In this document: positions 1 to 52,621 of the stretch, piece after piece
Numbering within the stretch: position 1 is the stretch's first letter
Layout: each line of letters begins with the position of its first letter
IMG/VR virus record: IMGVR_UViG_3300042453_003401
Span: 1 to 52,621 of that record
Source: a virus
Taxonomy: Duplodnaviria > Caudoviricetes
DNA: 52,621 bases
Direction: 5' to 3' (one strand)
The notes under the pieces: model-generated
Told to the model about the DNA's origin: nothing
Databases searched by the model: none
What the model saw: the letters and a program-made list of their open reading frames with translations, nothing else
Made by a program: the position numbers and the translations under genes

Positions 1-2
1 CT

Positions 3-701
3 CAAATTTTTCTGAGCGACGCGGGGGATGAGCTTTCGCCGTTTCTCCAATATGCCACTGGCACTGTTAAAGCTTCGTTTCCTTCTGCAAATCACACGAT
101 CTACACCAAGGAAACACTGAGGAAATTCATTGCCGACAATTACGACCCTGACGTGCTGTGGGCTTATGACTGTCTGAAGCCCTATTCATACAAGGCTGAT
201 CTTGGACGCTTTTGCTTGCTGAACAAGCTTGGTGGATGGTATTTGGACATTGCCATCAGAGTGGTCAACCCCGTAGAAGTGGGGCCTCGCATCAAATGGT
301 TGGCATTTCGGGACATCCAACGTTTTAGCTTTACTTCCTGGGCATGCGCTACGACCGTGCTGTATTCCCAGCCCGACAATCCTGCGCTAACCACCGCCAT
401 CCAATTGATCGTGAACAATTGTCACGAATGTTTTTATGGCATCACTCCACTGTGCCCCACTGGTCCCACTCTGCTCGGCCAGGCTCTGGCAATGAATGGC
501 CCCAACTCTGATTTTGTCTATGGTGACTATTTAGAGCTGACGCCTACGCATGAGCAAAAGAACAGGGCTTTCGTCTTGCCCGATGGAACTATTATGGCTT
601 GGTCCAAGCCTTCTGGTGGTGGTGATCTTGCTGGTGTTGGCGCTAAAGGCGTAAACAATTACAACGAACTTTGGGCCAAGCGAGATGTCTATGCAAGCTG
701 A
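3..701 (+). CDS. Glycosyltransferase, GT32/Och1-like (5'-truncated by the window)
   Basis: The frame is open from position 3 (QIFLSDAG...). It contains KADLGRFCLL...GGWYLDI and PTGPTLLG, typical of the GT32 sugar-binding region. Confidence 0.8.
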   Translation, partial: QIFLSDAGDELSPFLQYATGTVKASFPSANHTIYTKETLRKFIADNYDPDVLWAYDCLKPYSYKADLGRFCLLNKLGGWYLDIAIRVVNPVEVGPRIKWLAFRDIQRFSFTSWACATTVLYSQPDNPALTTAIQLIVNNCHECFYGITPLCPTGPTLLGQALAMNGPNSDFVYGDYLELTPTHEQKNRAFVLPDGTIMAWSKPSGGGDLAGVGAKGVNNYNELWAKRDVYAS

Positions 702-1410
702 AAATTGGCACATCTATGTAATGTGTCATGGTGACAATGAGCCGCGCTATTCATCCTCCGCTTCTCTCCATCGCATGAAATTAGGAGCAGAAAGTCTTCC
801 TCTAGAAGAGATGCTGCAACTTTTTCATGCGGGCTGGCACTTGGACAATGTGGGCGGCCATAATATCTCCACTTACAACAAGTGGTGGTCGGAACTGACT
901 GGCATTCATTGGCTCGTCAACAATGCCACGGAAGAATTTATTGGCAATGCTCAGTACAGGCGACAATGGGCAGACGAAGGGCTGGGGCCGTCATCTCCTT
1001 CGGCGCTGTACATTCCCGAGCCGGAGCGCTTTGGCTGCTCCATCGCCAAGCAATATCGCGAGGGGCATGTTGGCATGGACGGCATTGAACAGGCGTTGTT
1101 GGCGGCAGATCGAGGGCAGATGCCCATCACTAGAGAGGAGCTGGAGCTTGCCTTTAATCAAAATATTTTTTTCGGTCACATCATGGCCAGAGGCGCCCAT
1201 GTAAATTATTGCGAAATCATGCAAACGTTGCTTGATTGCATGTGGCCCATTTGGGACAACTGCCAAGAAAAGATTAAACAAATTGAGGGTTACAACTGCC
1301 GTTATATTTCATTCTTGGCAGAGCGCGTCATGACAGCGTTGGTTTTACATCGTGACAAAGTGTGGCCAGGCATTAGCATTGAAACAGCGCCAATCAATTT
1401 CTTCCCGTAA
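685..1410 (+). CDS. DUF4422-like putative glycosyltransferase
   Basis: Motifs NISTYNKWWSELTGIHW, FIGNAQYRR and C-terminal RYISFLAERV resemble DUF4422 proteins. Overlaps the upstream GT gene. Confidence 0.65.
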   Translation: MSMQAENWHIYVMCHGDNEPRYSSSASLHRMKLGAESLPLEEMLQLFHAGWHLDNVGGHNISTYNKWWSELTGIHWLVNNATEEFIGNAQYRRQWADEGLGPSSPSALYIPEPERFGCSIAKQYREGHVGMDGIEQALLAADRGQMPITREELELAFNQNIFFGHIMARGAHVNYCEIMQTLLDCMWPIWDNCQEKIKQIEGYNCRYISFLAERVMTALVLHRDKVWPGISIETAPINFFP

Positions 1411-1422
1411 GATGGCCGCAAT

Positions 1423-1938
1423 TTACCATTCACTTAATTCTTTTCGCTGATGGTCTGCATTGCTTAAAACCTCTAAATTTTCCAAGGCATTATTCAAATG
1501 ATTGCCGTCTTTGTGGTGAACGTGCTCCCAGGATTCCAATTGTCGCCCAAGATGCTGTTCCATAATCCATCTGTGCTCGCGGACTTGCTTGCCATCTACA
1601 AGAATAGTTTTATATTTTTTGGCGGTAGATCCTTGAGCTTTTAGCGCTTTTGACCTTCTCATGATTGGTGAACTTGCCCGCGCTTTTTGGCCAATCTCGG
1701 GCTTGTCCAAAGCAGAGCATCTGCGAGAGCAATATTTGGCCGACTTACTTCTGTAAGACGGAACGTAAAAATTTTCCTTGCAATACAAGCATTGACAAGT
1801 GGCTCCTTGCCTAGGTCTTGGAGTGATCTTTCCTAGCGCTCGCAAGTGGTATGTCTGGCAACTGCGAGAGCAGTATACATTTGAGGTCCTTCTGGGATTG
1901 AAAATGTTGCTACAGTTAAGGCAATTACGAGGATCCAT
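1423..1938 (-). CDS. HNH homing endonuclease with N-terminal Cys-rich Zn-binding repeats
   Basis: Likely start MDPRNCLNC at 1938. Two CxxC...YCSRxC repeats, then EHRWIMEQHLGRQL...VHHKDGNHLNNALENLEVL (HNH_3 type). Lies antisense to the structural operon. Confidence 0.85.
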   Translation of the reverse strand: MDPRNCLNCSNIFNPRRTSNVYCSRSCQTYHLRALGKITPRPRQGATCQCLYCKENFYVPSYRSKSAKYCSRRCSALDKPEIGQKARASSPIMRRSKALKAQGSTAKKYKTILVDGKQVREHRWIMEQHLGRQLESWEHVHHKDGNHLNNALENLEVLSNADHQRKELSEW

Positions 1939-1980
1939 TGCGCAAGTAGTGGCTCCTGTCACTATAGCACTGTCTGAGTC

Positions 1981-2262
1981 ATGACACCCAAGACTAAAAA
2001 GGCCAAGCAGGTCAAAATCGCTCGCGTCATGAAAGAGTTCAAGGCAGGAACTCTCAAAAGCAGTAGCGGTGAAAAGATCACAGATTATCGACGCGCTGTT
2101 GCCATTGCTCTTAGCGAAGCTGGTATGAGCATGAAAAAGAAGGACGCTAGCGAAGAATACATGCGTGCCTTTATTCGTCAAGTGCTTGAAGAAGAAGAAG
2201 CAATGGAAGAAGAGGAGGAAATGGATGACTCTTGCGAAAAAAGCGCTAAGGGGCGACGCTGA
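1981..2262 (+). CDS. DUF6496-like small head-region protein
   Basis: KIARVMKEFKAGTLKSSSG...AVAIALSEAG motif followed by an acidic tail. Confidence 0.65.
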   Translation: MTPKTKKAKQVKIARVMKEFKAGTLKSSSGEKITDYRRAVAIALSEAGMSMKKKDASEEYMRAFIRQVLEEEEAMEEEEEMDDSCEKSAKGRR

Positions 2263-2596
2263 ATCGTTTGCCCCTCCATCGCCTGTTCGTTCAGCAGCGC
2301 GTCGCGGCTTGGAGCTGCGCAAGAAGCATGGCAAAGGCGGCCTGGCCACTCAGGAAGCCGGCAAGCAAGGCATTGGTAGTGGCGTTGCTAGAGCGACAAG
2401 CTTGGCCAATGGGGAGAAGGTGAGCTACGAAACGATTAAGCGCATGGCAGCGTTCTTTTCAAGGCATGAAAAGAATAAAGCCGGAGGAGAAGGTGATGCT
2501 GGATTTCACGCATGGCTCTTATGGGGAGGTGACGCTGGTAGGGCGTGGGCCAATCGGATTATTAAGATGGTGGAAAGCCGCAAGGAACAATCGTGA
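2225..2596 (+). CDS. Conserved phage head-region protein (WLLWGGDAG family)
   Basis: AARRGLELR...GVARA...TIKRMAAFFSRH...AWLLWGGDAGRAWA is a domain I recognise from phage head modules. Start uncertain; ATG 2225 used. Confidence 0.65.
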   Translation: MTLAKKALRGDAESFAPPSPVRSAARRGLELRKKHGKGGLATQEAGKQGIGSGVARATSLANGEKVSYETIKRMAAFFSRHEKNKAGGEGDAGFHAWLLWGGDAGRAWANRIIKMVESRKEQS

Positions 2597-2904
2597 GCGA
2601 ATACGTCCGCGTCATTGAAGAAGAAGAAGACGGCATTGGCATCATGAAGGCTCTGTGCATTCTTTCCGCGCATGAGCATCGTGACACTTCCAACTGGCGG
2701 CTAGTCGAAGAGCAGCACTTCAAGAATGGGCGTCTTGATGAAACCCACATCTTTGTGCGCAATGCCTATGACAAGCCCCATGAATATTTTGAACCAGTCA
2801 AAATGCTGGTCTTTGAAGCTGAGGCTATTGCAAAAAGTTATGTGATGACGGGCATTGAGCAGCAAATCGAAGGGCTTCAGGACGACGATGACGACGAAGA
2901 TTGA
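2593..2904 (+). CDS. Hypothetical acidic protein
   Basis: GTGA overlap with the upstream gene; 103-aa ORF. Confidence 0.6.
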   Translation: MSEYVRVIEEEEDGIGIMKALCILSAHEHRDTSNWRLVEEQHFKNGRLDETHIFVRNAYDKPHEYFEPVKMLVFEAEAIAKSYVMTGIEQQIEGLQDDDDDED

Positions 2905-3179
2905 GCCGCGTTGACAACAAAATTTGGCATGCCCAATAGCCAAAGCACTGACAGCCCATAAAGCCCGCTAAGAGTGGCAATTTGCACTGCGGAGGGTTCG
3001 CTTTCTCCGCGTTCCATGCGGCAATAAGTGGCAGCACCAATGTGCAGTTCGCGAGCCACGTCCCTTTGCGACAAGCCGCTATTGAGACGAGCGTCCTTCA
3101 TTCGCCGTGCCACGACCAACTTGCGTTGCCAGTGCGGCATGCGTAGCGCATTGACAGAACTGTTGAGAAAATGACGCAC
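2877..3179 (-). CDS. XRE/Cro-C1-type helix-turn-helix regulator
   Basis: RMKDARLNSGLSQRDVARELHIGAATYCRMERGESEPS matches the HTH_3 pattern. Confidence 0.85.
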   Translation of the reverse strand: MRHFLNSSVNALRMPHWQRKLVVARRMKDARLNSGLSQRDVARELHIGAATYCRMERGESEPSAVQIATLSGLYGLSVLWLLGMPNFVVNAAQSSSSSSS

Positions 3180-3240
3180 CGTGTTTCACCTGTGGAACAA
3201 GAAGCATAGTTTACTACATTTATTTCGTTATTTTTAATAT

Positions 3241-4434
3241 ATGAGCGAAACTTCTTTCCGCTACGATGTCGCGCCCATTGAAAAGTATGAAGTGACCCCC
3301 GAGGGTTATCTTCGTGCTTGGGCCACTATCGCTCGCACTGGAGTGCAGATGTACTCCGATGCAGACGGCAGTGTTAGGCGCGAATATCGTCCCAAAGAAG
3401 AAGTGGCGTCTCCTGAAAGCCTCGCTTCATTTGCGGGCAAGGCCATCACGCTTGAGCATCCTCCAATCCTCCTTGATAGCGCCAATACAAAGGACTATCA
3501 AATTGGCTTTTCGGGCACTGAAGTGGTTTACGACGACGGATTTGTCCGTGCAGTCATGACAATCACTGATAAAAATGCCATTGAAAAGATCATGAGGGGC
3601 GATGCCAAGGAAGTGAGTGCTGGCTATCGAGTGGAATACGATTCCACTCCTGGTGTGACGAGCGATGGCGAAAACTACGATGGCATTCAACGTGCTATTA
3701 GTGGAAATCACATTGCTGTGGTTCGTCGGGGCAGGGCTGGCCCACAAGTGAAGCTGCATCTGGATCGCCTAGATGCCGCTGACCCACAATTACTCCTTAC
3801 AAAAGAGGAACCATCTATGACTGCTAAGGTCAACTTCGATGGCGCCGAGTTTGAAGTGAGCGAGAGCGTTGCTCTGGCGATCACTAAAGAACGCGACGAC
3901 GCCCGCATGTCCTACGAGGACATGAAGAAGAAATACGATGAAATGATGTCCAACGCTTCCAAAATGAAGGAAGAGATGGATGCCATGAAGAAAGAGATGC
4001 AAGGCAAGTGCGACGCCGCCGAAGGTCGCGCTGATGCCCTCGAGCAAGAGCTGGAAGCCGCTAAGGCCGACCTGACTGTTGCTGGTCAAGTGAATATTGA
4101 TTCGCTTGTTGAAGAGCGCGTTGCCCTCATTGACAAAGCTCGCACCAATCTGGATAGTGAGTTTGATTTTGCCGGCAAGAGCGCCCGTGAGATCATGGAA
4201 GCCTCGATTAAAGCTGTTCGTGGCGACGCTGATCTGTCGGAGCGTTCCGACGATTACGTTCAAGCAATGTTCGACACGCTGGCTGAAGCTGCTCCTCGCA
4301 GTGACTCTGCCTCGACCGACGAACTGCGCAAAGCTGTGGCATCCATTGCCACCCCTGTTTCTGCTCCTGCGTCCTACATGGACAATCTGCAGAACGCTTG
4401 GAAAACCCCCCTCTCCGTTACTAAGGAGCGCTGA
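3241..4434 (+). CDS. DUF2213 prohead protease / scaffold fusion
   Basis: TPEGYL...IARTGVQ, ITLEHP, EVSAGY and NHIAVVRRGRAG are DUF2213 motifs. The C-terminal half is coiled-coil. Lies upstream of the decoration and capsid genes. Confidence 0.9.
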   Translation: MSETSFRYDVAPIEKYEVTPEGYLRAWATIARTGVQMYSDADGSVRREYRPKEEVASPESLASFAGKAITLEHPPILLDSANTKDYQIGFSGTEVVYDDGFVRAVMTITDKNAIEKIMRGDAKEVSAGYRVEYDSTPGVTSDGENYDGIQRAISGNHIAVVRRGRAGPQVKLHLDRLDAADPQLLLTKEEPSMTAKVNFDGAEFEVSESVALAITKERDDARMSYEDMKKKYDEMMSNASKMKEEMDAMKKEMQGKCDAAEGRADALEQELEAAKADLTVAGQVNIDSLVEERVALIDKARTNLDSEFDFAGKSAREIMEASIKAVRGDADLSERSDDYVQAMFDTLAEAAPRSDSASTDELRKAVASIATPVSAPASYMDNLQNAWKTPLSVTKER

Positions 4435-4436
4435 TT

Positions 4437-4997
4437 ATGGCCGTCGTTTTTTCTTCGGTGAGTTCCGGGACGGCAGGTGGCGTGCAGCAAAGCTATGCGC
4501 TTGAGCTGACCGCACTGCTGGAAGGTCAACTTTCCGACATCCGTGACAACACTATTGGCACCTACATCAACGAAACCAACGCCGTCCTGGCCTTCGGTAA
4601 TGTTGTGGTGTACAACTCTGGCGGCACTGTCGCCAACTCCGCTAAGACCATTGGCGGCACTGGCGAAACCGTCGTGGGCGTGAACGTGCTCACCTACGTT
4701 GACGAAACTGCTGAAGATTCCAACAGCCGCCCCGGCGTGAAGGACGAGCAAGTGCTCAACGTGGCCAACGAAGGCGCCGTTGCCCTGTATGTTCATGGCA
4801 CTTGCACTCCGGCGACTGCCGTGCGCGTCATCCACACTGCTACTGGCGTCAAGTATGCCGGTCAGCTCACTGGCGATGCCATTGCCGGCAAGAGCGCGAT
4901 TCTGTCGAATGCCCGTTATCTCACCTCCGTCACCGGCTCTGGCCTGGCGATCGTTGAGCTGAACGGTCCTTCGTTCACCCTCACCGCTGACACCTGA
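4437..4997 (+). CDS. Capsid decoration/cement protein
   Basis: Sits between the DUF2213 gene and the capsid gene, is G/A/T/V-rich, and has strongly biased codons like the capsid gene. Confidence 0.7.
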   Translation: MAVVFSSVSSGTAGGVQQSYALELTALLEGQLSDIRDNTIGTYINETNAVLAFGNVVVYNSGGTVANSAKTIGGTGETVVGVNVLTYVDETAEDSNSRPGVKDEQVLNVANEGAVALYVHGTCTPATAVRVIHTATGVKYAGQLTGDAIAGKSAILSNARYLTSVTGSGLAIVELNGPSFTLTADT

Positions 4998-5011
4998 TAG
5001 GAGGCCCTCCA

Positions 5012-5917
5012 ATGTCTGATTTCCGTATGGATGAAGCGGGTCTGTTTCTCGAGCGTCAGCTTGAGTACATCCGCCCTCAAGTTTTTGAAGTCGCTTATGC
5101 CGACATCAAATACCCCACCATTCTGCCTGTTACCAGCGAAGCTGGTCCTGGCGCTCAAACCTTCACCTATCGCGTGATGGACGCGACTGGCGAATTCAAG
5201 CTCATCGCTGACGCTGCTGACGATCTGCCCCGCGCAGACATCAGCCAAGTCGAGAAGAGCATCAACATTCGCTCGTTTGGTGGTTCTTTCGGCTACACGG
5301 TTCAAGAGCTGCGGGCCGCTCAAATGGCCAACATCGCTCTCGAGCAGCGTCGTGCCACTGCCGTTCGTCGTGCTTACGAAGAGAAGGTGGAAGACGTGGC
5401 CATGTTTGGCGAATCGTCCGTGGGCCTGCAAGGCTTCTTCAATAACGCCACTGTTGACGTTGTTGCTGCTGACAAGTGGTTCACCGATAGCGGCACCACT
5501 GCCCAAGAAATGCTGGACCTGCTGAACTATGGCGTTACTGCCATCATCAACGGTTCCAACATGAAGGAGCAGCCCGATACCATCCTCATGGCTTGGGAAG
5601 ATTACAACACCATCTCCACTCGTCGCAATTCCGATTCTTCGGACGTGACCGTGATGGAATACTTCCTGCGCACCAACCCCTACATCCGCAATATCGAGCC
5701 CATCAACCAGCTCGACGCGGACAAGAGCACCCTGTCGAAGAACCGCATGGTGTTCTACAAGCGCGATCCGCAGAAAGTGCAACTGCACATTCCGCAGCCG
5801 CTTGAGCTGTTTCCGCCTCAGCAGCGTGGTCTGGAATTCATCGTTCCGGCCCATGCTCGCGTGGGTGGCGTGGCCCTCTACTATCCCAAGAGCGTCCTGT
5901 ACTTGCAGGCTCCCTGA
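5012..5917 (+). CDS. Major capsid protein, DUF2184 / HK97-fold (encapsulin-related)
   Basis: ADDLPRAD, GYTVQELRAA, LQGFFN, RMVFYKRDP and RVGGVALYYP motifs, plus synteny. Confidence 0.9.
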   Translation: MSDFRMDEAGLFLERQLEYIRPQVFEVAYADIKYPTILPVTSEAGPGAQTFTYRVMDATGEFKLIADAADDLPRADISQVEKSINIRSFGGSFGYTVQELRAAQMANIALEQRRATAVRRAYEEKVEDVAMFGESSVGLQGFFNNATVDVVAADKWFTDSGTTAQEMLDLLNYGVTAIINGSNMKEQPDTILMAWEDYNTISTRRNSDSSDVTVMEYFLRTNPYIRNIEPINQLDADKSTLSKNRMVFYKRDPQKVQLHIPQPLELFPPQQRGLEFIVPAHARVGGVALYYPKSVLYLQAP

Positions 5918-5968
5918 GGATAGGTAAGTGATGGGCGTTAAGCTAATGAACAGTTCTTTTGAACACAA

Positions 5969-6355
5969 ATGTTGATTGCTTATCGCCCTGAACTTGAAAA
6001 TCCGCCGCGTGAGGGAGGGTTTGGCATTATCACTGACGCTGGCATGATTCAGCTCAGTCCTGGCGTTAACACTGATGTTCCTGAAACTAAGTGGGATATT
6101 GCCCGCAAAAATGGCACCGTCAAGCGGCTTATGGCCCTTGGAGCCATTGAGGAAGTGAAGGAACAGGCTACGGTCCAGGAGATTCCCACGAGCATCGACA
6201 CTCTCATCCAACTGCCACTTAACGAAGCGTTCCGTCTGCTTGAAATCATGCATGACGAGGATCAGCTTCTGCAATGGAAAGGGAAAGAGGGTCGCGTGAG
6301 AATCAGAAATGCCATCAATAAGCGTCTGGAAAACATTAAGGCGGGGAAGGTCTGA
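5969..6355 (+). CDS. Hypothetical head-associated protein
   Basis: ORF directly after the capsid gene, with a helical C-terminus (EGRVRIRNAINKRLE). Confidence 0.6.
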   Translation: MLIAYRPELENPPREGGFGIITDAGMIQLSPGVNTDVPETKWDIARKNGTVKRLMALGAIEEVKEQATVQEIPTSIDTLIQLPLNEAFRLLEIMHDEDQLLQWKGKEGRVRIRNAINKRLENIKAGKV

Positions 6356-6357
6356 TC

Positions 6358-6672
6358 ATGGCCGTCACCTACGCTACTTTTCTAGATCGCTTCCCTGAGT
6401 TCACTCCCCACCCATCGGGAATTGTGAACGGAGCCCTTGACGAAGCTGCAGCGGATGCCACCAGCGATGTGTTTGGCACTCAAACTGACAGAGCCGTCAA
6501 GCATCTCGCAGCTCACATTATTGCCATTCAACTTGCACAAATGGGCATTCAAATTGGTGCCACAGAAGGCAAAGTGTATGGCAATGGGCTCGAAGCCACG
6601 CAATATGGCCAAGAGTTCAAACGCATGCTTGATACCGTCGCCGGATCTACCACAGTTGGTTTCGTCGTATGA
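6358..6672 (+). CDS. DUF4054-like head-tail adaptor
   Basis: FLDRFPEF, LAAHII and TQYGQEFKRM motifs. Confidence 0.8.
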   Translation: MAVTYATFLDRFPEFTPHPSGIVNGALDEAAADATSDVFGTQTDRAVKHLAAHIIAIQLAQMGIQIGATEGKVYGNGLEATQYGQEFKRMLDTVAGSTTVGFVV

Positions 6673-7058
6673 GCAATGTCCTGTCGCCACTTGCTAATGC
6701 CACTTTGGTTTGGCAGGTGGCGTCTGGATACGTCACCGACTCAGGCACTGGCAATTACATCGCCATGGCCACTGGCATCACTTACTACGCTTCTCTTAAG
6801 CAAAAGAACAATCCTCGATTTGACTATTTGCTTGGGGCCGATGCCACTGCAGTGTATATGGAGGGCAAGCTAACCGGCCCCCTCACACTTTCTGGAATTA
6901 CACCTGGAAGCTCCGCTGCAGCAACGATCAATGGTAGAGAAGGGCGGTTTGAGCTGTTGCCGAACGAACAAATTGCTGAGCACTATTGGCAATTTCTTGG
7001 CGCACCAATCAGAGGCATTTTTAGACTGGTTGGCAAAGGAAGCGTGCAGAACGTCTGA
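6669..7058 (+). CDS. Putative head-closure / neck protein
   Basis: ATGA-coupled to the adaptor gene; assigned by size and synteny. Confidence 0.55.
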   Translation: MSNVLSPLANATLVWQVASGYVTDSGTGNYIAMATGITYYASLKQKNNPRFDYLLGADATAVYMEGKLTGPLTLSGITPGSSAAATINGREGRFELLPNEQIAEHYWQFLGAPIRGIFRLVGKGSVQNV

Positions 7059-7094
7059 CGCTTAACCATCTTCTTTCCCATTGAGGATTTTCTC

Positions 7095-7673
7095 ATGCTC
7101 TACCATCCGACTGAACTGGTTAAGAGCCAAGACGTTATTGTGCGTGTTGGCTCGATTGCAGGCGTTGCCCGCCCTGTGATCACCCAGAGTGGCGCCACCT
7201 TCACTGTTAGCGGCGCTCCCACCCTTTATACGCTGCAGGCCGCTACGACGGCTTCTGTGGCCTTTAACGACGGCAACACGGAATTCTATCTGCTTGGTGG
7301 CGGCGGCTTCTCTGACAGTGTTATCGTCACCTCTCAGGCCACTGCTTCCGTCACTTCCTACTTCCAGAAGGACGTTGACGGCACTGTGTTCCTGCCCAAT
7401 AGCTTTGACGAAGCCTTCCAAGTGATCAGCGCTTCGCGCTACGACAAGAACTCTGAAGTGTACGTTGAAATTAACAAGCAACTGGGCGCTTCCGGCACCA
7501 CTTACTACTACGATCGCGTGGCTTACGTTGGTCGCGTGATGAATTACAACGAGAGCTATCCCGCTGATAACCTCGTTGAAGTTACGTTCGATCTGATCAG
7601 CCGTGGTCGCATCGGCATCCACCAGAATGCTGAGGAGACCGGTAGCATCATCCCGAGCGCTCCTAACTCCTGA
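7095..7673 (+). CDS. Major tail tube protein
   Basis: Beta-rich, with C-terminal YNESYPADNLVEVTFDLISRG. Codon bias resembles the capsid gene, and a terminator follows. Confidence 0.75.
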   Translation: MLYHPTELVKSQDVIVRVGSIAGVARPVITQSGATFTVSGAPTLYTLQAATTASVAFNDGNTEFYLLGGGGFSDSVIVTSQATASVTSYFQKDVDGTVFLPNSFDEAFQVISASRYDKNSEVYVEINKQLGASGTTYYYDRVAYVGRVMNYNESYPADNLVEVTFDLISRGRIGIHQNAEETGSIIPSAPNS

Positions 7674-7701
7674 CCATTCTTTTTCCATTGTTTCTTTGCT
7701 A

Positions 7702-7726
7702 GCCTGCCTATACGGCAGGTTTTTTT
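7702..7726 (+). terminator. Intrinsic terminator after the tail tube gene
   Basis: GCCTGCC-tatac-GGCAGGT followed by a T-tract. Confidence 0.75.
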
Positions 7727-7729
7727 ATT

Positions 7730-8137
7730 GTGAACATTTCACAGTTGCGAGATGTAATTACAACGCTCTTGAGCGCTAGCCCTAATTTAATCGGCTCGTA
7801 TATTTTTCCGAATGGCACCACTGTTCCCGCCGTGTATGTGGTGGGACAAAAAAGCGTGCCTGCAGAATGGAAAGTGACTGGCCTAGAGGTGACAATGCGT
7901 CAATACCCAGAAGTACTGCCTAGGGCTGGAGTGGGCGTAGTGGATGTGTTGCAGCAATGGGAAGTGATCCTCATGCAATACAATCCTGACGGCTCTGAAA
8001 TTGCTGCTGCGATGGACAGAATGAGCAGGCGCTTTCCTGATGCAGTTTTTCGCTACTTGCCTGGAGATGACGTAGCCTATGAGCGTTGTCGCATCATTAT
8101 TCCTGACAGAGAAATCCGCCGCTTAATTACGCAATAG
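7730..8137 (+). CDS. Putative tail completion/terminator protein
   Basis: Size and position in the neck/tail cluster. Confidence 0.5.
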   Translation: MNISQLRDVITTLLSASPNLIGSYIFPNGTTVPAVYVVGQKSVPAEWKVTGLEVTMRQYPEVLPRAGVGVVDVLQQWEVILMQYNPDGSEIAAAMDRMSRRFPDAVFRYLPGDDVAYERCRIIIPDREIRRLITQ

Positions 8138-8138
8138 T

Positions 8139-8618
8139 ATGGCCATCAAAAACAAGCTTTCCCTGTCAGCATCTTTCAACAACGAAGATGCTATTGTCAA
8201 GGCATTATCAGATGCTTTCACTCAATGGGCAGAAGAAGATATCAACGAAACGCATTGGCGAGAGCAGTTTTTAGAGAGGGAATGGAAATACGATGGGAAA
8301 ACCAAAAGAAAAAATCCGTCCGCTCCGGTGAGGGACGCTGATAATCCTCGAGATATTTATGATTTTGGAAAACTTTACGAAAGTGGAGTGAAAAGTTTTT
8401 TGCTTGCCTCCACGGGCGCTGGCATAAGGGCTTCGTGGCACTGGGATGCTAAAAATTCATCTGGCAGTGAGTATGCTTGGTACGTGCACGAAGGGCGAGG
8501 CACCAACAAAGATGCTCGAAAGTTCACTGATGACATTGCCATCGCTGCCTCCTTCTTCCTTAAAAAGCCTGGAATGGCGCTACAACGCCGAGTTGCTCTT
8601 TCATTGAATGGCCTGTGA
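8139..8618 (+). CDS. Neck/tail-completion protein (HK97 gp10-like)
   Basis: RDIYDFGKLYES and EYAWYVHEGRGT...ARKF motifs. Confidence 0.6.
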   Translation: MAIKNKLSLSASFNNEDAIVKALSDAFTQWAEEDINETHWREQFLEREWKYDGKTKRKNPSAPVRDADNPRDIYDFGKLYESGVKSFLLASTGAGIRASWHWDAKNSSGSEYAWYVHEGRGTNKDARKFTDDIAIAASFFLKKPGMALQRRVALSLNGL

Positions 8619-8857
8619 TGCAAATTGATTACTTGCGAAGCGATAACAATCAGGTGCATGCAATTAATTGCCATGTGAGAGGGAACGAAATCTCGATAGG
8701 AGTGCTGTGCCTAATGGCCTTCCAAGAAAGCACATGTAGAATATCCAGTGACAATCATTCTTTTGTCGTCGCCATTCCGCTACCTCTTCGTTCCGGGAGC
8801 GAGCGAGTGAAGGCTTTTAACACCACCCTATCGATCACCAGTCATGAGCAAATATAG
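8615..8857 (+). CDS. Hypothetical protein
   Basis: Overlaps both neighbours in the tail operon. Confidence 0.5.
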   Translation: MMQIDYLRSDNNQVHAINCHVRGNEISIGVLCLMAFQESTCRISSDNHSFVVAIPLPLRSGSERVKAFNTTLSITSHEQI

Positions 8858-9347
8858 CTTTCTTGTTGCAGCCAGTGAGCCAGAGTATTTTGCGGTCAAC
8901 GATTCCTTGAGGCTGGTGAAATACGATGGCTGGCTGGTGGGAGAAAGTATTGAGCATGAAGAAATCACGAAAGCGCAAAGTGCCGTCACTTTGAAGGCAG
9001 TTCAACTGGCTCGTAAAATTGCCAAGGTTAAAAAGATGTCGCTAGAAGACGCATTTGCGTTGCTTCAAGAGGGCAAGGTTGCCACTGAGGACTTGACAGA
9101 CGAATTTGCCGACGAAGTGCTGACCCTCTTGGACGAGACTAAAAGCGCAGACTCTTCTAGCGCAAGGCTCGTGACTGTTTTCATCCGCTCTAGGGGTCAA
9201 GGTTTCATCTCTGGAGAATGGCAGCCATTGGAGGACTGGACAATGGAAGACACCAAAAAGCTTTCCAGACCTTTGGTTCGAAAAGTTCTATCATTTGTAA
9301 ATGACGAGCAAGACAAGGAGGCCTCTAAGCCCGAAAAAAAAGCTTAG
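8844..9347 (+). CDS. Tail assembly chaperone (gpG-like)
   Basis: Upstream of the tape measure gene; ends at the slippery sequence GAA AAA AAA GCT TAG. Confidence 0.75.
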   Translation: MSKYSFLVAASEPEYFAVNDSLRLVKYDGWLVGESIEHEEITKAQSAVTLKAVQLARKIAKVKKMSLEDAFALLQEGKVATEDLTDEFADEVLTLLDETKSADSSSARLVTVFIRSRGQGFISGEWQPLEDWTMEDTKKLSRPLVRKVLSFVNDEQDKEASKPEKKA

Positions 9348-9808
9348 AAGAAGATAGCCTTAGCCACGTCGAGAAGCTAGAGCGGCGAGCAAGGGTAACA
9401 CTATCTTCTAAATCCCCATGGGATAAAATTTACTTTCGGCTTTCTTCGTCTGCCTTTCGAGATGATCGCTGGAACCATCAAAATTTTGCGCGTCAAAGAG
9501 CTAAAGATGCGCTAGCGGCCCTGAAATGGCTGGAAACGCGAGATATAGCGGAGCACAATGCAAGAAGCATGTCAACTGCAAAGCTTTGCATGGTGGTCAT
9601 GGGAGCAATTTCCGGTAAAAAAGTTAATGCAACCGTTGACGACTTTCTTCCATTTGACACAAGAAAAATCAAAAAAGAAAATGGAATTACGGACGAAACA
9701 TTGCGGGTGGTGCGCAATTTAATGAACAAACAAAAGCTTGACGGCAGGCTTCTCGCTTTGCTAGCTGACGATTTGAAGGCTGCATCTAATCGTGAAGAAA
9801 TAAGCTGA
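9335..9808 (+). CDS. -1 frameshift extension of the tail chaperone (gpGT-like)
   Basis: A8 run at 9334-9341. The -1 frame is open from there (SLEEDSLSHVEKLERRAR...PWDKIYFRLSS...) and runs in frame into the 9569-9808 ORF. Confidence 0.8.
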   Translation, partial: KKSLEEDSLSHVEKLERRARVTLSSKSPWDKIYFRLSSSAFRDDRWNHQNFARQRAKDALAALKWLETRDIAEHNARSMSTAKLCMVVMGAISGKKVNATVDDFLPFDTRKIKKENGITDETLRVVRNLMNKQKLDGRLLALLADDLKAASNREEIS

Positions 9809-9844
9809 AGCTATAATAATGGCTAAGGGTGCGGAAATTATCAA

Positions 9845-12800
9845 ATGGCGGAAGGTAGTCCCGAGCTAAGACTAGGCATTAGTTTTGATCTGCAAAGCTT
9901 CAAGACTGTTGCGCTGCCGAGTCTTGTTCAGGCTGCGTCAAATTTCGTACTGCCCATTAAGATTCAGTTCGGCAGGGCTTCTATCAATGAAGAAATGCGG
10001 CTCTTGGGCCGTCAGCTAGGGCAACGGAAATATCGCATTGACTTGAATGATGCAAGTATTAAAAGTGCCATTGCAAATGCTGATAAACTTGCAGCAAAAT
10101 TAAGTGGCATTCGTGGCACCACAGAAAAAGCGCGAGCACTTGGAAGTGTTGTTTCCACCTCGCCAGGAGCAGGGGGACCAAGCGCCCCTCAAGTACAGTC
10201 TATTTTTGAGGCGGCAAAAGGACTGAACATTGTTCAAGGCGCTGCAAATCGAGCAAGAACACAGCTTGAGGCAGAGTTAAAAACTGGTTTTGCAACTGCC
10301 GGCGCTGAGGCATTGGACGGTCTTATTCAGGGCATTCTAAAGGGAGAAGGCAAACTCAAAGAAGTATCCACTTCTCTAGGTGAAAAGCTGCTTAAATCAC
10401 TAAAACAAGCTCTTGAAATTCAATCGCCCTCGCGGGCCATGTTCCGCATCGGCCAACAAGCAGGGCAGGGTTTTAACGATGGACTAATCGCAAGTCTTCA
10501 AGAGGCCACTAGGAATGCTGTGGCGATGATGGATGCAAGCCTGCGCAGGCTTGATCGCATTGTCGAGCTTCGCCAAAGAAAAGCTCGTGCTATAGCCCCA
10601 GGCCAGCCCGGCTTCGAAATGGCGCAGCGGCAAGCTGGCGCGGCCATGGGGCAACGAGAGCGCGTGCAAAATCGAGCAGAATCTTTGCAATTGCGCGGTG
10701 CGGCTGAACAGTTTGAAGGCGGCAGCTATCAAGCTTTGAGCAAGTTATTGCAATCGCTGCAAATTGAAGCTTCTGAAATTAAGCCAAATACTCCTGAGTG
10801 GAACAATTTACAAGAAAGAATTGCAAGAGTAAATATTGACCTACAAAAAGCAGGAAGATTGGCCGAAGAGATTCAAATGAGAGAAAACTTGGGGGCTTAC
10901 GACCCTGCAAGTCTTGCGTCTCTTGAAAGCAGGCTCGTCATTCTTAAAAACCGAGCAAGAGAAATTGCTCCTGACACTAGCGAATGGAAGGCTCTTAATC
11001 AAGAAATTCAAAGAGCAGAGCGACTTACTGAAAAGGCTAGTCGCAAGCCTGTTACAAGAGGGCAAAGGCTTGGTGCCGCTGGTGGAGCATTCCTCTACGG
11101 CGGGGGCATGGGGGGAGGCGTTGGCAGTGCCCTTGGAGGCGTTGCTGGTGGTCTAATGGGAGGAGTGCCTGGAGCATTTACTGGCGCGGCCATCGGACAA
11201 GTGACCGATAGCATTTTGGCAAGTGTGTCAGCGATGACAACGCAAGCCTCGGCGCTCATGCAAATGCAAAGGGGCCTGGCAATGGCATCAGTCGACGCCA
11301 AAGACTTTGCTGAAGCTCAAGCGACTGTTGGCAGCATGAGTCAACGACTATTAATGCCTCTCGAACAGACCACCCGCCTTTTCACCCAGTTGCGAGTAAA
11401 TACTAAGCAATATAATTTGTCAGTCCAAGAGACTGCAAGAATTATGGAAGGCACCGCCTTGGCAATTATGGCCACGGGCGGAAGTTCTGAAGACTTGGAA
11501 GGCGCGATGAGGGCCGTTGTGCAAATCATGAGCAAGGGAGGAGTGCAAGCAGAGGAATTGCGCGGACAGTTGGGCGAGCGTTTTCCTGGTGCTGTGGTGA
11601 AATTCGCCCAAGCCAACAAACTCAGTTTTGAGCAATTACAAGAAGGGCTTGAGCAAGGAAAAATTGGCATAAAAGAGTTTGTTGCTTTTGCGGAAAAAAA
11701 TTACACGGACTATGGAGCATTTAGCAAGCAACTTGCCACTGCTCCCGAATTTGCTGGTAGGCGCTTGCAGATTGCGCTGGAAGAATTGTCTCGCGAAGTT
11801 GGAGCTTTATTTGCCCCCATTGGAGCTGAAATACAAGATGCGTTAACTGGTGCCATCAAAGAAGTGGCCAAGTTTATCACGGAAAATCGAGCATATTTGC
11901 GACAGTTTATTTCAGACTGGGCCAGTATTATTGGGCCAATTGTTAAAGTATTAGGACAGTTGCTGGGCGTTGTTGCAAAATTTGCGATTGAAGTGGGAAA
12001 GATTTTTCAAAGCCTTTTCTCCCAAATTCGTCAAGCGGTTGGAATGGCGACCATAGGAGAAGCAAAAGCACGGCTTGACAAGGCAAAAGCGGCGACCAAA
12101 GGAATGACTCGCCCCACGGGCAATGTAAGAGGAGGTGGTGCTTTTCAAGAGCTTGACCAAGCCCAGCAGGCTTTTGCTGCTCTTGGTGGAAATGCGGCAT
12201 GGAAGCAAGCTAATGCCCCTCTCACTCCATCGAATCTCACTTTTGGCGGAGCTGGAGCGGGCATGTCCCTTGACAGGCTTGGAAAGCCTGAAAGAAGAAG
12301 AGGCGCAAGAGCGGGAAAAACAAGAGAAAGTCGCGTTGCTGAGCTGACTGAAGAGCTGAGGCTGGCGAAAGAGTTATTGAGTATTGACCAGCAAATAACC
12401 GTAGCGGATTTGGGCGGAAACCAGCTAGCTGTTATCCGCCTTAACGGAATAAAGGAGCAGCTTCGCATTCAAAGTGAAATTGCAAAGGTTCGCTTGGATC
12501 AAGACGTTCCTGCGGCGGAGAAACAGTTGCAAATCGAAAAATTGCGTCTTGATGCGGAAAAAGAAAGATTAACCACCAATTCAGAAATTCAGAAGCAAAT
12601 TCAAACGGAACTTCAAGGCATTCAAGATGCGATGGTTGGCATTGCTACCACCGCAAAAACTGAACTAGAAGATAGGCAAGAATATTTCCGGCTTGTTAAA
12701 AATGGCCTATCTCCTGCCATTGCTCAAATTACAGTTGAAACACAAAGACAGTTTGCGACCGAGATGGCAAAACTGGCAATGCTTGAAAAACAAACACTGG

Positions 12801-13777
12801 CGGAAATTAGCATTTTAGATGCGAAAAAAAATCAAACAAATAACGATAAAGAACAACTTAAAATTTTACGCGATCGATTGGCTCTCATTCAAGGTGGCAT
12901 AGTCGAAAGTCCAGCGCTTGCTCAAGCGACAATACAAAGTCGCACTCAAAAGCAACTTTTAGAAGATCAGCCTCAAGACGCAACTGGGTTTTTAACTGAA
13001 GCGTCTAGTGAAGCGCAGAAGGAACTTGCCAATCTGACTAATTGGGGATTCCAGGCAGTAGAGGGCGCAAAAGCGATTGGAAGCGCCTTTGGGCAGGCCT
13101 TCAAGGATATCGCTTCTGGTTCGATGAGTGCTCAAGAAGCCCTTGCAAATATGATGCAAAGTATTGCCGACCATTTCTTAGATATGGCTGCGCAAATCAT
13201 TGCCCAGCAAATCACAATGATGATTTATGGGATCATCTTGAAAGCCTTGGGCGTAATGGGGGGTGCTGCGTCTGGACTGTCAGGCGCAGGAGCTTTGACC
13301 CCCGGTGCTGGAGCTACAGCCTCACTTCCAACAAGCTATGCAGGAGTCACAGGTGGCACCGCTGGACTCGGCAGTATTGGAGCTGGTGGTGGATTCGGAT
13401 CTTTCTCCATGTTTGGATTTGCAAATGGTGGCATTGTCACGGGTCCCACTCTCGGTCTTGTGGGCGAAGGCAAATATAACGAAGCAATCGTTCCCTTGCC
13501 TGATGGCCGCTCTATTCCCGTGCAAATGCAGGGCGAAAGCATTCGCGACAAAATGGGCAGCGACATGGCAGGAGCTGGAGCATCGCCAATGCTTTCCATG
13601 AGCTTCCAAACTACTACCATCAATGGCGTGGAATACGTTGACAGGGCTCAGTTGGAAGCCGCCATGGCGGAAACTCGTAGAATATCGGTGAGAGAAGGCG
13701 CCACTCGCGGAGCAACAATTGCTCTTGACAAGCTTGCTAATTCTCCTTCTTCTCGTCGTCGCGTTGGTCTTCGTTAA
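9845..13777 (+). CDS. Tape measure protein
   Basis: 1310 aa, A/G/Q-rich and helical, with the tape_meas motif QIMSKGGVQAEELRGQLGERFPGA, LEIQSPSR and C-terminal FANGGIVTGPTLGLVGEG. Confidence 0.95.
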   Translation: MAEGSPELRLGISFDLQSFKTVALPSLVQAASNFVLPIKIQFGRASINEEMRLLGRQLGQRKYRIDLNDASIKSAIANADKLAAKLSGIRGTTEKARALGSVVSTSPGAGGPSAPQVQSIFEAAKGLNIVQGAANRARTQLEAELKTGFATAGAEALDGLIQGILKGEGKLKEVSTSLGEKLLKSLKQALEIQSPSRAMFRIGQQAGQGFNDGLIASLQEATRNAVAMMDASLRRLDRIVELRQRKARAIAPGQPGFEMAQRQAGAAMGQRERVQNRAESLQLRGAAEQFEGGSYQALSKLLQSLQIEASEIKPNTPEWNNLQERIARVNIDLQKAGRLAEEIQMRENLGAYDPASLASLESRLVILKNRAREIAPDTSEWKALNQEIQRAERLTEKASRKPVTRGQRLGAAGGAFLYGGGMGGGVGSALGGVAGGLMGGVPGAFTGAAIGQVTDSILASVSAMTTQASALMQMQRGLAMASVDAKDFAEAQATVGSMSQRLLMPLEQTTRLFTQLRVNTKQYNLSVQETARIMEGTALAIMATGGSSEDLEGAMRAVVQIMSKGGVQAEELRGQLGERFPGAVVKFAQANKLSFEQLQEGLEQGKIGIKEFVAFAEKNYTDYGAFSKQLATAPEFAGRRLQIALEELSREVGALFAPIGAEIQDALTGAIKEVAKFITENRAYLRQFISDWASIIGPIVKVLGQLLGVVAKFAIEVGKIFQSLFSQIRQAVGMATIGEAKARLDKAKAATKGMTRPTGNVRGGGAFQELDQAQQAFAALGGNAAWKQANAPLTPSNLTFGGAGAGMSLDRLGKPERRRGARAGKTRESRVAELTEELRLAKELLSIDQQITVADLGGNQLAVIRLNGIKEQLRIQSEIAKVRLDQDVPAAEKQLQIEKLRLDAEKERLTTNSEIQKQIQTELQGIQDAMVGIATTAKTELEDRQEYFRLVKNGLSPAIAQITVETQRQFATEMAKLAMLEKQTLAEISILDAKKNQTNNDKEQLKILRDRLALIQGGIVESPALAQATIQSRTQKQLLEDQPQDATGFLTEASSEAQKELANLTNWGFQAVEGAKAIGSAFGQAFKDIASGSMSAQEALANMMQSIADHFLDMAAQIIAQQITMMIYGIILKALGVMGGAASGLSGAGALTPGAGATASLPTSYAGVTGGTAGLGSIGAGGGFGSFSMFGFANGGIVTGPTLGLVGEGKYNEAIVPLPDGRSIPVQMQGESIRDKMGSDMAGAGASPMLSMSFQTTTINGVEYVDRAQLEAAMAETRRISVREGATRGATIALDKLANSPSSRRRVGLR

Positions 13778-13779
13778 TC

Positions 13780-14163
13780 ATGGCCATTTTCCCATCGCTT
13801 AAGCCAACAAACAGACGCCTGACCATGGGGGAGTATCCCACGAAGATTTACCGTGCATTGTCAGGGAAGACTGTTCGCCGCAGCTTTGGTAATCGCCCCT
13901 TCGGTTTCAGTCTCGAGCTTGATTATGAAAACGTGCCGGAGGCGACTGTGCAGGCAGTAATCAACCATTACAACACGCAACAAGGGCAAACGATTGGCTT
14001 TACTATACCCGATGCAGTGTTCGCAGGTTTAAGTGCAACCACTATCAATCTCATCAAGGCACCGTCTCGAACGCTTTGGTTTTATGCAGAAGCTCCTTCT
14101 ATCGAGGCTGTGTATCGAAGCATTAGCAATGTAGGTGTTAAGCTCATTGCAGACTTGGTGTAG
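13780..14163 (+). CDS. Distal tail / minor tail protein (lambda gpM-like position)
   Basis: First gene after the tape measure gene; 127 aa. Confidence 0.6.
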   Translation: MAIFPSLKPTNRRLTMGEYPTKIYRALSGKTVRRSFGNRPFGFSLELDYENVPEATVQAVINHYNTQQGQTIGFTIPDAVFAGLSATTINLIKAPSRTLWFYAEAPSIEAVYRSISNVGVKLIADLV

Positions 14164-14165
14164 AG

Positions 14166-14702
14166 ATGAGCAATATTCGCATTGTTCAATATTTTGAGCT
14201 TGTAGCATTCACCAATGCTGCCGCTGCCAAAAGCCTTGCAAATTTAAGCACCACTGATACCATTGTCGTTGGTCGCGAACCCGGCTCGATCATCCATCGC
14301 TACCAAAACTATTTTGTCAATGAGCAAGTAAGGTGGAACGGAGAACAATATGCCTTTGCCCCGTTCCGCGCAGAAGGCACCACCTCCAATCTAAACGGAG
14401 ACAACGCACTGGTGCAAGTGCTGTTTCCAAACGTAGAAGTGGCCATTCGTCTTGTCGAACAAGGCAACGGCAATAGACTTAGCCGTCTCACGCTTACAAC
14501 GGCATGGTTAAATGTCAACAATGGCCTCATTAAAAGCTATGCGGAGCGCTTCATTGGCATTGGTGCTGCTTTCTCCGAGACTACGATTGAGCTTAGATTC
14601 AGGAGCGCAATGGACAGTGTAGGAGCCAACTTTCCTGCTCGTTCCTTGTCCCGCAACTTAGTGGGCATTCTTCCCCTTAACGCCGATCTTTTCTTGCAAT
14701 GA
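14166..14702 (+). CDS. Minor tail protein (gpL-like position)
   Basis: WNGEQYAFAPF motif and C-terminal FPARSL; synteny. Confidence 0.55.
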   Translation: MSNIRIVQYFELVAFTNAAAAKSLANLSTTDTIVVGREPGSIIHRYQNYFVNEQVRWNGEQYAFAPFRAEGTTSNLNGDNALVQVLFPNVEVAIRLVEQGNGNRLSRLTLTTAWLNVNNGLIKSYAERFIGIGAAFSETTIELRFRSAMDSVGANFPARSLSRNLVGILPLNADLFLQ

Positions 14703-15106
14703 CACCCTCTCCATCGTCCTCTTTCAACGATCTTATTGGTCTTCAGCATCAATGGGCAAGAAGGCCAGAAGATGGAAGCGGTTTTACTGACTGTTTTGCG
14801 CTTTGCATGGAAGTGCGAAAACGTTTAGGACTGCACGATTTCATGGAAGAGTTTGGTTGGGTGTACGAGCAGTGCCAGCCCGAAGAAATTAGCAACAAGC
14901 AAATAGTTAAATGGCTATGGAAAAACGCAAGGCAAATCGTAGAGCCACGACCGGGAGCGGTATTTTATCTTCCATCGCCTAATGGCTCTTTGGCTATGGC
15001 CGTAATCACTGACAGCCAAAACTGTCTTCTGCTGGGTCCTGGAAAGAAGGTAATATCCCTGCCTTTCGCTAAAGTGGCAAAAGGCAAATACTACTGGGCA
15101 GATTGA
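14699..15106 (+). CDS. NlpC/P60-like tail tip protein (gpK-like)
   Basis: DLIGLQHQW...GFTDCFALCMEV resembles the NlpC/P60 DC motif. The catalytic His is not evident. Confidence 0.65.
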   Translation: MTPSPSSSFNDLIGLQHQWARRPEDGSGFTDCFALCMEVRKRLGLHDFMEEFGWVYEQCQPEEISNKQIVKWLWKNARQIVEPRPGAVFYLPSPNGSLAMAVITDSQNCLLLGPGKKVISLPFAKVAKGKYYWAD

Positions 15107-18100
15107 TGAGCAATAATCTTCGCAAGCTTCTGCCGTATGAACATCAGCTAGTTGAGACGCTTGGCATCACAAAAGAACAATACTTAGAGTTTGTTCTTTT
15201 GCAGCAAGAATACACCGACATCAAGGCGGGCACTGTTTTAGATGTTAGAAATTGGGAAGTCGTCGCAATTGTCTTGGCCGTTGTTGGCATACTAGCTCAA
15301 GTGGCGTCGGCGCTTTTGATGCCGAAGCCGCAAATTCCTTCAATTACACCCCAAGGTCAGCGTCAGCAAACTCGCGATGATATTTTTGCCCCTCGCTTTG
15401 GCTTTAATACCGTCCAGAATTTAGCGAAATACGGAGATCCCGTCAACCTTATTTACACCAATACTGCTGCCAACGCAAACGGTGGCGTGAGGGTGGCCAC
15501 CTCACTGTTGTGGTCTTCAGTTAAAAGCTTTGGCAGTAGTCAGTATGTTCAAATGCTTTTGCTGCTTGGCGCTGGTGGCATTGGGGCCATTGATGCCGAT
15601 CGCACTGCTTTTGGACAAACTCCCATCCGCAATTTAATTGCACAAAACTATTGGTTGTATTTTCGCCCTAACAATACTGGCATTATTCGCGGAAATGATT
15701 TGATATATGGAGGCAATGGCGAAAGTGATCCTGCCGCTGCTGGCGTCGGCAGTCGCAACCTCTACCGTATTTCACCATCGTCATCTACTTCCGCTGGCGA
15801 CGGATTTAGCCATGCTCTTTCGCCTGCCACATCTAATCAATTTGGCCTATATTCTCCCGTGCCAATCAATGCCGATGTAATTATTCGCAATGAGGCTGGT
15901 GCGGAAGAGTCTGTTTCCAGTGGCGTTCAAGCCGCCATTACAAGTCCAAATCGTGCGGCTTTATGGGGGTCCAATCTTCCGTCTAGCACTTTGCGCTCCG
16001 TTCCTGTTGGGTCCATTCTCACTGTTACTCTTAGCGCCACTAACAAGGAGGGATTGTCAACAGTTGAGCTGGAGGCCGCCGACCAAAGACGAGCATTGTC
16101 ATCTGCATTTGACAACGCCGCCATCTTCAAACTTGGTTCGGCTAAATTTAGCGTACTTCGTGCCAACAGGGGATCCACGGAGGAGGGCGATGTAATTGTT
16201 ACATTACGTTGCATCGAACAAGGACTTGCACCAAGCGTGGCTTACAATATTTCCAATGCAAAGCAAGATGCAAAACAAATAGCGGAGAGCGATCCAACAT
16301 ATGTGTCATTAAAAAATACAGCCAATAGCCTTCTCAATGCAGATCAGCGCAGGGACATTTCTACCGCCCAAGCACTCTTAAACGCCGGCAATATTTTCGT
16401 TTATCAGCAATTTAGGACCCTCAGTTATATGCGTGGCGGAGCATTTTACTCTACCGGCACCCGACTTGTATTTCAAAGAAATTTAACTGAGGGCGAAAAG
16501 CAAGCCCTTCGCGACTTTATTACTTACGAAGAAGATATTGCGCTAGGAAATAGATCGGACAATGTTTTCTTTACCAAGGTGCTTTCAAAGGTTGAGAAAG
16601 CAAGTTACGAAACAATTTCTCCTTGTCATATTGTTGACTTGGCGATCAAGGCTAGGTCTTTTAGGCGGATTAGCGGGCGTCAAGAGGTTTATGGTAGTAA
16701 TCGCGTAGCTGGCTATCCGATTAGCGACAATGGTATTAAGCTAAGAACTGCCATGTTTTTGGTTAAGTACAAAAGATCCACCGATGCAGGGTTTTCCTAT
16801 GTCAAGGGCATTTTTGTTGTAAGACGCGCTGCTGACAATGACAATTTTGTTTACTTGCGCTTTAATTCTGGGCAGTCTGGACTTAGCAACTCATTTAATT
16901 GGCACTTTGAAATAGAAGCCGTTCAAGATACAATTGCTGAATTCAAGCAAAGCTTGTTAAATGAAGGCAATGCATATCGTTTTTTCTATGTAGAGAACAG
17001 TGGAAATGCCTCGACTATTTCGCTAGGGCAAGGCCGAACTCTTTCTTTTACGGGAAGCATTGTCAACAGTACCAATTTTTTACCTCCATTGAACAATTCC
17101 CCCATCCAAACAAACGAATGGGACTTATTTAATAATACTGCGGACACTCAGTATCAGTTTTCTTTTGACAATGGGCCAGAATTTACGCTCGGGGCTGTCA
17201 GCGAGCAAATTGTTGAGCAATTTAACAACTTTCCCGGCTTATACCAAGATGCATCGCTTGTTGGCTTTAATTTGTATTCCGGCAAGAATGTGCAGGATTT
17301 GCGTTCCTTGAGCATGTTTGTAACGCAAGGGCGCCGATCAAGACTATTACGAACTTCTGGGACTATCAATGGTGTTTCGTGGGGGCGGCCCAATTTTGAA
17401 TATCTTTCACCTGTCCCCAATGGCTTTGCAAATACCGCTCCCGACATTTTTGTTGACACAGTCCTTGACTACAACGATGGCATCGGGAAATATGCTGGCG
17501 ATTTGTTCTCAGTTGATCTTGAGCAGCTATCCAGAAGTAAGAAATTTTGTGAGGTGAATGGACTGTTCATGGACGGAGTGATTGCTGAGCCGTCTTCATG
17601 GCGAGAGTTTTGGTCGGTGCATTCTACTTTTAGCCTGCTTGAACTTGCCAAGCGCGATGGAAGGGAGACGCTTTTGCCTGCAGTGCCCTACGACGCAAAC
17701 ACTGGCGCCATTTCTAGGCAGGTGCCAATTAGTGCATTGTTCAATCAAGGCAACATTCTTGAGGACAGCTACAAAGAAGAATTTCTTGACTATGGAAGCG
17801 GCACCGAAGATATTGTTGCCACTATTATTTTCAGACAAAATGAAAGAGATGGCGTATTCCCGAAAAACAACAGTGTAGATGTGCATTTGAGCGATACCAA
17901 TGCAGATCTTGCCATTCGTGAAACCATCGACCTTTCATCGTTTGTCACTCGCAGAGAGCAGGCAATCCTCGTGGGCAAGTTTCTTTGCCAGACCAAGCGT
18001 CATTCTCGCCGCGCCCTTGAATTCAAAACGTTTCCCACGGACAGCTTTGTGGCGCCAGGAAGCTACATCTATGTGGAGCTGGCGCAGAACCAGTGGAATG

Positions 18101-18477
18101 GCATCCAGACTGGCAGCATTGGCCCTAGAGGCGCTTTGGACCTGCCCCTAGCTGGATCCATCGCCAATGGCTCGTACCAGTTTCTTCTTTACAATCCCAA
18201 CGCCACCACGTCGGGCACTATTGCATTTAATAGCGTCAGCGTTTCCAACAATACTGCATCTGCGCTTGCCGCTTACGAAGGATATATATTTGTGCTTGGT
18301 ACTAAAATTAAAAATAAGAGAGTGTTCAAGGTGACAGAAGTTGCGATGGATGAGGAAGGCGAGGTGACCGTGCGAGCCGTTGAACACGCCGTGGATGAAA
18401 ACGGACTCTCTCTAATCAGCAAAGGATTGGCGGCAAGAGTGGCTGGACTGTTTACAATTGATGGCCGTCCTGAATAA
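15103..18477 (+). CDS. Tail tip / central fibre protein (gpI/J-like)
   Basis: 1124 aa, with LAKYGDPVNLIY, LFNQGNILEDSY and C-terminal FKVTEVAMDEEGEVTVRAVEH. Confidence 0.75.
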   Translation: MMSNNLRKLLPYEHQLVETLGITKEQYLEFVLLQQEYTDIKAGTVLDVRNWEVVAIVLAVVGILAQVASALLMPKPQIPSITPQGQRQQTRDDIFAPRFGFNTVQNLAKYGDPVNLIYTNTAANANGGVRVATSLLWSSVKSFGSSQYVQMLLLLGAGGIGAIDADRTAFGQTPIRNLIAQNYWLYFRPNNTGIIRGNDLIYGGNGESDPAAAGVGSRNLYRISPSSSTSAGDGFSHALSPATSNQFGLYSPVPINADVIIRNEAGAEESVSSGVQAAITSPNRAALWGSNLPSSTLRSVPVGSILTVTLSATNKEGLSTVELEAADQRRALSSAFDNAAIFKLGSAKFSVLRANRGSTEEGDVIVTLRCIEQGLAPSVAYNISNAKQDAKQIAESDPTYVSLKNTANSLLNADQRRDISTAQALLNAGNIFVYQQFRTLSYMRGGAFYSTGTRLVFQRNLTEGEKQALRDFITYEEDIALGNRSDNVFFTKVLSKVEKASYETISPCHIVDLAIKARSFRRISGRQEVYGSNRVAGYPISDNGIKLRTAMFLVKYKRSTDAGFSYVKGIFVVRRAADNDNFVYLRFNSGQSGLSNSFNWHFEIEAVQDTIAEFKQSLLNEGNAYRFFYVENSGNASTISLGQGRTLSFTGSIVNSTNFLPPLNNSPIQTNEWDLFNNTADTQYQFSFDNGPEFTLGAVSEQIVEQFNNFPGLYQDASLVGFNLYSGKNVQDLRSLSMFVTQGRRSRLLRTSGTINGVSWGRPNFEYLSPVPNGFANTAPDIFVDTVLDYNDGIGKYAGDLFSVDLEQLSRSKKFCEVNGLFMDGVIAEPSSWREFWSVHSTFSLLELAKRDGRETLLPAVPYDANTGAISRQVPISALFNQGNILEDSYKEEFLDYGSGTEDIVATIIFRQNERDGVFPKNNSVDVHLSDTNADLAIRETIDLSSFVTRREQAILVGKFLCQTKRHSRRALEFKTFPTDSFVAPGSYIYVELAQNQWNGIQTGSIGPRGALDLPLAGSIANGSYQFLLYNPNATTSGTIAFNSVSVSNNTASALAAYEGYIFVLGTKIKNKRVFKVTEVAMDEEGEVTVRAVEHAVDENGLSLISKGLAARVAGLFTIDGRPE

Positions 18478-18517
18478 AATGCTTTTAGAATACAAGCAAC
18501 AAACTTATTGATTTTCC

Positions 18518-19000
18518 ATGGCTTTCTATACTGGCCGCTCTGGAAGCCTGTCGTTTGGCACCACTGATAGCACGGCGCCTTCTAGTTCATTGTCCGCTCC
18601 CACCAATATTCGTCAAGTGGCGAAAATTCGCGACTGGAGTCTGGACACAACTGTTGAACTTATTTCTACTAACTCTATTGACAGCGGGGTTAATACTTTT
18701 ACGCCCGGCGTAAAGGGAGCCACTGGTAGCGCCACGTTGATCTACTACAGGCTTGAAGGTAGTGAAGTAAATACGCTTTATGGTTTTAATACTTTGCTGG
18801 CTAATAGCCTTGGCAAGACTGGCTTAATCACTGAGGCTGATCGAGTGTTTTTGGAGCTCAATGCCGGAGGAGGAGCAAATGATGACATTAAATTTTGGGC
18901 CTACATCACTTCGATTGGCGTGACTGTATCCACTGGTGAACTTTCCACTGTTCCCATTCAATTTACGATGGATGGAGATTTCGTGGAAGTTCTTACTTGA
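18518..19000 (+). CDS. Tail-tube-fold structural protein
   Basis: MAFYTGRSGSL...VAKIRDWSLDTTVE...GATGSATLIY...STGELSTVPIQFTMDG resembles tail tube proteins. Confidence 0.6.
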   Translation: MAFYTGRSGSLSFGTTDSTAPSSSLSAPTNIRQVAKIRDWSLDTTVELISTNSIDSGVNTFTPGVKGATGSATLIYYRLEGSEVNTLYGFNTLLANSLGKTGLITEADRVFLELNAGGGANDDIKFWAYITSIGVTVSTGELSTVPIQFTMDGDFVEVLT

Positions 19001-19006
19001 TTTTCA

Positions 19007-19888
19007 ATGACATTCTTCGCGGGGCACACGGGCACGGTTCGATTGCGTCGTAGCACGCAGGCCACGTCTTTTGACACGTCTATCGAGCCCGATGATGTCA
19101 ATACCATTTTGAATCGTTTTAGTTTTGACGGTTCAATGGAGAACGTCTTAACAGGCGATCGATTGGTGGTGAGAACAGAAGACGCTCGCAAGCTTGTATT
19201 TCTATCTCCGTCGACATGGCCGCAAGTGAATGAACGACAGGCAGGCATTGCTCTGTACGCAAATGTGAACGCTGCTGGCGGCATTCGCCTTTTCAGAGAC
19301 TTTGAGGATGCGGTTAACAATGATCGAGCGAATGAGTTGCCGCTCATTGCTTTTACTGGAGAACCACTGCCTGTTACCATTGAAATTCAAGACACCGACT
19401 TCAACACTCTTGGAGGCGTCACTGGCTTTACGCTTCAAACAGAAAGGGAGGCTGTAGAAACAACGGCATTGAGCGATAAATTCAAGCAGCAATATTCAGC
19501 GGGGTTAATCAGTGGCAGCGGATCCATTGATTGTCTATTTGCCTACCAAGGAGCAGCTAGTAGTCGTCAAGAGCTGCCAGTGTTAATGCTGCAAATTATC
19601 CAGCGAATAGAGATTGGTAGCTCTTTTGAGGCACAATTGTTTCTCACGGATGATAGTGTTTACGGCAGTACATTAGATGTGTACTACCAATTTGAAGGGG
19701 TGGTCACCAGAGCCGGAGTAGAAGTTAAAAGCGATGCCATTATTTCCACTTCCATTGATTTTCTGACCACTGGGGAAATCAAGTTGTTAATTGGACAAGC
19801 GCCGGGTTATGTGCTCCAAGAAAATGATGATCGCATTTTGCTTCAAGAACTTGGCGTTGATGCCTTGCTGAAGGAAGTCGATGATTAA
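19007..19888 (+). CDS. Tail-tube-fold structural protein with an inserted domain
   Basis: MTFFAGHTGTV...VTGFTLQTEREAVETTALSD...SGSGSIDCLF...ISTSIDFLTTG parallels the preceding gene. Confidence 0.55.
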   Translation: MTFFAGHTGTVRLRRSTQATSFDTSIEPDDVNTILNRFSFDGSMENVLTGDRLVVRTEDARKLVFLSPSTWPQVNERQAGIALYANVNAAGGIRLFRDFEDAVNNDRANELPLIAFTGEPLPVTIEIQDTDFNTLGGVTGFTLQTEREAVETTALSDKFKQQYSAGLISGSGSIDCLFAYQGAASSRQELPVLMLQIIQRIEIGSSFEAQLFLTDDSVYGSTLDVYYQFEGVVTRAGVEVKSDAIISTSIDFLTTGEIKLLIGQAPGYVLQENDDRILLQELGVDALLKEVDD

Positions 19889-19938
19889 AGAAAAGAGGAC
19901 AATGGCTAGAATCAATGCAATTCTCACGATAGTGTAAG

Positions 19939-22557
19939 ATGGCGGACCAAACAATCTCCCAGCTAAATCAGCTTACTGGGGCTGCGTTGGCTGCCAATGA
20001 TCAACTTCCTATTGTTGACATTAGTGCCAGTGAAACCAAGCGCATCAATGCATCTGACTTAATTCAAAACGGCATTGCGCTTACGGCAAGTGGCAATATT
20101 GACTTAAGCAAGCTCAACCAGGCTAGTACTGTCAAGCTTGGCGCTGCTGCCATTGGCACTGGTGCAATTACGGCCATTAAGCTGGCCGACGATAGTTCTA
20201 TCGCAGAGCAAAGCACTGCTCCCACCGCTGACAATTTTGCTGGACGCGGCTGGTATCGCACAACTGATAGCAATTTTCAAGTTTATTCGGCGGGTGATTA
20301 TCGACAAATTGTAATGCCCACTGCTGGCATTGCAGACAACGCAGTTACCACTATAAAGATAGCTGACGCCGCCATTACAACTGCCAAGATCAGCGCAGGA
20401 GGGCTAGGCACTGCTGCTATGGCTGATGGCAGCATTACGACAGTCAAGATCGCGGACAGCACTGTCACTTCAGCAAAGATTGCTGACGGCACCATCGTTA
20501 ATGGTGATATTGCTGCCTCCACTATTGAAGGATCAAGACTGGCGAATGGAGCCGTAGGCACGCTCGCACTCGCAAACTCAGGCATTACTAGTGCAAAATT
20601 TGCAGCGGGATCGGTTGACAATGCAGCCCTGGCAGATTTAGCAGTTACCAATGCAAAGATTGCCGATACCACGATTGTCTATGCCAAGCTCAACCTGGCC
20701 GATGGGAGCGTGCCAGGGGCAAAAATTGCTGACAGTTCTATCACTTCTGCCAAAATTGTTGACGGCACTATTGCCACGGCAGACTTGGCGGATTCCTCCG
20801 TTACAAGCGCAAAAATAGCTACTAGTGGCGTTACGGCAGGCAAGATTGACGCAGACGCAGTTACAACTAATACCATTGCTTCTGCGGCTGTAACTGCTGC
20901 CAAGCTGGCGAGCGAATCAGTCGGCACTGCTGCCTTGGCAACCTCTGGTATTACCAGCGCCAAATTTGCCGCAGGAGCAGTCGATACCACTGCCCTTGGC
21001 GTTTCGGCGGTAACGAACGACAAAATTGCTAATGGCACCATTGCCTACGCCAAGCTTGGTCTGGCTGATGGCAGCGTGCCTGGCGCAAAGATTACCAGTG
21101 CGACTATCAGCGGGCTGCAGATTTCTACAGGGGGAGTTCTTACGGCAAACATAGCCGACTCTGCAGTGACAAATGTCAAAATTGCAGCCAGTGGTATTGA
21201 AGCCGGAAAATTGGCTGCTGATGCCGTGGTCACAGTCAATGTGGCTGACGATGCAATCACTCAAGCCAAGGTCGCTGATGGAGCCATCGGCACTGATCAG
21301 TTGGTTGACAGTGGTGTAACGGCTGTCAAGCTGGCTGACAATTCCTCTTCCATCGTCGCCGCTAACGCGCCTGTGGGGAATGGCGCGTTTGTCGGGCAAA
21401 AATGGTTTGATGACTCTACCAAGTTTGAATACACATGGGACGGAACAGCTTGGGAGCGGCAGGCCGCCATTAGCACTCTCACTTTCACCGATTCCACTCC
21501 CATTGCGTTCTCAGTTGCCTATCCAGATAATTTTTCGGCCACTATCACGACAACGCTTGACACGCAAGTTGCGAATCGCGTGTTCGCCGGACCTTCTACG
21601 GGCGCAGATGCAGCTCCTACTTTCAGAAGCCTTGCTGCTGCCGATCTACCAGTCGCCACCAGTGGCACTGTCGGCGCCGTTAGTCCGGGGGCTGGTCTAA
21701 GCGTAAGCGCTTTGGGAGTGATGAACCATAGCAACGCAGCAGTTGCTGGCACTTATGCAGGTCCTGTAACCATCGACTCGCAAGGACACATTGTTTCTGC
21801 TCAAGCAACGCTACAGGCAAGTGACATTCCAAGTCTTGACGCGAGCAAGATTACGACCGGCACCTTTGGCAGCACCTTCTTGGCGGAGAATAGCGTTACC
21901 GCCCAACAACTTGCAGACTATGGCATTGCGCAAGTTAGTGAAAGTGCCCCCACTCCTGAATTCGCTGGGCAATGGTGGATCAACCCTAATGACCGATCGG
22001 CTTACATTTGGGTGGGAGAAGTTACTCCAGTGCCTAATGGTTATTGGCTGAACCTTGGCTATGGCAGTCCCACGCAAATCAACTTGCGTTTTGGCGGCAC
22101 TTATAACGCTTCAGGGAATGTTGTTGAAAGTATCAACTCCTATGGCATTGAAGCTGGCTTGACCGTCGGCCAGGCACTATCTAGCCCCAACACAAGCAGT
22201 AACGGCATCTATTTGATCGTCACCGCTAGTGGTGTGGGCACCACTCCTGCTCCCAATGAAAATCTTGCTATTGGTAACTGGGTGCTATCGCAGGGCGTGG
22301 GTGCCACTTGGACGAAAATTAACCTCTCTAGTGCCGTGGCTGGCGTGGGTGACCAAGATGTTTTGGTCGATGGCGCTGCGCTCATTCCAGTGGCATCTGG
22401 CGTGGCAAGTCAAGAGGACTTCAACGAGCTTGTCTGGCCAAGGGTGCAAATTGCCACCAGCGGCGCTACGGGCATTGTTAGAGGATCTTCGGAAGTGGTT
22501 GTGGCATCAGGCACCGGCATTATGACCATTGGCATTGCTGACGATGGCACTTACTAA
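19939..22557 (+). CDS. Tail fibre protein with 10-residue (I/V)TxAKIADxx repeats
   Basis: N-terminus MADQTISQLNQL, a long periodic repeat shaft, and C-terminal ADDGTY. Confidence 0.8.
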   Translation: MADQTISQLNQLTGAALAANDQLPIVDISASETKRINASDLIQNGIALTASGNIDLSKLNQASTVKLGAAAIGTGAITAIKLADDSSIAEQSTAPTADNFAGRGWYRTTDSNFQVYSAGDYRQIVMPTAGIADNAVTTIKIADAAITTAKISAGGLGTAAMADGSITTVKIADSTVTSAKIADGTIVNGDIAASTIEGSRLANGAVGTLALANSGITSAKFAAGSVDNAALADLAVTNAKIADTTIVYAKLNLADGSVPGAKIADSSITSAKIVDGTIATADLADSSVTSAKIATSGVTAGKIDADAVTTNTIASAAVTAAKLASESVGTAALATSGITSAKFAAGAVDTTALGVSAVTNDKIANGTIAYAKLGLADGSVPGAKITSATISGLQISTGGVLTANIADSAVTNVKIAASGIEAGKLAADAVVTVNVADDAITQAKVADGAIGTDQLVDSGVTAVKLADNSSSIVAANAPVGNGAFVGQKWFDDSTKFEYTWDGTAWERQAAISTLTFTDSTPIAFSVAYPDNFSATITTTLDTQVANRVFAGPSTGADAAPTFRSLAAADLPVATSGTVGAVSPGAGLSVSALGVMNHSNAAVAGTYAGPVTIDSQGHIVSAQATLQASDIPSLDASKITTGTFGSTFLAENSVTAQQLADYGIAQVSESAPTPEFAGQWWINPNDRSAYIWVGEVTPVPNGYWLNLGYGSPTQINLRFGGTYNASGNVVESINSYGIEAGLTVGQALSSPNTSSNGIYLIVTASGVGTTPAPNENLAIGNWVLSQGVGATWTKINLSSAVAGVGDQDVLVDGAALIPVASGVASQEDFNELVWPRVQIATSGATGIVRGSSEVVVASGTGIMTIGIADDGTY

Positions 22558-22585
22558 GCCATTGACTCGCCATGGGAGAAAGTAA

Positions 22586-22759
22586 ATGCCTCATCGTCCC
22601 GACAAATTTGTTTACGCAGGCAAGGAAGTGCCTCCCTATGGTACGTTTGGACAAGTGCTAGTAAAAACGGCTAATGCTTTTTATTACACAGCATGGGACG
22701 ATATTGATCATATTATCAACGAAAGCGATAGCGTAATTGACGAAGGAGAATACACTTAG
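22586..22759 (+). CDS. Small fibre-associated protein (57 aa; absent from the ORF track)
   Basis: MPHRPDKFVYAGKEVPPYGTFGQVLVKTANAFYYTAWDDIDHIINESDSVIDEGEYT. Shares PxxGTxGQxLVK...YxxAW with the 27770 protein. Confidence 0.65.
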   Translation: MPHRPDKFVYAGKEVPPYGTFGQVLVKTANAFYYTAWDDIDHIINESDSVIDEGEYT

Positions 22760-22812
22760 CTTTAGAATAAAACGAAATTAACCGCCGCCTTTTGGGCTCG
22801 GCATCCATCGCT

Positions 22813-25800
22813 ATGGCTTCCACTCTTAAGCATCTTCGTTCGTCCACTGCTGATAAACGCCCTACTGCGTCGGGCCTGGTAGACGGACAACTTGCTATCA
22901 ATACCGCGTCAGGCACTCCTGCTCTGTTTTTCAAGGACAGCAACGGCGGAGTCGTAAAGGTGGGCCCCGCGCATGTGGGAAGCGCAGCCCCTAACGCGGT
23001 GCCCGCTGGTAGTGCCGGTAATTCACTGGGTGAGTTGTGGGTGGATAATAGCTTGACCACTCCTGGGTTAAATTATTACACTGGCAGCGCCTTCGTTAAC
23101 CTCACGCCTTCAGGCACGACTGCAGCAGTTGGCCTTGTTGAACTTGCCACTCCTGCCGAAACGCAAACTGGCACTGATGGCGTTAGGGCTGTCACTCCTT
23201 CTGGCCTGCAAAGCAAAGTAAGCGATAGTACAAGTACCACTAGTTCCACCACCATCGCCTCTTCTACTGCCGTTAAATCGGCTTACGACTTAGCAAATGC
23301 TGCACTGCCGAAAGCAGGCGGCACCGTTACTGGCGAACTGCTAATTGGCACGACTGGCAGCTTGGTTTTCGAGGGAAGCTCAGACGATAGTTTTGAAACG
23401 ACTATTGCCGTGACAAATCCAACGGCAGACCATACCATCACTTTCCCGAACGTGACGGGCGCAGTCGTTACCACTGGCGACTCTGGCACCGTCACCAGCA
23501 CAATGATTGCTAACGACACCATTGTTAACGCTGATATTAACAGCGCTGCTGCGATTGTCGACACCAAACTTGCCACTATCAGCACTGCAGACAAAGTCAG
23601 CGTTTCTGCTTTGAACATTGATGGAGCCACCGACATTGGTGGTGCGCTAGAGAACGGCGACCTTTTTATCGTTGACGACGGCGCTGGCGGCACAAATAGA
23701 AAAGCGCCTGCCTTTCGCATGGCGCAGCTTACCTATAGCGGTGTCACCGGAGATATTACCATTGCGTCTGGCGGCACGTCTGCTATTGGCGCTGGTGTAA
23801 TTGTTGACGCCGATGTCAACGCTTCGGCTGCCATCGCTGGCACCAAGATCAGCCCCGACTTCGGCAGCCAGACCATTACCACCACTGGCGTAGTTAGTGC
23901 CGCCCTTGGCGCTGCGGCCACACCTAGCATTACCTTCACTGGCGACCTGAATACCGGCATCTACAGCCCCGGCGCCGACCAAGTAGCCATCTCAACTAAT
24001 GGGTCGGGGTGGTTGTTTGTTAATGCGAGTGGTGTTGTAGGGATTAACGGAATAAGTACGAGCTCCGCAAGTAATAAGTTACAAGTGCTGACGGGCGGCA
24101 CCGCTTCTGACGGCCTTGGTATTTACGGGACATTTACTTCGCAAGGAGCCGAGCAAGGCGCGATAAATTTTTACGGGGCTACAAACGCAGGAGGTCCTTT
24201 AGCTTCAATTGTAAATGTTGACAATAGGGCAACATCAGGTTCTAGCAGAACAGGCAGTTTGGTTTTCAAAACCGCCGCTGGAGGTGCAAACGATGAACGC
24301 GCCCGCATCACAGCCGAAGGCCGCTTAGGTCTGGGGACTAGTAGCCCTGTTGCTGGTCTTCAAATCGGTGCGTATGGCACGCAGTTGCGGGCTGGTTCTA
24401 ATACTTACATGGTTCCAAGCGGAAACTCTTTCTGCGCTTTCAACGTAGTAGCGGGTCAAGATAACTGGATTGGCAGCAATGCTGGTGGATACAATCAGAC
24501 TTCAGGGTCTTTTAATATCTTATTAGCTGCCGGGCATCGAGACACAAATGAACCGGCCGGCTCATTTATTGGTAGCACAAGAACCGCAGCAGCGACTCAC
24601 GAAACAATCCAGATCGGCCACATGATTGGTGGTGCGACAACGGGGGCAAATTCAACAAAGGTGCCAAGGCTTACGATTGACTCGTCAGGCAACGTAGGGA
24701 TTGGCACTACTGCGCCCCAAGATTCCCTCAGCGTCTACCCAGGCGCTACAGGAGGCATTAGCCTCCTTGATTCTGTCAATAGCGTACGGTCTCGATTCTT
24801 TATTGATAACAATAGTGGCGTTTTTTCAACTGGCATTCGTACTGCTAATTACTGGATTGATTTAGACTCTAGTGGATTAAGCCAGAGTGGAATTCGCTTC
24901 TTTACCGGAACTGGTGGTATTGGCACAGGCACCGAACGCGCTCGCATCGACAGCTCCGGCAGGCTCTTAGTTGGCACGTCTACTAGCTCAACAATTGCCA
25001 GCGCTGACTTTCGCCTGCAAATTGAAGGAACGACTTATAGTAATTCAGGCGCTAGTTTTTGCACAAATAGTACGACTGCATTTCAAGCGCCTTATCTTGC
25101 TTTGGCGCGATCTCGCGGAACAACCGCAGGCAGTAACACCATTGTTCAAAGCGGCGATGCACTGGGGTACGTTGTTTTTTGTGGAGCCGATGGAAACGAC
25201 AAAGCTAGCGAGGCTGCTCGGATTGATTGCCTTGTAGACGGCACCCCCGGCGCTAACGACATGCCGGGCAGGTTAGTGTTCTCCACTACCGCCGACGGAG
25301 AGAGCGGCCCGACGGAGCGGCTGAGGATTACGAGCGCTGGATCTTTTATCTTTAACGACAATGGTATTAGCAATAATACTATAAACGGCGTCTATATTAA
25401 CAACTCGACAAGCACAGGCACTACAGCTCAGCTTATTTGTGTAAATACAGAAGCATCCGACGCAAACCCTCCTTTGTTACTTAATAGGCAAGGAAGTGAT
25501 GGCAGACTGGTTCAATTACGTCAAGCCAATACAACCGAGGGCACGATTTCGGTTTCCGGCACCACTGTCACCTACGGAGGCGGCCACCTGGCCCGCTGGT
25601 CTCAACTGCCAAATGACGAAGACCCATCAAACATATTCAAGGGAACCATCATGTCCAACTTGGACGAGATGTGCGAGTGGGGCGAAGAGGCTAACGAACA
25701 GCTCAACAAAACCAAGGTAAGCGACATTGAAGGCGACCCCAACGTGGCGGGCGTGTTTGTCTCCACTTCATTTGACAAAGATGGTCCACTGGACTTCTTT

Positions 25801-26013
25801 GTCGCAATGACAGGCGACATGATCATCCGCATTGCCGAAGGTGTAACGGTGCAGCGTGGCGACCTTCTGATGTCCGCTGGCGATGGCACCGCCAAACCTC
25901 AGGACGATGACATCATCCGCAGCAAGACCGTCGCCAAGGTAACTTCAACCCACGTCACCTGCACCTACGACGATGGCAGCTACTGCGTGCCCTGCGTGCT
26001 GATGGCTTGCTAG
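22813..26013 (+). CDS. Long modular tail fibre / receptor-binding protein
   Basis: N-terminal LRSSTADKRP...GQLAINT anchor, repeated ERARI(D/T)SSG-x-(V/L)G(I/L)GT modules, and a C-terminal chaperone-like domain (VQRGDLLMSAGDGTAKPQ...YCVPCVL). Confidence 0.85.
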   Translation: MASTLKHLRSSTADKRPTASGLVDGQLAINTASGTPALFFKDSNGGVVKVGPAHVGSAAPNAVPAGSAGNSLGELWVDNSLTTPGLNYYTGSAFVNLTPSGTTAAVGLVELATPAETQTGTDGVRAVTPSGLQSKVSDSTSTTSSTTIASSTAVKSAYDLANAALPKAGGTVTGELLIGTTGSLVFEGSSDDSFETTIAVTNPTADHTITFPNVTGAVVTTGDSGTVTSTMIANDTIVNADINSAAAIVDTKLATISTADKVSVSALNIDGATDIGGALENGDLFIVDDGAGGTNRKAPAFRMAQLTYSGVTGDITIASGGTSAIGAGVIVDADVNASAAIAGTKISPDFGSQTITTTGVVSAALGAAATPSITFTGDLNTGIYSPGADQVAISTNGSGWLFVNASGVVGINGISTSSASNKLQVLTGGTASDGLGIYGTFTSQGAEQGAINFYGATNAGGPLASIVNVDNRATSGSSRTGSLVFKTAAGGANDERARITAEGRLGLGTSSPVAGLQIGAYGTQLRAGSNTYMVPSGNSFCAFNVVAGQDNWIGSNAGGYNQTSGSFNILLAAGHRDTNEPAGSFIGSTRTAAATHETIQIGHMIGGATTGANSTKVPRLTIDSSGNVGIGTTAPQDSLSVYPGATGGISLLDSVNSVRSRFFIDNNSGVFSTGIRTANYWIDLDSSGLSQSGIRFFTGTGGIGTGTERARIDSSGRLLVGTSTSSTIASADFRLQIEGTTYSNSGASFCTNSTTAFQAPYLALARSRGTTAGSNTIVQSGDALGYVVFCGADGNDKASEAARIDCLVDGTPGANDMPGRLVFSTTADGESGPTERLRITSAGSFIFNDNGISNNTINGVYINNSTSTGTTAQLICVNTEASDANPPLLLNRQGSDGRLVQLRQANTTEGTISVSGTTVTYGGGHLARWSQLPNDEDPSNIFKGTIMSNLDEMCEWGEEANEQLNKTKVSDIEGDPNVAGVFVSTSFDKDGPLDFFVAMTGDMIIRIAEGVTVQRGDLLMSAGDGTAKPQDDDIIRSKTVAKVTSTHVTCTYDDGSYCVPCVLMAC

Positions 26014-26084
26014 ACCCAGTAACCCTACTCGCTAACGGCCCTGGCTCAACTATCTGGAATCTCCGGATGGTTGGGCTTGGCATT

Positions 26085-26113
26085 AAAAAGGGGCAGGATG
26101 TCACCCCTGCCCC
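26085..26113 (-). terminator. Terminator-like hairpin on the minus strand
   Basis: GGGGCAGG/CCTGCCCC stem with a 5-nt U-tract on the minus strand. Confidence 0.55.
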
Positions 26114-26231
26114 CATGCAACGGGATATCACCTCCGTTGCGGTGCCTTGTCAGCCGCAGCACTGTAACACCTTATAGTGGTGGGGCAGCGAGTTTGCGGC
26201 TCCTGCCCCTGGCCACAGTTCCCTAGAAACC

Positions 26232-26486
26232 ATGACAGAAAAACTTTACCCGACTGACTTTCGAGCGCTGTGCGCTGAACTGGTGGATGTTTTCGATAAT
26301 CCTTCACCCCCTCAGTACAAGGCTGATGTGCTGAATCGCGCCCGCGCCGCCCTGGCTCAGCCCGAGCCGCAGGAGCCGACGGATGAAGAGCTGTGGGAGC
26401 TTTACGACGAAATGGGAGGAGACCCAGAGGATTCCGCATGGTGCAGAAATTACGCCCGCGCCGTCCTCGCTCGCTGGGGCTCGTAG
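26232..26486 (+). CDS. Small cassette protein, TDFRALC...PTDEEL...ARAVLARWG family
   Basis: Paralogous to 42406-42672 and to the C-terminal part of 43185-43679. Confidence 0.75.
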   Translation: MTEKLYPTDFRALCAELVDVFDNPSPPQYKADVLNRARAALAQPEPQEPTDEELWELYDEMGGDPEDSAWCRNYARAVLARWGS

Positions 26487-26505
26487 TCATTCCCACTAAC
26501 CACTT

Positions 26506-26745
26506 ATGACTCAACTATCCCCACAAGCGCAGGCAGTGTTGGATGCTGTCTGCGAAAACACTGAGCCTGACTGCGACACGCAGCACTTAATCGCCGCCGC
26601 CCTTCGTGCTGCAGCGGATCTGGTAGTGCCGACAGAAATGGATCTGCCGCCCATTGCGCCTGACCTTGGGCACTTTCGACAGCACGAGCGACGGCTAACC
26701 CGCCAACGTCTTCTCGCCATCGCTGAAGAGCTTGAAGCCCAGTAG
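26506..26745 (+). CDS. Small cassette protein, LSPxAQAVL...LRAA...LAIAxELE family
   Basis: Paralogous to 41986-42180. Confidence 0.75.
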   Translation: MTQLSPQAQAVLDAVCENTEPDCDTQHLIAAALRAAADLVVPTEMDLPPIAPDLGHFRQHERRLTRQRLLAIAEELEAQ

Positions 26746-26881
26746 TCACCTTCTCTAGTGTTTTTGAGCAACGCAGGTCTGGCAGACGCATTTTTTGCTA
26801 ACCAGACTTGTTTTTTGCGCAAGGCCACTAGTCTTTGACTCTTTTATCCCCTAAGCTGACTAAGACTGTTTTTTTCACGTC

Positions 26882-27193
26882 ATGACTGATTTTTCTTGGA
26901 ACATTGCCACGATGGAGCGCACGCTCTCTGATGGCATTGTGTACACTCTTCACTACACCATTGAAGCCTTTGATGGCACCTACCGTTCATCGGCCTATGG
27001 GAGTATTGGTCTTGAGGCCCCCGAGGAGGATTCGGTTGTTCCCTATGCCGATTTGACAAAAGAAACTGTCGTGGGCTGGCTGCTCGACAAGCTTGGCGAC
27101 GAAAAGGTGGCAGAAGTTGAGGCCGCCCTTCAGGCGCAAATTGACGAGCAAAAAACGCCCACAAAGGGCACTGGCACGCCTTGGGCTAGCTAA
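26882..27193 (+). CDS. Fibre-associated protein (putative fibre assembly chaperone)
   Basis: WNIATMER...VPYADLTKETVVGW...TGTPW pattern, typical of genes downstream of fibre genes. Confidence 0.65.
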   Translation: MTDFSWNIATMERTLSDGIVYTLHYTIEAFDGTYRSSAYGSIGLEAPEEDSVVPYADLTKETVVGWLLDKLGDEKVAEVEAALQAQIDEQKTPTKGTGTPWAS

Positions 27194-27354
27194 GCTTTTC
27201 CTTTCGCACTGTCCCTCGTGGCTGTTAAAAGCAAAGTCGGAGCATCCAGCAGTAAGCGCATCATCGTTTCTCGCCCCAAAACCACGCGACAAGGGCAGGG
27301 AAAAAATAGCAAGCCAAGCCACGGACGAAAACTGTCTCGCGGGCAGGGTTGATC

Positions 27355-27378
27355 AAGGGGGGTTTCGGCCCCCTTTTT
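27355..27378 (+). terminator. Intrinsic terminator
   Basis: GGGGG(G)T-ttcg-GCCCCC followed by a T-tract. Confidence 0.7.
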
Positions 27379-27425
27379 AATACATTGCAGCAAGGCTATA
27401 ATGAAACAAACTGTGACGATGGGCG

Positions 27426-27767
27426 ATGATCTATCCCGCCACTTATGACATAGTGGTGCTGCAAAACGCCACTTATCGCATGCAGCTAACTGTCACGCAA
27501 AGTGGTGGCACCCCGATTAATCTTTCTGGATATACCATTGATAGTGATATTTGCGGAAACATTGATGGTTCAATTATTGCCAGCTTCACTCCTACTATTC
27601 TGAATGCAGCTAGTGGCGTGTTTGAGCTTGAATTGGCACCCGCGACAACAAGTGGCATTGAGACTGGTTTGTACAAATATGATGTGAGCGCAACTGCTGG
27701 CAGTGGCGATCGTTACTATTGGCTCAAGGGAGCCTGCACCGTTTCCGGCACTTGTTCTAGGAACTGA
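27426..27767 (+). CDS. Small beta-sandwich virion protein (baseplate/fibre-associated, BppU-like)
   Basis: YDIVVLQNATY...PINLSGYT...LELAPATT...YKYDV...YWLKG pattern. Confidence 0.6.
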   Translation: MIYPATYDIVVLQNATYRMQLTVTQSGGTPINLSGYTIDSDICGNIDGSIIASFTPTILNAASGVFELELAPATTSGIETGLYKYDVSATAGSGDRYYWLKGACTVSGTCSRN

Positions 27768-27769
27768 TC

Positions 27770-28672
27770 ATGAGCGACATCAACATTACTATTGTTAGCG
27801 GCGAAACCACGGAGCTGGAGCTTTCTATTCCTGGCGTGCAGGGACCAATTGGTGGCGATACGATGCCATCTGGAGGCACTGCTGGCCAAATCCTTGTTAA
27901 GCAAAGCGTTGTTGATTATGACGCCGCTTGGACTTCCCAGGCTTCCGGCTTAATTCTTAATGCCACCACTCTTTCTGGCGTTACTGTTCAGGGAACAATC
28001 TCTGGCGGCACTTACACATCGTCAACTATTAACAGTGCAGCAATTAACACGCCGGCAATTGTTAGCGGCACAATTGATTACACGGCCATTTCTGATGCAG
28101 TAATTGACCAATGCACGATTGACAATTCGACCTTTGAAGATGGCACAATCTTTAATATTACGCTTTCTGGCACTATTAGCAACGTTGCCACGGTAACAAG
28201 CGGCACTTACGACCTCGCTGTTGTTACATCGCCCACGTTGACTGCCGGTACTATTTCAGGCACCACGATCAATGCATCGACCATTCAAGGCGGCATTGTT
28301 TCTGGAGCCACCCTTCATGCCAGCGGAGCGACTATTGAAGGCTCCACGATCACGGGAGGCACTGTTTCAGGCATTACGCTTTATGCCAGCGGGGCCACGC
28401 TAGATGCCGCGACCATCAATGAAGGCACTAGTTCTGGTACCACTTTTTCCGCTTCCATTGTTCTTTCTCCCACTGTCTCCGGCACTGTTTCCGCTGGCTC
28501 TGGCCTAGTAATCGGCGATGCCTTGGATGTTTTGGGGTTCTACGGGGCCAGCGCAGTGGTGCAGCCTTCTGGCATTGTCATTCCAAGTGGTGGGTCCACT
28601 GTTGACGAAGTGCTTGTGGCGCTGAGCGGCGTGATCGTTGCGCTTACTGACTTGGGGCTCATTGGGCCTTGA
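27770..28672 (+). CDS. Fibre-like protein with S/T/G/I-rich short repeats
   Basis: GVQGPIG, PSGGTAGQILVKQSVVDYDAAW, a low-complexity shaft, and C-terminal LGFYGASAVVQP...ALTDLGLI. Confidence 0.65.
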   Translation: MSDINITIVSGETTELELSIPGVQGPIGGDTMPSGGTAGQILVKQSVVDYDAAWTSQASGLILNATTLSGVTVQGTISGGTYTSSTINSAAINTPAIVSGTIDYTAISDAVIDQCTIDNSTFEDGTIFNITLSGTISNVATVTSGTYDLAVVTSPTLTAGTISGTTINASTIQGGIVSGATLHASGATIEGSTITGGTVSGITLYASGATLDAATINEGTSSGTTFSASIVLSPTVSGTVSAGSGLVIGDALDVLGFYGASAVVQPSGIVIPSGGSTVDEVLVALSGVIVALTDLGLIGP

Positions 28673-28720
28673 CGAAAGGGTTACTGGCCACTAGGCTTTG
28701 CTTGGTGCCTCTACTTTTCC

Positions 28721-28969
28721 ATGGCCTTCGTCAACTCAATTTCCTTTTCCCATCGTTTTTCTGACGATGGCGTGATGCACGACACTTGCTCGTACCAAGA
28801 AATCAATCACACTTACAGCGCCGACACCGCCACTGCACTGGCTAGAGCATACTTTCAGTTTATGGTGGCATGCGGCTATGCCCCGCAAAGTGTTATTGAA
28901 GGCATGTTGTGCATTGGCACTGAATACGAACAGGCTTATTGTTACGATGGAGAGAAAGCTAAGGATTAG
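28721..28969 (+). CDS. Hypothetical protein
   Basis: ORF with the pyrimidine-rich leader typical of this genome. Confidence 0.55.
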   Translation: MAFVNSISFSHRFSDDGVMHDTCSYQEINHTYSADTATALARAYFQFMVACGYAPQSVIEGMLCIGTEYEQAYCYDGEKAKD

Positions 28970-28971
28970 TC

Positions 28972-30204
28972 ATGGGGCAAATTGTGCGCGGTGGTGAGCA
29001 GTTTGAAACTCACATTGAGGCTGATCATCGCGGGCAAATACTCGCCAAGGGCCCCGACAGTGGCGCTCTTGATGCTTTTGGTAGACAACGCTTTAGCGAG
29101 CCGTTCACTTTGTTTGATTCGGCATTGCAATACAGTAAGCGCACCGATCTGTGGGACGAACAAGCTGTAGGTACCGGAAGCACTCTTTATCTGCCAAATG
29201 AAAGCTCCTTGGAGTTAAATACCACCACTGCGTCTGGAGATACAGTGTTGCGGCGCTCCAAGCGGAGCCTGCCTTATCAGCCGGGCAAAAGCTTGATGGT
29301 GCTGGCTAGTTTTGTTGGCAATGCTCCCACGGATGGCCTGGTGCAGGAGATTGGCTTTTTTAACGACAACAATGGTGTAATGTTGAGAGCAAGTGGCACG
29401 ACCATTTCGTTCGTTGTTCGCAGTAAAGCAACAGGAACAGTGGTAGAGAACATTGTCCCTCAGTCGTCGTGGAATATTGACACTTTTTCTGCCTTAAATT
29501 TTTCAAAAGCTAATATCTTCACTGCCGACTTGGAATGGCTGGGGGTGGGGCGCGTAAGGTGTGGATTCGTTGTTGACGGAGAAATTAAATATTGTCACGA
29601 ATTTAACCATGCCAACACGATTGATAGTGTTTATATGACATCGGCAACATTGCCAGTGTCTTATCGAATTCACAATTCTTCTTCCATCGCGGCTAATGCA
29701 TCGTTAAGGCAGATTTGCACTGCTGTTGTCAGCGAGGGTGGTTATCAGCCAACGGGGCCCATCTATATAGCTGGTCGAGGAGTGGGAACATTTACTGCTA
29801 TCACTGCGGAAACGCTTGTAGCAGCTATTCGCATTGCTAGCGGTCGCACCGATAACGTGATAATTCCCGCTCAAATTGATGCCAGTATAGGCGGAAATCC
29901 AGCTTCTAATGTTGTCGCGCAATGGCGACTACGGCTTAATCCAACCATCAGTGGCGCATGGACTGCTGCTAGTAATGGCAGGGGAAATGTGGAAGTTATG
30001 AGCAGCGGCACTTTTTCTGGTGGCACTGTTATTGGAGGAGGTTTGGTCGCATCGCGCAGTAGTATTGAATTTGACCCCGAAAGCGGACTCGCCTTAGCCC
30101 TTGGCAGCACCATTGACGGTACTAGCGACGTTATAGCTTTGACTATTCAATGCAGCGCCAGCGAGCAGGCTACAGGGCTGCTGGGGTGGAGAGAAGTTGT
30201 CTGA
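28972..30204 (+). CDS. Conserved phage beta-rich protein (DAFGR...YQPGKS...EWLGVG family), probably virion-associated
   Basis: DAFGRQRFSEPFTLFDS, YQPGKS, DLEWLGVGRVRCGF and SEGGY motifs. Confidence 0.6.
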   Translation: MGQIVRGGEQFETHIEADHRGQILAKGPDSGALDAFGRQRFSEPFTLFDSALQYSKRTDLWDEQAVGTGSTLYLPNESSLELNTTTASGDTVLRRSKRSLPYQPGKSLMVLASFVGNAPTDGLVQEIGFFNDNNGVMLRASGTTISFVVRSKATGTVVENIVPQSSWNIDTFSALNFSKANIFTADLEWLGVGRVRCGFVVDGEIKYCHEFNHANTIDSVYMTSATLPVSYRIHNSSSIAANASLRQICTAVVSEGGYQPTGPIYIAGRGVGTFTAITAETLVAAIRIASGRTDNVIIPAQIDASIGGNPASNVVAQWRLRLNPTISGAWTAASNGRGNVEVMSSGTFSGGTVIGGGLVASRSSIEFDPESGLALALGSTIDGTSDVIALTIQCSASEQATGLLGWREVV

Positions 30205-30232
30205 AATATTTTACAGGCGCCAAGGATCCGCC

Positions 30233-30349
30233 ATGATCACTCCAGGCAAGCACGATATTGCCATTTATCAAGGAGCCAACTTTGAACTGCAAGTGTAGCA
30301 TAAGGATTCTTCTGGCACACCTGCAAACATAAGTGGCTAAACGATGTAA
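30233..30349 (+). pseudogene. Decayed paralog of the 27426 virion protein
   Basis: MITPGKHDIAIYQGANFELQV*HKDSSGTPANISG*T aligns without gaps to MIYPATYDIVVLQNATYRMQLTVTQSGGTPINLSGYT. Stops at 30296 and 30338. Confidence 0.75.
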
Positions 30350-30401
30350 CTATTGATTGCGGAGAGTTTTAGGAGTAAACTTGAGCGGCAAACAGAAACT
30401 G

Positions 30402-30758
30402 ATGGAGGATTCTTTGGTGGATTGGTTGAACACTCCTGAAATCAAAGCCTTTCGTGGAGCTTGGCAAGCAGAAGAGACAAGAATGCAAGCAGAGGATCAA
30501 GCTTGGTGGGACAGCCTCAACATAGAGGAAAGAGCAAGATGCTTCAGGCAAATGATGAAGCTCATGCACAAGGCGGAGATCAAAGACAGGGGCTCCTATC
30601 GCTATGCCATGTACGATGTTTTTGGCGTGGACTATTGCGACGGACTAGCTCACTACATGGAGCTACACAATGCTATTTATCGTGGCCTGGAAGCGGACAG
30701 AAGGGCCTATAGGACGGATGATGAGGATGTACTAGGCGAAGATACAATTGGCCCGTGA
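30402..30758 (+). CDS. Hypothetical protein
   Basis: ORF starting MEDSLVDWL; start uncertain. Confidence 0.55.
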   Translation: MEDSLVDWLNTPEIKAFRGAWQAEETRMQAEDQAWWDSLNIEERARCFRQMMKLMHKAEIKDRGSYRYAMYDVFGVDYCDGLAHYMELHNAIYRGLEADRRAYRTDDEDVLGEDTIGP

Positions 30759-30812
30759 GAGCCGCTCCTGCGGACAGCAGCATTAAGCCTACGATTACTT
30801 CCATCGTCTGTC

Positions 30813-31220
30813 CTATTCTCCTTCCATTTTACTGGGAAGCTGCCAAGTGATACGGAGTTCCCCTCCCAGAGCCTTAATGTCGTCGCTAGCGTCTGGAGGT
30901 GCTTCACGCACGATCATCACAGAAGGGATAATGGCATCGCGCAAGGGCGTAACAGTGGCTTCAGGAAATAGCTCTCGAGCCTTGTCGGCAAGCTGATTCG
31001 CCTTGGTTTCCCTTTCGTCTTTTTCCCATTGCTTCACCAAAGCAGCAGCTTGCTTGTCCACTGCTTCCATTACCACTTTTGTTTTCCACTCTGTCCACTC
31101 GGGCCTGCAATAGGCCATGAGCATCTTGAACCAAGGATTTCCCGCTAGCGAAGGCCACTGTCCTGCGGCCCAAAGGCCAGCTTCATAGCACAGTGCATTT
31201 AGCCAAGACTGCCGGTTCAT
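30813..31220 (-). CDS. Hypothetical protein downstream of the endolysin
   Basis: 135-aa ORF co-oriented with the lysis genes. Confidence 0.55.
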   Translation of the reverse strand: MNRQSWLNALCYEAGLWAAGQWPSLAGNPWFKMLMAYCRPEWTEWKTKVVMEAVDKQAAALVKQWEKDERETKANQLADKARELFPEATVTPLRDAIIPSVMIVREAPPDASDDIKALGGELRITWQLPSKMEGE

Positions 31221-31266
31221 CCTTCTCTTTTTTCCATAAAATAAAAGAGCAATGGAAGCACGTTGC

Positions 31267-32208
31267 TTAACCTTCCTGGAAAACTGACAGAAATACTGTG
31301 CCCGCCTTGGTTAGCGGCAATACTTTATCGCGAAGATCAATGTTAAAGATTCTGCAACAACCATGAGTTGGCACTAGCGGCTGCTTGGGTGCCCACGCGC
31401 CCGGCCAGCCATTTGCGGACCCACCCCCGTGGAGGCAAATTCCAGAGCGTCCGTACTTGGCCTCTTGATTTTCTAACTCAACCATGTCAAAGGTGTACCA
31501 GCCATACGCCATTAGAGTGCGGTCGTAAGCAGGGTTGCTCCCGACTCGTTCATAGTCTCTGTAAATAGCTCCCAATTTGTATAGGCCGGGAGGACAGTCA
31601 GAATTTTTAATCTTCCATTCAAAGTCGCTGTATTGTCCACGAGCCAAGCAGGGAATCTCCCATAGTAGTTTTCCTTCAAAAGAAAAAGCCTTCATTGTCT
31701 CCACTAGATCATTGACGATCAAATGGGAGTCGCCTCTCTTGAAGCCAAAATCTTGCGGGCGTTTCTTTGGACCGATCATGGTAGAAGTGGTGGATTCGGG
31801 AGCGTATTGTTTCATGAGCCGCGAAAGTTTCGCGGGATATTCTGGGTCAGTGGCGTATTTCTGCTCCTTAAGCATGCGAGCAGCGGCGTAACGATTAGGA
31901 GCATTGTTAATGCCCTTAAACTGCCTATAGTCTTTATACCAGCGAGTGATGAGATATTCGATGCAGGCAGATAAGCTTGGAAAATCAATGAAGCCCGCCT
32001 TGATTGTCACCCACTTCCCATCGTAAAACTCTTGTGTAGATACCACACTACCCCCACCTTTTAGACCGAGGTAGTTGTGCTTGCCAGAAGTATGTTGGCC
32101 AAAGCCGCTCTCTAAACAGCACTGAGCCGCCACAAGCTCCGGAAATCGCGCCCCGTGCTTGCGGGCAAGCTGAAAACACTCATCCCAGAACTCTTTGCTT
32201 GTGGCCAC
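31267..32208 (-). CDS. Endolysin: GH73 glucosaminidase plus L,D-transpeptidase (YkuD)-like domain
   Basis: AAQCCLESGFG...HNYLGLK...YATDPEYPAKL (GH73) and CPPGLY...ICLHGGG...PTHGCCR (YkuD His/Cys motif). Confidence 0.85.
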   Translation of the reverse strand: MATSKEFWDECFQLARKHGARFPELVAAQCCLESGFGQHTSGKHNYLGLKGGGSVVSTQEFYDGKWVTIKAGFIDFPSLSACIEYLITRWYKDYRQFKGINNAPNRYAAARMLKEQKYATDPEYPAKLSRLMKQYAPESTTSTMIGPKKRPQDFGFKRGDSHLIVNDLVETMKAFSFEGKLLWEIPCLARGQYSDFEWKIKNSDCPPGLYKLGAIYRDYERVGSNPAYDRTLMAYGWYTFDMVELENQEAKYGRSGICLHGGGSANGWPGAWAPKQPLVPTHGCCRIFNIDLRDKVLPLTKAGTVFLSVFQEG

Positions 32209-32213
32209 TGGCT

Positions 32214-32357
32214 TCAGCCCTTCACGCGGAAGATAGCCTTAAGACCAGTGAGGAGCAATTGAATGAGGTTGTTCTCCTTCCAAGGAGTGTGTTGAATCAC
32301 CTGATCGAGAGCAGCAATGACAATGCCGCCAACAACGAACCACTCGACGCCAGTCAT
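32214..32357 (-). CDS. Small membrane protein, putative holin (47 aa; absent from the ORF track)
   Basis: MTGVEWFVVGGIVIAALDQVIQHTPWKENNLIQLLLTGLKAIFRVKG, immediately upstream of the endolysin. Confidence 0.6.
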   Translation of the reverse strand: MTGVEWFVVGGIVIAALDQVIQHTPWKENNLIQLLLTGLKAIFRVKG

Positions 32358-32382
32358 GATCGTAAAGAAAGTTTCTTAAAGC

Positions 32383-32601
32383 CTAGCGTCCAATTTCAAG
32401 CGAACGCACCCTTGTTTCCAAGCCCTTAATATTTTCTGTGAGTTGATCAAGCTTCTCTGCAATGTTCTCCACTTGCGTGGTGATCTTCACTTGCTGCTGG
32501 CCAATGCTCATCATCATGCCACCAGTGGCGAGCAGCATGCCAGCAGTAATGCTCACGGCCAAATGCGCTAGTTGTTCCTGCCAGGCATTCATTGCGTGCA
32601 A
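32383..32601 (-). CDS. Membrane + coiled-coil protein of the lysis cassette
   Basis: One hydrophobic segment followed by heptad repeats ending LETRVRSLE. Confidence 0.55.
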   Translation of the reverse strand: MHAMNAWQEQLAHLAVSITAGMLLATGGMMMSIGQQQVKITTQVENIAEKLDQLTENIKGLETRVRSLEIGR

Positions 32602-32677
32602 GCTTTTTGTCCATTCTAAACAATTCCCACGCCGTTGTTTTTCTGGGTAGGCTTAAGGCAAGACAACTTATTTCGCC

Positions 32678-33163
32678 ATGGGGAAAGGAAATGAGGCCGA
32701 CTTTCTTCTTTATTCCCTTTGTGAATTACGCCCTGGAGAAGCTAAGCGTCGTTTCCGAAAAAGCATTTTTGAAGACTATTTCCTGCGAGGCCCATTTGGT
32801 CACTGTGCCTGTGCCTATTGCGGCAAGTGGACGGAAAATCTGACCATCGACCACATTGTTCCCAAGAGCAAAGGCGGTCCGCATTTTTCAAAATGGAACA
32901 GCGCTCCTGCTTGCCTGTCCTGCAATGCGAGCAAGGGGAGCCTGCCAGTGTTTGAATGGTGGCGACCACAGAAGTTTTGGACGCCAGAGCGGGAAGAAAA
33001 ACTTCTTGCGTGGGTGCATGCTCATAGCTTCATCAGTGCTCATACAGACATTGGAGAGTGGGAGCAATGGATGGAGCAAACGCAGCGAATCGTGCCAGTG
33101 CATGATGAAAAGCAAAAGGCGGCTTTGTGGCCGCCTTTGTCGCAATTAAAGCTTGCTAGTTAA
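32678..33163 (+). CDS. HNH endonuclease (McrA-like)
   Basis: CAYCG...LTIDHIVPKSKGG...ACLSCNASKG. Confidence 0.85.
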   Translation: MGKGNEADFLLYSLCELRPGEAKRRFRKSIFEDYFLRGPFGHCACAYCGKWTENLTIDHIVPKSKGGPHFSKWNSAPACLSCNASKGSLPVFEWWRPQKFWTPEREEKLLAWVHAHSFISAHTDIGEWEQWMEQTQRIVPVHDEKQKAALWPPLSQLKLAS

Positions 33164-33521
33164 TTGGCTCGAACAGTTCTGAAGGACCTTGTCTGACGGA
33201 GGGCATGGGACAAAAGCCATCTGTGCATTCTTCTTCCAAGCCCAAACTTTCTCGCATGATGGCTAGCACTTTCGTCGCCGTGTCATTGGCTTTCACTTCT
33301 TCTGTCTCGACCATAGCAATTAAGCGATCCAGGTACCACTGAGCCTTTTTGAGGTCTTGAGCGCCATTTTTCATTTCATAGCGCCAAATGTATTTCAGAA
33401 TGTTGCCCTTGAGCATGCCCTTAAATGCTTCTCCGCTCATGGAAGCCTCGATAGCTTCGATGGCTTCGATGGCGCCGCTGGCATAGTGCGACGGACTGTT
33501 CACGGGATCGTGCATGATCAA
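33156..33521 (-). CDS. DUF3310 (SaV-like) protein
   Basis: DPVNSPSHY...IEAIEAI...GNILKYIWRYEMKNGAQDLKKAQWYL. Confidence 0.85.
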   Translation of the reverse strand: MIMHDPVNSPSHYASGAIEAIEAIEASMSGEAFKGMLKGNILKYIWRYEMKNGAQDLKKAQWYLDRLIAMVETEEVKANDTATKVLAIMRESLGLEEECTDGFCPMPSVRQGPSELFEPIN

Positions 33522-34231
33522 AATTGGTAATTGTTGGTTTCAAAAGCCGCAAAGGCTTCAGGAGCGATGGGGCGAGCAAGCTCTAACAAAGCCTCGGCAT
33601 AGGCCACGATTTCATACTGAGCGCCCTTGCCAATGCGAAGGCTGATGAAATGCAGCAAAGCCTGCAGCGAGCATGTCCAGACAAAACTGGTGTACATGGC
33701 AGGAGGCAGAATAGCTCGAGCCTGCTCCTTGCTCACTCCCATTGCAATCAGCTCCTCATAGGCCGCCTTGGCCGTCGCTACGCCTTGCACATAGAAGAGC
33801 CTGGCCCTTGACTGTGCGCTGGTGCTAACGGGGCCTGCAGACGCTTGACGGTTGCTCTCCGATTGTCCTAGGAACTGGTCAGGCATGTAAAACTGAGCAT
33901 CTTCCGCTGAGCAATAGCGGAAGCTCTTTTCGTTCCAGCCAAGTTGATCGTCAACGTAAGTAGAAGCGACAGTGTGCTTCCACCATTGACGAGCAACAAA
34001 CAAAGGCGCCTTCACCTGCCACTTGAACACCACGCCACGAAATGGGCTTGTGTGGTGCTCACGAGCAAGATAGTTGAGAAGCTTTTCGTCCTTCTCATCC
34101 CATTGCTCTTTTCTGTTGTCAAAGCTTTGACGAGCATCGTTTACCACGGACAAACTATTGCCCATGGAGTCGATGAGAGCCACGAGGCTCTTGCCGTCTT
34201 TAAGGGGATCAATGGAAGGGAAATTAGTCAT
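33518..34231 (-). CDS. thyX: Flavin-dependent thymidylate synthase
   Basis: HHTSPF, APLFVARQWWKH, WNEKSFRY, KEQARAILP, FISLR and AQYEI motifs. Confidence 0.93.
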   Translation of the reverse strand: MTNFPSIDPLKDGKSLVALIDSMGNSLSVVNDARQSFDNRKEQWDEKDEKLLNYLAREHHTSPFRGVVFKWQVKAPLFVARQWWKHTVASTYVDDQLGWNEKSFRYCSAEDAQFYMPDQFLGQSESNRQASAGPVSTSAQSRARLFYVQGVATAKAAYEELIAMGVSKEQARAILPPAMYTSFVWTCSLQALLHFISLRIGKGAQYEIVAYAEALLELARPIAPEAFAAFETNNYQF

Positions 34232-34433
34232 TGGAGGTGCGATCAGTACCAGTCATCAGGCGGAAGGTAAAAGCAAGGAGCCACCACTGCCAAAAGCCGA
34301 GCGCAAAGGTCGGGAAAAGAATGGCGGCGCAAAGGCTGAGCATCCATGCACGCAGGCAAGTGATCAAAAATGCGCTGATGCTTAAGCCAACAAGGCGTCC
34401 AAGCTTTGTGGCCGTGTCGTCAGAGACAGTCAT
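34224..34433 (-). CDS. Small membrane protein
   Basis: Hydrophobic ORF overlapping both neighbours. Confidence 0.55.
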   Translation of the reverse strand: MTVSDDTATKLGRLVGLSISAFLITCLRAWMLSLCAAILFPTFALGFWQWWLLAFTFRLMTGTDRTSND

Positions 34434-34804
34434 TGAGGAACGAAGGCGATGGGGCGGATGCGTTGAATTGCCACTGTACTAGAGACGAGAGTATCCTTTC
34501 GCTCCCAGGCGACCACTGCCGCTTTTCTTCCATTGCTTTTAACAAAACCTTGGAAGATGCCGAAGAGGCTTGTCGGCACCATACCAGCCCCTGTGAGGGT
34601 GACCAGTACCACTCGCTCTCCAATGGTCCATGCATAATTCTTGGGCAACTGCGGCAGTCTATGTTTTCTGCTCAGTGGGCGCAAGACTTTCTGGCAGTCC
34701 GAACCTTCTTTTTCGGCATTCCTACCATCATCCACTGCTTTGACAAAACTCTTGCGACCATCATGCTGCTTTAGCCTAAAGACAACAAAGGAGGGCGAAT
34801 GCAT
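34430..34804 (-). CDS. Hypothetical protein (possible SH3-like C-terminus); start uncertain
   Basis: ATGA-coupled to the downstream gene; WTIGERVVLV...AAVVAW...IRP. Confidence 0.45.
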   Translation of the reverse strand: MHSPSFVVFRLKQHDGRKSFVKAVDDGRNAEKEGSDCQKVLRPLSRKHRLPQLPKNYAWTIGERVVLVTLTGAGMVPTSLFGIFQGFVKSNGRKAAVVAWERKDTLVSSTVAIQRIRPIAFVPQ

Positions 34805-35162
34805 GAGCTTTTGTATTCCAGTGGAGATGGTCTACAATGGTCAGATCAAGCGGGGCATTATGGGACCGTTCGAGCATTCAGCAGAGCGTCAGTTTGCTTT
34901 GACAGTAAACAAACGAGCCATTGACGAATGCTCAAGCTTGGATCAGTTGAAGCCAGTAGCAAAGAATTTGCTTGAAGGCTGGTCCACTATGAACACAGCC
35001 CTGCAGAGCATGATGCTGGAAAACATTCAGCTTCGTCAGGCGCTAGCCAAGAAAGAGCTTGATTTACGGGCGGCAGATGAGCTTATGAGCGAGGCCGCTG
35101 AGATTGTGCAACAATATGCGAAGCAATCAAAGAAAGCCAGGCCGAGTCTTTGGCCATGGTAG
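34803..35162 (+). CDS. Helical protein, possibly NblA-like
   Basis: HSAERQFALTVNKRAIDECSSLDQLKPVAKNLL resembles the NblA SxExQF helix-loop-helix. The function call is tentative. Confidence 0.4.
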   Translation: MSFCIPVEMVYNGQIKRGIMGPFEHSAERQFALTVNKRAIDECSSLDQLKPVAKNLLEGWSTMNTALQSMMLENIQLRQALAKKELDLRAADELMSEAAEIVQQYAKQSKKARPSLWPW

Positions 35163-35463
35163 AAGTTAGGAGGAAGATTGTCCAGCCGCTTGTATACGCG
35201 AGATTATATTTTTTGCAATCGCGCTCATAACCAGAGCCAGTGACGTGGCGGCCACGACTGTAAACGCCACCTTGGATTTCGACGCCAGTGCGAGAGAGGG
35301 GGTGAGCAAAGTCAAGGCGATACCGTTTCGATCGTTTGCTGCGAGAATAGCGCTCTTGAAAATCTTTTTCCCACGCATCAATATCAGAAAATTCTCTTTC
35401 AAGAATTAACTTTGGGAAATGCGCTTGCCAAAGGCTGAGAAACTGATCTTCAAGAGCGCTCAA
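35083..35463 (-). CDS. Vsr/DUF559-like PD-(D/E)XK endonuclease
   Basis: YRLDFAHP...GVEIQGG...GRH...DCKKYNLA...GWTIF. Confidence 0.75.
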   Translation of the reverse strand: MSALEDQFLSLWQAHFPKLILEREFSDIDAWEKDFQERYSRSKRSKRYRLDFAHPLSRTGVEIQGGVYSRGRHVTGSGYERDCKKYNLAYTSGWTIFLLTSTMAKDSAWLSLIASHIVAQSQRPRS

Positions 35464-35466
35464 TGC

Positions 35467-36060
35467 CTACACGGCAGCTAGCTGTACTTTAGCCCCTTGG
35501 TTCTGGTAGTGGCCGGAATAAGCCTCTTCCACAGCACCATCGAGCTGGTAAAGCATCACCTGTACAATTCCTTCGTTCGCATAGATGCGAGCGGGAAATG
35601 CCGTGGGATTGGCAATGTGCATGGTGAGATGGCCGGCCCAGCCAGGTTCAACGGGCGTCACGTTGATGATGATGCCACAGCGAGCGTAGGTGGACTTTCC
35701 ATCGCATAGCCCCATGATGGACGGAGGCATAGAAATCAATTCCAGGCTTACGCCAAGGCCAAAGCTATGGGGAGGCAGGACGAACCAACTTCCATGGGGA
35801 CCATGATTCAGACAAGCTTCATAGCCAGTGATTGGCATGAGCTTAGGGTCAAGCGTTGGCTTGCTTTTCCCTTTGTAGTCTTTCCCATCGAAAATCAAAA
35901 ACTGGTCAGGCGACAGGCGAATGTCATAACCTGCCTGGGAAAGGCCATACGAGATGGCCTTGGTTCCACAGTCAAGCGATCGTCGCTTTTCGCCTACGAA
36001 AGGAAGGAAGATGTCCAGCTCTGCGAGCTTGGCAATTTCCTTGTCGTAGAGCAGGCTCAT
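35467..36060 (-). CDS. dcd: dCTP deaminase
   Basis: ISYGLSQAGYDIRL, GKSTYARCGIIINVTPVEPGWAGHLT, IYANEGIVQ and YQNQ motifs. Confidence 0.92.
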   Translation of the reverse strand: MSLLYDKEIAKLAELDIFLPFVGEKRRSLDCGTKAISYGLSQAGYDIRLSPDQFLIFDGKDYKGKSKPTLDPKLMPITGYEACLNHGPHGSWFVLPPHSFGLGVSLELISMPPSIMGLCDGKSTYARCGIIINVTPVEPGWAGHLTMHIANPTAFPARIYANEGIVQVMLYQLDGAVEEAYSGHYQNQGAKVQLAAV

Positions 36061-36063
36061 GGC

Positions 36064-36315
36064 TCAGAAAAGGTCGTCAGAGCCGCCTTCACGATTGTCC
36101 CAAAGACTGGCATAGCCTTTGGCGCCTTCCTTCTGGCCTTTCACCTTGACAGAGCCAGTGAAGCCAGGAGCACGGTCGGAAGTCTTGCGCTCGTTCGGCC
36201 AGACAGCCATGTCGAGAGAATAGTTGCCGCGCTCGTTGGGGCCTGCTTCCTTAAGGGCCTTCAGAACGTCAACCGTGAGGTCGATAGCAGCAGTGATTGG
36301 AGGCTTTCCAGCCAT
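36064..36315 (-). CDS. Small putative ssDNA-binding protein (DUF736-like)
   Basis: WPNERKTSDRAPGFTGSV motif, acidic-aromatic tail DDLF, and position in the recombination cluster. Confidence 0.5.
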   Translation of the reverse strand: MAGKPPITAAIDLTVDVLKALKEAGPNERGNYSLDMAVWPNERKTSDRAPGFTGSVKVKGQKEGAKGYASLWDNREGGSDDLF

Positions 36316-36362
36316 GGTGTTTCTCCTGAGGAGTGATGGAGCCCTTTGTGGGCCTGCCAATC

Positions 36363-37127
36363 TTACCCCCTATCCATGGTGAGCGCAAATGCCTTGCCTC
36401 CTGGGTAGTGGTCTTTGAAATATCTCTTAACAGTGTCTGCCGTGATGCGCTGCTGGTTGATCAGTTCAAAGCCATCAAGGTGGACGAGCTGCAACGACGA
36501 CTCGCTTTCTTCGTTTTCGGGGTCGTAGCAGGCAATAACGCACCATGCCTCATCAATGGGTTGCTGGTACATTTGTTCTACTGCCATGGAATAGGCACCT
36601 AGCTGCCGCTTGTAGTCGGCCAGTTGGTAGTCAGGTTTCTCCTTGTAGCTGGTCTTCCAATCGACCAGAGCAATGGCGCCGCCGGTCATTTGCGCCACCA
36701 TATCGAGCGTGCCTGAATAGCCAATGCCAAGGCCGGCGTCATACCAGGCCACGGCACTTTCCACCAGTAGCGGCTCTTGAATGCCCTCCAAAAATGGCTC
36801 TACTGCTTCAAAGTAGGGGCGCCAGTCAGGAGCTTTGTCAAGGTGGTGCTCAATATCTTCCCCGTCGAAATGATCTTCCAGTACACCATGCATCCAGGTG
36901 CCACGGTTGGCTGCAAGGCGGGTGCGGCGATTGGCTTCATCAGCTCCCACACGCTTGCGCCAGTTAATCAGGGCCATCACCTTTGCTACGGGAGCCATGG
37001 CCGAAAGGAAGGTAGTGACGGAAGGCAGGACGATGCCCTCCGGCACATTGGGAAACCCTTCGTTGATGTAGTGGCGTTTGCCGTTGAGGCTGATGCGCTT
37101 CGGCTCAAACTGCTCAAACGAAGGCAC
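36363..37127 (-). CDS. PD-(D/E)XK exonuclease (recombination-type)
   Basis: LPSVTTFL, WRKRVG, RGTWMH, GTLD...VDWKTS...QLGAY. Start set at GTG 37127 because a separate small ORF occupies 37168-37299. Confidence 0.85.
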   Translation of the reverse strand: MPSFEQFEPKRISLNGKRHYINEGFPNVPEGIVLPSVTTFLSAMAPVAKVMALINWRKRVGADEANRRTRLAANRGTWMHGVLEDHFDGEDIEHHLDKAPDWRPYFEAVEPFLEGIQEPLLVESAVAWYDAGLGIGYSGTLDMVAQMTGGAIALVDWKTSYKEKPDYQLADYKRQLGAYSMAVEQMYQQPIDEAWCVIACYDPENEESESSLQLVHLDGFELINQQRITADTVKRYFKDHYPGGKAFALTMDRG

Positions 37128-37167
37128 GGTGGCTGCCAAACAAAGGTCTAGACAAGCCACTGTACCG

Positions 37168-37299
37168 TCAACGACTGGGAATGCAATAGCCGCCAGAGCT
37201 GTAGTAGCCAAGCGGGCAGGAGCCGTTTTTGATGATGGGCTGGTTGCAAGCTGCAGCAGTGATGGGCAAAAAGCAGAAGAAAATGAGAACGATTTTCAT
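37168..37299 (-). CDS. Small secreted or lipoprotein-like Cys-rich peptide (43 aa; absent from the ORF track)
   Basis: MKIVLIFFCFLPITAAACNQPIIKNGSCPLGYYSSGGYCIPSR; ATGA-coupled to the upstream gene. Confidence 0.6.
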   Translation of the reverse strand: MKIVLIFFCFLPITAAACNQPIIKNGSCPLGYYSSGGYCIPSR

Positions 37300-37580
37300 G
37301 GTCGAGGAAACGAAAGGCTTACTTTGGGATGGTCAATGATCGCGCCAGTGCCACGGTCCCAAGTGGTGCCGCAGTCTGGGCATTGATAGGCAAAGCCACG
37401 GTCTGTCTCCCACGACGACAAGAGAATCACGCGACTGAACCATTTGGAGCCGCCAAATAAATGGCGGCTTTCTTCTGGAATGGGCGTGTCGTGCCAGAGA
37501 CTGCCGCATTCGGAGCAATGCTTGATCTCATAAAAACGCATAATGTTCATCGAGAGGGTTGCCATTTTCGTCGCAGGCAA
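37296..37580 (-). CDS. Zn-ribbon protein
   Basis: HCSECG...YQCPDCG; start uncertain. Confidence 0.6.
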   Translation of the reverse strand: MPATKMATLSMNIMRFYEIKHCSECGSLWHDTPIPEESRHLFGGSKWFSRVILLSSWETDRGFAYQCPDCGTTWDRGTGAIIDHPKVSLSFPRP

Positions 37581-37622
37581 TCAGGCCCGCAAAGCTTCTT
37601 GCGAGCCTGGCTGCTGCTCTAT

Positions 37623-38591
37623 CTACTTTTTTCCCTCCACATATGCCTTGACCCATTCAATGGCAGCATCAGCTCCATCAAGACAAGCGGCACGCAGGCA
37701 ATCAATTTCTTTTGCCATTGCCACCTTTGTAATCTTGATGCCTTCTTCCTTTGTCCATGAAGTGACCATGGTGCTGATGACATTGGCAAACATTTCAGCA
37801 TCCTGAATGTCTTCGCCTTTCGCCAAGCCAAGGGCCTGCAGCGCATTCTTGCCTAGCATCAGGCTTGCACGCTCATCAGCTTTGCCGAGAGGATTGGCTT
37901 TGCAGAAGCCAAGAAGCGCTCCTTTGCCATCGAACTCACTGGCTCCATTAGAGGCAGAAGTCCCATCGCCTCCAGACGCTGCAGCAGGCTCTGCAGCCTT
38001 TTGTTCCTTTGCGACAGTCCGCGCTTCAGGCTTCGGGCTTTCCTGTTGGAGCGGGAGCCTGGACGTTGTTTCTTCATCGGCTTTAGGAATGTCTTCACCT
38101 GCATAAAGCTTGAGGCCAAGGCCGGTGAAGGTGGCAATGCACTTAACGCTGGCACGTTGGATGTTGTCGCTCACTTGACGAGCATCCAGCTCCTTCACTG
38201 CGTTGTGTTTGTTGTCCATCACGGGGAACACCAACGCAGGAGTGCGTCTAATGCCGTCCGTCAAATAAGGACGCAGCAGCCAGCAGCCCTCTCGGCCAAA
38301 CACTGGCCAGCCAGCTTCCTTTTCTTCAAAGGCCACGAACACGCCAGGAAATTGTTCGTTAAGGTAGCGGAAGGCAAAAGGCCAAGACAGATAGGAGAGC
38401 CCTTTGTAGTTCTTCTCAACGTGATCGCCAATGGGAAGCTCGTAAGCTTTCTTAAAGGCTTCAGGAGAAATGTCAAGGGGCGAAAAATGGCCAAGCATGC
38501 GCTCAGTGAGCATGGCTTCGTTCACGGCAGTCACGGGAAGAGTCATGGAAGCAAAACTAGCAGGGTCGTAGGTGAGCAAGGAGTGGTTCAT
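37623..38591 (-). CDS. Sak3/DUF1071 Rad52-like single-strand annealing protein
   Basis: LSYLSWPFA, PVMDNKHNA and IQRASVKCIATFTGLGLKLYAGEDIP motifs. Confidence 0.85.
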   Translation of the reverse strand: MNHSLLTYDPASFASMTLPVTAVNEAMLTERMLGHFSPLDISPEAFKKAYELPIGDHVEKNYKGLSYLSWPFAFRYLNEQFPGVFVAFEEKEAGWPVFGREGCWLLRPYLTDGIRRTPALVFPVMDNKHNAVKELDARQVSDNIQRASVKCIATFTGLGLKLYAGEDIPKADEETTSRLPLQQESPKPEARTVAKEQKAAEPAAASGGDGTSASNGASEFDGKGALLGFCKANPLGKADERASLMLGKNALQALGLAKGEDIQDAEMFANVISTMVTSWTKEEGIKITKVAMAKEIDCLRAACLDGADAAIEWVKAYVEGKK

Positions 38592-38851
38592 TTGACAATG
38601 GACGAGTCGAGCTTGTAATGATTGTCATAGAAAATGACAAGCTTCTTGGGCTTTTCGCCTTCATAAGTGGTCAGGCTCGTACCAGGAAGAGGCCAATCTT
38701 CTACAATTCGCACATCGCTAATGCCTTCAGTGGAAGCCTCTTCGTAACCCTCATCAATAGCCGTTTCTTCAAAGCAGAGAAGAATGGGCATGTCGGGGCC
38801 ATGCTGGGCTTCAGCCTTGGCAAGGATTTCGCGCAGTTCGGAAACATTCAT
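38588..38851 (-). CDS. Hypothetical protein
   Basis: ATGA-coupled; resembles the upstream ORF. Confidence 0.6.
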   Translation of the reverse strand: MNVSELREILAKAEAQHGPDMPILLCFEETAIDEGYEEASTEGISDVRIVEDWPLPGTSLTTYEGEKPKKLVIFYDNHYKLDSSIVK

Positions 38852-39114
38852 TTGTCGTTGTAAAAGATGGTAAGGAATTTGTCGTCGAGGGTGGAGGATC
38901 GATCGCTTGAGAGGTCGATTCCAGGCAGGTTCTCCGCTGATGAACCTGCGTAAGAACTCATCACTCGCAAAGACACGCTCATGAGGTGTTCAGCTCTGCC
39001 CAGTTCGTAACAGTATTCAGCAGAATACGCCCCAACAGGCATGTCGCCAAATTCTGCAACGCATTGCTCGAGCAGGAGAATCATCTCCGAAACAAAGAGA
39101 GTTTTAGTTTCCAT
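38848..39114 (-). CDS. Hypothetical protein
   Basis: Likely start METKTLFVSEM at 39114. Confidence 0.55.
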   Translation of the reverse strand: METKTLFVSEMILLLEQCVAEFGDMPVGAYSAEYCYELGRAEHLMSVSLRVMSSYAGSSAENLPGIDLSSDRSSTLDDKFLTIFYNDK

Positions 39115-39328
39115 GGTCTCCGGGAATGGAATGGTCGATGATGCTGGGCCACACTTCGTCTTTAAGGATGTCCGCCTCGTAGAAGCTGAAGCCCCGAAGA
39201 ATCCGCTCCACGGCCTCGGACTTGCTAAGTTGGGCGGCGCTTGAAATGGCCGAAAGGTGGGCATAGGCTTGGTCAGAGAGGGTAAGGTGGCGGCGGCGCT
39301 TGCCGCCTTCATAAAGGCTGATGGGCAT
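39104..39328 (-). CDS. Ribbon-helix-helix (CopG-like) regulator
   Basis: KRRRHLTLSDQAYAHL...LSKSEAVERILR; divergent from the primase gene. Confidence 0.7.
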   Translation of the reverse strand: MPISLYEGGKRRRHLTLSDQAYAHLSAISSAAQLSKSEAVERILRGFSFYEADILKDEVWPSIIDHSIPGDHGN

Positions 39329-39467
39329 GGTTTTGTCGAGGGCTTCCCGAGCATAGGCCCACAAAGCCCTCCTGCAAGCCCTTTCAACCATTAGCTTTTC
39401 TTATGGCCCACAAGCCTTGCGGCAGCAGGCTCGTGATGGCATGATGGTCTGATTCCTCCCATGCTGC

Positions 39468-41450
39468 ATGGCCTTTAACATCCTCGACTTCCTCGAGCAA
39501 CTCCAGCCCAGCAACGAGAAGGGCAAGTTCGTCTGCCCCGCATGCGGCGGCAACGACTTCACGGTGAACAAGACCACAGGCGGCTACAACTGCTGGCACG
39601 ACCCCAGCTCCGCTCACAGGGCCGACATCCGCAATGTGCTGGCTCCAATGGTGCGATGGGAAAAGCCCTACAGGGAGACTGGCTCGCATCACTTCCCCTA
39701 CTACAACAAACAGCGCGAAGAAATCGTTCGGGTGCATCGAGACGATTCGAGCGGCTCAAAACGCATCTGGCAAGAATTTCCCACCATCCCATCGGACGCC
39801 ACCAATCAGAAGGCGCTCTTGCAGGAGATGAAAGCCGGCATTTTGCCGTACAAATATTCGGAAGCCGTTGAGGAGAGTCAGAAGACTGGCCTGCCCATCG
39901 TCGTCGTTGAAGGTGAACTCACCTGCGAAGCCTGCTGGGCTATTGGCCTGCCTGCTGTCACCTTCCTTGGCGGATCGAAGCAATATCGCACCAACGGCGA
40001 CTACAGCCAGCTTTTCAAGGGACAGAAGATTGTCCTGGCTCCCGACAGGGATGAACAAGGCGTGGCCTTCATGGCAGAAATCGCCAATGACAATCCTGGA
40101 GCATCGTGGCTGTATGCCGATCCGCGTTCGTGGGAATGGGACAATCTCCCGCCCGGAAATGGCTATGACTTAGCTGATTACATTGAAGAAGGCGCCACAA
40201 AAGATGAACTGCTTTCTTCCATTGTCACCAAGAGCCGCCACAAGAATCAAGACGGCAAGCCCTCTTACGAGGAGATTATCTCCACAGTAGAAAATTTTGT
40301 TGGCCTCTACGCCAATGATGCTCGCATTGCTTACGAAACCAGCTCATGGTTGGAGCAGCGTGCAGTGAAGATGAATCAGCAAAACATTGATAAGATCATT
40401 GAAGAAGCGAAAGGACGCATATATGGCAGGGAAGAAATTGAAACCATTGATGCCCTGACCATTGCCAACTCTGACAAAGCTCGCGACTGGCTGATTGCTG
40501 GCATCATGCCGCTTGGCACTGTGATGCTGCTAGCAGCTTCTGGCGGCACCGGCAAGAGTACTGTTGCCTACAACTGGGCGCTGCACATTGCCCTTGGTAC
40601 GCCATGGTCTGGACGGCGCTGCATGAAAGGCAAGAGCCTTATCATTCAAAGCGACGAGCCTTTGGTGGATACCAGCGAAAAGCTTGGCGTGATTGGCTAT
40701 GAAGATGCTGGCTTAGATCCTGGCACCATTGCATTCTGGGAGACTTGGCGCTTTGCTCACATGCGACAGTTGGAAGATTACGTTCGCAAGCATCGCCCAT
40801 TGTTTATTACCATTGACTCCCTCACCGCGTGCCTTGCGGGCATGGACGTAGATCTAATTAAAAGTAATGCTGGCGATGTTATTTATGGTCTGCGTGATAT
40901 TGCCAACACTTACAAATGTTCCATTCTCATTCTTCACCATTTGAACAAAAGTGGAGGACTTCGCGACTCAACAAGCTTTGTTGATAATGTTAGCGAAGTG
41001 GTGAAACTTACCAAGCCTGAAAATAATTTCGACGGCAGTCAGTTTCATCTTGAATGGCTTAAGAGCAGAAGCGGTCTCACTGGCAAGCACATGCTTCGCC
41101 GCGATGCATTGAACTATGGCTGGGAATATGCTGGCCCTCTGGGCGGAAGCTTGGAAGAGCTGGATCGCGTGGTGAACACTATCAACATGCGCAAGCACGA
41201 GCGCTTCACCAAACAACAAGCGGCAGCAATGGCTGGAGCATTTGACATTGCTGGCACGAGCAAAATGCTGGAAGTGGCTAGAAGGCAAGGCTTGATCACC
41301 AGCAGCTTTGAGAATGGTCCCAATGGAGAAAAGCAGAGAGTGTACCATTCCTGGGAGTACCAAGAGCCCGACCTTGATTTCGAGAGCAATCACTCTCCCG
41401 CTGCTCCAGCAAAAGAAAGCGACAGCTCCCTTGATGACGAATTCTTTTAA
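39468..41450 (+). CDS. Primase-helicase (Zn finger + TOPRIM + AAA_25/RepA-like SF4 helicase)
   Basis: CPACGG...YNCW; VVEGE...APDRDEQG; ASGGTGKS (Walker A), ITIDSL (Walker B), ILHHLNK. Confidence 0.9.
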   Translation: MAFNILDFLEQLQPSNEKGKFVCPACGGNDFTVNKTTGGYNCWHDPSSAHRADIRNVLAPMVRWEKPYRETGSHHFPYYNKQREEIVRVHRDDSSGSKRIWQEFPTIPSDATNQKALLQEMKAGILPYKYSEAVEESQKTGLPIVVVEGELTCEACWAIGLPAVTFLGGSKQYRTNGDYSQLFKGQKIVLAPDRDEQGVAFMAEIANDNPGASWLYADPRSWEWDNLPPGNGYDLADYIEEGATKDELLSSIVTKSRHKNQDGKPSYEEIISTVENFVGLYANDARIAYETSSWLEQRAVKMNQQNIDKIIEEAKGRIYGREEIETIDALTIANSDKARDWLIAGIMPLGTVMLLAASGGTGKSTVAYNWALHIALGTPWSGRRCMKGKSLIIQSDEPLVDTSEKLGVIGYEDAGLDPGTIAFWETWRFAHMRQLEDYVRKHRPLFITIDSLTACLAGMDVDLIKSNAGDVIYGLRDIANTYKCSILILHHLNKSGGLRDSTSFVDNVSEVVKLTKPENNFDGSQFHLEWLKSRSGLTGKHMLRRDALNYGWEYAGPLGGSLEELDRVVNTINMRKHERFTKQQAAAMAGAFDIAGTSKMLEVARRQGLITSSFENGPNGEKQRVYHSWEYQEPDLDFESNHSPAAPAKESDSSLDDEFF

Positions 41451-41692
41451 GGAGGTTATGACTGGCTTATAATTATGGCTAGTGCATAATTGTCAATAAT
41501 GAAGATCATCTGGGCCGATCACGATCCTTCTTGGGGAGTTTCTAATCCTTCCTGGGACGAGCCTTCTAGGGAAGAAACAGGGGCTGAAGCGCTAAAGGCT
41601 AAAGAATCTTCCCCATCGGGAATTACGGAAGAAGCTGCCCAAGAAAAAAGCTCCTGGAAGGAGCAAAAAAGGTTCGGTTGATTGCCTGTTGC

Positions 41693-41800
41693 CTACGGGT
41701 AGCAATAGCCTGTGTGGCCAAAAAGAGCCTGATAGAGGCAGAACGCTAGAAACAGCACAGATGCCACCTTTTTGGCGATGTCAACAAAATGGTTTTTCAT
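41693..41800 (-). CDS. Small membrane peptide (35 aa)
   Basis: MKNHFVDIAKKVASVLFLAFCLYQALFGHTGYCYP, at the end of the cassette array. Confidence 0.35.
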   Translation of the reverse strand: MKNHFVDIAKKVASVLFLAFCLYQALFGHTGYCYP

Positions 41801-41812
41801 AAGTTGATCGGA

Positions 41813-41971
41813 CTACTTGCCCCAGCGGGCAATACAAGCTTCAGCAAACGCAGTCATGCTTCCGCTTTCGATTACATCAGTGACTGTACGCTTGTCATTG
41901 TCTGAGCCCCACCACCAAAGGCAGAACTCATCAAGTTCGTCAACTGTAAAGATCCGTGGTTGAGCAGACAT
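41813..41971 (-). CDS. Small cassette protein, ARWG family (52 aa; absent from the ORF track)
   Basis: MSAQPRIFTVDELDEF...AFAEACIARWGK shares TxDEL and ARWG with the 26232, 42406 and 43185 proteins. Confidence 0.6.
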   Translation of the reverse strand: MSAQPRIFTVDELDEFCLWWWGSDNDKRTVTDVIESGSMTAFAEACIARWGK

Positions 41972-41985
41972 AGAAGGGATGTTGG

Positions 41986-42180
41986 TTACTGGGTTTCAAG
42001 CTCGGCGGCGATGGCTAGAATGTTTTTCTCAGTGATACCAAAATACTTAAGTTCTTGTACAGCAGCTCGCAGGGCGGAGGCAAGCGTTGCCTCTACCTCG
42101 TTGTGGGGGTTGTCGTCCATGCGTTTGTAGGCGGCATTCAGAACCGCCTGCGCGGTAGGTGATAGGGTGCGGTTAGTCAT
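41986..42180 (-). CDS. Small cassette protein, LSPxAQAVL family
   Basis: Paralog of 26506-26745. Confidence 0.7.
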   Translation of the reverse strand: MTNRTLSPTAQAVLNAAYKRMDDNPHNEVEATLASALRAAVQELKYFGITEKNILAIAAELETQ

Positions 42181-42409
42181 TGTCGGGAGTCTCTTCACTT
42201 GTTGGTTCAGGTAGCACAGAAAAGTAGCCTCTTGCTTCTAAAAGCATGTAAGCAAAAAGTTCGGCCTTGGAAAAGGTATCCAGACCGGCATTTACTATAA
42301 AGGCTTTCTGCTGAATCTCTTGCTCGACTTCCCGCAAGAAATGAACATAGACATAGGTGTTATCTACTTTGACCACCTTAGGTGGTTTTTCCGTAAGGAG
42401 CTCAGTCAT
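42173..42409 (-). CDS. Small cassette protein
   Basis: Start MTELL at 42409, coupled by ATGACTGA. Confidence 0.6.
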   Translation of the reverse strand: MTELLTEKPPKVVKVDNTYVYVHFLREVEQEIQQKAFIVNAGLDTFSKAELFAYMLLEARGYFSVLPEPTSEETPDND

Positions 42410-42672
42410 TGGCGGTCCCAGCGGGCGAGGACGGCGCGGGTGATACGCGGTACCCACCACAACGGATCACTGATCACCGTGCCAGCCGGCATTTCGCGAG
42501 CCAGCCACGCGGCAAAGTCGGCGAACCACTTTTCATCCGTCGGCCCCTGCGACTCGGGCTGGGACAAGGCGCCGCGAGCGTGGTCAATCAAGTCGCGGTC
42601 CCTAGGGGGTTGCACCGGATACTGTTCCAGGCTGCACAGCAGCTCAGTGCACAGCGCTCGAAAGTCAGTCAT
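42406..42672 (-). CDS. Small cassette protein, TDFRALC...RAVLARW family
   Basis: Paralog of 26232-26486. Confidence 0.7.
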   Translation of the reverse strand: MTDFRALCTELLCSLEQYPVQPPRDRDLIDHARGALSQPESQGPTDEKWFADFAAWLAREMPAGTVISDPLWWVPRITRAVLARWDRQ

Positions 42673-43007
42673 TCGGGCAGTTGCTCCAGTGCGCGGCGGA
42701 CGATTGAAAAGTCGTTAATGTCCCAACTTGGGTCTTCTGCTTTATTTAGCAGAGCTAGCGCTTGCTCTTTCAAGCTCGGCGGCTTCGGTCGGCGGGCGGC
42801 GCGGAGTTCTAGCGCAAGACTTTCGCGGAGATCGCGGGCAAAGTAATGGCAGCACGCCTCCAGTTCCTGGTCTGCACCAGCTTGGAAACCATTCCTCCAG
42901 GCACAGTCCAGCACATAATCAACGTTTTCTCGTTCGTTGAGAATGTCGTCCTCCCACTGCTTAAATTCCTCTTGCGGCGGGCTAATCGGGTGTTGCTGGT
43001 CAGTCAC
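42669..43007 (-). CDS. Small cassette protein, QHPIxPP...RPKPPSLKEQAL...ALEQL family
   Basis: Paralog of 43761-44120. Confidence 0.7.
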   Translation of the reverse strand: MTDQQHPISPPQEEFKQWEDDILNERENVDYVLDCAWRNGFQAGADQELEACCHYFARDLRESLALELRAARRPKPPSLKEQALALLNKAEDPSWDINDFSIVRRALEQLPE

Positions 43008-43188
43008 TGGTTTGGTTCAGATAGTCGGTTTGCGAAATTGTTGGTAGTGGATCACCAAGTGCTTCAAGGGCACAGATCATGCACCAGTACCCTTCGTGGC
43101 CTTTGATGGTGCTTGCGATGGTGTGCGGGTGTGTCCCATGCTTGGGGCAGATCACGCCAAAGCCGGCCCATGTGTAGAAATCAGTCAC
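43000..43188 (-). CDS. Small Cys/His cassette protein
   Basis: GTG start in GTGACTGA; CPKH...CMIC. Confidence 0.55.
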   Translation of the reverse strand: MTDFYTWAGFGVICPKHGTHPHTIASTIKGHEGYWCMICALEALGDPLPTISQTDYLNQTSD

Positions 43189-43679
43189 TGGCACCCCCAG
43201 CGAGCAAGGATGGCGCGGGCGTATTCCAGCGCTGAGTGGTTTAAGCAGACACGAAAGATGCCGGGCTTGACCTGACCACCAGTTGCATCGCTGCAAACCT
43301 TGGCTGAGTAAGAGAACTCATCCCGCATAGTTTTGGGCATCAGTTCCAGCAGTTCCTCATCTGTTGGCATCTGCGGCTCGGGCTGGTCGAGATAGGCGCG
43401 AGCTTCGGCCAGCAAATCAAGTTCATCCTTTTCGTACCAGCACTCCCATTGCATGAGCATTTCCAGCGCATCAATGAATCGCCGGATCAAATCTCTGGGC
43501 TTGACATCACATCGGCTTGTTGCGGTGTTTTGCTTGAGAAATTCCACCATTAAGCGATGGGCTTCACCAGCGTCAGCAATAAACTGGCCCCGGTAGTGGA
43601 AGCCTTCTTTGTCGAGGCGCAGTACTTCTTCCGTTGGCGGAGAACAGAACTTGATGCAGTTGGCGGGTTGTTCAGTCAT
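43185..43679 (-). CDS. Composite cassette protein ending in an ARWG-family module
   Basis: Distinct N-terminal domain followed by ARAYLDQPEPQMPTDEEL...YARAILARWG. Confidence 0.7.
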   Translation of the reverse strand: MTEQPANCIKFCSPPTEEVLRLDKEGFHYRGQFIADAGEAHRLMVEFLKQNTATSRCDVKPRDLIRRFIDALEMLMQWECWYEKDELDLLAEARAYLDQPEPQMPTDEELLELMPKTMRDEFSYSAKVCSDATGGQVKPGIFRVCLNHSALEYARAILARWGCQ

Positions 43680-43768
43680 CGGATGCTACCTACAAATAAA
43701 CCAACAATGAAACCAAAGAAAAAGATCAGGCATAGCAAGGAATCAACCTTGTCTTGTATCTCAGCCAT
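43676..43768 (-). CDS. Small membrane peptide (30 aa)
   Basis: MAEIQDKVDSLLCLIFFFGFIVGLFVGSIR; overlaps both neighbours and fills the gap exactly. Confidence 0.5.
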   Translation of the reverse strand: MAEIQDKVDSLLCLIFFFGFIVGLFVGSIR

Positions 43769-44120
43769 CGAGTTGCTCTAGGGCGAGGCGGATTGTGTGA
43801 ATAGCGTTGCAGTGGTTGTGCAGCGGCATGTCGAGATGCTTGTGAACCCATGCCAGTTCTTTCAGCGCCTGCTCTTTCAAGCTCGGCGGCTTGGGGCGGC
43901 GATAATTATAAAACTCAATTACATCTTCTTCCTCCCACGCAGCGCACTGCTTAAGGTAATTTCCACAAGCTAGTAACTCTTTATCGGCGCCCCATTGGGC
44001 GGCTTCGGTGGCAACGTAGTCGAAGTAAGTCTTCGGATCGTCTTGGTACTGGTCAGCTTCTTCCCACCACTGCTGCACCAGCTCTGGCGGTGGGGTGATG
44101 GGGTGTTGTTGGTTAGTCAT
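43761..44120 (-). CDS. Small cassette protein, QHPIxPP family
   Basis: Paralog of 42669-43007. Confidence 0.7.
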   Translation of the reverse strand: MTNQQHPITPPPELVQQWWEEADQYQDDPKTYFDYVATEAAQWGADKELLACGNYLKQCAAWEEEDVIEFYNYRRPKPPSLKEQALKELAWVHKHLDMPLHNHCNAIHTIRLALEQLDG

Positions 44121-44203
44121 TAGTTGTTTTCTCTAAGTAGTGGCGATGATATAGGTGATGCAGATGAAAAGGACAATGATGACCAAGGCTTCCCATGGTC
44201 CCA

Positions 44204-44338
44204 TCACTTGCCCTCCTTCCACTTGGCAGCATCACGCTCAGCTTGACAGTTCTTGTCTTTGCCATAGAGCCATGCGGCAGTGCCCTGGCCGGGCTTCGGG
44301 CCGTTACGAGGAAGCTTGATCAAACGAAATTCAGGCAT
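44204..44338 (-). CDS. Small basic protein (44 aa), first gene of the leftward array
   Basis: MPEFRLIKLPRNGPKPGQGTAAWLYGK..., TGATG-coupled to a 23-aa hydrophobic ORF (44133-44204). Confidence 0.5.
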   Translation of the reverse strand: MPEFRLIKLPRNGPKPGQGTAAWLYGKDKNCQAERDAAKWKEGK

Positions 44339-44654
44339 GGTTGGTTGAGAGGCTCGCTCATTGTACACCCGCGTCAACATCCTCTCGAACGCTGTGCCAA
44401 TTAAACGACTGTCACAAGCCTGCTTGACTTAAGTATTACAATCGTCCCCTGGCTGCTCTCCGGCATCTACGCGCCTGGGGACACCAGCCCATTTCAGTCC
44501 CTGCGGCGCTTCTGGCCAAGGAGATCAATGGGAGGAAAATTTAGTTGGATTCTTAATAACCGTCTGTTATTGAGAATGCAAGTATCCTTCGCAAGCGCCA
44601 TCGCGCAGGAGGCCCCAGGCCGACCTTGTTCATGGCGCTTTAATTTCCTTTCCA

Positions 44655-44682
44655 TTGACTTCTTCTGAAAAATGACTATTGT
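44655..44682 (+). promoter_or_regulatory. Putative sigma70-type promoter of the rightward operon
   Basis: TTGACT-16 nt-TATTGT in the divergent intergenic region. Confidence 0.4.
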
Positions 44683-44752
44683 GGGAAGGCCGCTCGCGCA
44701 GGCGAGCCCTAGCGAGCTTGTTCAAGCGGCCTGTAGTTAATCTTCTTGATCA

Positions 44753-44995
44753 ATGCCCACAGCTCCTCTCGCTCCAGACAGACTCCCTCTGCTCGAGCAC
44801 AATGGAACAACGATCGAGGTGTACCAGCACCATGGTTATTCCAGGCCCGACAGAGGCCCCCTGCCTCCCAGCAGAATCCTTTACGCTGCTCGTGATCAAA
44901 ATAACGAGCGCCATTGGAGAGGAAGCCTTGATGAAATCGAAAGCTTGATTGACCGAGGCTTTGTCGTGGCAACGATTAGCGGAGGCAGTCTGTGA
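44753..44995 (+). CDS. Hypothetical protein
   Basis: First ORF of the rightward operon. Confidence 0.55.
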   Translation: MPTAPLAPDRLPLLEHNGTTIEVYQHHGYSRPDRGPLPPSRILYAARDQNNERHWRGSLDEIESLIDRGFVVATISGGSL

Positions 44996-45312
44996 TGGAC
45001 AATGAAGAGCTGATTAGCCTCCTAAAGGAAATGGAAGCTATCAAAGCAAATCAACGCGCATTGTCCGAAAAGGAACAGCAATGCCGCGAAGATATTTTTG
45101 CTCTCATGCAAGACCTTGGCATTGACCAAGAGAAAAGCAACTATGGCAACATTCGCTTGCAGCGCAGAGCAGAAAAAGACTATGGCGAAGCCATTAAAAT
45201 GCTAGAGCGCCAATTGAAAGAAGCCAAAAAACTGGCTGATGACATGGGCGACTATCAAATTAAAGGCTACAAAGAAAGCCTTGTTTACACTCCTCCAGTT
45301 GAGCTGTTTTGA
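44992..45312 (+). CDS. Coiled-coil hypothetical protein
   Basis: Coupled ORF with charged helices. Confidence 0.6.
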   Translation: MMDNEELISLLKEMEAIKANQRALSEKEQQCREDIFALMQDLGIDQEKSNYGNIRLQRRAEKDYGEAIKMLERQLKEAKKLADDMGDYQIKGYKESLVYTPPVELF

Positions 45313-45470
45313 CCGCACCATTAACCAAAGCGGAAGTCACTGCTCTTATTGATCAAAAGATAAGAGAGCATGAAATTCGCATTGGCGTGATTAGCGGCCT
45401 TGCGGGAGTCTTGTTTATCGCAGGACTCTCTTATTTTCTTTCCATTGTTTACCTTGCTACCATCAGATGA
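45309..45470 (+). CDS. Small membrane protein (53 aa)
   Basis: TTG start overlapping the upstream stop; EVTALIDQKIREHE followed by a hydrophobic segment. Confidence 0.55.
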   Translation: MTAPLTKAEVTALIDQKIREHEIRIGVISGLAGVLFIAGLSYFLSIVYLATIR

Positions 45471-45643
45471 GCGCCCCATTTATTCCTTTACCATTGCTCT
45501 CTGACAGAGAGTGGAAAGAGCTAAATGTGTTGCGCAAAGCCATTAGCGACAGCCCTTCAGCGGTGGTGCCAGAGCAGCAAGAGCGTTTTGCTGCATTGTT
45601 CGCTAGAAGCTTGCTTGGTAAAGGCGACAAGCCTTTAAAATGA
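45467..45643 (+). CDS. Small hypothetical protein (58 aa)
   Basis: ATGA-coupled; LSDREWKELNVLRKAISDSPSAVVPEQQERFAALFARSL. Confidence 0.55.
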   Translation: MSAPFIPLPLLSDREWKELNVLRKAISDSPSAVVPEQQERFAALFARSLLGKGDKPLK

Positions 45644-45655
45644 TTTTACTGCCCA

Positions 45656-46411
45656 TTGACCATGCCCCTTCCTGAAATTGACTTCCCGGACAAGGAGCAG
45701 CAATTGAAATATGGCGTGAAGGTGCTTCTGGAAGCTGGAATGACGCCTCAGCAAATTGAGCACATTCGCGACAGAGTGGGAGCAGGTCCGGGCAAGATTC
45801 CCTACACCAAAGAACTCACTGGATTGCGCCGGTATATGGTGCAGGAGCTTTTAGCGGCAAGTTTAAGCAACAGGCAAATTGCCGACATCTTGAAGCTAAG
45901 CAAAGAAACTGTTAGCGCCGATCGTCATCACAATCGCAACTTATGGACTGCTGAAATCCTTAAGAGCCAAGACACTTGGCGGGCACGGCTAATCAAAGAA
46001 CAAGGCGAACTCAAAGACAAAGCCCTCGAAAGCTTTGAACACAGCAAGCGCAAGAAAGTCACCACTTACAAGGAAGGGCCTGACGGCCCTGGCGAAACCA
46101 TTGTGCGTATGGAAGAAAGTGCTGGCGAAAGCGGCTTCCTTGGCATTGCCCGTAGCTGTCTGGAGCAGCAGGCAAAGCTAATTGGCCTGTTTGATGTGAA
46201 GCCACAAACGGAAGAGAAGAGCGGCTACAAAGCATTCCTTGATAATTTAAGCAAGGAAGTTCGCAAAATAAAAGAAGCTGAAAGCAATAGTGAAGTTAGA
46301 GCCACTGCCATTGATGCTGAGGCTTATTTCGACGAACAAGGAGAGCCCACTGGTCCCAGCAAGCCTTTGCTATTCGCGAATAGCGAACAGGACGATGGAG
46401 AGGAAAGTTAA
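45656..46411 (+). CDS. HTH protein, terminase small subunit-like
   Basis: HTH LSNRQIADILKLSKETVSAD, plus CLEQQAKLIGLFD as seen in a class of small terminase subunits. Confidence 0.5.
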   Translation: MTMPLPEIDFPDKEQQLKYGVKVLLEAGMTPQQIEHIRDRVGAGPGKIPYTKELTGLRRYMVQELLAASLSNRQIADILKLSKETVSADRHHNRNLWTAEILKSQDTWRARLIKEQGELKDKALESFEHSKRKKVTTYKEGPDGPGETIVRMEESAGESGFLGIARSCLEQQAKLIGLFDVKPQTEEKSGYKAFLDNLSKEVRKIKEAESNSEVRATAIDAEAYFDEQGEPTGPSKPLLFANSEQDDGEES

Positions 46412-46471
46412 TTATTTCTTAGCTTGACAGGCCCTCCCGCGCATCGCTACGCTTGATGGGACTGCTTTGTC

Positions 46472-46948
46472 TTGATGAATTTTTCGTTTGATTCTGTGGG
46501 CAACTTCCTTCGTAAAGCAAAGGAAGCAAAAGCCAGCAAGCGAGCAGCAATTGACGAAGGGCTTTTTCCATTGCTCACCGACCCTTCCACCTTCGCCATT
46601 GCTCCTGACGCTGCTGACCTGCTCGAGAAAAGCCTAGAACGCTATGGGGACGAAGCTCTCAAGGCAATGGCCATTGTGGCCCTTGGCAAGTGGGTGGAGC
46701 TGCATGGCACTTGGCTCGAGCAGCACATGCTCAACGGCGCCATCCAAGAAGCCGTATTGACTGCCTGCGACATGAACAAACTCACGCAAGCCGTCAGGCT
46801 CATGGAGGACGTGGGAAGCTTTGGAGGGGACGACGACTACAGGGCAGCCATGCGTCAGCAAATCAATCAGGCCGTGCTGGAAGGGCTTGAGGAAGCTGGT
46901 AAAGAGCCTTCTGACATCTTCGACCCTTACACCGACCCGTTGCTTTGA
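46472..46948 (+). CDS. Hypothetical protein
   Basis: 158-aa ORF preceded by TTGACA (46424) and a TACGCT -10-like box. Confidence 0.6.
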   Translation: MMNFSFDSVGNFLRKAKEAKASKRAAIDEGLFPLLTDPSTFAIAPDAADLLEKSLERYGDEALKAMAIVALGKWVELHGTWLEQHMLNGAIQEAVLTACDMNKLTQAVRLMEDVGSFGGDDDYRAAMRQQINQAVLEGLEEAGKEPSDIFDPYTDPLL

Positions 46949-47313
46949 TCATGGACTCCCTCCCGCCCATGGTCACCATTTGCATTCCGCCAGTGCTGCG
47001 GAAGGAAGCAGAAGATTTAGTGGCCGAAAACCCTCCCGTGCATCCTGCTTGGCAGAAAGTGGCACAGCGTGGCCGTCATTATTCTCTTCGCACCTCCTCC
47101 ATTGAAGACCTTGAAGAACTAGCCGACTGGGCCTATAGCTGGTTGATGGAGCCTGGTATGCCCTTGGACAAGACCAAGCGACAAGCTTTTCAAAGCATCA
47201 TCGCCAGAGCAGGCCGTCACGTTTTTCTGAAGCCCATTGGCAAGGGGCATTTCCTTGCAACTGGCTGGAAGCCGCCAAAGACTATAAGCAAGACTAATAA
47301 CTCTGCCCCTTGA
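46945..47313 (+). CDS. Hypothetical protein
   Basis: Coupled ORF. Confidence 0.55.
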   Translation: MIMDSLPPMVTICIPPVLRKEAEDLVAENPPVHPAWQKVAQRGRHYSLRTSSIEDLEELADWAYSWLMEPGMPLDKTKRQAFQSIIARAGRHVFLKPIGKGHFLATGWKPPKTISKTNNSAP

Positions 47314-47331
47314 CTCTGCCCCACTCTGCCC

Positions 47332-47706
47332 TTGATGATGGGCAAGTTCCTTCTCATTCCCTCCATGTCTTCCCGCATTAAAACCGAATCGTCTGGCGAA
47401 ACCACTGCCTTCACTACTGACGGCAAGCTCGTCATGAACTTTGGCAACCCTCACGTTGCATGGGGATTCTCCGTGAAAAGCCTTGAAGAATGGCTCATCA
47501 CGCTTGAAGAGGCCATGTCAGTGATGCCTGCTTGCCATAGTCGCTCCATTGAAACGCTCTATTTTTCCCTCAAGGCAGCACACAAACGCCACCTGCAGGA
47601 GCATGAAGCAGTGATCAGCGAAGCCCCTACTAACGACGACCTCATGGCCTATCTCACTTCTTATGCTGCCGCAATGACTTGCGAAGCAATGGAAGGGAGG
47701 AAATGA
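47332..47706 (+). CDS. Hypothetical protein
   Basis: ORF with uncertain start. Confidence 0.55.
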   Translation: MMMGKFLLIPSMSSRIKTESSGETTAFTTDGKLVMNFGNPHVAWGFSVKSLEEWLITLEEAMSVMPACHSRSIETLYFSLKAAHKRHLQEHEAVISEAPTNDDLMAYLTSYAAAMTCEAMEGRK

Positions 47707-47879
47707 TTTCCCTGCCTGTTTGCATGCCCTGGGAAGTGACGATCAAAAACGATGGCAATGTGAATATATTGTCCATCCTCGCTCCCACTAGGGAAAAAGC
47801 TCGCATCATTGCAGAAGAGCTTTACCCTCATAGTCACTACGACATCCAGCTTCAGCCCGACTGGGACGACGCATCGTGA
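47703..47879 (+). CDS. Hypothetical protein
   Basis: ATGA-coupled, with a GGAGG upstream and a terminator downstream. Confidence 0.55.
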   Translation: MISLPVCMPWEVTIKNDGNVNILSILAPTREKARIIAEELYPHSHYDIQLQPDWDDAS

Positions 47880-47884
47880 TCACT

Positions 47885-47905
47885 GGCTCCTTCGGGAGCC
47901 TTTTT
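47885..47905 (+). terminator. Intrinsic terminator
   Basis: GGCTCC-TTCG-GGAGCC-TTTTT. Confidence 0.8.
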
Positions 47906-48071
47906 CTTTGCCCATGAATGATCACCAGGGATGGGCTCTGTGGCATAGGTCCAGTCGTCATATTCTGGATCATTCCTCAGCCATCGTGCCAAACGCTCAC
48001 GCTCGCGTTCTTGTTCAGTCATTGGAAACTGGACAGCTTTCTATTGCGAGTCTAGCTGGCTTCCTATAGGC

Positions 48072-48265
48072 AAAAAAAGAAGGGCCTTGCGGCCCTTCTT
48101 CCTTTGCTTGAGCTTCCGATGCCACAGCCTCCCTCCCAAAGGGGAGCACTCCTCTCACTAGCCCATGCAATGCTAGGGACAGTCCTCGCGGAAAGTCCAG
48201 AGTGCTCAGCAGCGTCCACCCTTGCGGCGTCAGCGACGGGCCTTTCGGCCAGGACCAACTCAAGC
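48072..48265 (-). ncRNA. Putative structured non-coding RNA of unknown family, with its own promoter and terminator
   Basis: Extended -10 TG-C-TATGAT just upstream. Closing helix GCUUGAG/CUCAAGC, internal helix GAGCACUC/GAGUGCUC, GAAA and GCAA loops, and a terminal GCAA-loop terminator with U7. Confidence 0.65.
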
Positions 48266-48377
48266 TTGCAAATCATAGCACCACTACCAGCCACGGCAGC
48301 AAGCCTCACAATTGTGATACGGTAAACCTTGGCAGGGGCGACCCTCCGTAGTCTCACTTCTTCTTTTTCCTTTTCTG

Positions 48378-48734
48378 ATGCTTTTTCGTTTTCTTCTTTC
48401 AGCTTCCGTTGTTTTGGGCGCTCTGGTGCCTGTTGCAGCGGAGGCAAAATCGTCGTGCGGCTTGGCCAGTTGGTACGGCCCGGGCTTTCACGGCAATCTC
48501 ACTGCCAGTGGCGAACGCTTTAACTCTCGTGCCCTTACTGCCGCCCACAAGAGCTTGCCATTCGGAAGCCGCGTGCGAGTGGTCAATCAAGCCACGGGTC
48601 GCTCTGTGACGATCAAAATTAACGATGACGGGCCTCACGTTCCCGGTCGGATCATCGACCTTTCAGAAAGCGCATTCCGGCAAATTGCCAGCTTGGGGCA
48701 GGGTGTTGCCAAGGTTTGCATCAGTCGCGTATGA
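48378..48734 (+). CDS. rlpA: RlpA-like (DPBB) lytic transglycosylase with signal peptide
   Basis: GLASWYGPGFHGNLTASGERF, LTAAHKSLPFGSRVRV, INDDGP and RIIDLS motifs. Confidence 0.9.
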   Translation: MLFRFLLSASVVLGALVPVAAEAKSSCGLASWYGPGFHGNLTASGERFNSRALTAAHKSLPFGSRVRVVNQATGRSVTIKINDDGPHVPGRIIDLSESAFRQIASLGQGVAKVCISRV

Positions 48735-48759
48735 TCGTTGACGTGGAAGTTGGATCTCG

Positions 48760-48781
48760 GGGCACTTCGGTGCCCTTTTTT
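48760..48781 (+). terminator. Intrinsic terminator
   Basis: GGGCAC-TTCG-GTGCCC-TTTTTT. Confidence 0.8.
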
Positions 48782-48836
48782 GTTGTTAGTATTTACAAGT
48801 CGCCTTCAATGGTGCGCCCTATCAAGGGAAGAGTTG

Positions 48837-49049
48837 ATGTTCAATCCGAAAGCTCGTTTAGCCAGTCAATGGCAATGCAGCGTTTTAATGCTGCAGCAGC
48901 GTGGTCTATGTGCTTCTTGTACACAGCCATTGCAAGACAAGTTTGAGGCTCATCATCAGCGGCACTATTCAGAAGGCGGCGCTACATCCCTTCGGAATTT
49001 GGAGCTACTATGCCCAGCCTGCCATCGAGCAAAGCACAGCAAACACTGA
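48837..49049 (+). CDS. Minimal HNH nuclease domain protein
   Basis: LCASC...FEAHH...SEGGATSLRNLELLCPACHRAKH. Confidence 0.75.
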   Translation: MFNPKARLASQWQCSVLMLQQRGLCASCTQPLQDKFEAHHQRHYSEGGATSLRNLELLCPACHRAKHSKH

Positions 49050-50917
49050 TTGCTAAAGTGCTGCCCCAGCATCAACCCTACAGCCCTCGCGAGGGCCAGC
49101 TTGCGCTTGTCAAAAAACTTGCCGCTGATCCCACCATTCAAACTATCAAGGCCGTTTTCCCCACGGGATACGGCAAGACTGATGCCATTGAGCTTTCTTA
49201 TAAGCTTGCAAAGCTTCAAGGGCGCGTTGACGCGCTCATGATCATCGTTCCTTCAAAGGAGCAGCTTTCAAGCTACTTGAACGGTATTGAAGGTGATTTC
49301 CGCCGCAAATGGGGAGATGAAATTGTTGCCTATCGTATCAGCTCCAATCTGTTGAAGATCGTTGCTCGTGACGTGGTGCAGAATAAGTGCGAAGTGATTG
49401 TCGTCACTTGCCAAGCACTGATGTCGCCCAACAATCTTGACTTGGCTAAACGACTGCTTAAAGAATCTGGTCGCCGCTGGATGGTGGCACTTGACGAGTT
49501 GCATCGCTATGGAGAGGAGACGACTTGGGGTACCGTGGTAGGTAGCCTGCTTGAGGCTGGTCCCGAGTTGGTTCTTGGCCTTACCGCAGCAGAGCAGCGC
49601 ACTGATGGAATGCCAGTAGCGATGGCAAATCCTGACGAAACCATCGTAGTCTCTAGCACACAAGCCATCAAAGAAAAAGCAATCAGGCCATTTCGCGCCC
49701 ATGTACATGATTATTCTGTCACCGTTGAGCTTGAAGGAGAGTTTTATGATGTAACGACCAAAGAGCTGAGCGAACTCCAAGGTGAATACATTGAAAAGCG
49801 CAAGGCAGCGGGAGTGCCTGCCCATAAAGCGAAAGCAGAAGCTCGTGATTTTCTTGCTTACAAAGATAAATACATCAGTCCACTGGTGCAAAATGCTGTT
49901 GATTGCTTGAGAGATAAAAGGCAAAAGCTAGATCGCAATCACTTGCTGTCAACGAAGCATCACCGTTTGTTGGTTTTTGCTCGCGACCAGAAACATGCCG
50001 AACATTTGCAAAATTACTTTATTAAATACAACGATCTTGCTGCAGATTGGATTGGAGAAAAGCGTCCAGATGAGCTTAACGAGCGAGTGCTCAAAGATTT
50101 CATTGATGGTGAGTTGGATGTAATGATTAACGTCAATAAAGCATCAGAAGGTTTTAATTGCGTACAATGCAGCGTCATGTTATTTCTTAATGACGTAAAA
50201 CCAAGCGTGATGATTCTTCAGCAACTTGGGCGGGGCCTGCGTCGCAATTATGACATGGAATGGGAAACAGATATTTGCAATGTTTTCCTTAGTGAAGATC
50301 ATCCAGCCAAAGCTTATTTTCTTGATCAAGAAGCGCTACAGCCGCGTCAATTTATCAAAGATGGGCCGACTGATGGTCCAAGCACTTCTCCTATCTACGA
50401 CATTCCTCCTGTAATGTTTGGCGATGTAAGGCTCCAGGCCGTAAGGATTGTCGATGGAATGATGCAGAAACAAGACGCCGAGCCTATGCTTGTCGCCGTT
50501 AAGTCTCTTGTCGCCAGCCAAGGCAACCAGGAGCAGGCTGATTTAATGACACTGGAGCTAATGAAAGAGGCGCTGGTGCAGCTTAATTGGAATCAAGCAG
50601 AGCAAATTGTCCAAAGCACATCTGGTAGCACTGATCGACTGGAACAGGCTCGGCGTGCAAATGCTGAAGCAGTTAAAACGTTAGCCGGCAACATTGTTCG
50701 CGCATTGTCACTGGGCAACTTTAATAAATCAAGACTGCCTGATACCAACAAAGCAATCAATGTATTGCTTAAAAAGAAGTTTGGTTCTGGCACGGATTCA
50801 ATGGGGGAAAGCGAATTGATTGAGCGGCAAAATTACATCCGCGAAATCAATACAAAGCTTAAGGAGTCTCCCCATGAAGACTTTGCCAAATCATTCCCAA
50901 CCCTGTGCATTGCCTGA
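49010..50917 (+). CDS. Superfamily 2 helicase/ATPase (DExH, ResIII-like)
   Basis: Q-motif PREGQ, PTGYGKT, LDELH, GLTA, SEGFN and QQLGRGLR. Confidence 0.88.
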   Translation: MPSLPSSKAQQTLIAKVLPQHQPYSPREGQLALVKKLAADPTIQTIKAVFPTGYGKTDAIELSYKLAKLQGRVDALMIIVPSKEQLSSYLNGIEGDFRRKWGDEIVAYRISSNLLKIVARDVVQNKCEVIVVTCQALMSPNNLDLAKRLLKESGRRWMVALDELHRYGEETTWGTVVGSLLEAGPELVLGLTAAEQRTDGMPVAMANPDETIVVSSTQAIKEKAIRPFRAHVHDYSVTVELEGEFYDVTTKELSELQGEYIEKRKAAGVPAHKAKAEARDFLAYKDKYISPLVQNAVDCLRDKRQKLDRNHLLSTKHHRLLVFARDQKHAEHLQNYFIKYNDLAADWIGEKRPDELNERVLKDFIDGELDVMINVNKASEGFNCVQCSVMLFLNDVKPSVMILQQLGRGLRRNYDMEWETDICNVFLSEDHPAKAYFLDQEALQPRQFIKDGPTDGPSTSPIYDIPPVMFGDVRLQAVRIVDGMMQKQDAEPMLVAVKSLVASQGNQEQADLMTLELMKEALVQLNWNQAEQIVQSTSGSTDRLEQARRANAEAVKTLAGNIVRALSLGNFNKSRLPDTNKAINVLLKKKFGSGTDSMGESELIERQNYIREINTKLKESPHEDFAKSFPTLCIA

Positions 50918-51555
50918 TGAAACGCCCTGATCTCCCCGCTGATCATTGCGCAAATCAGCCGCCAGAAATGGCACGGAAAATGTTCGTGCAAAGCATTGCT
51001 CCACGCTTAAAGGGTGGCAGCATGGATGCCAGAAGCGCTATCTCGGAACTAGAAGGGTGGCGCGAATACCATCCCGAAGTGTTTGCCGACTGGGAAGGTC
51101 TTTGCTGGAAATACCTCCAGCAGCCTCCTGAGTGGGTAAACTGGCTGATCCAAGGCGTCAGGGTCACTTCCGGTAAAGTGACCAAGGCCGATGATTTAGT
51201 GGCGGCGGCGCAAGCTGCTGCCGATAAACCCCTAGCCAAGAACGGGGGTGATCGAATCTCCAAGATCGGCCTACGGGACCAGGGTAATAATGTAACCCTG
51301 GTCAGGGGGGATAGTGCCGACTATCTCCTTCGTCGTATCGCCAGGGACAGACCCGACTTAATGCCAGACATTGGCAAAAACAAGCGCTTTAAAAGCGCTC
51401 GTGCAGCAGCAATAGAAGCAGGCATCATCACCCCCTTCCCATCGCTCCAGCTCAAAGAGCCGCTGCCAACGGCTCAGAAGCTGCTGGCCAAGAAAGGCAA
51501 GGAATGGTGCCTGCAGCTCCTCGACGAGCTGTCGGCACTGGTCTTTGAGGACTAG
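50917..51555 (+). CDS. Putative DNA-binding protein (GGDRxS ... SARAAAIEAG family)
   Basis: TGATG-coupled to the helicase; KNGGDRISK, YLLRRIARDRPD and FKSARAAAIEAGII. Confidence 0.6.
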   Translation: MKRPDLPADHCANQPPEMARKMFVQSIAPRLKGGSMDARSAISELEGWREYHPEVFADWEGLCWKYLQQPPEWVNWLIQGVRVTSGKVTKADDLVAAAQAAADKPLAKNGGDRISKIGLRDQGNNVTLVRGDSADYLLRRIARDRPDLMPDIGKNKRFKSARAAAIEAGIITPFPSLQLKEPLPTAQKLLAKKGKEWCLQLLDELSALVFED

Positions 51556-51636
51556 CCAGTCTTGGAAAGAAAGGCAACGAGCCGGGCTCAGGGTCCGGCT
51601 CTTCCATTATTATTCCTTTTCCATCGTCCTTCCACC

Positions 51637-51807
51637 ATGCAGAACTTTCTAGCCCTTGCAGCGCTCTCGAGCATGCTCACGACACTGGCCTGGTCCTATG
51701 TGACGCAGCCGCTGCCGCCCGACAATCCGCGAGCCTATCACGAATGCAAGCAGCTCCACCCACAAAAATTCTGCGCTAGTAACTACATGCCCAACGCACA
51801 ACCATAA
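51637..51807 (+). CDS. Small secreted/membrane protein
   Basis: Hydrophobic N-terminus and a Cys pair. Confidence 0.5.
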   Translation: MQNFLALAALSSMLTTLAWSYVTQPLPPDNPRAYHECKQLHPQKFCASNYMPNAQP

Positions 51808-51900
51808 GCAACGCTAATAGGCAAAGGGCTTCCCAAAAGGCTCTCGATGGGCAATCATGGTTTCAACGGGGCGCGAGCCTCACCATTCATCTTCCCTCCC

Positions 51901-52179
51901 ATGGACAAAACCGCTTCCGTTAAAGCTTTTATCCGCGATGCAGGCGCAGCAATCGTCTCCGTGCAGTTCGTTAAGGCTGATGGCACCCTGCGCAAACTGC
52001 AGTTCAATCCTCTCGACTCCTGCGAAATCAAGGGTACTGGCCATGCCCTCAAGAAGCCCGGCATCGTTCGCTGCCGCGACTTCACCATTGCCCGCAACAA
52101 AGGCCAAGGCGCTTGGCGCTCGTTTGATTGCGAGCGTGTGGTGAGCATCAAAAGCAATGGCAAAGAGCTGGTGTTCTGA
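51901..52179 (+). CDS. WYL_2/SH3-like beta-barrel protein
   Basis: VSVQFVKADGTLR...AWRSFDCERV pattern. Confidence 0.6.
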   Translation: MDKTASVKAFIRDAGAAIVSVQFVKADGTLRKLQFNPLDSCEIKGTGHALKKPGIVRCRDFTIARNKGQGAWRSFDCERVVSIKSNGKELVF

Positions 52180-52181
52180 CC

Positions 52182-52364
52182 ATGGCAGTTCTTGAGCGCG
52201 ACAACTGCTGGAGCCTGTGGGCCTTGACTGACGGCCGTTGGAACATTCTTGATTCCGGCGCCGATCGTAATGCCCTCGAGCGCCAAGCCCGAAGTCTGCA
52301 GGCCGTGTTTGCCACCAAGACCTTCATGGTGGTGCAGGGCACACAGAGCCCAGGGCGTTTGTAA
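52182..52364 (+). CDS. Hypothetical protein
   Basis: ATG two nt after the upstream stop. Confidence 0.45.
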   Translation: MAVLERDNCWSLWALTDGRWNILDSGADRNALERQARSLQAVFATKTFMVVQGTQSPGRL

Positions 52365-52449
52365 ACAATTGTTGCGGAGGGGCTGACCAGGCCCCTCCTG
52401 CCTGTACATTACTTGCAACGGGCCGCGAGGTCCACCATTCCTCAGGATC

Positions 52450-52621
52450 ATGAAGCATTATCCCTCTTACGAAGCTCGCCTGGAAGCCGACCGGCAAGCC
52501 CAGCACTCTGGCTATGGCATCAGGAAGTTTCATTGCGCTGATGGCACTGTCAAATGGGAAGCCTATGGCTGGGAGCGCCTGACTGAGCTGACTACGCACA
52601 CCACTTCCTACGGTCTGTTCG
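52450..52621 (+). CDS. Hypothetical protein (3'-truncated by the window)
   Basis: MKHYPSYEARLEADRQ... is open to the window end and preceded by the repeated leader hairpin. Confidence 0.55.
   Translation, partial: MKHYPSYEARLEADRQAQHSGYGIRKFHCADGTVKWEAYGWERLTELTTHTTSYGLF

Follow-up and report, generated by a model that had tools for sequence, protein, structure and literature searches.

Tail fibres determine host range. In the site-specific switches, namely the Gin/Cin/Pin invertases of Mu and P1 and the Rci shufflon of plasmid R64, the recombinase gene lies beside the segments, the sites are about 19-26 bp long with long conserved arms, and inverted site pairs are associated with pieces of the open reading frame (ORF) on both strands. 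Diversity-generating retroelements depend on a reverse transcriptase together with a template/variable repeat pair. In the gp37 and gp38 genes of T-even phages, crossovers take place at conserved motifs, glycine-rich ones for example, that part the hypervariable segments (Tetart et al. 1996, 1998, cited in PMC3157838). Annealing proteins are described as recombining diverged DNA and producing mosaics (PMC5499656, PMC3945230).

The locus analyzed here belongs to a long-tailed freshwater cyanophage and is contained in record IMGVR_UViG_3300042453_003401, whose full length of 52,621 nt is referred to below as the window. As far as the T-even distal fibre and adhesin genes are described in the source cited above, the likeness lies in short conserved motifs, constant in order, that alternate with hypervariable segments, in natural chimeras joined within or beside these motifs, and in recognition modules shuffled without a dedicated recombinase. 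The differences are that the phages involved infect Synechococcus in fresh water and in the sea and are of siphovirus and podovirus type, that the repeat is ERxRIxxxG-h-G-h-G-T, and that the linkers are very short, measuring 16-100 nt, and are shared at synonymous positions between phage families and between habitats. Besides a Sak-family annealing protein, the record encodes a PD-(D/E)XK exonuclease, and its exchanged blocks are bordered by short, at times imperfect, homology, as in Rad52-like/Sak mosaicism; the cases described in the two papers come from temperate phages whose hosts are enterobacteria and staphylococci (PMC3945230, PMC5499656). Short repeated sites bordering segments for alternative receptor-binding ends recall Gin/Cin/Pin and Rci, whose recombinase gene, long arms, site pairs and two-strand ORFs are not found here. 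What is shared with the retroelements is that diversity falls on the receptor-binding part of the fibre.

Organization of the fibre locus

The features of the locus are collected in Table 1. The fibre gene, which is the second fibre gene of the phage, matches the tail-fibre families phrog_18345 (1.4e-54) and phrog_9942 (8.6e-48); homologue matches begin at residue 8, and translation probably starts at ATG 22813 rather than at the TTG listed. The protein is laid out as an N-terminal anchor part, five variable modules bounded by linkers and a conserved C-terminal domain (mean column identity 80% over 29 sequences).

Table 1. Features of the fibre locus and predicted recombination genes of the window
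Feature	Coordinates	Strand	Remarks
Tail-fibre gene	22792..26013	+	1073 aa as listed from TTG 22792
Linker A (...GIYSPGADQ-VAISTN-G...)	23930..24035	+	Holds site 1, 23984-23998; island of 13-27 blastn HSPs, cover zero beyond 24050; lake-contig joints end at 24000-24002
Linker B (...ERARITAEGR-LGLGTS)	24319..24349	+	Similarity island; holds site 2, 24326-24340; contig pieces start at 24319 or 24326 and end at 24342-24349
Linker C (...LTIDSSGN-VGIGTT)	24680..24717	+	Similarity island; holds site 3, 24695-24709; joints begin at 24686-24694 and end at 24711-24717
Linker D (...ERARIDSSGRL-LVGTST)	24920..24990	+	Island of up to 53 HSPs; holds site 4, 24968-24982; 36 nt 100% identical to S-CBP42; joints begin at 24926-24939, one ends at 24982
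Linker E (...VDGTPGANDMPGR-LVFSTT-ADGESGPTERLRITSAG)	25220..25340	+	Island of up to 48 HSPs; holds site 5, 25274-25288; 88 nt 88.6% identical to S-CBP4; joints begin at 25234
Conserved C-terminal fibre domain	25535..26013	+	37-67 HSPs; no TAG-N9-CTA site
Post-stop element (TAA variant)	26020..26034	+	Core CCTACTC kept in 13/13 aligned loci
Two small ORFs, 84 aa (26232-26486) and 79 aa (26506-26745)	26232..26745	+	
PD-(D/E)XK exonuclease (predicted)	36363..37211	-	PF12705 1.4e-08; phrog_298 exonuclease 1.5e-48
Sak-type (Rad52-like) single-strand annealing protein (predicted)	37623..38591	-	PF06378 SSAP_Sak 1.6e-17; phrog_8492 6.5e-45

A first-pass annotation of this DNA had reported seven TAG-N9-CTA sites and had read them as fixed inverted arms around a variable spacer, placed at module junctions and at the ends of small genes. 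The sequence facts of that report are correct: the sites start at 23984, 24326, 24695, 24968, 25274, 26484 and 26743; the five within the fibre ORF (22792-26013) share one codon phase (xTA Gnn nnn nnn nCT Axx) and force GTA or TTA codons; they encode, in window order, VAISTN, LGLGTS, VGIGTT, LVGTST and LVFSTT; the two small ORFs terminate at the TAGs of 26484 and 26743; and a TAA variant follows the fibre stop codon (26011-26013) at 26020. The description of fixed arms and a variable spacer, in contrast, did not survive the comparison of homologues presented below.

Every in-gene site closes a short conserved linker at its 3' end, and the linkers encode the end of the fibre repeat ERxRIxxxG-x-h-G-h-G-T-S/T. 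At site 4, the DNA motif lies one codon off the register that sites 2 and 3 have in the protein. Comparison of positions 22700-27000 with 80 related loci by blastn revealed five sharp similarity islands, each holding one in-gene site, and no DNA similarity between the linkers in any of these loci, an alternation of motifs and hypervariable segments of the T-even type. Of 78 ORFs, 62 had a linker string compatible with the order A, G, D, E, and S-CBP3 carries all five site types in the same order as the window.

Occurrence of the TAG-N9-CTA motif

The window contains 11 TAG-N9-CTA sites, seven of which are those listed above, while dinucleotide shuffles yielded 5.25 (sd 2.4) and reached 11 or more in 2 of 100 cases. 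When spacings of k=0-20 were scanned in the fibre gene, k=9 alone stood out with five sites (k=11 has four, all others two at most). The motif occupies 5 of the 17 eligible in-phase hexapeptides of the fibre. Synonymous shuffling of the whole gene gave a mean of 0.89 sites, with five or more in 6 of 5000 shuffles; when shuffling was restricted to the central part of the gene, five sites were reached in 0/5000. The enrichment at k=9 expected by the earlier report was thus recovered against codon-preserving controls. It was lost upon correction for the choice of the pattern, which had been picked post hoc: when 64 trimers were tried as inverted arms at 21 spacings, TAG/9 came third in the fibre gene, after TAA/4 and CCC/9, and 43.7% of 1500 synonymous shuffles contained an inverted-trimer pattern as extreme or more so. 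Non-random arms are therefore not demonstrated by the window alone.

Once 10 duplicates or sequences containing N had been left out of the 87 homologous fibre ORFs matched, the 77 unique ORFs held 150 sites against 42.3 (sd 5.9) in synonymous shuffles, and in a scan of 86,016 X-Nk-Y patterns TAG-N9-CTA came first, with 150 against 42.6. Twelve cultured phages contained 19 sites against 7.26 in shuffles, a number reached in 0/1000 of these.

Conservation of linkers and arms

Codon identity at identical amino acids, calculated over 16 homologues, amounts to 533/885 (0.60) in the linkers and 781/2002 (0.39) elsewhere. This synonymous conservation spans the whole islands, from -13 to +15 codons, and island codons outside the arms (TCC, GCG, CGG and ACG, for example) are used at 4.9-7.7 times their gene-wide rate. 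The linkers are common to Synechococcus phages from lakes, estuaries and the sea, of both podovirus and siphovirus type, synonymous positions included, and 36-88 nt stretches reach 89-100% identity to phages whose fibre proteins otherwise show about 37% identity.

Within linker families, the arms are kept in 283/394 cases (0.72) and the commonest codon in 373/558 (0.67) for the spacer and 625/1033 (0.61) for the flanks. As judged from these alignments, the arms are not special, neighbouring synonymous positions being about equally conserved. Free synonymous change of the arms, which the first-pass annotation had itself named as evidence against its reading, is seen as well: among the 43 linker peptides of the 12 cultured phages, the motif is present in 18 and absent from 25, and S-CBP1 encodes seven linker peptides with no arms at all.

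The three intergenic elements display the opposite of fixed arms around a variable spacer: the spacer is conserved, the left arm reads TAG, TAA or AAG and the right arm CTA, TTA, CTC or ATA. At the 26020 element, the left arm is TAA in 6, TAG in 6 and AAG in 1 of 13 loci, and the right arm CTA in 7, TTA in 2, another triplet in 1 and not covered in 3. The stops of the small ORFs form the left arms of site 6 (26484-26498), where locus L035 has TAA, and of site 7 (26743-26757), where three of the six loci have CTA as the right arm and the other three TTA, CTC or ATA. The two small ORFs matched no Pfam or PHROG family and are unrelated to each other (E 9.6).

Mosaic junctions

Blocks at least 90% identical, located in or adjoining the fibre ORFs, were used to place breakpoints. 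A block end was counted as on-site from -5 to +26 nt of the site start, and 17/60 unique block ends fell in this range against about 3% expected from site density; block ends necessarily lie at the edges of conserved stretches, so that crossover points can be placed no finer than the length of a linker. In a second count, 19/87 unique block ends lay within 30 nt of a site, compared to 3.4% for random places. Near-identical modules were found between otherwise unrelated neighbours, with their borders at the linkers. Loci L008 and L009 share a 293-nt block, 99.7% identical, that is flanked by VAIST-type and LGLGT-type sites and ends on the last base of the latter, and the 99.7-100% identical blocks shared by L008/L029 and L025/L029 begin exactly at the TAG of the LVFSTT-type site. 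Near-identical blocks also begin or end at the site type of linker A in L008/L023, L008/L009 and L006/L018.

Contigs of four other lake metagenomes, which are assemblies and not single molecules, break or change module at the sites, and 11 of the 15 listed joints end 0-9 nt past a CTA arm. A 1351-nt contig in X7 retains 23812-24342 and 24933-25261 with 491 different bases in between. The small downstream ORFs are likewise swapped between conserved boundaries, one of which starts exactly at 26743, where contig pieces in X5, X7 and X10 begin. The islands, the block ends and these module switches bear out the earlier statement that the sites mark module junctions, and chimera junctions within or beside the motifs are again as in the T-even genes. 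Part of the junctions lies elsewhere: 43/60 block ends fall outside the 15-mers, there are joins such as that of 23979 to 24943 through 36 other bases, and the start of the C-terminal domain and the position just 3' of the stop codon are frequent block ends devoid of any site. Linkers with arms carried block ends in 12/43 cases and those without arms in 4/39 (Fisher P 0.054, on rows that are non-independent).

Recombination genes

The first-pass annotation had recognized no recombinase, and searches of the whole record, judged 73% complete, for tyrosine and serine recombinases (PF00589, PF00239) were likewise empty, as was that for reverse transcriptase (PF00078, RVT_1). By its family matches, the predicted exonuclease is half of a phage homologous-recombination pair. 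A free-standing HNH endonuclease is encoded at 1423-2349 on the minus strand and has no homologue in 92 fibre loci. In S-LBS1 and in 6/80 related loci, the fibre is directly followed by a tyrosine integrase, the usual lambda-like position for such an enzyme; no homologue of the S-LBS1 integrase occurs in this record.

Repeats able to delimit an invertible segment were not found, the inverted repeats present being imperfect, 14-27 nt long and 70-93% complementary; the fibre end takes part in no long direct repeat pair, and no stable DNA fold was found at the sites. Among the reverse-strand ORFs that overlap the fibre gene, the longest encodes 145 aa (23283-23720), and no alternative opposite-strand coding pieces were recognized, as judged from a listing of ORFs of at least 40 aa between 20000 and 30000. 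An invertase- or shufflon-type switch is not supported, given the lack of a recombinase gene in the record (judged 73% complete), of preferentially conserved arms and of inverted site pairs with two-strand coding. Nor is a diversity-generating retroelement, for want of a PF00078 match in this record and of a long direct repeat pair at the fibre end.

Discussion

The TAG...CTA motif is most likely a by-product of conserved linkers between swappable modules, and not a new recombinase system, as the comparison of homologues suggests. The explanation we favour, and consider reasonably probable, is a homology-driven exchange of modules at keyed linkers, as in T-even fibres, in which TAG-N9-CTA would not itself be a signal. 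Modules would pass between co-infecting phages by homology-dependent recombination inside the 16-100 nt linkers, carried out by the phage exonuclease and the Sak annealing protein, which may act at the fibre linkers, or by host RecA, and selection would retain only in-frame junctions able to fold. Module order would be preserved because each linker has its own sequence. The arms would correspond to the shared DNA reading of the linkers (an xTA codon for Leu or Val, a G-starting codon, ACT or TCT, and an A-starting codon) and the two downstream sites to stop codons within conserved gene-boundary sequences. Several observations speak against this explanation. At linkers B and C, only about 16-30 nt are shared at 95% identity or more, which is very little for homologous recombination; it has to be accepted as a coincidence that five otherwise dissimilar linkers share both arms; the motif ranks first in the homologue set and site 4 retains its arms in a shifted protein register; and armed linkers bear block ends somewhat more often.

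Protein constraint and selection might suffice, the linkers being structural joints, recombination rare and occurring anywhere, by illegitimate events too, with survival only of junctions that fall on the joints, the linker DNA irrelevant and the arms due to chance. The failure of the arms to withstand pattern-choice correction, the different codons used for the same linker peptides by S-CBP1, S-CBP2, S-RIP1 and S-N03, the junctions outside the 15-mers and those at the C-terminal domain boundaries all agree with such a scheme, which we nevertheless hold to be unlikely: the excess of synonymous codon identity in the linkers is unexplained by protein selection alone, and the 36-88 nt stretches are near-identical despite the divergence of the fibre proteins. 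Selection at the level of translation, with TA-ending Leu and Val codons slowing the ribosome at module borders in aid of folding and CTA incidental, appears still far less probable. Codon 0 is indeed TTA in 38/53 members of the LVGTST family (0.17 gene-wide) and GTA in 23/23 of VAISTN (0.19 gene-wide), and the LVFSTT family alternates between TTA (12) and CTA (11), retaining TA; but S-CBP1 has CTG or GTC at all seven linkers, the main LVGTST alternative is TTG, in which TA is lost, and other island codons, common ones among them, are equally strongly fixed.

The earlier interpretation, in which a dedicated recombinase or nickase has TAG-N9-CTA as its core site and cuts and rejoins fibre modules and small cassette genes, appears very improbable. 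Its placement of the sites at module junctions holds; its core sites with fixed arms are not supported. Blocks starting precisely on the first base of TAG, as in L008 and L025 compared with L029 and in the contig pieces at 24326 and 26743, and blocks ending precisely on the last base of CTA (L008/L023, L008/L009, the joint at 24982) fit such an enzyme, as do the top rank of the motif and the block ends at armed linkers, and the HNH endonuclease or the S-LBS1-type integrase of relatives could be candidates. Against it, the arms are conserved no better than adjoining synonymous sites and change freely in working fibres, the intergenic elements keep the spacer and vary the arms, no tyrosine or serine recombinase, reverse transcriptase or S-LBS1 integrase homologue was found in the record (judged 73% complete), the HNH gene has no counterpart in the fibre loci, and invertible-segment repeats, opposite-strand alternative ORFs and a stable site fold are missing. 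To our knowledge, arms of three bases confer no specificity, and they are far shorter than those of any known recombinase site. A related proposal makes the linkers themselves dedicated exchange signals, the HNH nuclease or the relatives' integrase recognizing the TAG-N9-CTA frame and starting strand exchange right at the borders of the modules. It draws on the base-exact junctions, the most over-represented of all split patterns, the motif kept in shifted register at site 4 and the roughly threefold excess of block ends at armed linkers, and we would be surprised if it proved right; if true, a programmed system of fibre-module shuffling would be common to cyanophages of different families.

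Neither a new recombination enzyme nor a new class of DNA site is revealed by this locus. With homology-driven exchange at keyed linkers as the preferred explanation, the fibre gene provides an unusually clean natural case of a fibre made from exchangeable modules, in which connectors of 16-100 nt, each with its own sequence, let the module order survive exchange. The 'conserved motif' model of T-even phages is thereby extended to cyanophages, the design being already known in principle from T4-like phages. The exact places of the module boundaries can now be named, which helps to read metagenomic fibre diversity and to plan host-range work.

Genomic context of the fibre gene

The window covers the entire record, which is linear and 52,621 nt long, with a G+C content of 50.6% and an estimated completeness of 73%. 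Its gene layout is that of a long-tailed phage. The DNA and protein relatives of the second fibre, which carries the TAG-N9-CTA sites analyzed here, are Synechococcus phages. Parts of the stretch are present in metagenomes of lakes or fresh water, namely in 24 runs belonging to 21 studies (three with 96-98% of the sampled words and 21 with 30-49%); the window is read as a freshwater cyanophage. For the second fibre ORF, the annotated TTG start (22792) is probably too early, as homologues align from residue 8, corresponding to the ATG at 22813. No solved structure matched the fibre sequence at E up to 0.01. The first fibre gene displays its own repeat of about 30-50 nt at 20339-21295 (6-9 copies, 60-81% identity). 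This repeat encodes a motif of the K-I-A-D-G-T-I type, one copy of which is also found in the second fibre gene (23486-23535).

Coordinates of the features discussed; sites are given by their first base
Feature	Position	Strand	Remarks
HNH endonuclease, free-standing	1423-2349	minus	308 aa; opposite strand among head genes
Head maturation protease	3241-4434		
Major head protein	5012-5917		
Tape measure protein	9845-13777		1310 aa
J-like tail protein	15103-18477		
First fibre gene	19939-22557		3' of J-like tail gene
Second fibre gene	22792-26013	plus	
Conserved island	23930-24035		site 1, 23984; VAISTN
Conserved island	24320-24350		site 2, 24326; LGLGTS
Conserved island	24680-24710		site 3, 24695; VGIGTT
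Conserved island	24920-24990		site 4, 24968; LVGTST
Conserved island	25220-25335		site 5, 25274; LVFSTT
Fibre C-terminal domain	25535-26013		
Element after fibre stop	26014-26040		core CCTACTC
Small acidic ORF	26232-26486		84 aa; no Pfam or PHROG family; site 6, 26484
Small acidic ORF	26506-26745		79 aa; no Pfam or PHROG family; site 7, 26743
DUF7936 gene	26882-27193		
ThyX thymidylate synthase	33518-34231	minus	adjoins recombination pair; nucleotide-metabolism stretch 33518-36060
dCTP deaminase-like gene	35467-36060	minus	adjoins recombination pair; same stretch
PD-(D/E)XK exonuclease	36363-37211	minus	recombination pair
Sak-type annealing protein	37623-38591	minus	recombination pair

Occurrence of the motif

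All seven TAG-N9-CTA sites reported in the first-pass annotation were found at their places. The five in-gene sites share one codon phase (xTA Gnn nnn nnn nCT Axx) and encode the peptides given in the table, with which copies of a recurring fibre motif terminate (e.g. ERARITAEGR-LGLGTS, LTIDSSGN-VGIGTT, ERARIDSSGRL-LVGTST). Each of the two downstream TAGs terminates a small ORF, and the TAA variant 3' of the fibre stop is present. Over the whole record, 11 sites were counted; 100 dinucleotide shuffles average 5.25 (sd 2.4), and two of them reach 11. A spacing of nine alone stands out among spacings of 0-20. Synonymous-codon shuffling of the fibre gene yields 0.89 sites on average, five being reached in 6 of 5000 shuffles, and in none of 5000 when only the central part is shuffled; the motif is therefore made by codon choice and not by the peptide alone, as had been suspected. 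The pattern was picked after reading the sequence, and a correction over all inverted-arm patterns (64 trimers, 21 spacings) was applied. TAG/9 then ranks third among such patterns in the fibre gene, and one at least as extreme is found in 43.7% of 1500 shuffles. From the window alone, non-random arms are unproven.

Among 87 ORFs matching the fibre, 10 were dropped as exact duplicates or because of N characters. The 77 unique ORFs retained contain 150 sites, 146 of them in the shared phase, versus 42.3 (sd 5.9, maximum 60 in 300) in synonymous shuffles. These sites belong to the peptide families already seen in the window. TAG-N9-CTA is the most over-represented of 86,016 X-Nk-Y patterns in these homologues, followed by GCA-N17-GTG (141 vs 41.6). 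Twelve cultured phages display 19 sites for 7.26 expected, a number reached in none of 1000 shuffles. All five site types occur in S-CBP3, in the order of the window; S-H1 possesses four and S-LBS1 three, and S-CBP2, S-RIP1, S-N03, P-SSP2 and Sf-CH8 have none. The counts, which are not independent, show that the linkers, i.e. the short conserved stretches around the in-gene sites, are inherited or exchanged as DNA.

Linkers as conserved islands and module junctions

Positions 22700-27000 were compared to 80 related IMG/VR loci using blastn. DNA similarity is zero across the modules and rises steeply in five islands, each containing one site close to its 3' end. These islands are 80-100% identical to the fibres of cultured Synechococcus phages (for instance, 36 nt at 100% identity with the S-CBP42 fibre), the proteins as a whole being only 31-42% identical in the aligned part. 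Over 16 homologues, the codon is the same at identical amino acids in 533 of 885 linker cases, versus 781 of 2002 outside the linkers. Conservation of the linkers therefore extends to the DNA and is not confined to the protein. No DNA repeat relation between the five linkers was detectable, and 62 of 78 ORFs conform to the linker order A, G, D, E.

The proposal that the sites mark module junctions was borne out by both block ends in related loci and joints in lake contigs, and the linkers are junctions. Blocks were defined as stretches of at least 200 nt that are at least 90% identical between loci, and 11 of 98 ends were dropped because the locus had no site. Of 87 unique ends, 19 are no more than 30 nt from a site, versus 3.4% for random places. 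When fibre ORFs only are considered, 17 of 60 unique end contexts, representing about nine events each viewed from both partners, are positioned between -5 and +26 relative to the start of a site, with about 3% expected from site density. The related loci L008 and L009 have in common a 293-nt block (99.7% identity) that begins one base 5' of a VAIST-type TAG and finishes on the last base of an LGLGT-type site. Likewise, an LVFST-type TAG is the exact point at which the 99.7-100% identity of L008 and L025 with L029 sets in.

Contigs of four other lake metagenomes, which are assemblies, were aligned to the window at 95% identity or more, and uncovered stretches were not counted as evidence. The window is left 0-9 nt past a CTA arm in 11 of the 15 joints listed, beyond which there are 19 more joints and 48 more loose ends. 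Return points are at a TAG or at most 9 nt before it in 4 of these 15 joints; in 7 they precede site 4 or 5 by 29-42 nt, these places being the 5' edges of linkers. One contig of 1351 nt keeps 23812-24342 and 24933-25261 with 491 other bases in between. In three runs contig pieces start exactly at 26743, and further breaks framing the small ORFs are found at 26236 and 26173. Block ends necessarily fall at the edges of conserved stretches, and the resolution is therefore that of the linker length. The remaining 43 of 60 block ends are away from sites, many of them at the start of the C-terminal domain or just past the stop codon, and some contig joins bypass a site (e.g. from 23979 to 24943 via 36 other bases).

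Conservation of the arms

Within linkers, comparison of homologues gives the TAG and CTA arms no special status. Junctions are also found at linkers devoid of arms, and ends fall on linkers with arms in 12 of 43 informative cases versus 4 of 39 without (Fisher P 0.054, rows not independent). The description of fixed arms around a variable spacer did not hold. Pooled over the linker families, the arms persist in 283 of 394 cases (0.72); the most frequent codon persists in 373 of 558 cases at spacer positions (0.67) and in 625 of 1033 at flanking ones (0.61). Synonymous conservation spans the entire island in each linker family, non-arm codons being fixed as strongly or more. The arms are subject to free synonymous change in homologues, since 18 of 43 linker peptides of cultured phages carry the motif and the seven of S-CBP1, using CTG or GTC with ACC or ACG codons, never do; such change had been named in the first-pass annotation as an outcome that would refute its model.

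In the intergenic elements the roles are reversed, the spacer being conserved while the arms vary. The core of the element following the fibre stop is kept in 13 of 13 aligned loci, with left arms TAA (6), TAG (6) and AAG (1), and right arms CTA (7), TTA (2), other (1) or uncovered (3). Similarity to most loci stops just past this element, which may delimit the exchangeable fibre end on its 3' side. Site 6 reads TAA in 1 of 3 loci; site 7 keeps its spacer, and 3 of 6 loci have CTA as right arm, the others TTA, CTC or ATA.

C-terminal domain and downstream region

The fibre C-terminal domain is the most conserved part (mean column identity 80% in 29 sequences), with a cysteine-rich end, and is 52-57% identical to Roseobacter phage fibre ends. 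Receptor-binding tips are not usually conserved in this way, and a folding or chaperone domain may be indicated. Its structural model is poor (mean pLDDT 62.9, residues 48-120 below 50). A Foldseek search of this model against the PDB returned nothing at E 0.001 or better, the top matches (E 0.085-0.09) being phage decoration and head-fibre proteins.

Neither known RNA families (E up to 1) nor promoter-like sites (promoter scan) were detected in 25900-27000, and the two terminator-like hairpins, both on the minus strand, are within shuffle expectation. The intergenic stretch 26075-26249 is rich in G+C hairpins (10-pair stem at 26089-26114), has no Rfam match and extends up to the ATG start codon of the first small ORF. 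Positions 26170-26254 are common to 13 loci at 83-93% identity; one of these loci, L035, matches the entire 26075-26249 stretch (82%), and lake contigs break at 26173, 26202 and 26236. This stretch may be a conserved 5' boundary or a regulatory leader of a variable cassette. Paralogy of the two small ORFs was rejected (E 9.6). The conserved boundaries recur in related loci, where the small genes they enclose are either similar or different, an arrangement resembling a moron or cassette slot between the fibre and DUF7936 genes.

Recombination functions and proposed mechanism

No match to Phage_integrase, Resolvase or RVT_1 was found in the record, which is judged to be 73% complete. It encodes an exonuclease and a Sak-type annealing protein; such pairs reportedly act on diverged DNA in recombination and give rise to phage mosaics (PMC5499656, PMC3945230). 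The HNH endonuclease looks like a free-standing homing enzyme and was not retained as a fibre-linked partner: no homologue was found in 92 fibre-centred loci, a result that says little as these span only about 3 kb on either side. An integrase located 3' of tail fibres occupies the usual lambda-like place. A tyrosine integrase of the S-LBS1 type lies there in S-LBS1 (L089) and in 6 of 80 loci (L001, L016, L026, L036, L037 and L043), 0.1-2.7 kb downstream of the fibre gene and, in these loci, 66-80% identical to that of S-LBS1; in L037 it directly follows sequence homologous to window positions 26743-26833. This integrase is absent from the window record, which may therefore be a lytic relative or incomplete. 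The S-LBS1 integrase is treated as a lysogeny gene in PMC6157547.

The anatomy, conservation, junctions and gene content were observed, and we infer the enzymes, the co-infection and the role of selection. It is reasonably probable that co-infecting phages would swap modules through homology-dependent recombination inside the linkers, selection then retaining in-frame junctions able to fold. The TAG and CTA arms would belong to the common DNA version of the linkers, and module order would be kept because no two linkers have the same sequence. A rival reading, selection acting on the protein alone combined with random recombination, is unlikely; it would have to accommodate linkers conserved as DNA. 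Control of translation at the codon level is regarded as very improbable. The action of a dedicated site-specific enzyme is just as doubtful: there is no stable fold at the sites and no invertible-segment architecture. Hairpins or cruciforms were rejected, the seven sites folding at 0 to -3.2 kcal/mol with only site 5 differing from shuffles (7 of 200 fold as well), and no convincing inverted repeats were found. The initial observation is real and the sites mark junctions; their reading as recombinase core sites is unsupported.

A literature search of limited coverage found no published account of these cyanophage linkers or of a TAG-N9-CTA motif. In the part consulted, a cyanopodovirus comparison describes a fibre gene tree at odds with other core genes and notes nothing further (PMC4646655). 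The closest known system to the cyanophage linkers is the T-even fibre and adhesin locus, and the linkers of this fibre are a clean further example of this already known type of motif-bounded exchange.

Follow-up and report, generated by a model that had tools for sequence, protein, structure and literature searches.

A sequence-only reading of a phage genome proposed that positions 48280–48072 of the minus strand encode a stand-alone structured non-coding RNA (ncRNA) of about 160 nt with its own terminator, divergent from rlpA. This raised the question of whether such an RNA gene exists, whether it belongs to any known class and what it might do for the phage. The window, i.e., the whole 52,621-nt stretch of DNA that was analysed, is an IMG/VR virus record (IMGVR_UViG_3300042453_003401) estimated to be 73% complete. 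It derives from a siphovirus and encodes a head protease, a major head protein, tape-measure and tail proteins, an endolysin, a primase/helicase and a Sak-like annealing protein. Synechococcus phage S-CBS4, which infects Synechococcus sp. CB0101, has a major capsid protein (MCP) with 88.5% identity to the one encoded in the window; together with the copy of the RNA that we found in S-CBS4 itself, this agrees with the cyanophage context that had been guessed at the outset.

The results described here leave very little doubt that positions 48280–48072 (minus strand) are a genuine gene for a structured RNA that stands alone and belongs to a new family. The parts of this gene and its two neighbours, in window coordinates, are as follows:

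48378–48734, plus strand: gene for a secreted RlpA-like DPBB protein (Pfam DPBB_1, E = 2.6e-27), the divergent neighbour, given for context
48280–48272, minus strand: extended -10 promoter TGCTATGAT (TGnTAnnnT), read from the sequence
48265–48257, minus strand: 5' strand of the closing helix P1, GCUUGAGUU, pairing with 48114–48106; its first base is the predicted transcription start (about 48265)
48256–48214, minus strand: 5' domain, made up of the junction nucleotide G48256 and helix Pa, which encloses hairpins P2, P3 and P4
48255–48252 and 48217–48214, minus strand: helix Pa, GUCC paired with GGAC
48250–48239, minus strand: hairpin P2, GGCC-GAAA-GGCC, read from the sequence
48238–48228, minus strand: hairpin P3, CGUC-GCU-GACG
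48227–48220, minus strand: arm P4, CC-GCAA-GG, read from the sequence
48213–48121, minus strand: 3' domain, made up of helix Pb and, inside it, the P5/P5a/P5b three-way junction and P6
48213–48209 and 48125–48121, minus strand: helix Pb, GCUGC paired with GUGGC
48207–48200 and 48151–48144, minus strand: 8-bp helix P5, GAGCACUC paired with GAGUGCUC, enclosing P5a and P5b
48198–48177, minus strand: P5a, the GGAC/GUCC arm inside P5
48176–48158, minus strand: P5b, the CUAG(C)/(G)CUAG arm inside P5, with GCAUGG in its loop
48143–48131, minus strand: P6, a variable hairpin with a CCCU/AGGG stem
48120–48115, minus strand: AUCGGA, an invariant unpaired junction linking Pb to P1
48114–48106, minus strand: 3' strand of P1, AGCUCAAGC, forming a closing helix of 9 bp with 48265–48257
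48105–48072, minus strand: A-rich linker and intrinsic terminator, read from the sequence
48100–48077, minus strand: GC-rich 10-bp stem of the terminator, AAGAAGGGCC/GGCCCUUCUU, with a GCAA loop, leading into a U7 run at 48078–48072
47852–48022, minus strand: conserved ORF of 56 aa (EQERERL...YDDW...EPIPGD..W), the downstream neighbour, given for context

The extended -10 box, the closing helix, the internal arms and the 10-bp terminator with U7 that the sequence-only reading had named are all present on the minus strand at these positions. Its list of helices was correct for every element that it contained and missed two, namely Pa (GUCC/GGAC) and Pb (GCUGC/GUGGC). With these two included, the RNA adopts the topology of a three-way junction, whose arms are P1, the 5' domain (Pa) and the 3' domain (Pb); in our reading of the alignment, Pb lies immediately 3' of Pa and immediately 5' of the invariant AUCGGA. 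The divergent neighbour, called rlpA beforehand, was identified by Pfam as encoding an RlpA-like DPBB protein and is followed by genes for an HNH endonuclease and a helicase.

Homologs of the RNA were collected from viral and metagenome contigs by motif scans and with a covariance model, which together recovered 69 distinct sequences. A blastn search of the phage collection with the RNA and the surrounding 12.6 kb returned nothing, and the S-CBS4 copy, being too diverged for blastn, was detected by the motif scan alone. It is located in an unannotated gap of 416 nt between gp093 and gp092, and gp093, annotated as a 'lipoprotein precursor', is RlpA-like and divergent from the RNA. A motif with three anchors matched 42 viral contigs, corresponding to 37 distinct sequences including the window. 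In 35 of these 37 loci an RlpA gene is the divergent upstream neighbour, and the other two have no upstream sequence.

Relatives of RlpA led to 80 viral loci, and in a subset of them blastn and nhmmer located the RNA upstream of rlpA and on the strand opposite to it. No RNA copy was found in 68 of the 80 RlpA-bearing loci, and none of the 15 among those 68 that were scanned again without filters reached 10 bits. At two loci (L005 and L006) the sequence upstream of rlpA was a different, coding-like one. Six rlpA-derived loci carrying the RNA belong to near-identical phages, and the relatives L008–L015, at 96–99% identity over 45376–48478, are uninformative for conservation. The diverged loci L013, L003, L007 and L018 already showed compensatory changes in P1. 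A search with the helicase as query found only the twin contig of the window itself.

The covariance model (R1; 187 positions and 54 pairs) was built from a MAFFT alignment and a structure derived by hand, and its E-values are rough. All viral members scored 103–182 bits with R1, and a further, divergent member, L162, was obtained at 85 bits from a scan that omitted the 3' anchor. A metagenome scan yielded 75 loci, 71 of which scored 103–182 bits with the same model. Homologs are 165–200 nt long, and the differences in length are not multiples of three.

With regard to cellular genomes, no copy of the RNA was found with the covariance model in 302 cyanobacterial genomes. They included 151 genomes of the family of the Synechococcus MAG, which gave a single weak match (L166, antisense within an ftsH-like ORF) attributed to chance, and 151 genomes of the phylum, which gave none. 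Among the 25 pattern matches in species-representative genomes, two were real, both on small MAG contigs, and the other 23 scored below 15 bits and were regarded as chance matches. The same judgement applied to L158/L160 (15.9 bits), L157 and others, which lie in high-GC, coding-looking sequence, and to L165, which falls inside ORFs. Each of five carrier phages with genomes 95–100% complete contains exactly one copy. Within the genomes searched, the RNA gene is single-copy and phage-specific, and host chromosomes yielded no copy.

The fold was analyzed at the level of the single sequence and of the homologs. The single-sequence fold had an energy of −90.9 kcal/mol (z = −2.9), and one of 200 shuffled sequences folded as well. 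This is only moderately unusual, and the covariation among homologs is the decisive evidence. In a structure-naive MAFFT alignment, 84.1% of the cells were paired vs. 71.1% in shuffles, and the covariation score was 0.382 vs. 0.171, a value that none of 500 shuffles reached and that slid controls (0.08–0.14) did not approach; the number of further pair types (88 vs. 89.2 in shuffles) showed no excess on that measure. RNAalifold, run on the naive alignment, returned the same main helices. The score rose to 0.527 vs. 0.187 in a model-fitted alignment of 45 sequences (38 distinct). A larger model-fitted alignment, of 96 sequences (69 distinct), gave 88.4% paired cells vs. 68.8% in shuffles and a score of 0.555 vs. 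0.200, with changes on both sides in 42 of the 54 pairs; none of 500 shuffles matched it on any of five measures, and slid controls ranged from 0.07 to 0.15. Further, 17 of the 20 top mutual-information (MI) column pairs corresponded to predicted base pairs. Compensatory base-pair changes thus exceeded both shuffled and slid controls, as is expected of a structured RNA, and the covariation whose absence would have spoken against the sequence-only reading was strong by pairing score, covariation score and MI alike.

Individual helices differed in their support. The six modelled pairs of P1 were formed in 99.5–100% of the sequences, all six with changes on both sides, and P5 was 98.7% paired, with such changes in eight of its nine pairs. 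Pa was paired in all 69 sequences, and in two of them its U-A pair is replaced by C-G or U-G (GCCC/GGGC in L084 and GUCC/GGGC in L086). Three pairs of Pb were 98% paired, and the other two, misplaced by the covariance model, were recovered as the MI pairs 79-261 and 80-260. P2 and P3 covary and differ in length among homologs; the inner part of P5a and P6 are weaker (70–75% paired), being variable in length and poorly aligned. A UCC/GGA pairing beside P1 in the minimum free energy structure was rejected and replaced by the covarying GUCC/GGAC. Since G-U pairs are abundant (for example, one P1 pair is U-G in 61 of the 69 sequences), the folding strand is the minus strand.

Signals for transcription were conserved along with the fold. 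In each of the 75 distinct homologs for which 30 nt or more of upstream sequence was available, TGnTAnnnT was present at a fixed offset of 16–20 nt before the P1 columns, so that transcription is expected to start at the first base of P1. In 71 of 74 distinct homologs the RNA is followed by a hairpin with a folding energy of −8 kcal/mol or lower and a run of at least four U residues, and the remaining three have a hairpin at the position of the terminator with an interrupted U run. A scan for consensus two-hexamer promoters did not flag the promoter of the RNA, in which no clear -35 element is recognisable, and the same automatic scan listed the terminator hairpin solely as a plus-strand site; the U7 tail on the minus strand is a direct reading of the sequence rather than an output of the scan. 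A promoter of its own at a fixed distance and a terminator made up of a hairpin and a U-tract, both conserved among homologs, are the marks of an independent RNA gene. Accordingly, the proposed structured ncRNA of about 160 nt, standing alone and with its own terminator, held up, with promoter and terminator kept in the homologs and covarying helices between them. A host-type RNA polymerase would initiate at the extended -10, with the transcript beginning at the first base of P1, and transcription would stop at the intrinsic terminator.

We also considered whether the region acts at the DNA level, as an origin, a packaging site or an operator array, or encodes a short protein. In the window it is overlapped by three ORFs (127, 82 and 73 aa) and flanked by palindromes, both of which could be read in this way. 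Against this, the frames are not conserved: stop codons interrupt all six frames over the RNA body in 14 of 38 homologs, and which frame is open in the other 24 depends on the lineage, so that the earlier statement that no convincing ORF covers the region proved right, with no frame conserved among the 38. Moreover, homologs differ in length by steps other than multiples of three, the abundance of G-U pairs indicates a strand-specific structure, and promoter and terminator bracket the RNA precisely. A DNA element or a coding gene is, on this evidence, barely conceivable.

The RNA had been described as not assignable to tRNA, tmRNA or other named classes, and the searches bore this out. ARAGORN found no tRNA or tmRNA gene in the whole window, and the comparison with covariance models that the sequence-only reading had pointed to, carried out with the 4227 models of Rfam 15, gave no match at the gathering score in the window. 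Nor was there any such match in 13 further loci, comprising two host loci and 11 viral loci from the pattern matches, one of these viral loci (L162) being a carrier of the RNA. We take Rfam 15 to include 6S, RNase P, SRP, Y-RNA-like, pRNA, c4/CI and hammerhead RNAs, and presumably also other ribozymes, riboswitches, manA, wcaG, PhotoRC, raiA, ROOL, GOLLD and HEARO. When matches with E-values up to 10 were admitted over 47900–48450, the best reached 20.7 bits vs. a gathering score of 107, and those overlapping the RNA body were far below the gathering scores and mostly extended from the terminator hairpin. Over seven homolog loci, only the terminator hairpin resembled a known family (ctRNA_p42d, 24–27 bits vs. 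50), and a line for PhotoRC-I (18.9 bits vs. a gathering score of 45) fell at an unrelated place in L096. The RNA family and its fold are new in the sense that they have no detectable relative among the 4227 Rfam models, and novelty is claimed at the level of family and fold. Full-text searches on RNA in S-CBS4, on structured ncRNAs of cyanophages and siphoviruses, on ncRNAs of cyanosiphoviruses, on structured RNA motifs encoded by phages and on CB0101 transcriptomes yielded no paper on this RNA, and the passages covered of 10.64898/2026.09.22.753630 and PMC9964418 do not mention it.

The small ORF downstream of the terminator offered a further point of comparison. Its family is characterized by the motif EQERERL...DPRNE..YDTW..EP[IL]PGD..W, and the 56-aa protein of the window matched neither Pfam nor PHROG. 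Among the 77 loci with at least 450 nt of downstream sequence, the ORF was co-directional with the RNA in 45, convergent in 17 and not detected by a strict pattern in 15; 15 of the 92 distinct loci had too little downstream sequence and were left out of this count. The co-directional copies start about 35–50 nt past the terminator, where coupling by read-through would be possible, and riboswitches classically consist of a structured element with a terminator behind it, so that the RNA could be a cis-acting leader (a riboswitch or attenuator, or a put-like antiterminator) controlling read-through into this ORF. A leader of this kind would keep a constant co-directional position upstream of its gene, and the ORF does not do so; at the 17 loci with the opposite orientation the RNA ends against a convergent ORF and is therefore not the leader of that gene. 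Further, the A-rich linker separates the 3' strand of P1 from the terminator, terminator sequences vary freely, no conserved alternative pairing was seen when the alignment was inspected by eye, and in several lineages a conserved promoter- or operator-like element lies between terminator and ORF. Taken together, these observations make a cis-acting leader very unlikely.

Conservation within the RNA was concentrated in the junctions, in helices that never covary (G-GUCC-UGG, CC-GNRA-GG-GU-GGAC and AUCGGA) and in the CAUGG loop, whereas P2, P3, P5a and P6 vary freely in sequence, loop type and length. The search patterns themselves force 20–25 of the 'invariant' positions, so that true conservation is overstated and members lacking the motifs would be missed. 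The features that escape this bias are limited to the helices, the promoter and terminator, the CAUGG loop and the GNRA purine. The P4 loop is a GNRA in all 69 sequences. The P5b loop contains CAUG[GA] in 65 of the 69, without being forced by any search pattern; the variants CAUAA, ACCUGG and AAAUGG break its palindrome, and the loop of L162, CGUG, is still self-complementary via wobble pairs. AUCGGA occurs in all homologs; two of the three search patterns require it, but L162, detected by a scan that did not, has it as well. In the 5' domain, the search patterns partly imposed the motifs GGUCCUGG and CCGnnAGGrUGGrC. Pairing of the CAUGG loop or of AUCGGA with other conserved stretches of the RNA was not supported, either by eye or by MI.

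These exposed motifs bear on the idea of a base-pairing regulatory sRNA, in which mRNAs of the host or the phage would be bound through pairing with the GCAUGG loop or AUCGGA. The layout of the gene, with its own promoter, a U-tailed intrinsic terminator and conserved single-stranded motifs, is typical of such sRNAs. However, the conserved unpaired stretches are just 5–6 nt long, and conservation resides mostly in helices and junctions that belong to an elaborate fold of 11 helices, more than a simple seed-pairing sRNA would require. We therefore regard an antisense sRNA as unlikely.

Hints of a transcript came from metatranscriptomes. Seven lake-water runs, from seven studies, each contained 5–9% of the sampled words of window positions 47000–49500. 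In two of the four runs that were mapped (X1 and X2, from different studies), contigs covered 48106–48248 and 48103–48241, respectively. These contigs lie inside the RNA body, at a depth of 4–8 vs. about 2 for the sole other phage pieces (47577–47878), and in the two studies they stop at 48106 and 48103, at the 3' end of P1. The X1 record consists of an insert of 143 nt and eight further letters, which resemble the start of a sequencing adapter. The contigs of X3 and X4 cover 47392–47711 only, outside the RNA. Assembled contigs of this kind cannot prove strand, ends or level, and DNA carry-over is possible; a transcript such as the sequence-only reading implied is in keeping with X1 and X2, and X3, X4 and the parts of the stretch without contig cover speak neither for nor against it. 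With this in mind, we regard the contigs as weak support for an abundant RNA transcript, possibly trimmed to P1, and 48106 may be the mature 3' end, as weakly hinted by these data.

The position of these ends also touches on a different kind of RNA, namely a ribozyme, a sensor of small molecules or an RNA-only particle that assembles by itself, in which the core would form a pocket or the CAUG loop would multimerise. Contigs that stop at the 3' end of P1 in two studies would suit such an RNA, as would invariant nucleotides in the junction core, a P4 loop that is always GNRA, variable peripheral helices and a self-complementary CAUG in the P5b loop of 65 of 69 sequences, with CGUG in L162 retaining this property through wobble pairs. 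By contrast, no ribozyme or riboswitch model of Rfam matched, 17 loci have no downstream gene that could be regulated, the three loop variants CAUAA, ACCUGG and AAAUGG disrupt the palindrome, and from the sequence alone neither a cleavage site nor a ligand can be inferred. A catalytic, sensing or self-assembling RNA is rather improbable on balance.

Considered as a whole, the locus is best explained as an independent, highly structured ncRNA gene of an uncatalogued family of S-CBS4-like cyanosiphoviruses, an interpretation that we hold with good confidence. The family probably consists of stable, trans-acting structured RNAs that stand alone in the genomes of cyanosiphoviruses. Invariant junctions surrounded by a variable periphery are typical of RNAs that use a three-dimensional surface rather than a long antisense seed, and the combination of an invariant junction core with variable peripheral helices therefore favours a stable trans RNA that binds a partner. 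In the mechanism that we propose, the RNA would be stable and accumulate, perhaps after trimming to the P1 helix, and would act in trans, its invariant junction core (G-GUCC-UGG, CC-GNRA-GG-GU-GGAC, AUCGGA and the CAUGG loop) offering a specific binding surface to a partner. This partner would most likely be a host or phage protein, and the RNA would act neither by antisense pairing nor as a cis-acting leader. Such a fold-dependent mechanism, with the RNA serving in a ribonucleoprotein or as a decoy, is put forward tentatively from sequence conservation, and we give it slightly less than an even chance of being correct.

RNAs with complex folds are rare, and most of the known classes proved to be ribozymes, riboswitches or the cores of ribonucleoproteins. 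More speculatively, this RNA might be the founding member of a new class of phage RNAs, with a pocket for catalysis, a ligand or a protein or with self-assembly through CAUG, that would serve as a device for host takeover or counter-defence; we consider this fairly unlikely. If true, it would mean that lytic cyanosiphoviruses employ a compact RNA device of about 160 nt, with no known counterpart, against their picocyanobacterial hosts. In any case, the class is well supported, with nearly every helix covarying across 69 distinct sequences, and its carriers, cyanophages of lakes and estuaries, form a widespread group. Its presence in a cultured phage, S-CBS4, with a cultured host, CB0101, makes expression, partners and phenotype directly testable.

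Among known systems, the pRNA of phi29-type phages is a trans-acting phage RNA of about 120–175 nt with its own promoter, a three-way junction and RNA–RNA contacts between loops. The RNA described here is similar in being a folded phage-encoded RNA with its own promoter and a three-way junction. It differs in having no Rfam match, in being carried by a siphovirus with a tape-measure protein and not by a phi29-like podovirus, and in not lying beside the packaging genes; no packaging role is indicated. Y-RNA-like (YrlA) RNAs, which act with Ro/Rsr, can be phage-encoded and combine a closing stem with a multi-helix module, serving as protein-bound decoys or scaffolds. The present RNA shares the closing stem and the multi-helix module, but no TROVE (Ro/Rsr) domain was found in the window or in the five carrier phage genomes, ARAGORN detected no T-arm-like tRNA mimic in the window and no Rfam model matched; a YrlA-like RNA would come with a co-encoded TROVE protein and a tRNA-like module. 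Likewise, a retron ncRNA (msr-msd) would have an adjacent reverse transcriptase, and neither the window nor the same five genomes (95–100% complete) contained RVT_1, the terminator here following the RNA directly.

The P4 CI and P1 c4 RNAs are cloverleaf-like RNAs of about 70–80 nt from temperate elements, which are processed to a stable core and act by antisense pairing. They resemble the RNA studied here in being small phage RNAs, and differ in that the latter measures about 160–190 nt, has no Rfam match and occurs in phages without a tyrosine integrase, none having been found in the five near-complete carrier genomes. As for cyanophages, PMC9964418 names manA, wcaG, PhotoRC and the glutamine riboswitch as RNA motifs. 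These are also structured RNAs of cyanophages, but they are short, cis-regulatory and mostly found in T4-like cyanomyoviruses, and none of them matched here.

The raiA, ROOL and GOLLD RNAs are orphan RNAs of bacteria and phages that stand alone, are often associated with phages and have multi-junction folds supported by covariation. A stand-alone gene and a covarying multi-junction fold are what the present RNA has in common with them, while no model matched and its host range (cyanosiphoviruses), helix topology and conserved core are different; compared with ROOL and GOLLD, both named in the abstract of 10.1101/2024.12.08.627333, it is also much smaller. None of the defining features of these systems that were examined was encountered at this locus, which has no Rfam match, no Ro and no reverse transcriptase and belongs to another type of phage. 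Compared on general descriptions of each, the cyanosiphovirus RNA appears most like the RNAs of complex fold, i.e., phi29 pRNA, the Y-RNA-like RNAs, raiA, ROOL and GOLLD.

The ~160-nt structured RNA gene (minus strand, 48280-48072) and its surroundings contained a conserved small-protein gene and several short sequence elements, located in the window as follows.

47852-48022, minus strand: small ORF (56 aa) of a conserved protein family with the motif MKLSxEQERERL...YDPRNE..YDTW..G.EP[IL]PGD..W
47885-47900: GC hairpin GGCTCCTTCGGGAGCC with T and A runs on its flanks, inside the 3' part of the small ORF
48030-48071: conserved element immediately 3' of the RNA terminator
48113-48120, minus strand: AUCGGAAG, the invariant junction (AUCGGA) plus the first bases of helix P1, in the window's lineage
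48306-48317: perfect 12-bp palindrome TCACAATTGTGA within the ~100-bp spacer from the RNA promoter to the divergent rlpA gene

The small ORF always adjoined the RNA, while its strand relative to the RNA switched from lineage to lineage. Among the 77 loci with enough downstream sequence, the strict motif was matched in co-directional orientation in 45 and convergently in 17, the other 15 being unmatched. The protein, which had no match in Pfam or PHROG, was in some cases joined to a longer N-terminal part.

An element equivalent in position to that between the RNA terminator and the small ORF was found in five further loci (L084, L095, L096, L099 and L100). Its parts are arranged in the order TTTTGC(C/T)TATAG/C, GCTAGCTAGACTC and ATAC, and in some lineages it is followed ~40 nt downstream by the perfect palindrome GCTAGCTAGC or CCTAGCTAGG. 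This candidate promoter or operator could serve the small ORF. At the other end of that ORF, the GC hairpin lies where the minus-strand small ORF meets a plus-strand gene block ending at 47879, and it is probably a bidirectional terminator.

Further along, the window ORF at 45656-46411 gave a weak LuxR-type HTH match and nothing else. In Synechococcus phage S-CBS4, gp086 (record positions 61648-62379), annotated as 'Rnase E', lies ~2 kb away from the RNA copy.

The sole two 'bacterial genome' copies of the RNA (L127 and L136 in genome_contigs) were located on contigs of 9.3 kb and 5.8 kb. The MAGs holding them are labelled Bacteroidetes and Aquiluna, and both are probably phage contigs binned to the wrong organism.

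With regard to raw-read mapping, the eight letters of AUCGGAAG also occur close to the beginning of a widely used sequencing adapter, and adapter trimmers might cut RNA-seq reads at this point.

On the rlpA side, four close relatives (L008, L010, L014 and L015) were near-identical to the window as far as 48469-48478, within rlpA, and the match restarted at 51801. Since the intervening HNH endonuclease and helicase segment (window 48478-51801) is missing from all four, and their RlpA proteins share only 58-60% identity with that of the window, the comparison suggests a recombination boundary within rlpA together with insertion or replacement of the HNH-helicase module.

The palindromes of the spacer may be lineage-specific operators for the divergent promoters. 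The divergent member L162 carries CGGTTAACCG as its counterpart, 55 nt ahead of the start of the covariance model, and the S-CBS4 lineage has another palindrome, the 10-bp TTCTTAAGAA, at the same offset as in the window, 48 nt ahead of the model start.
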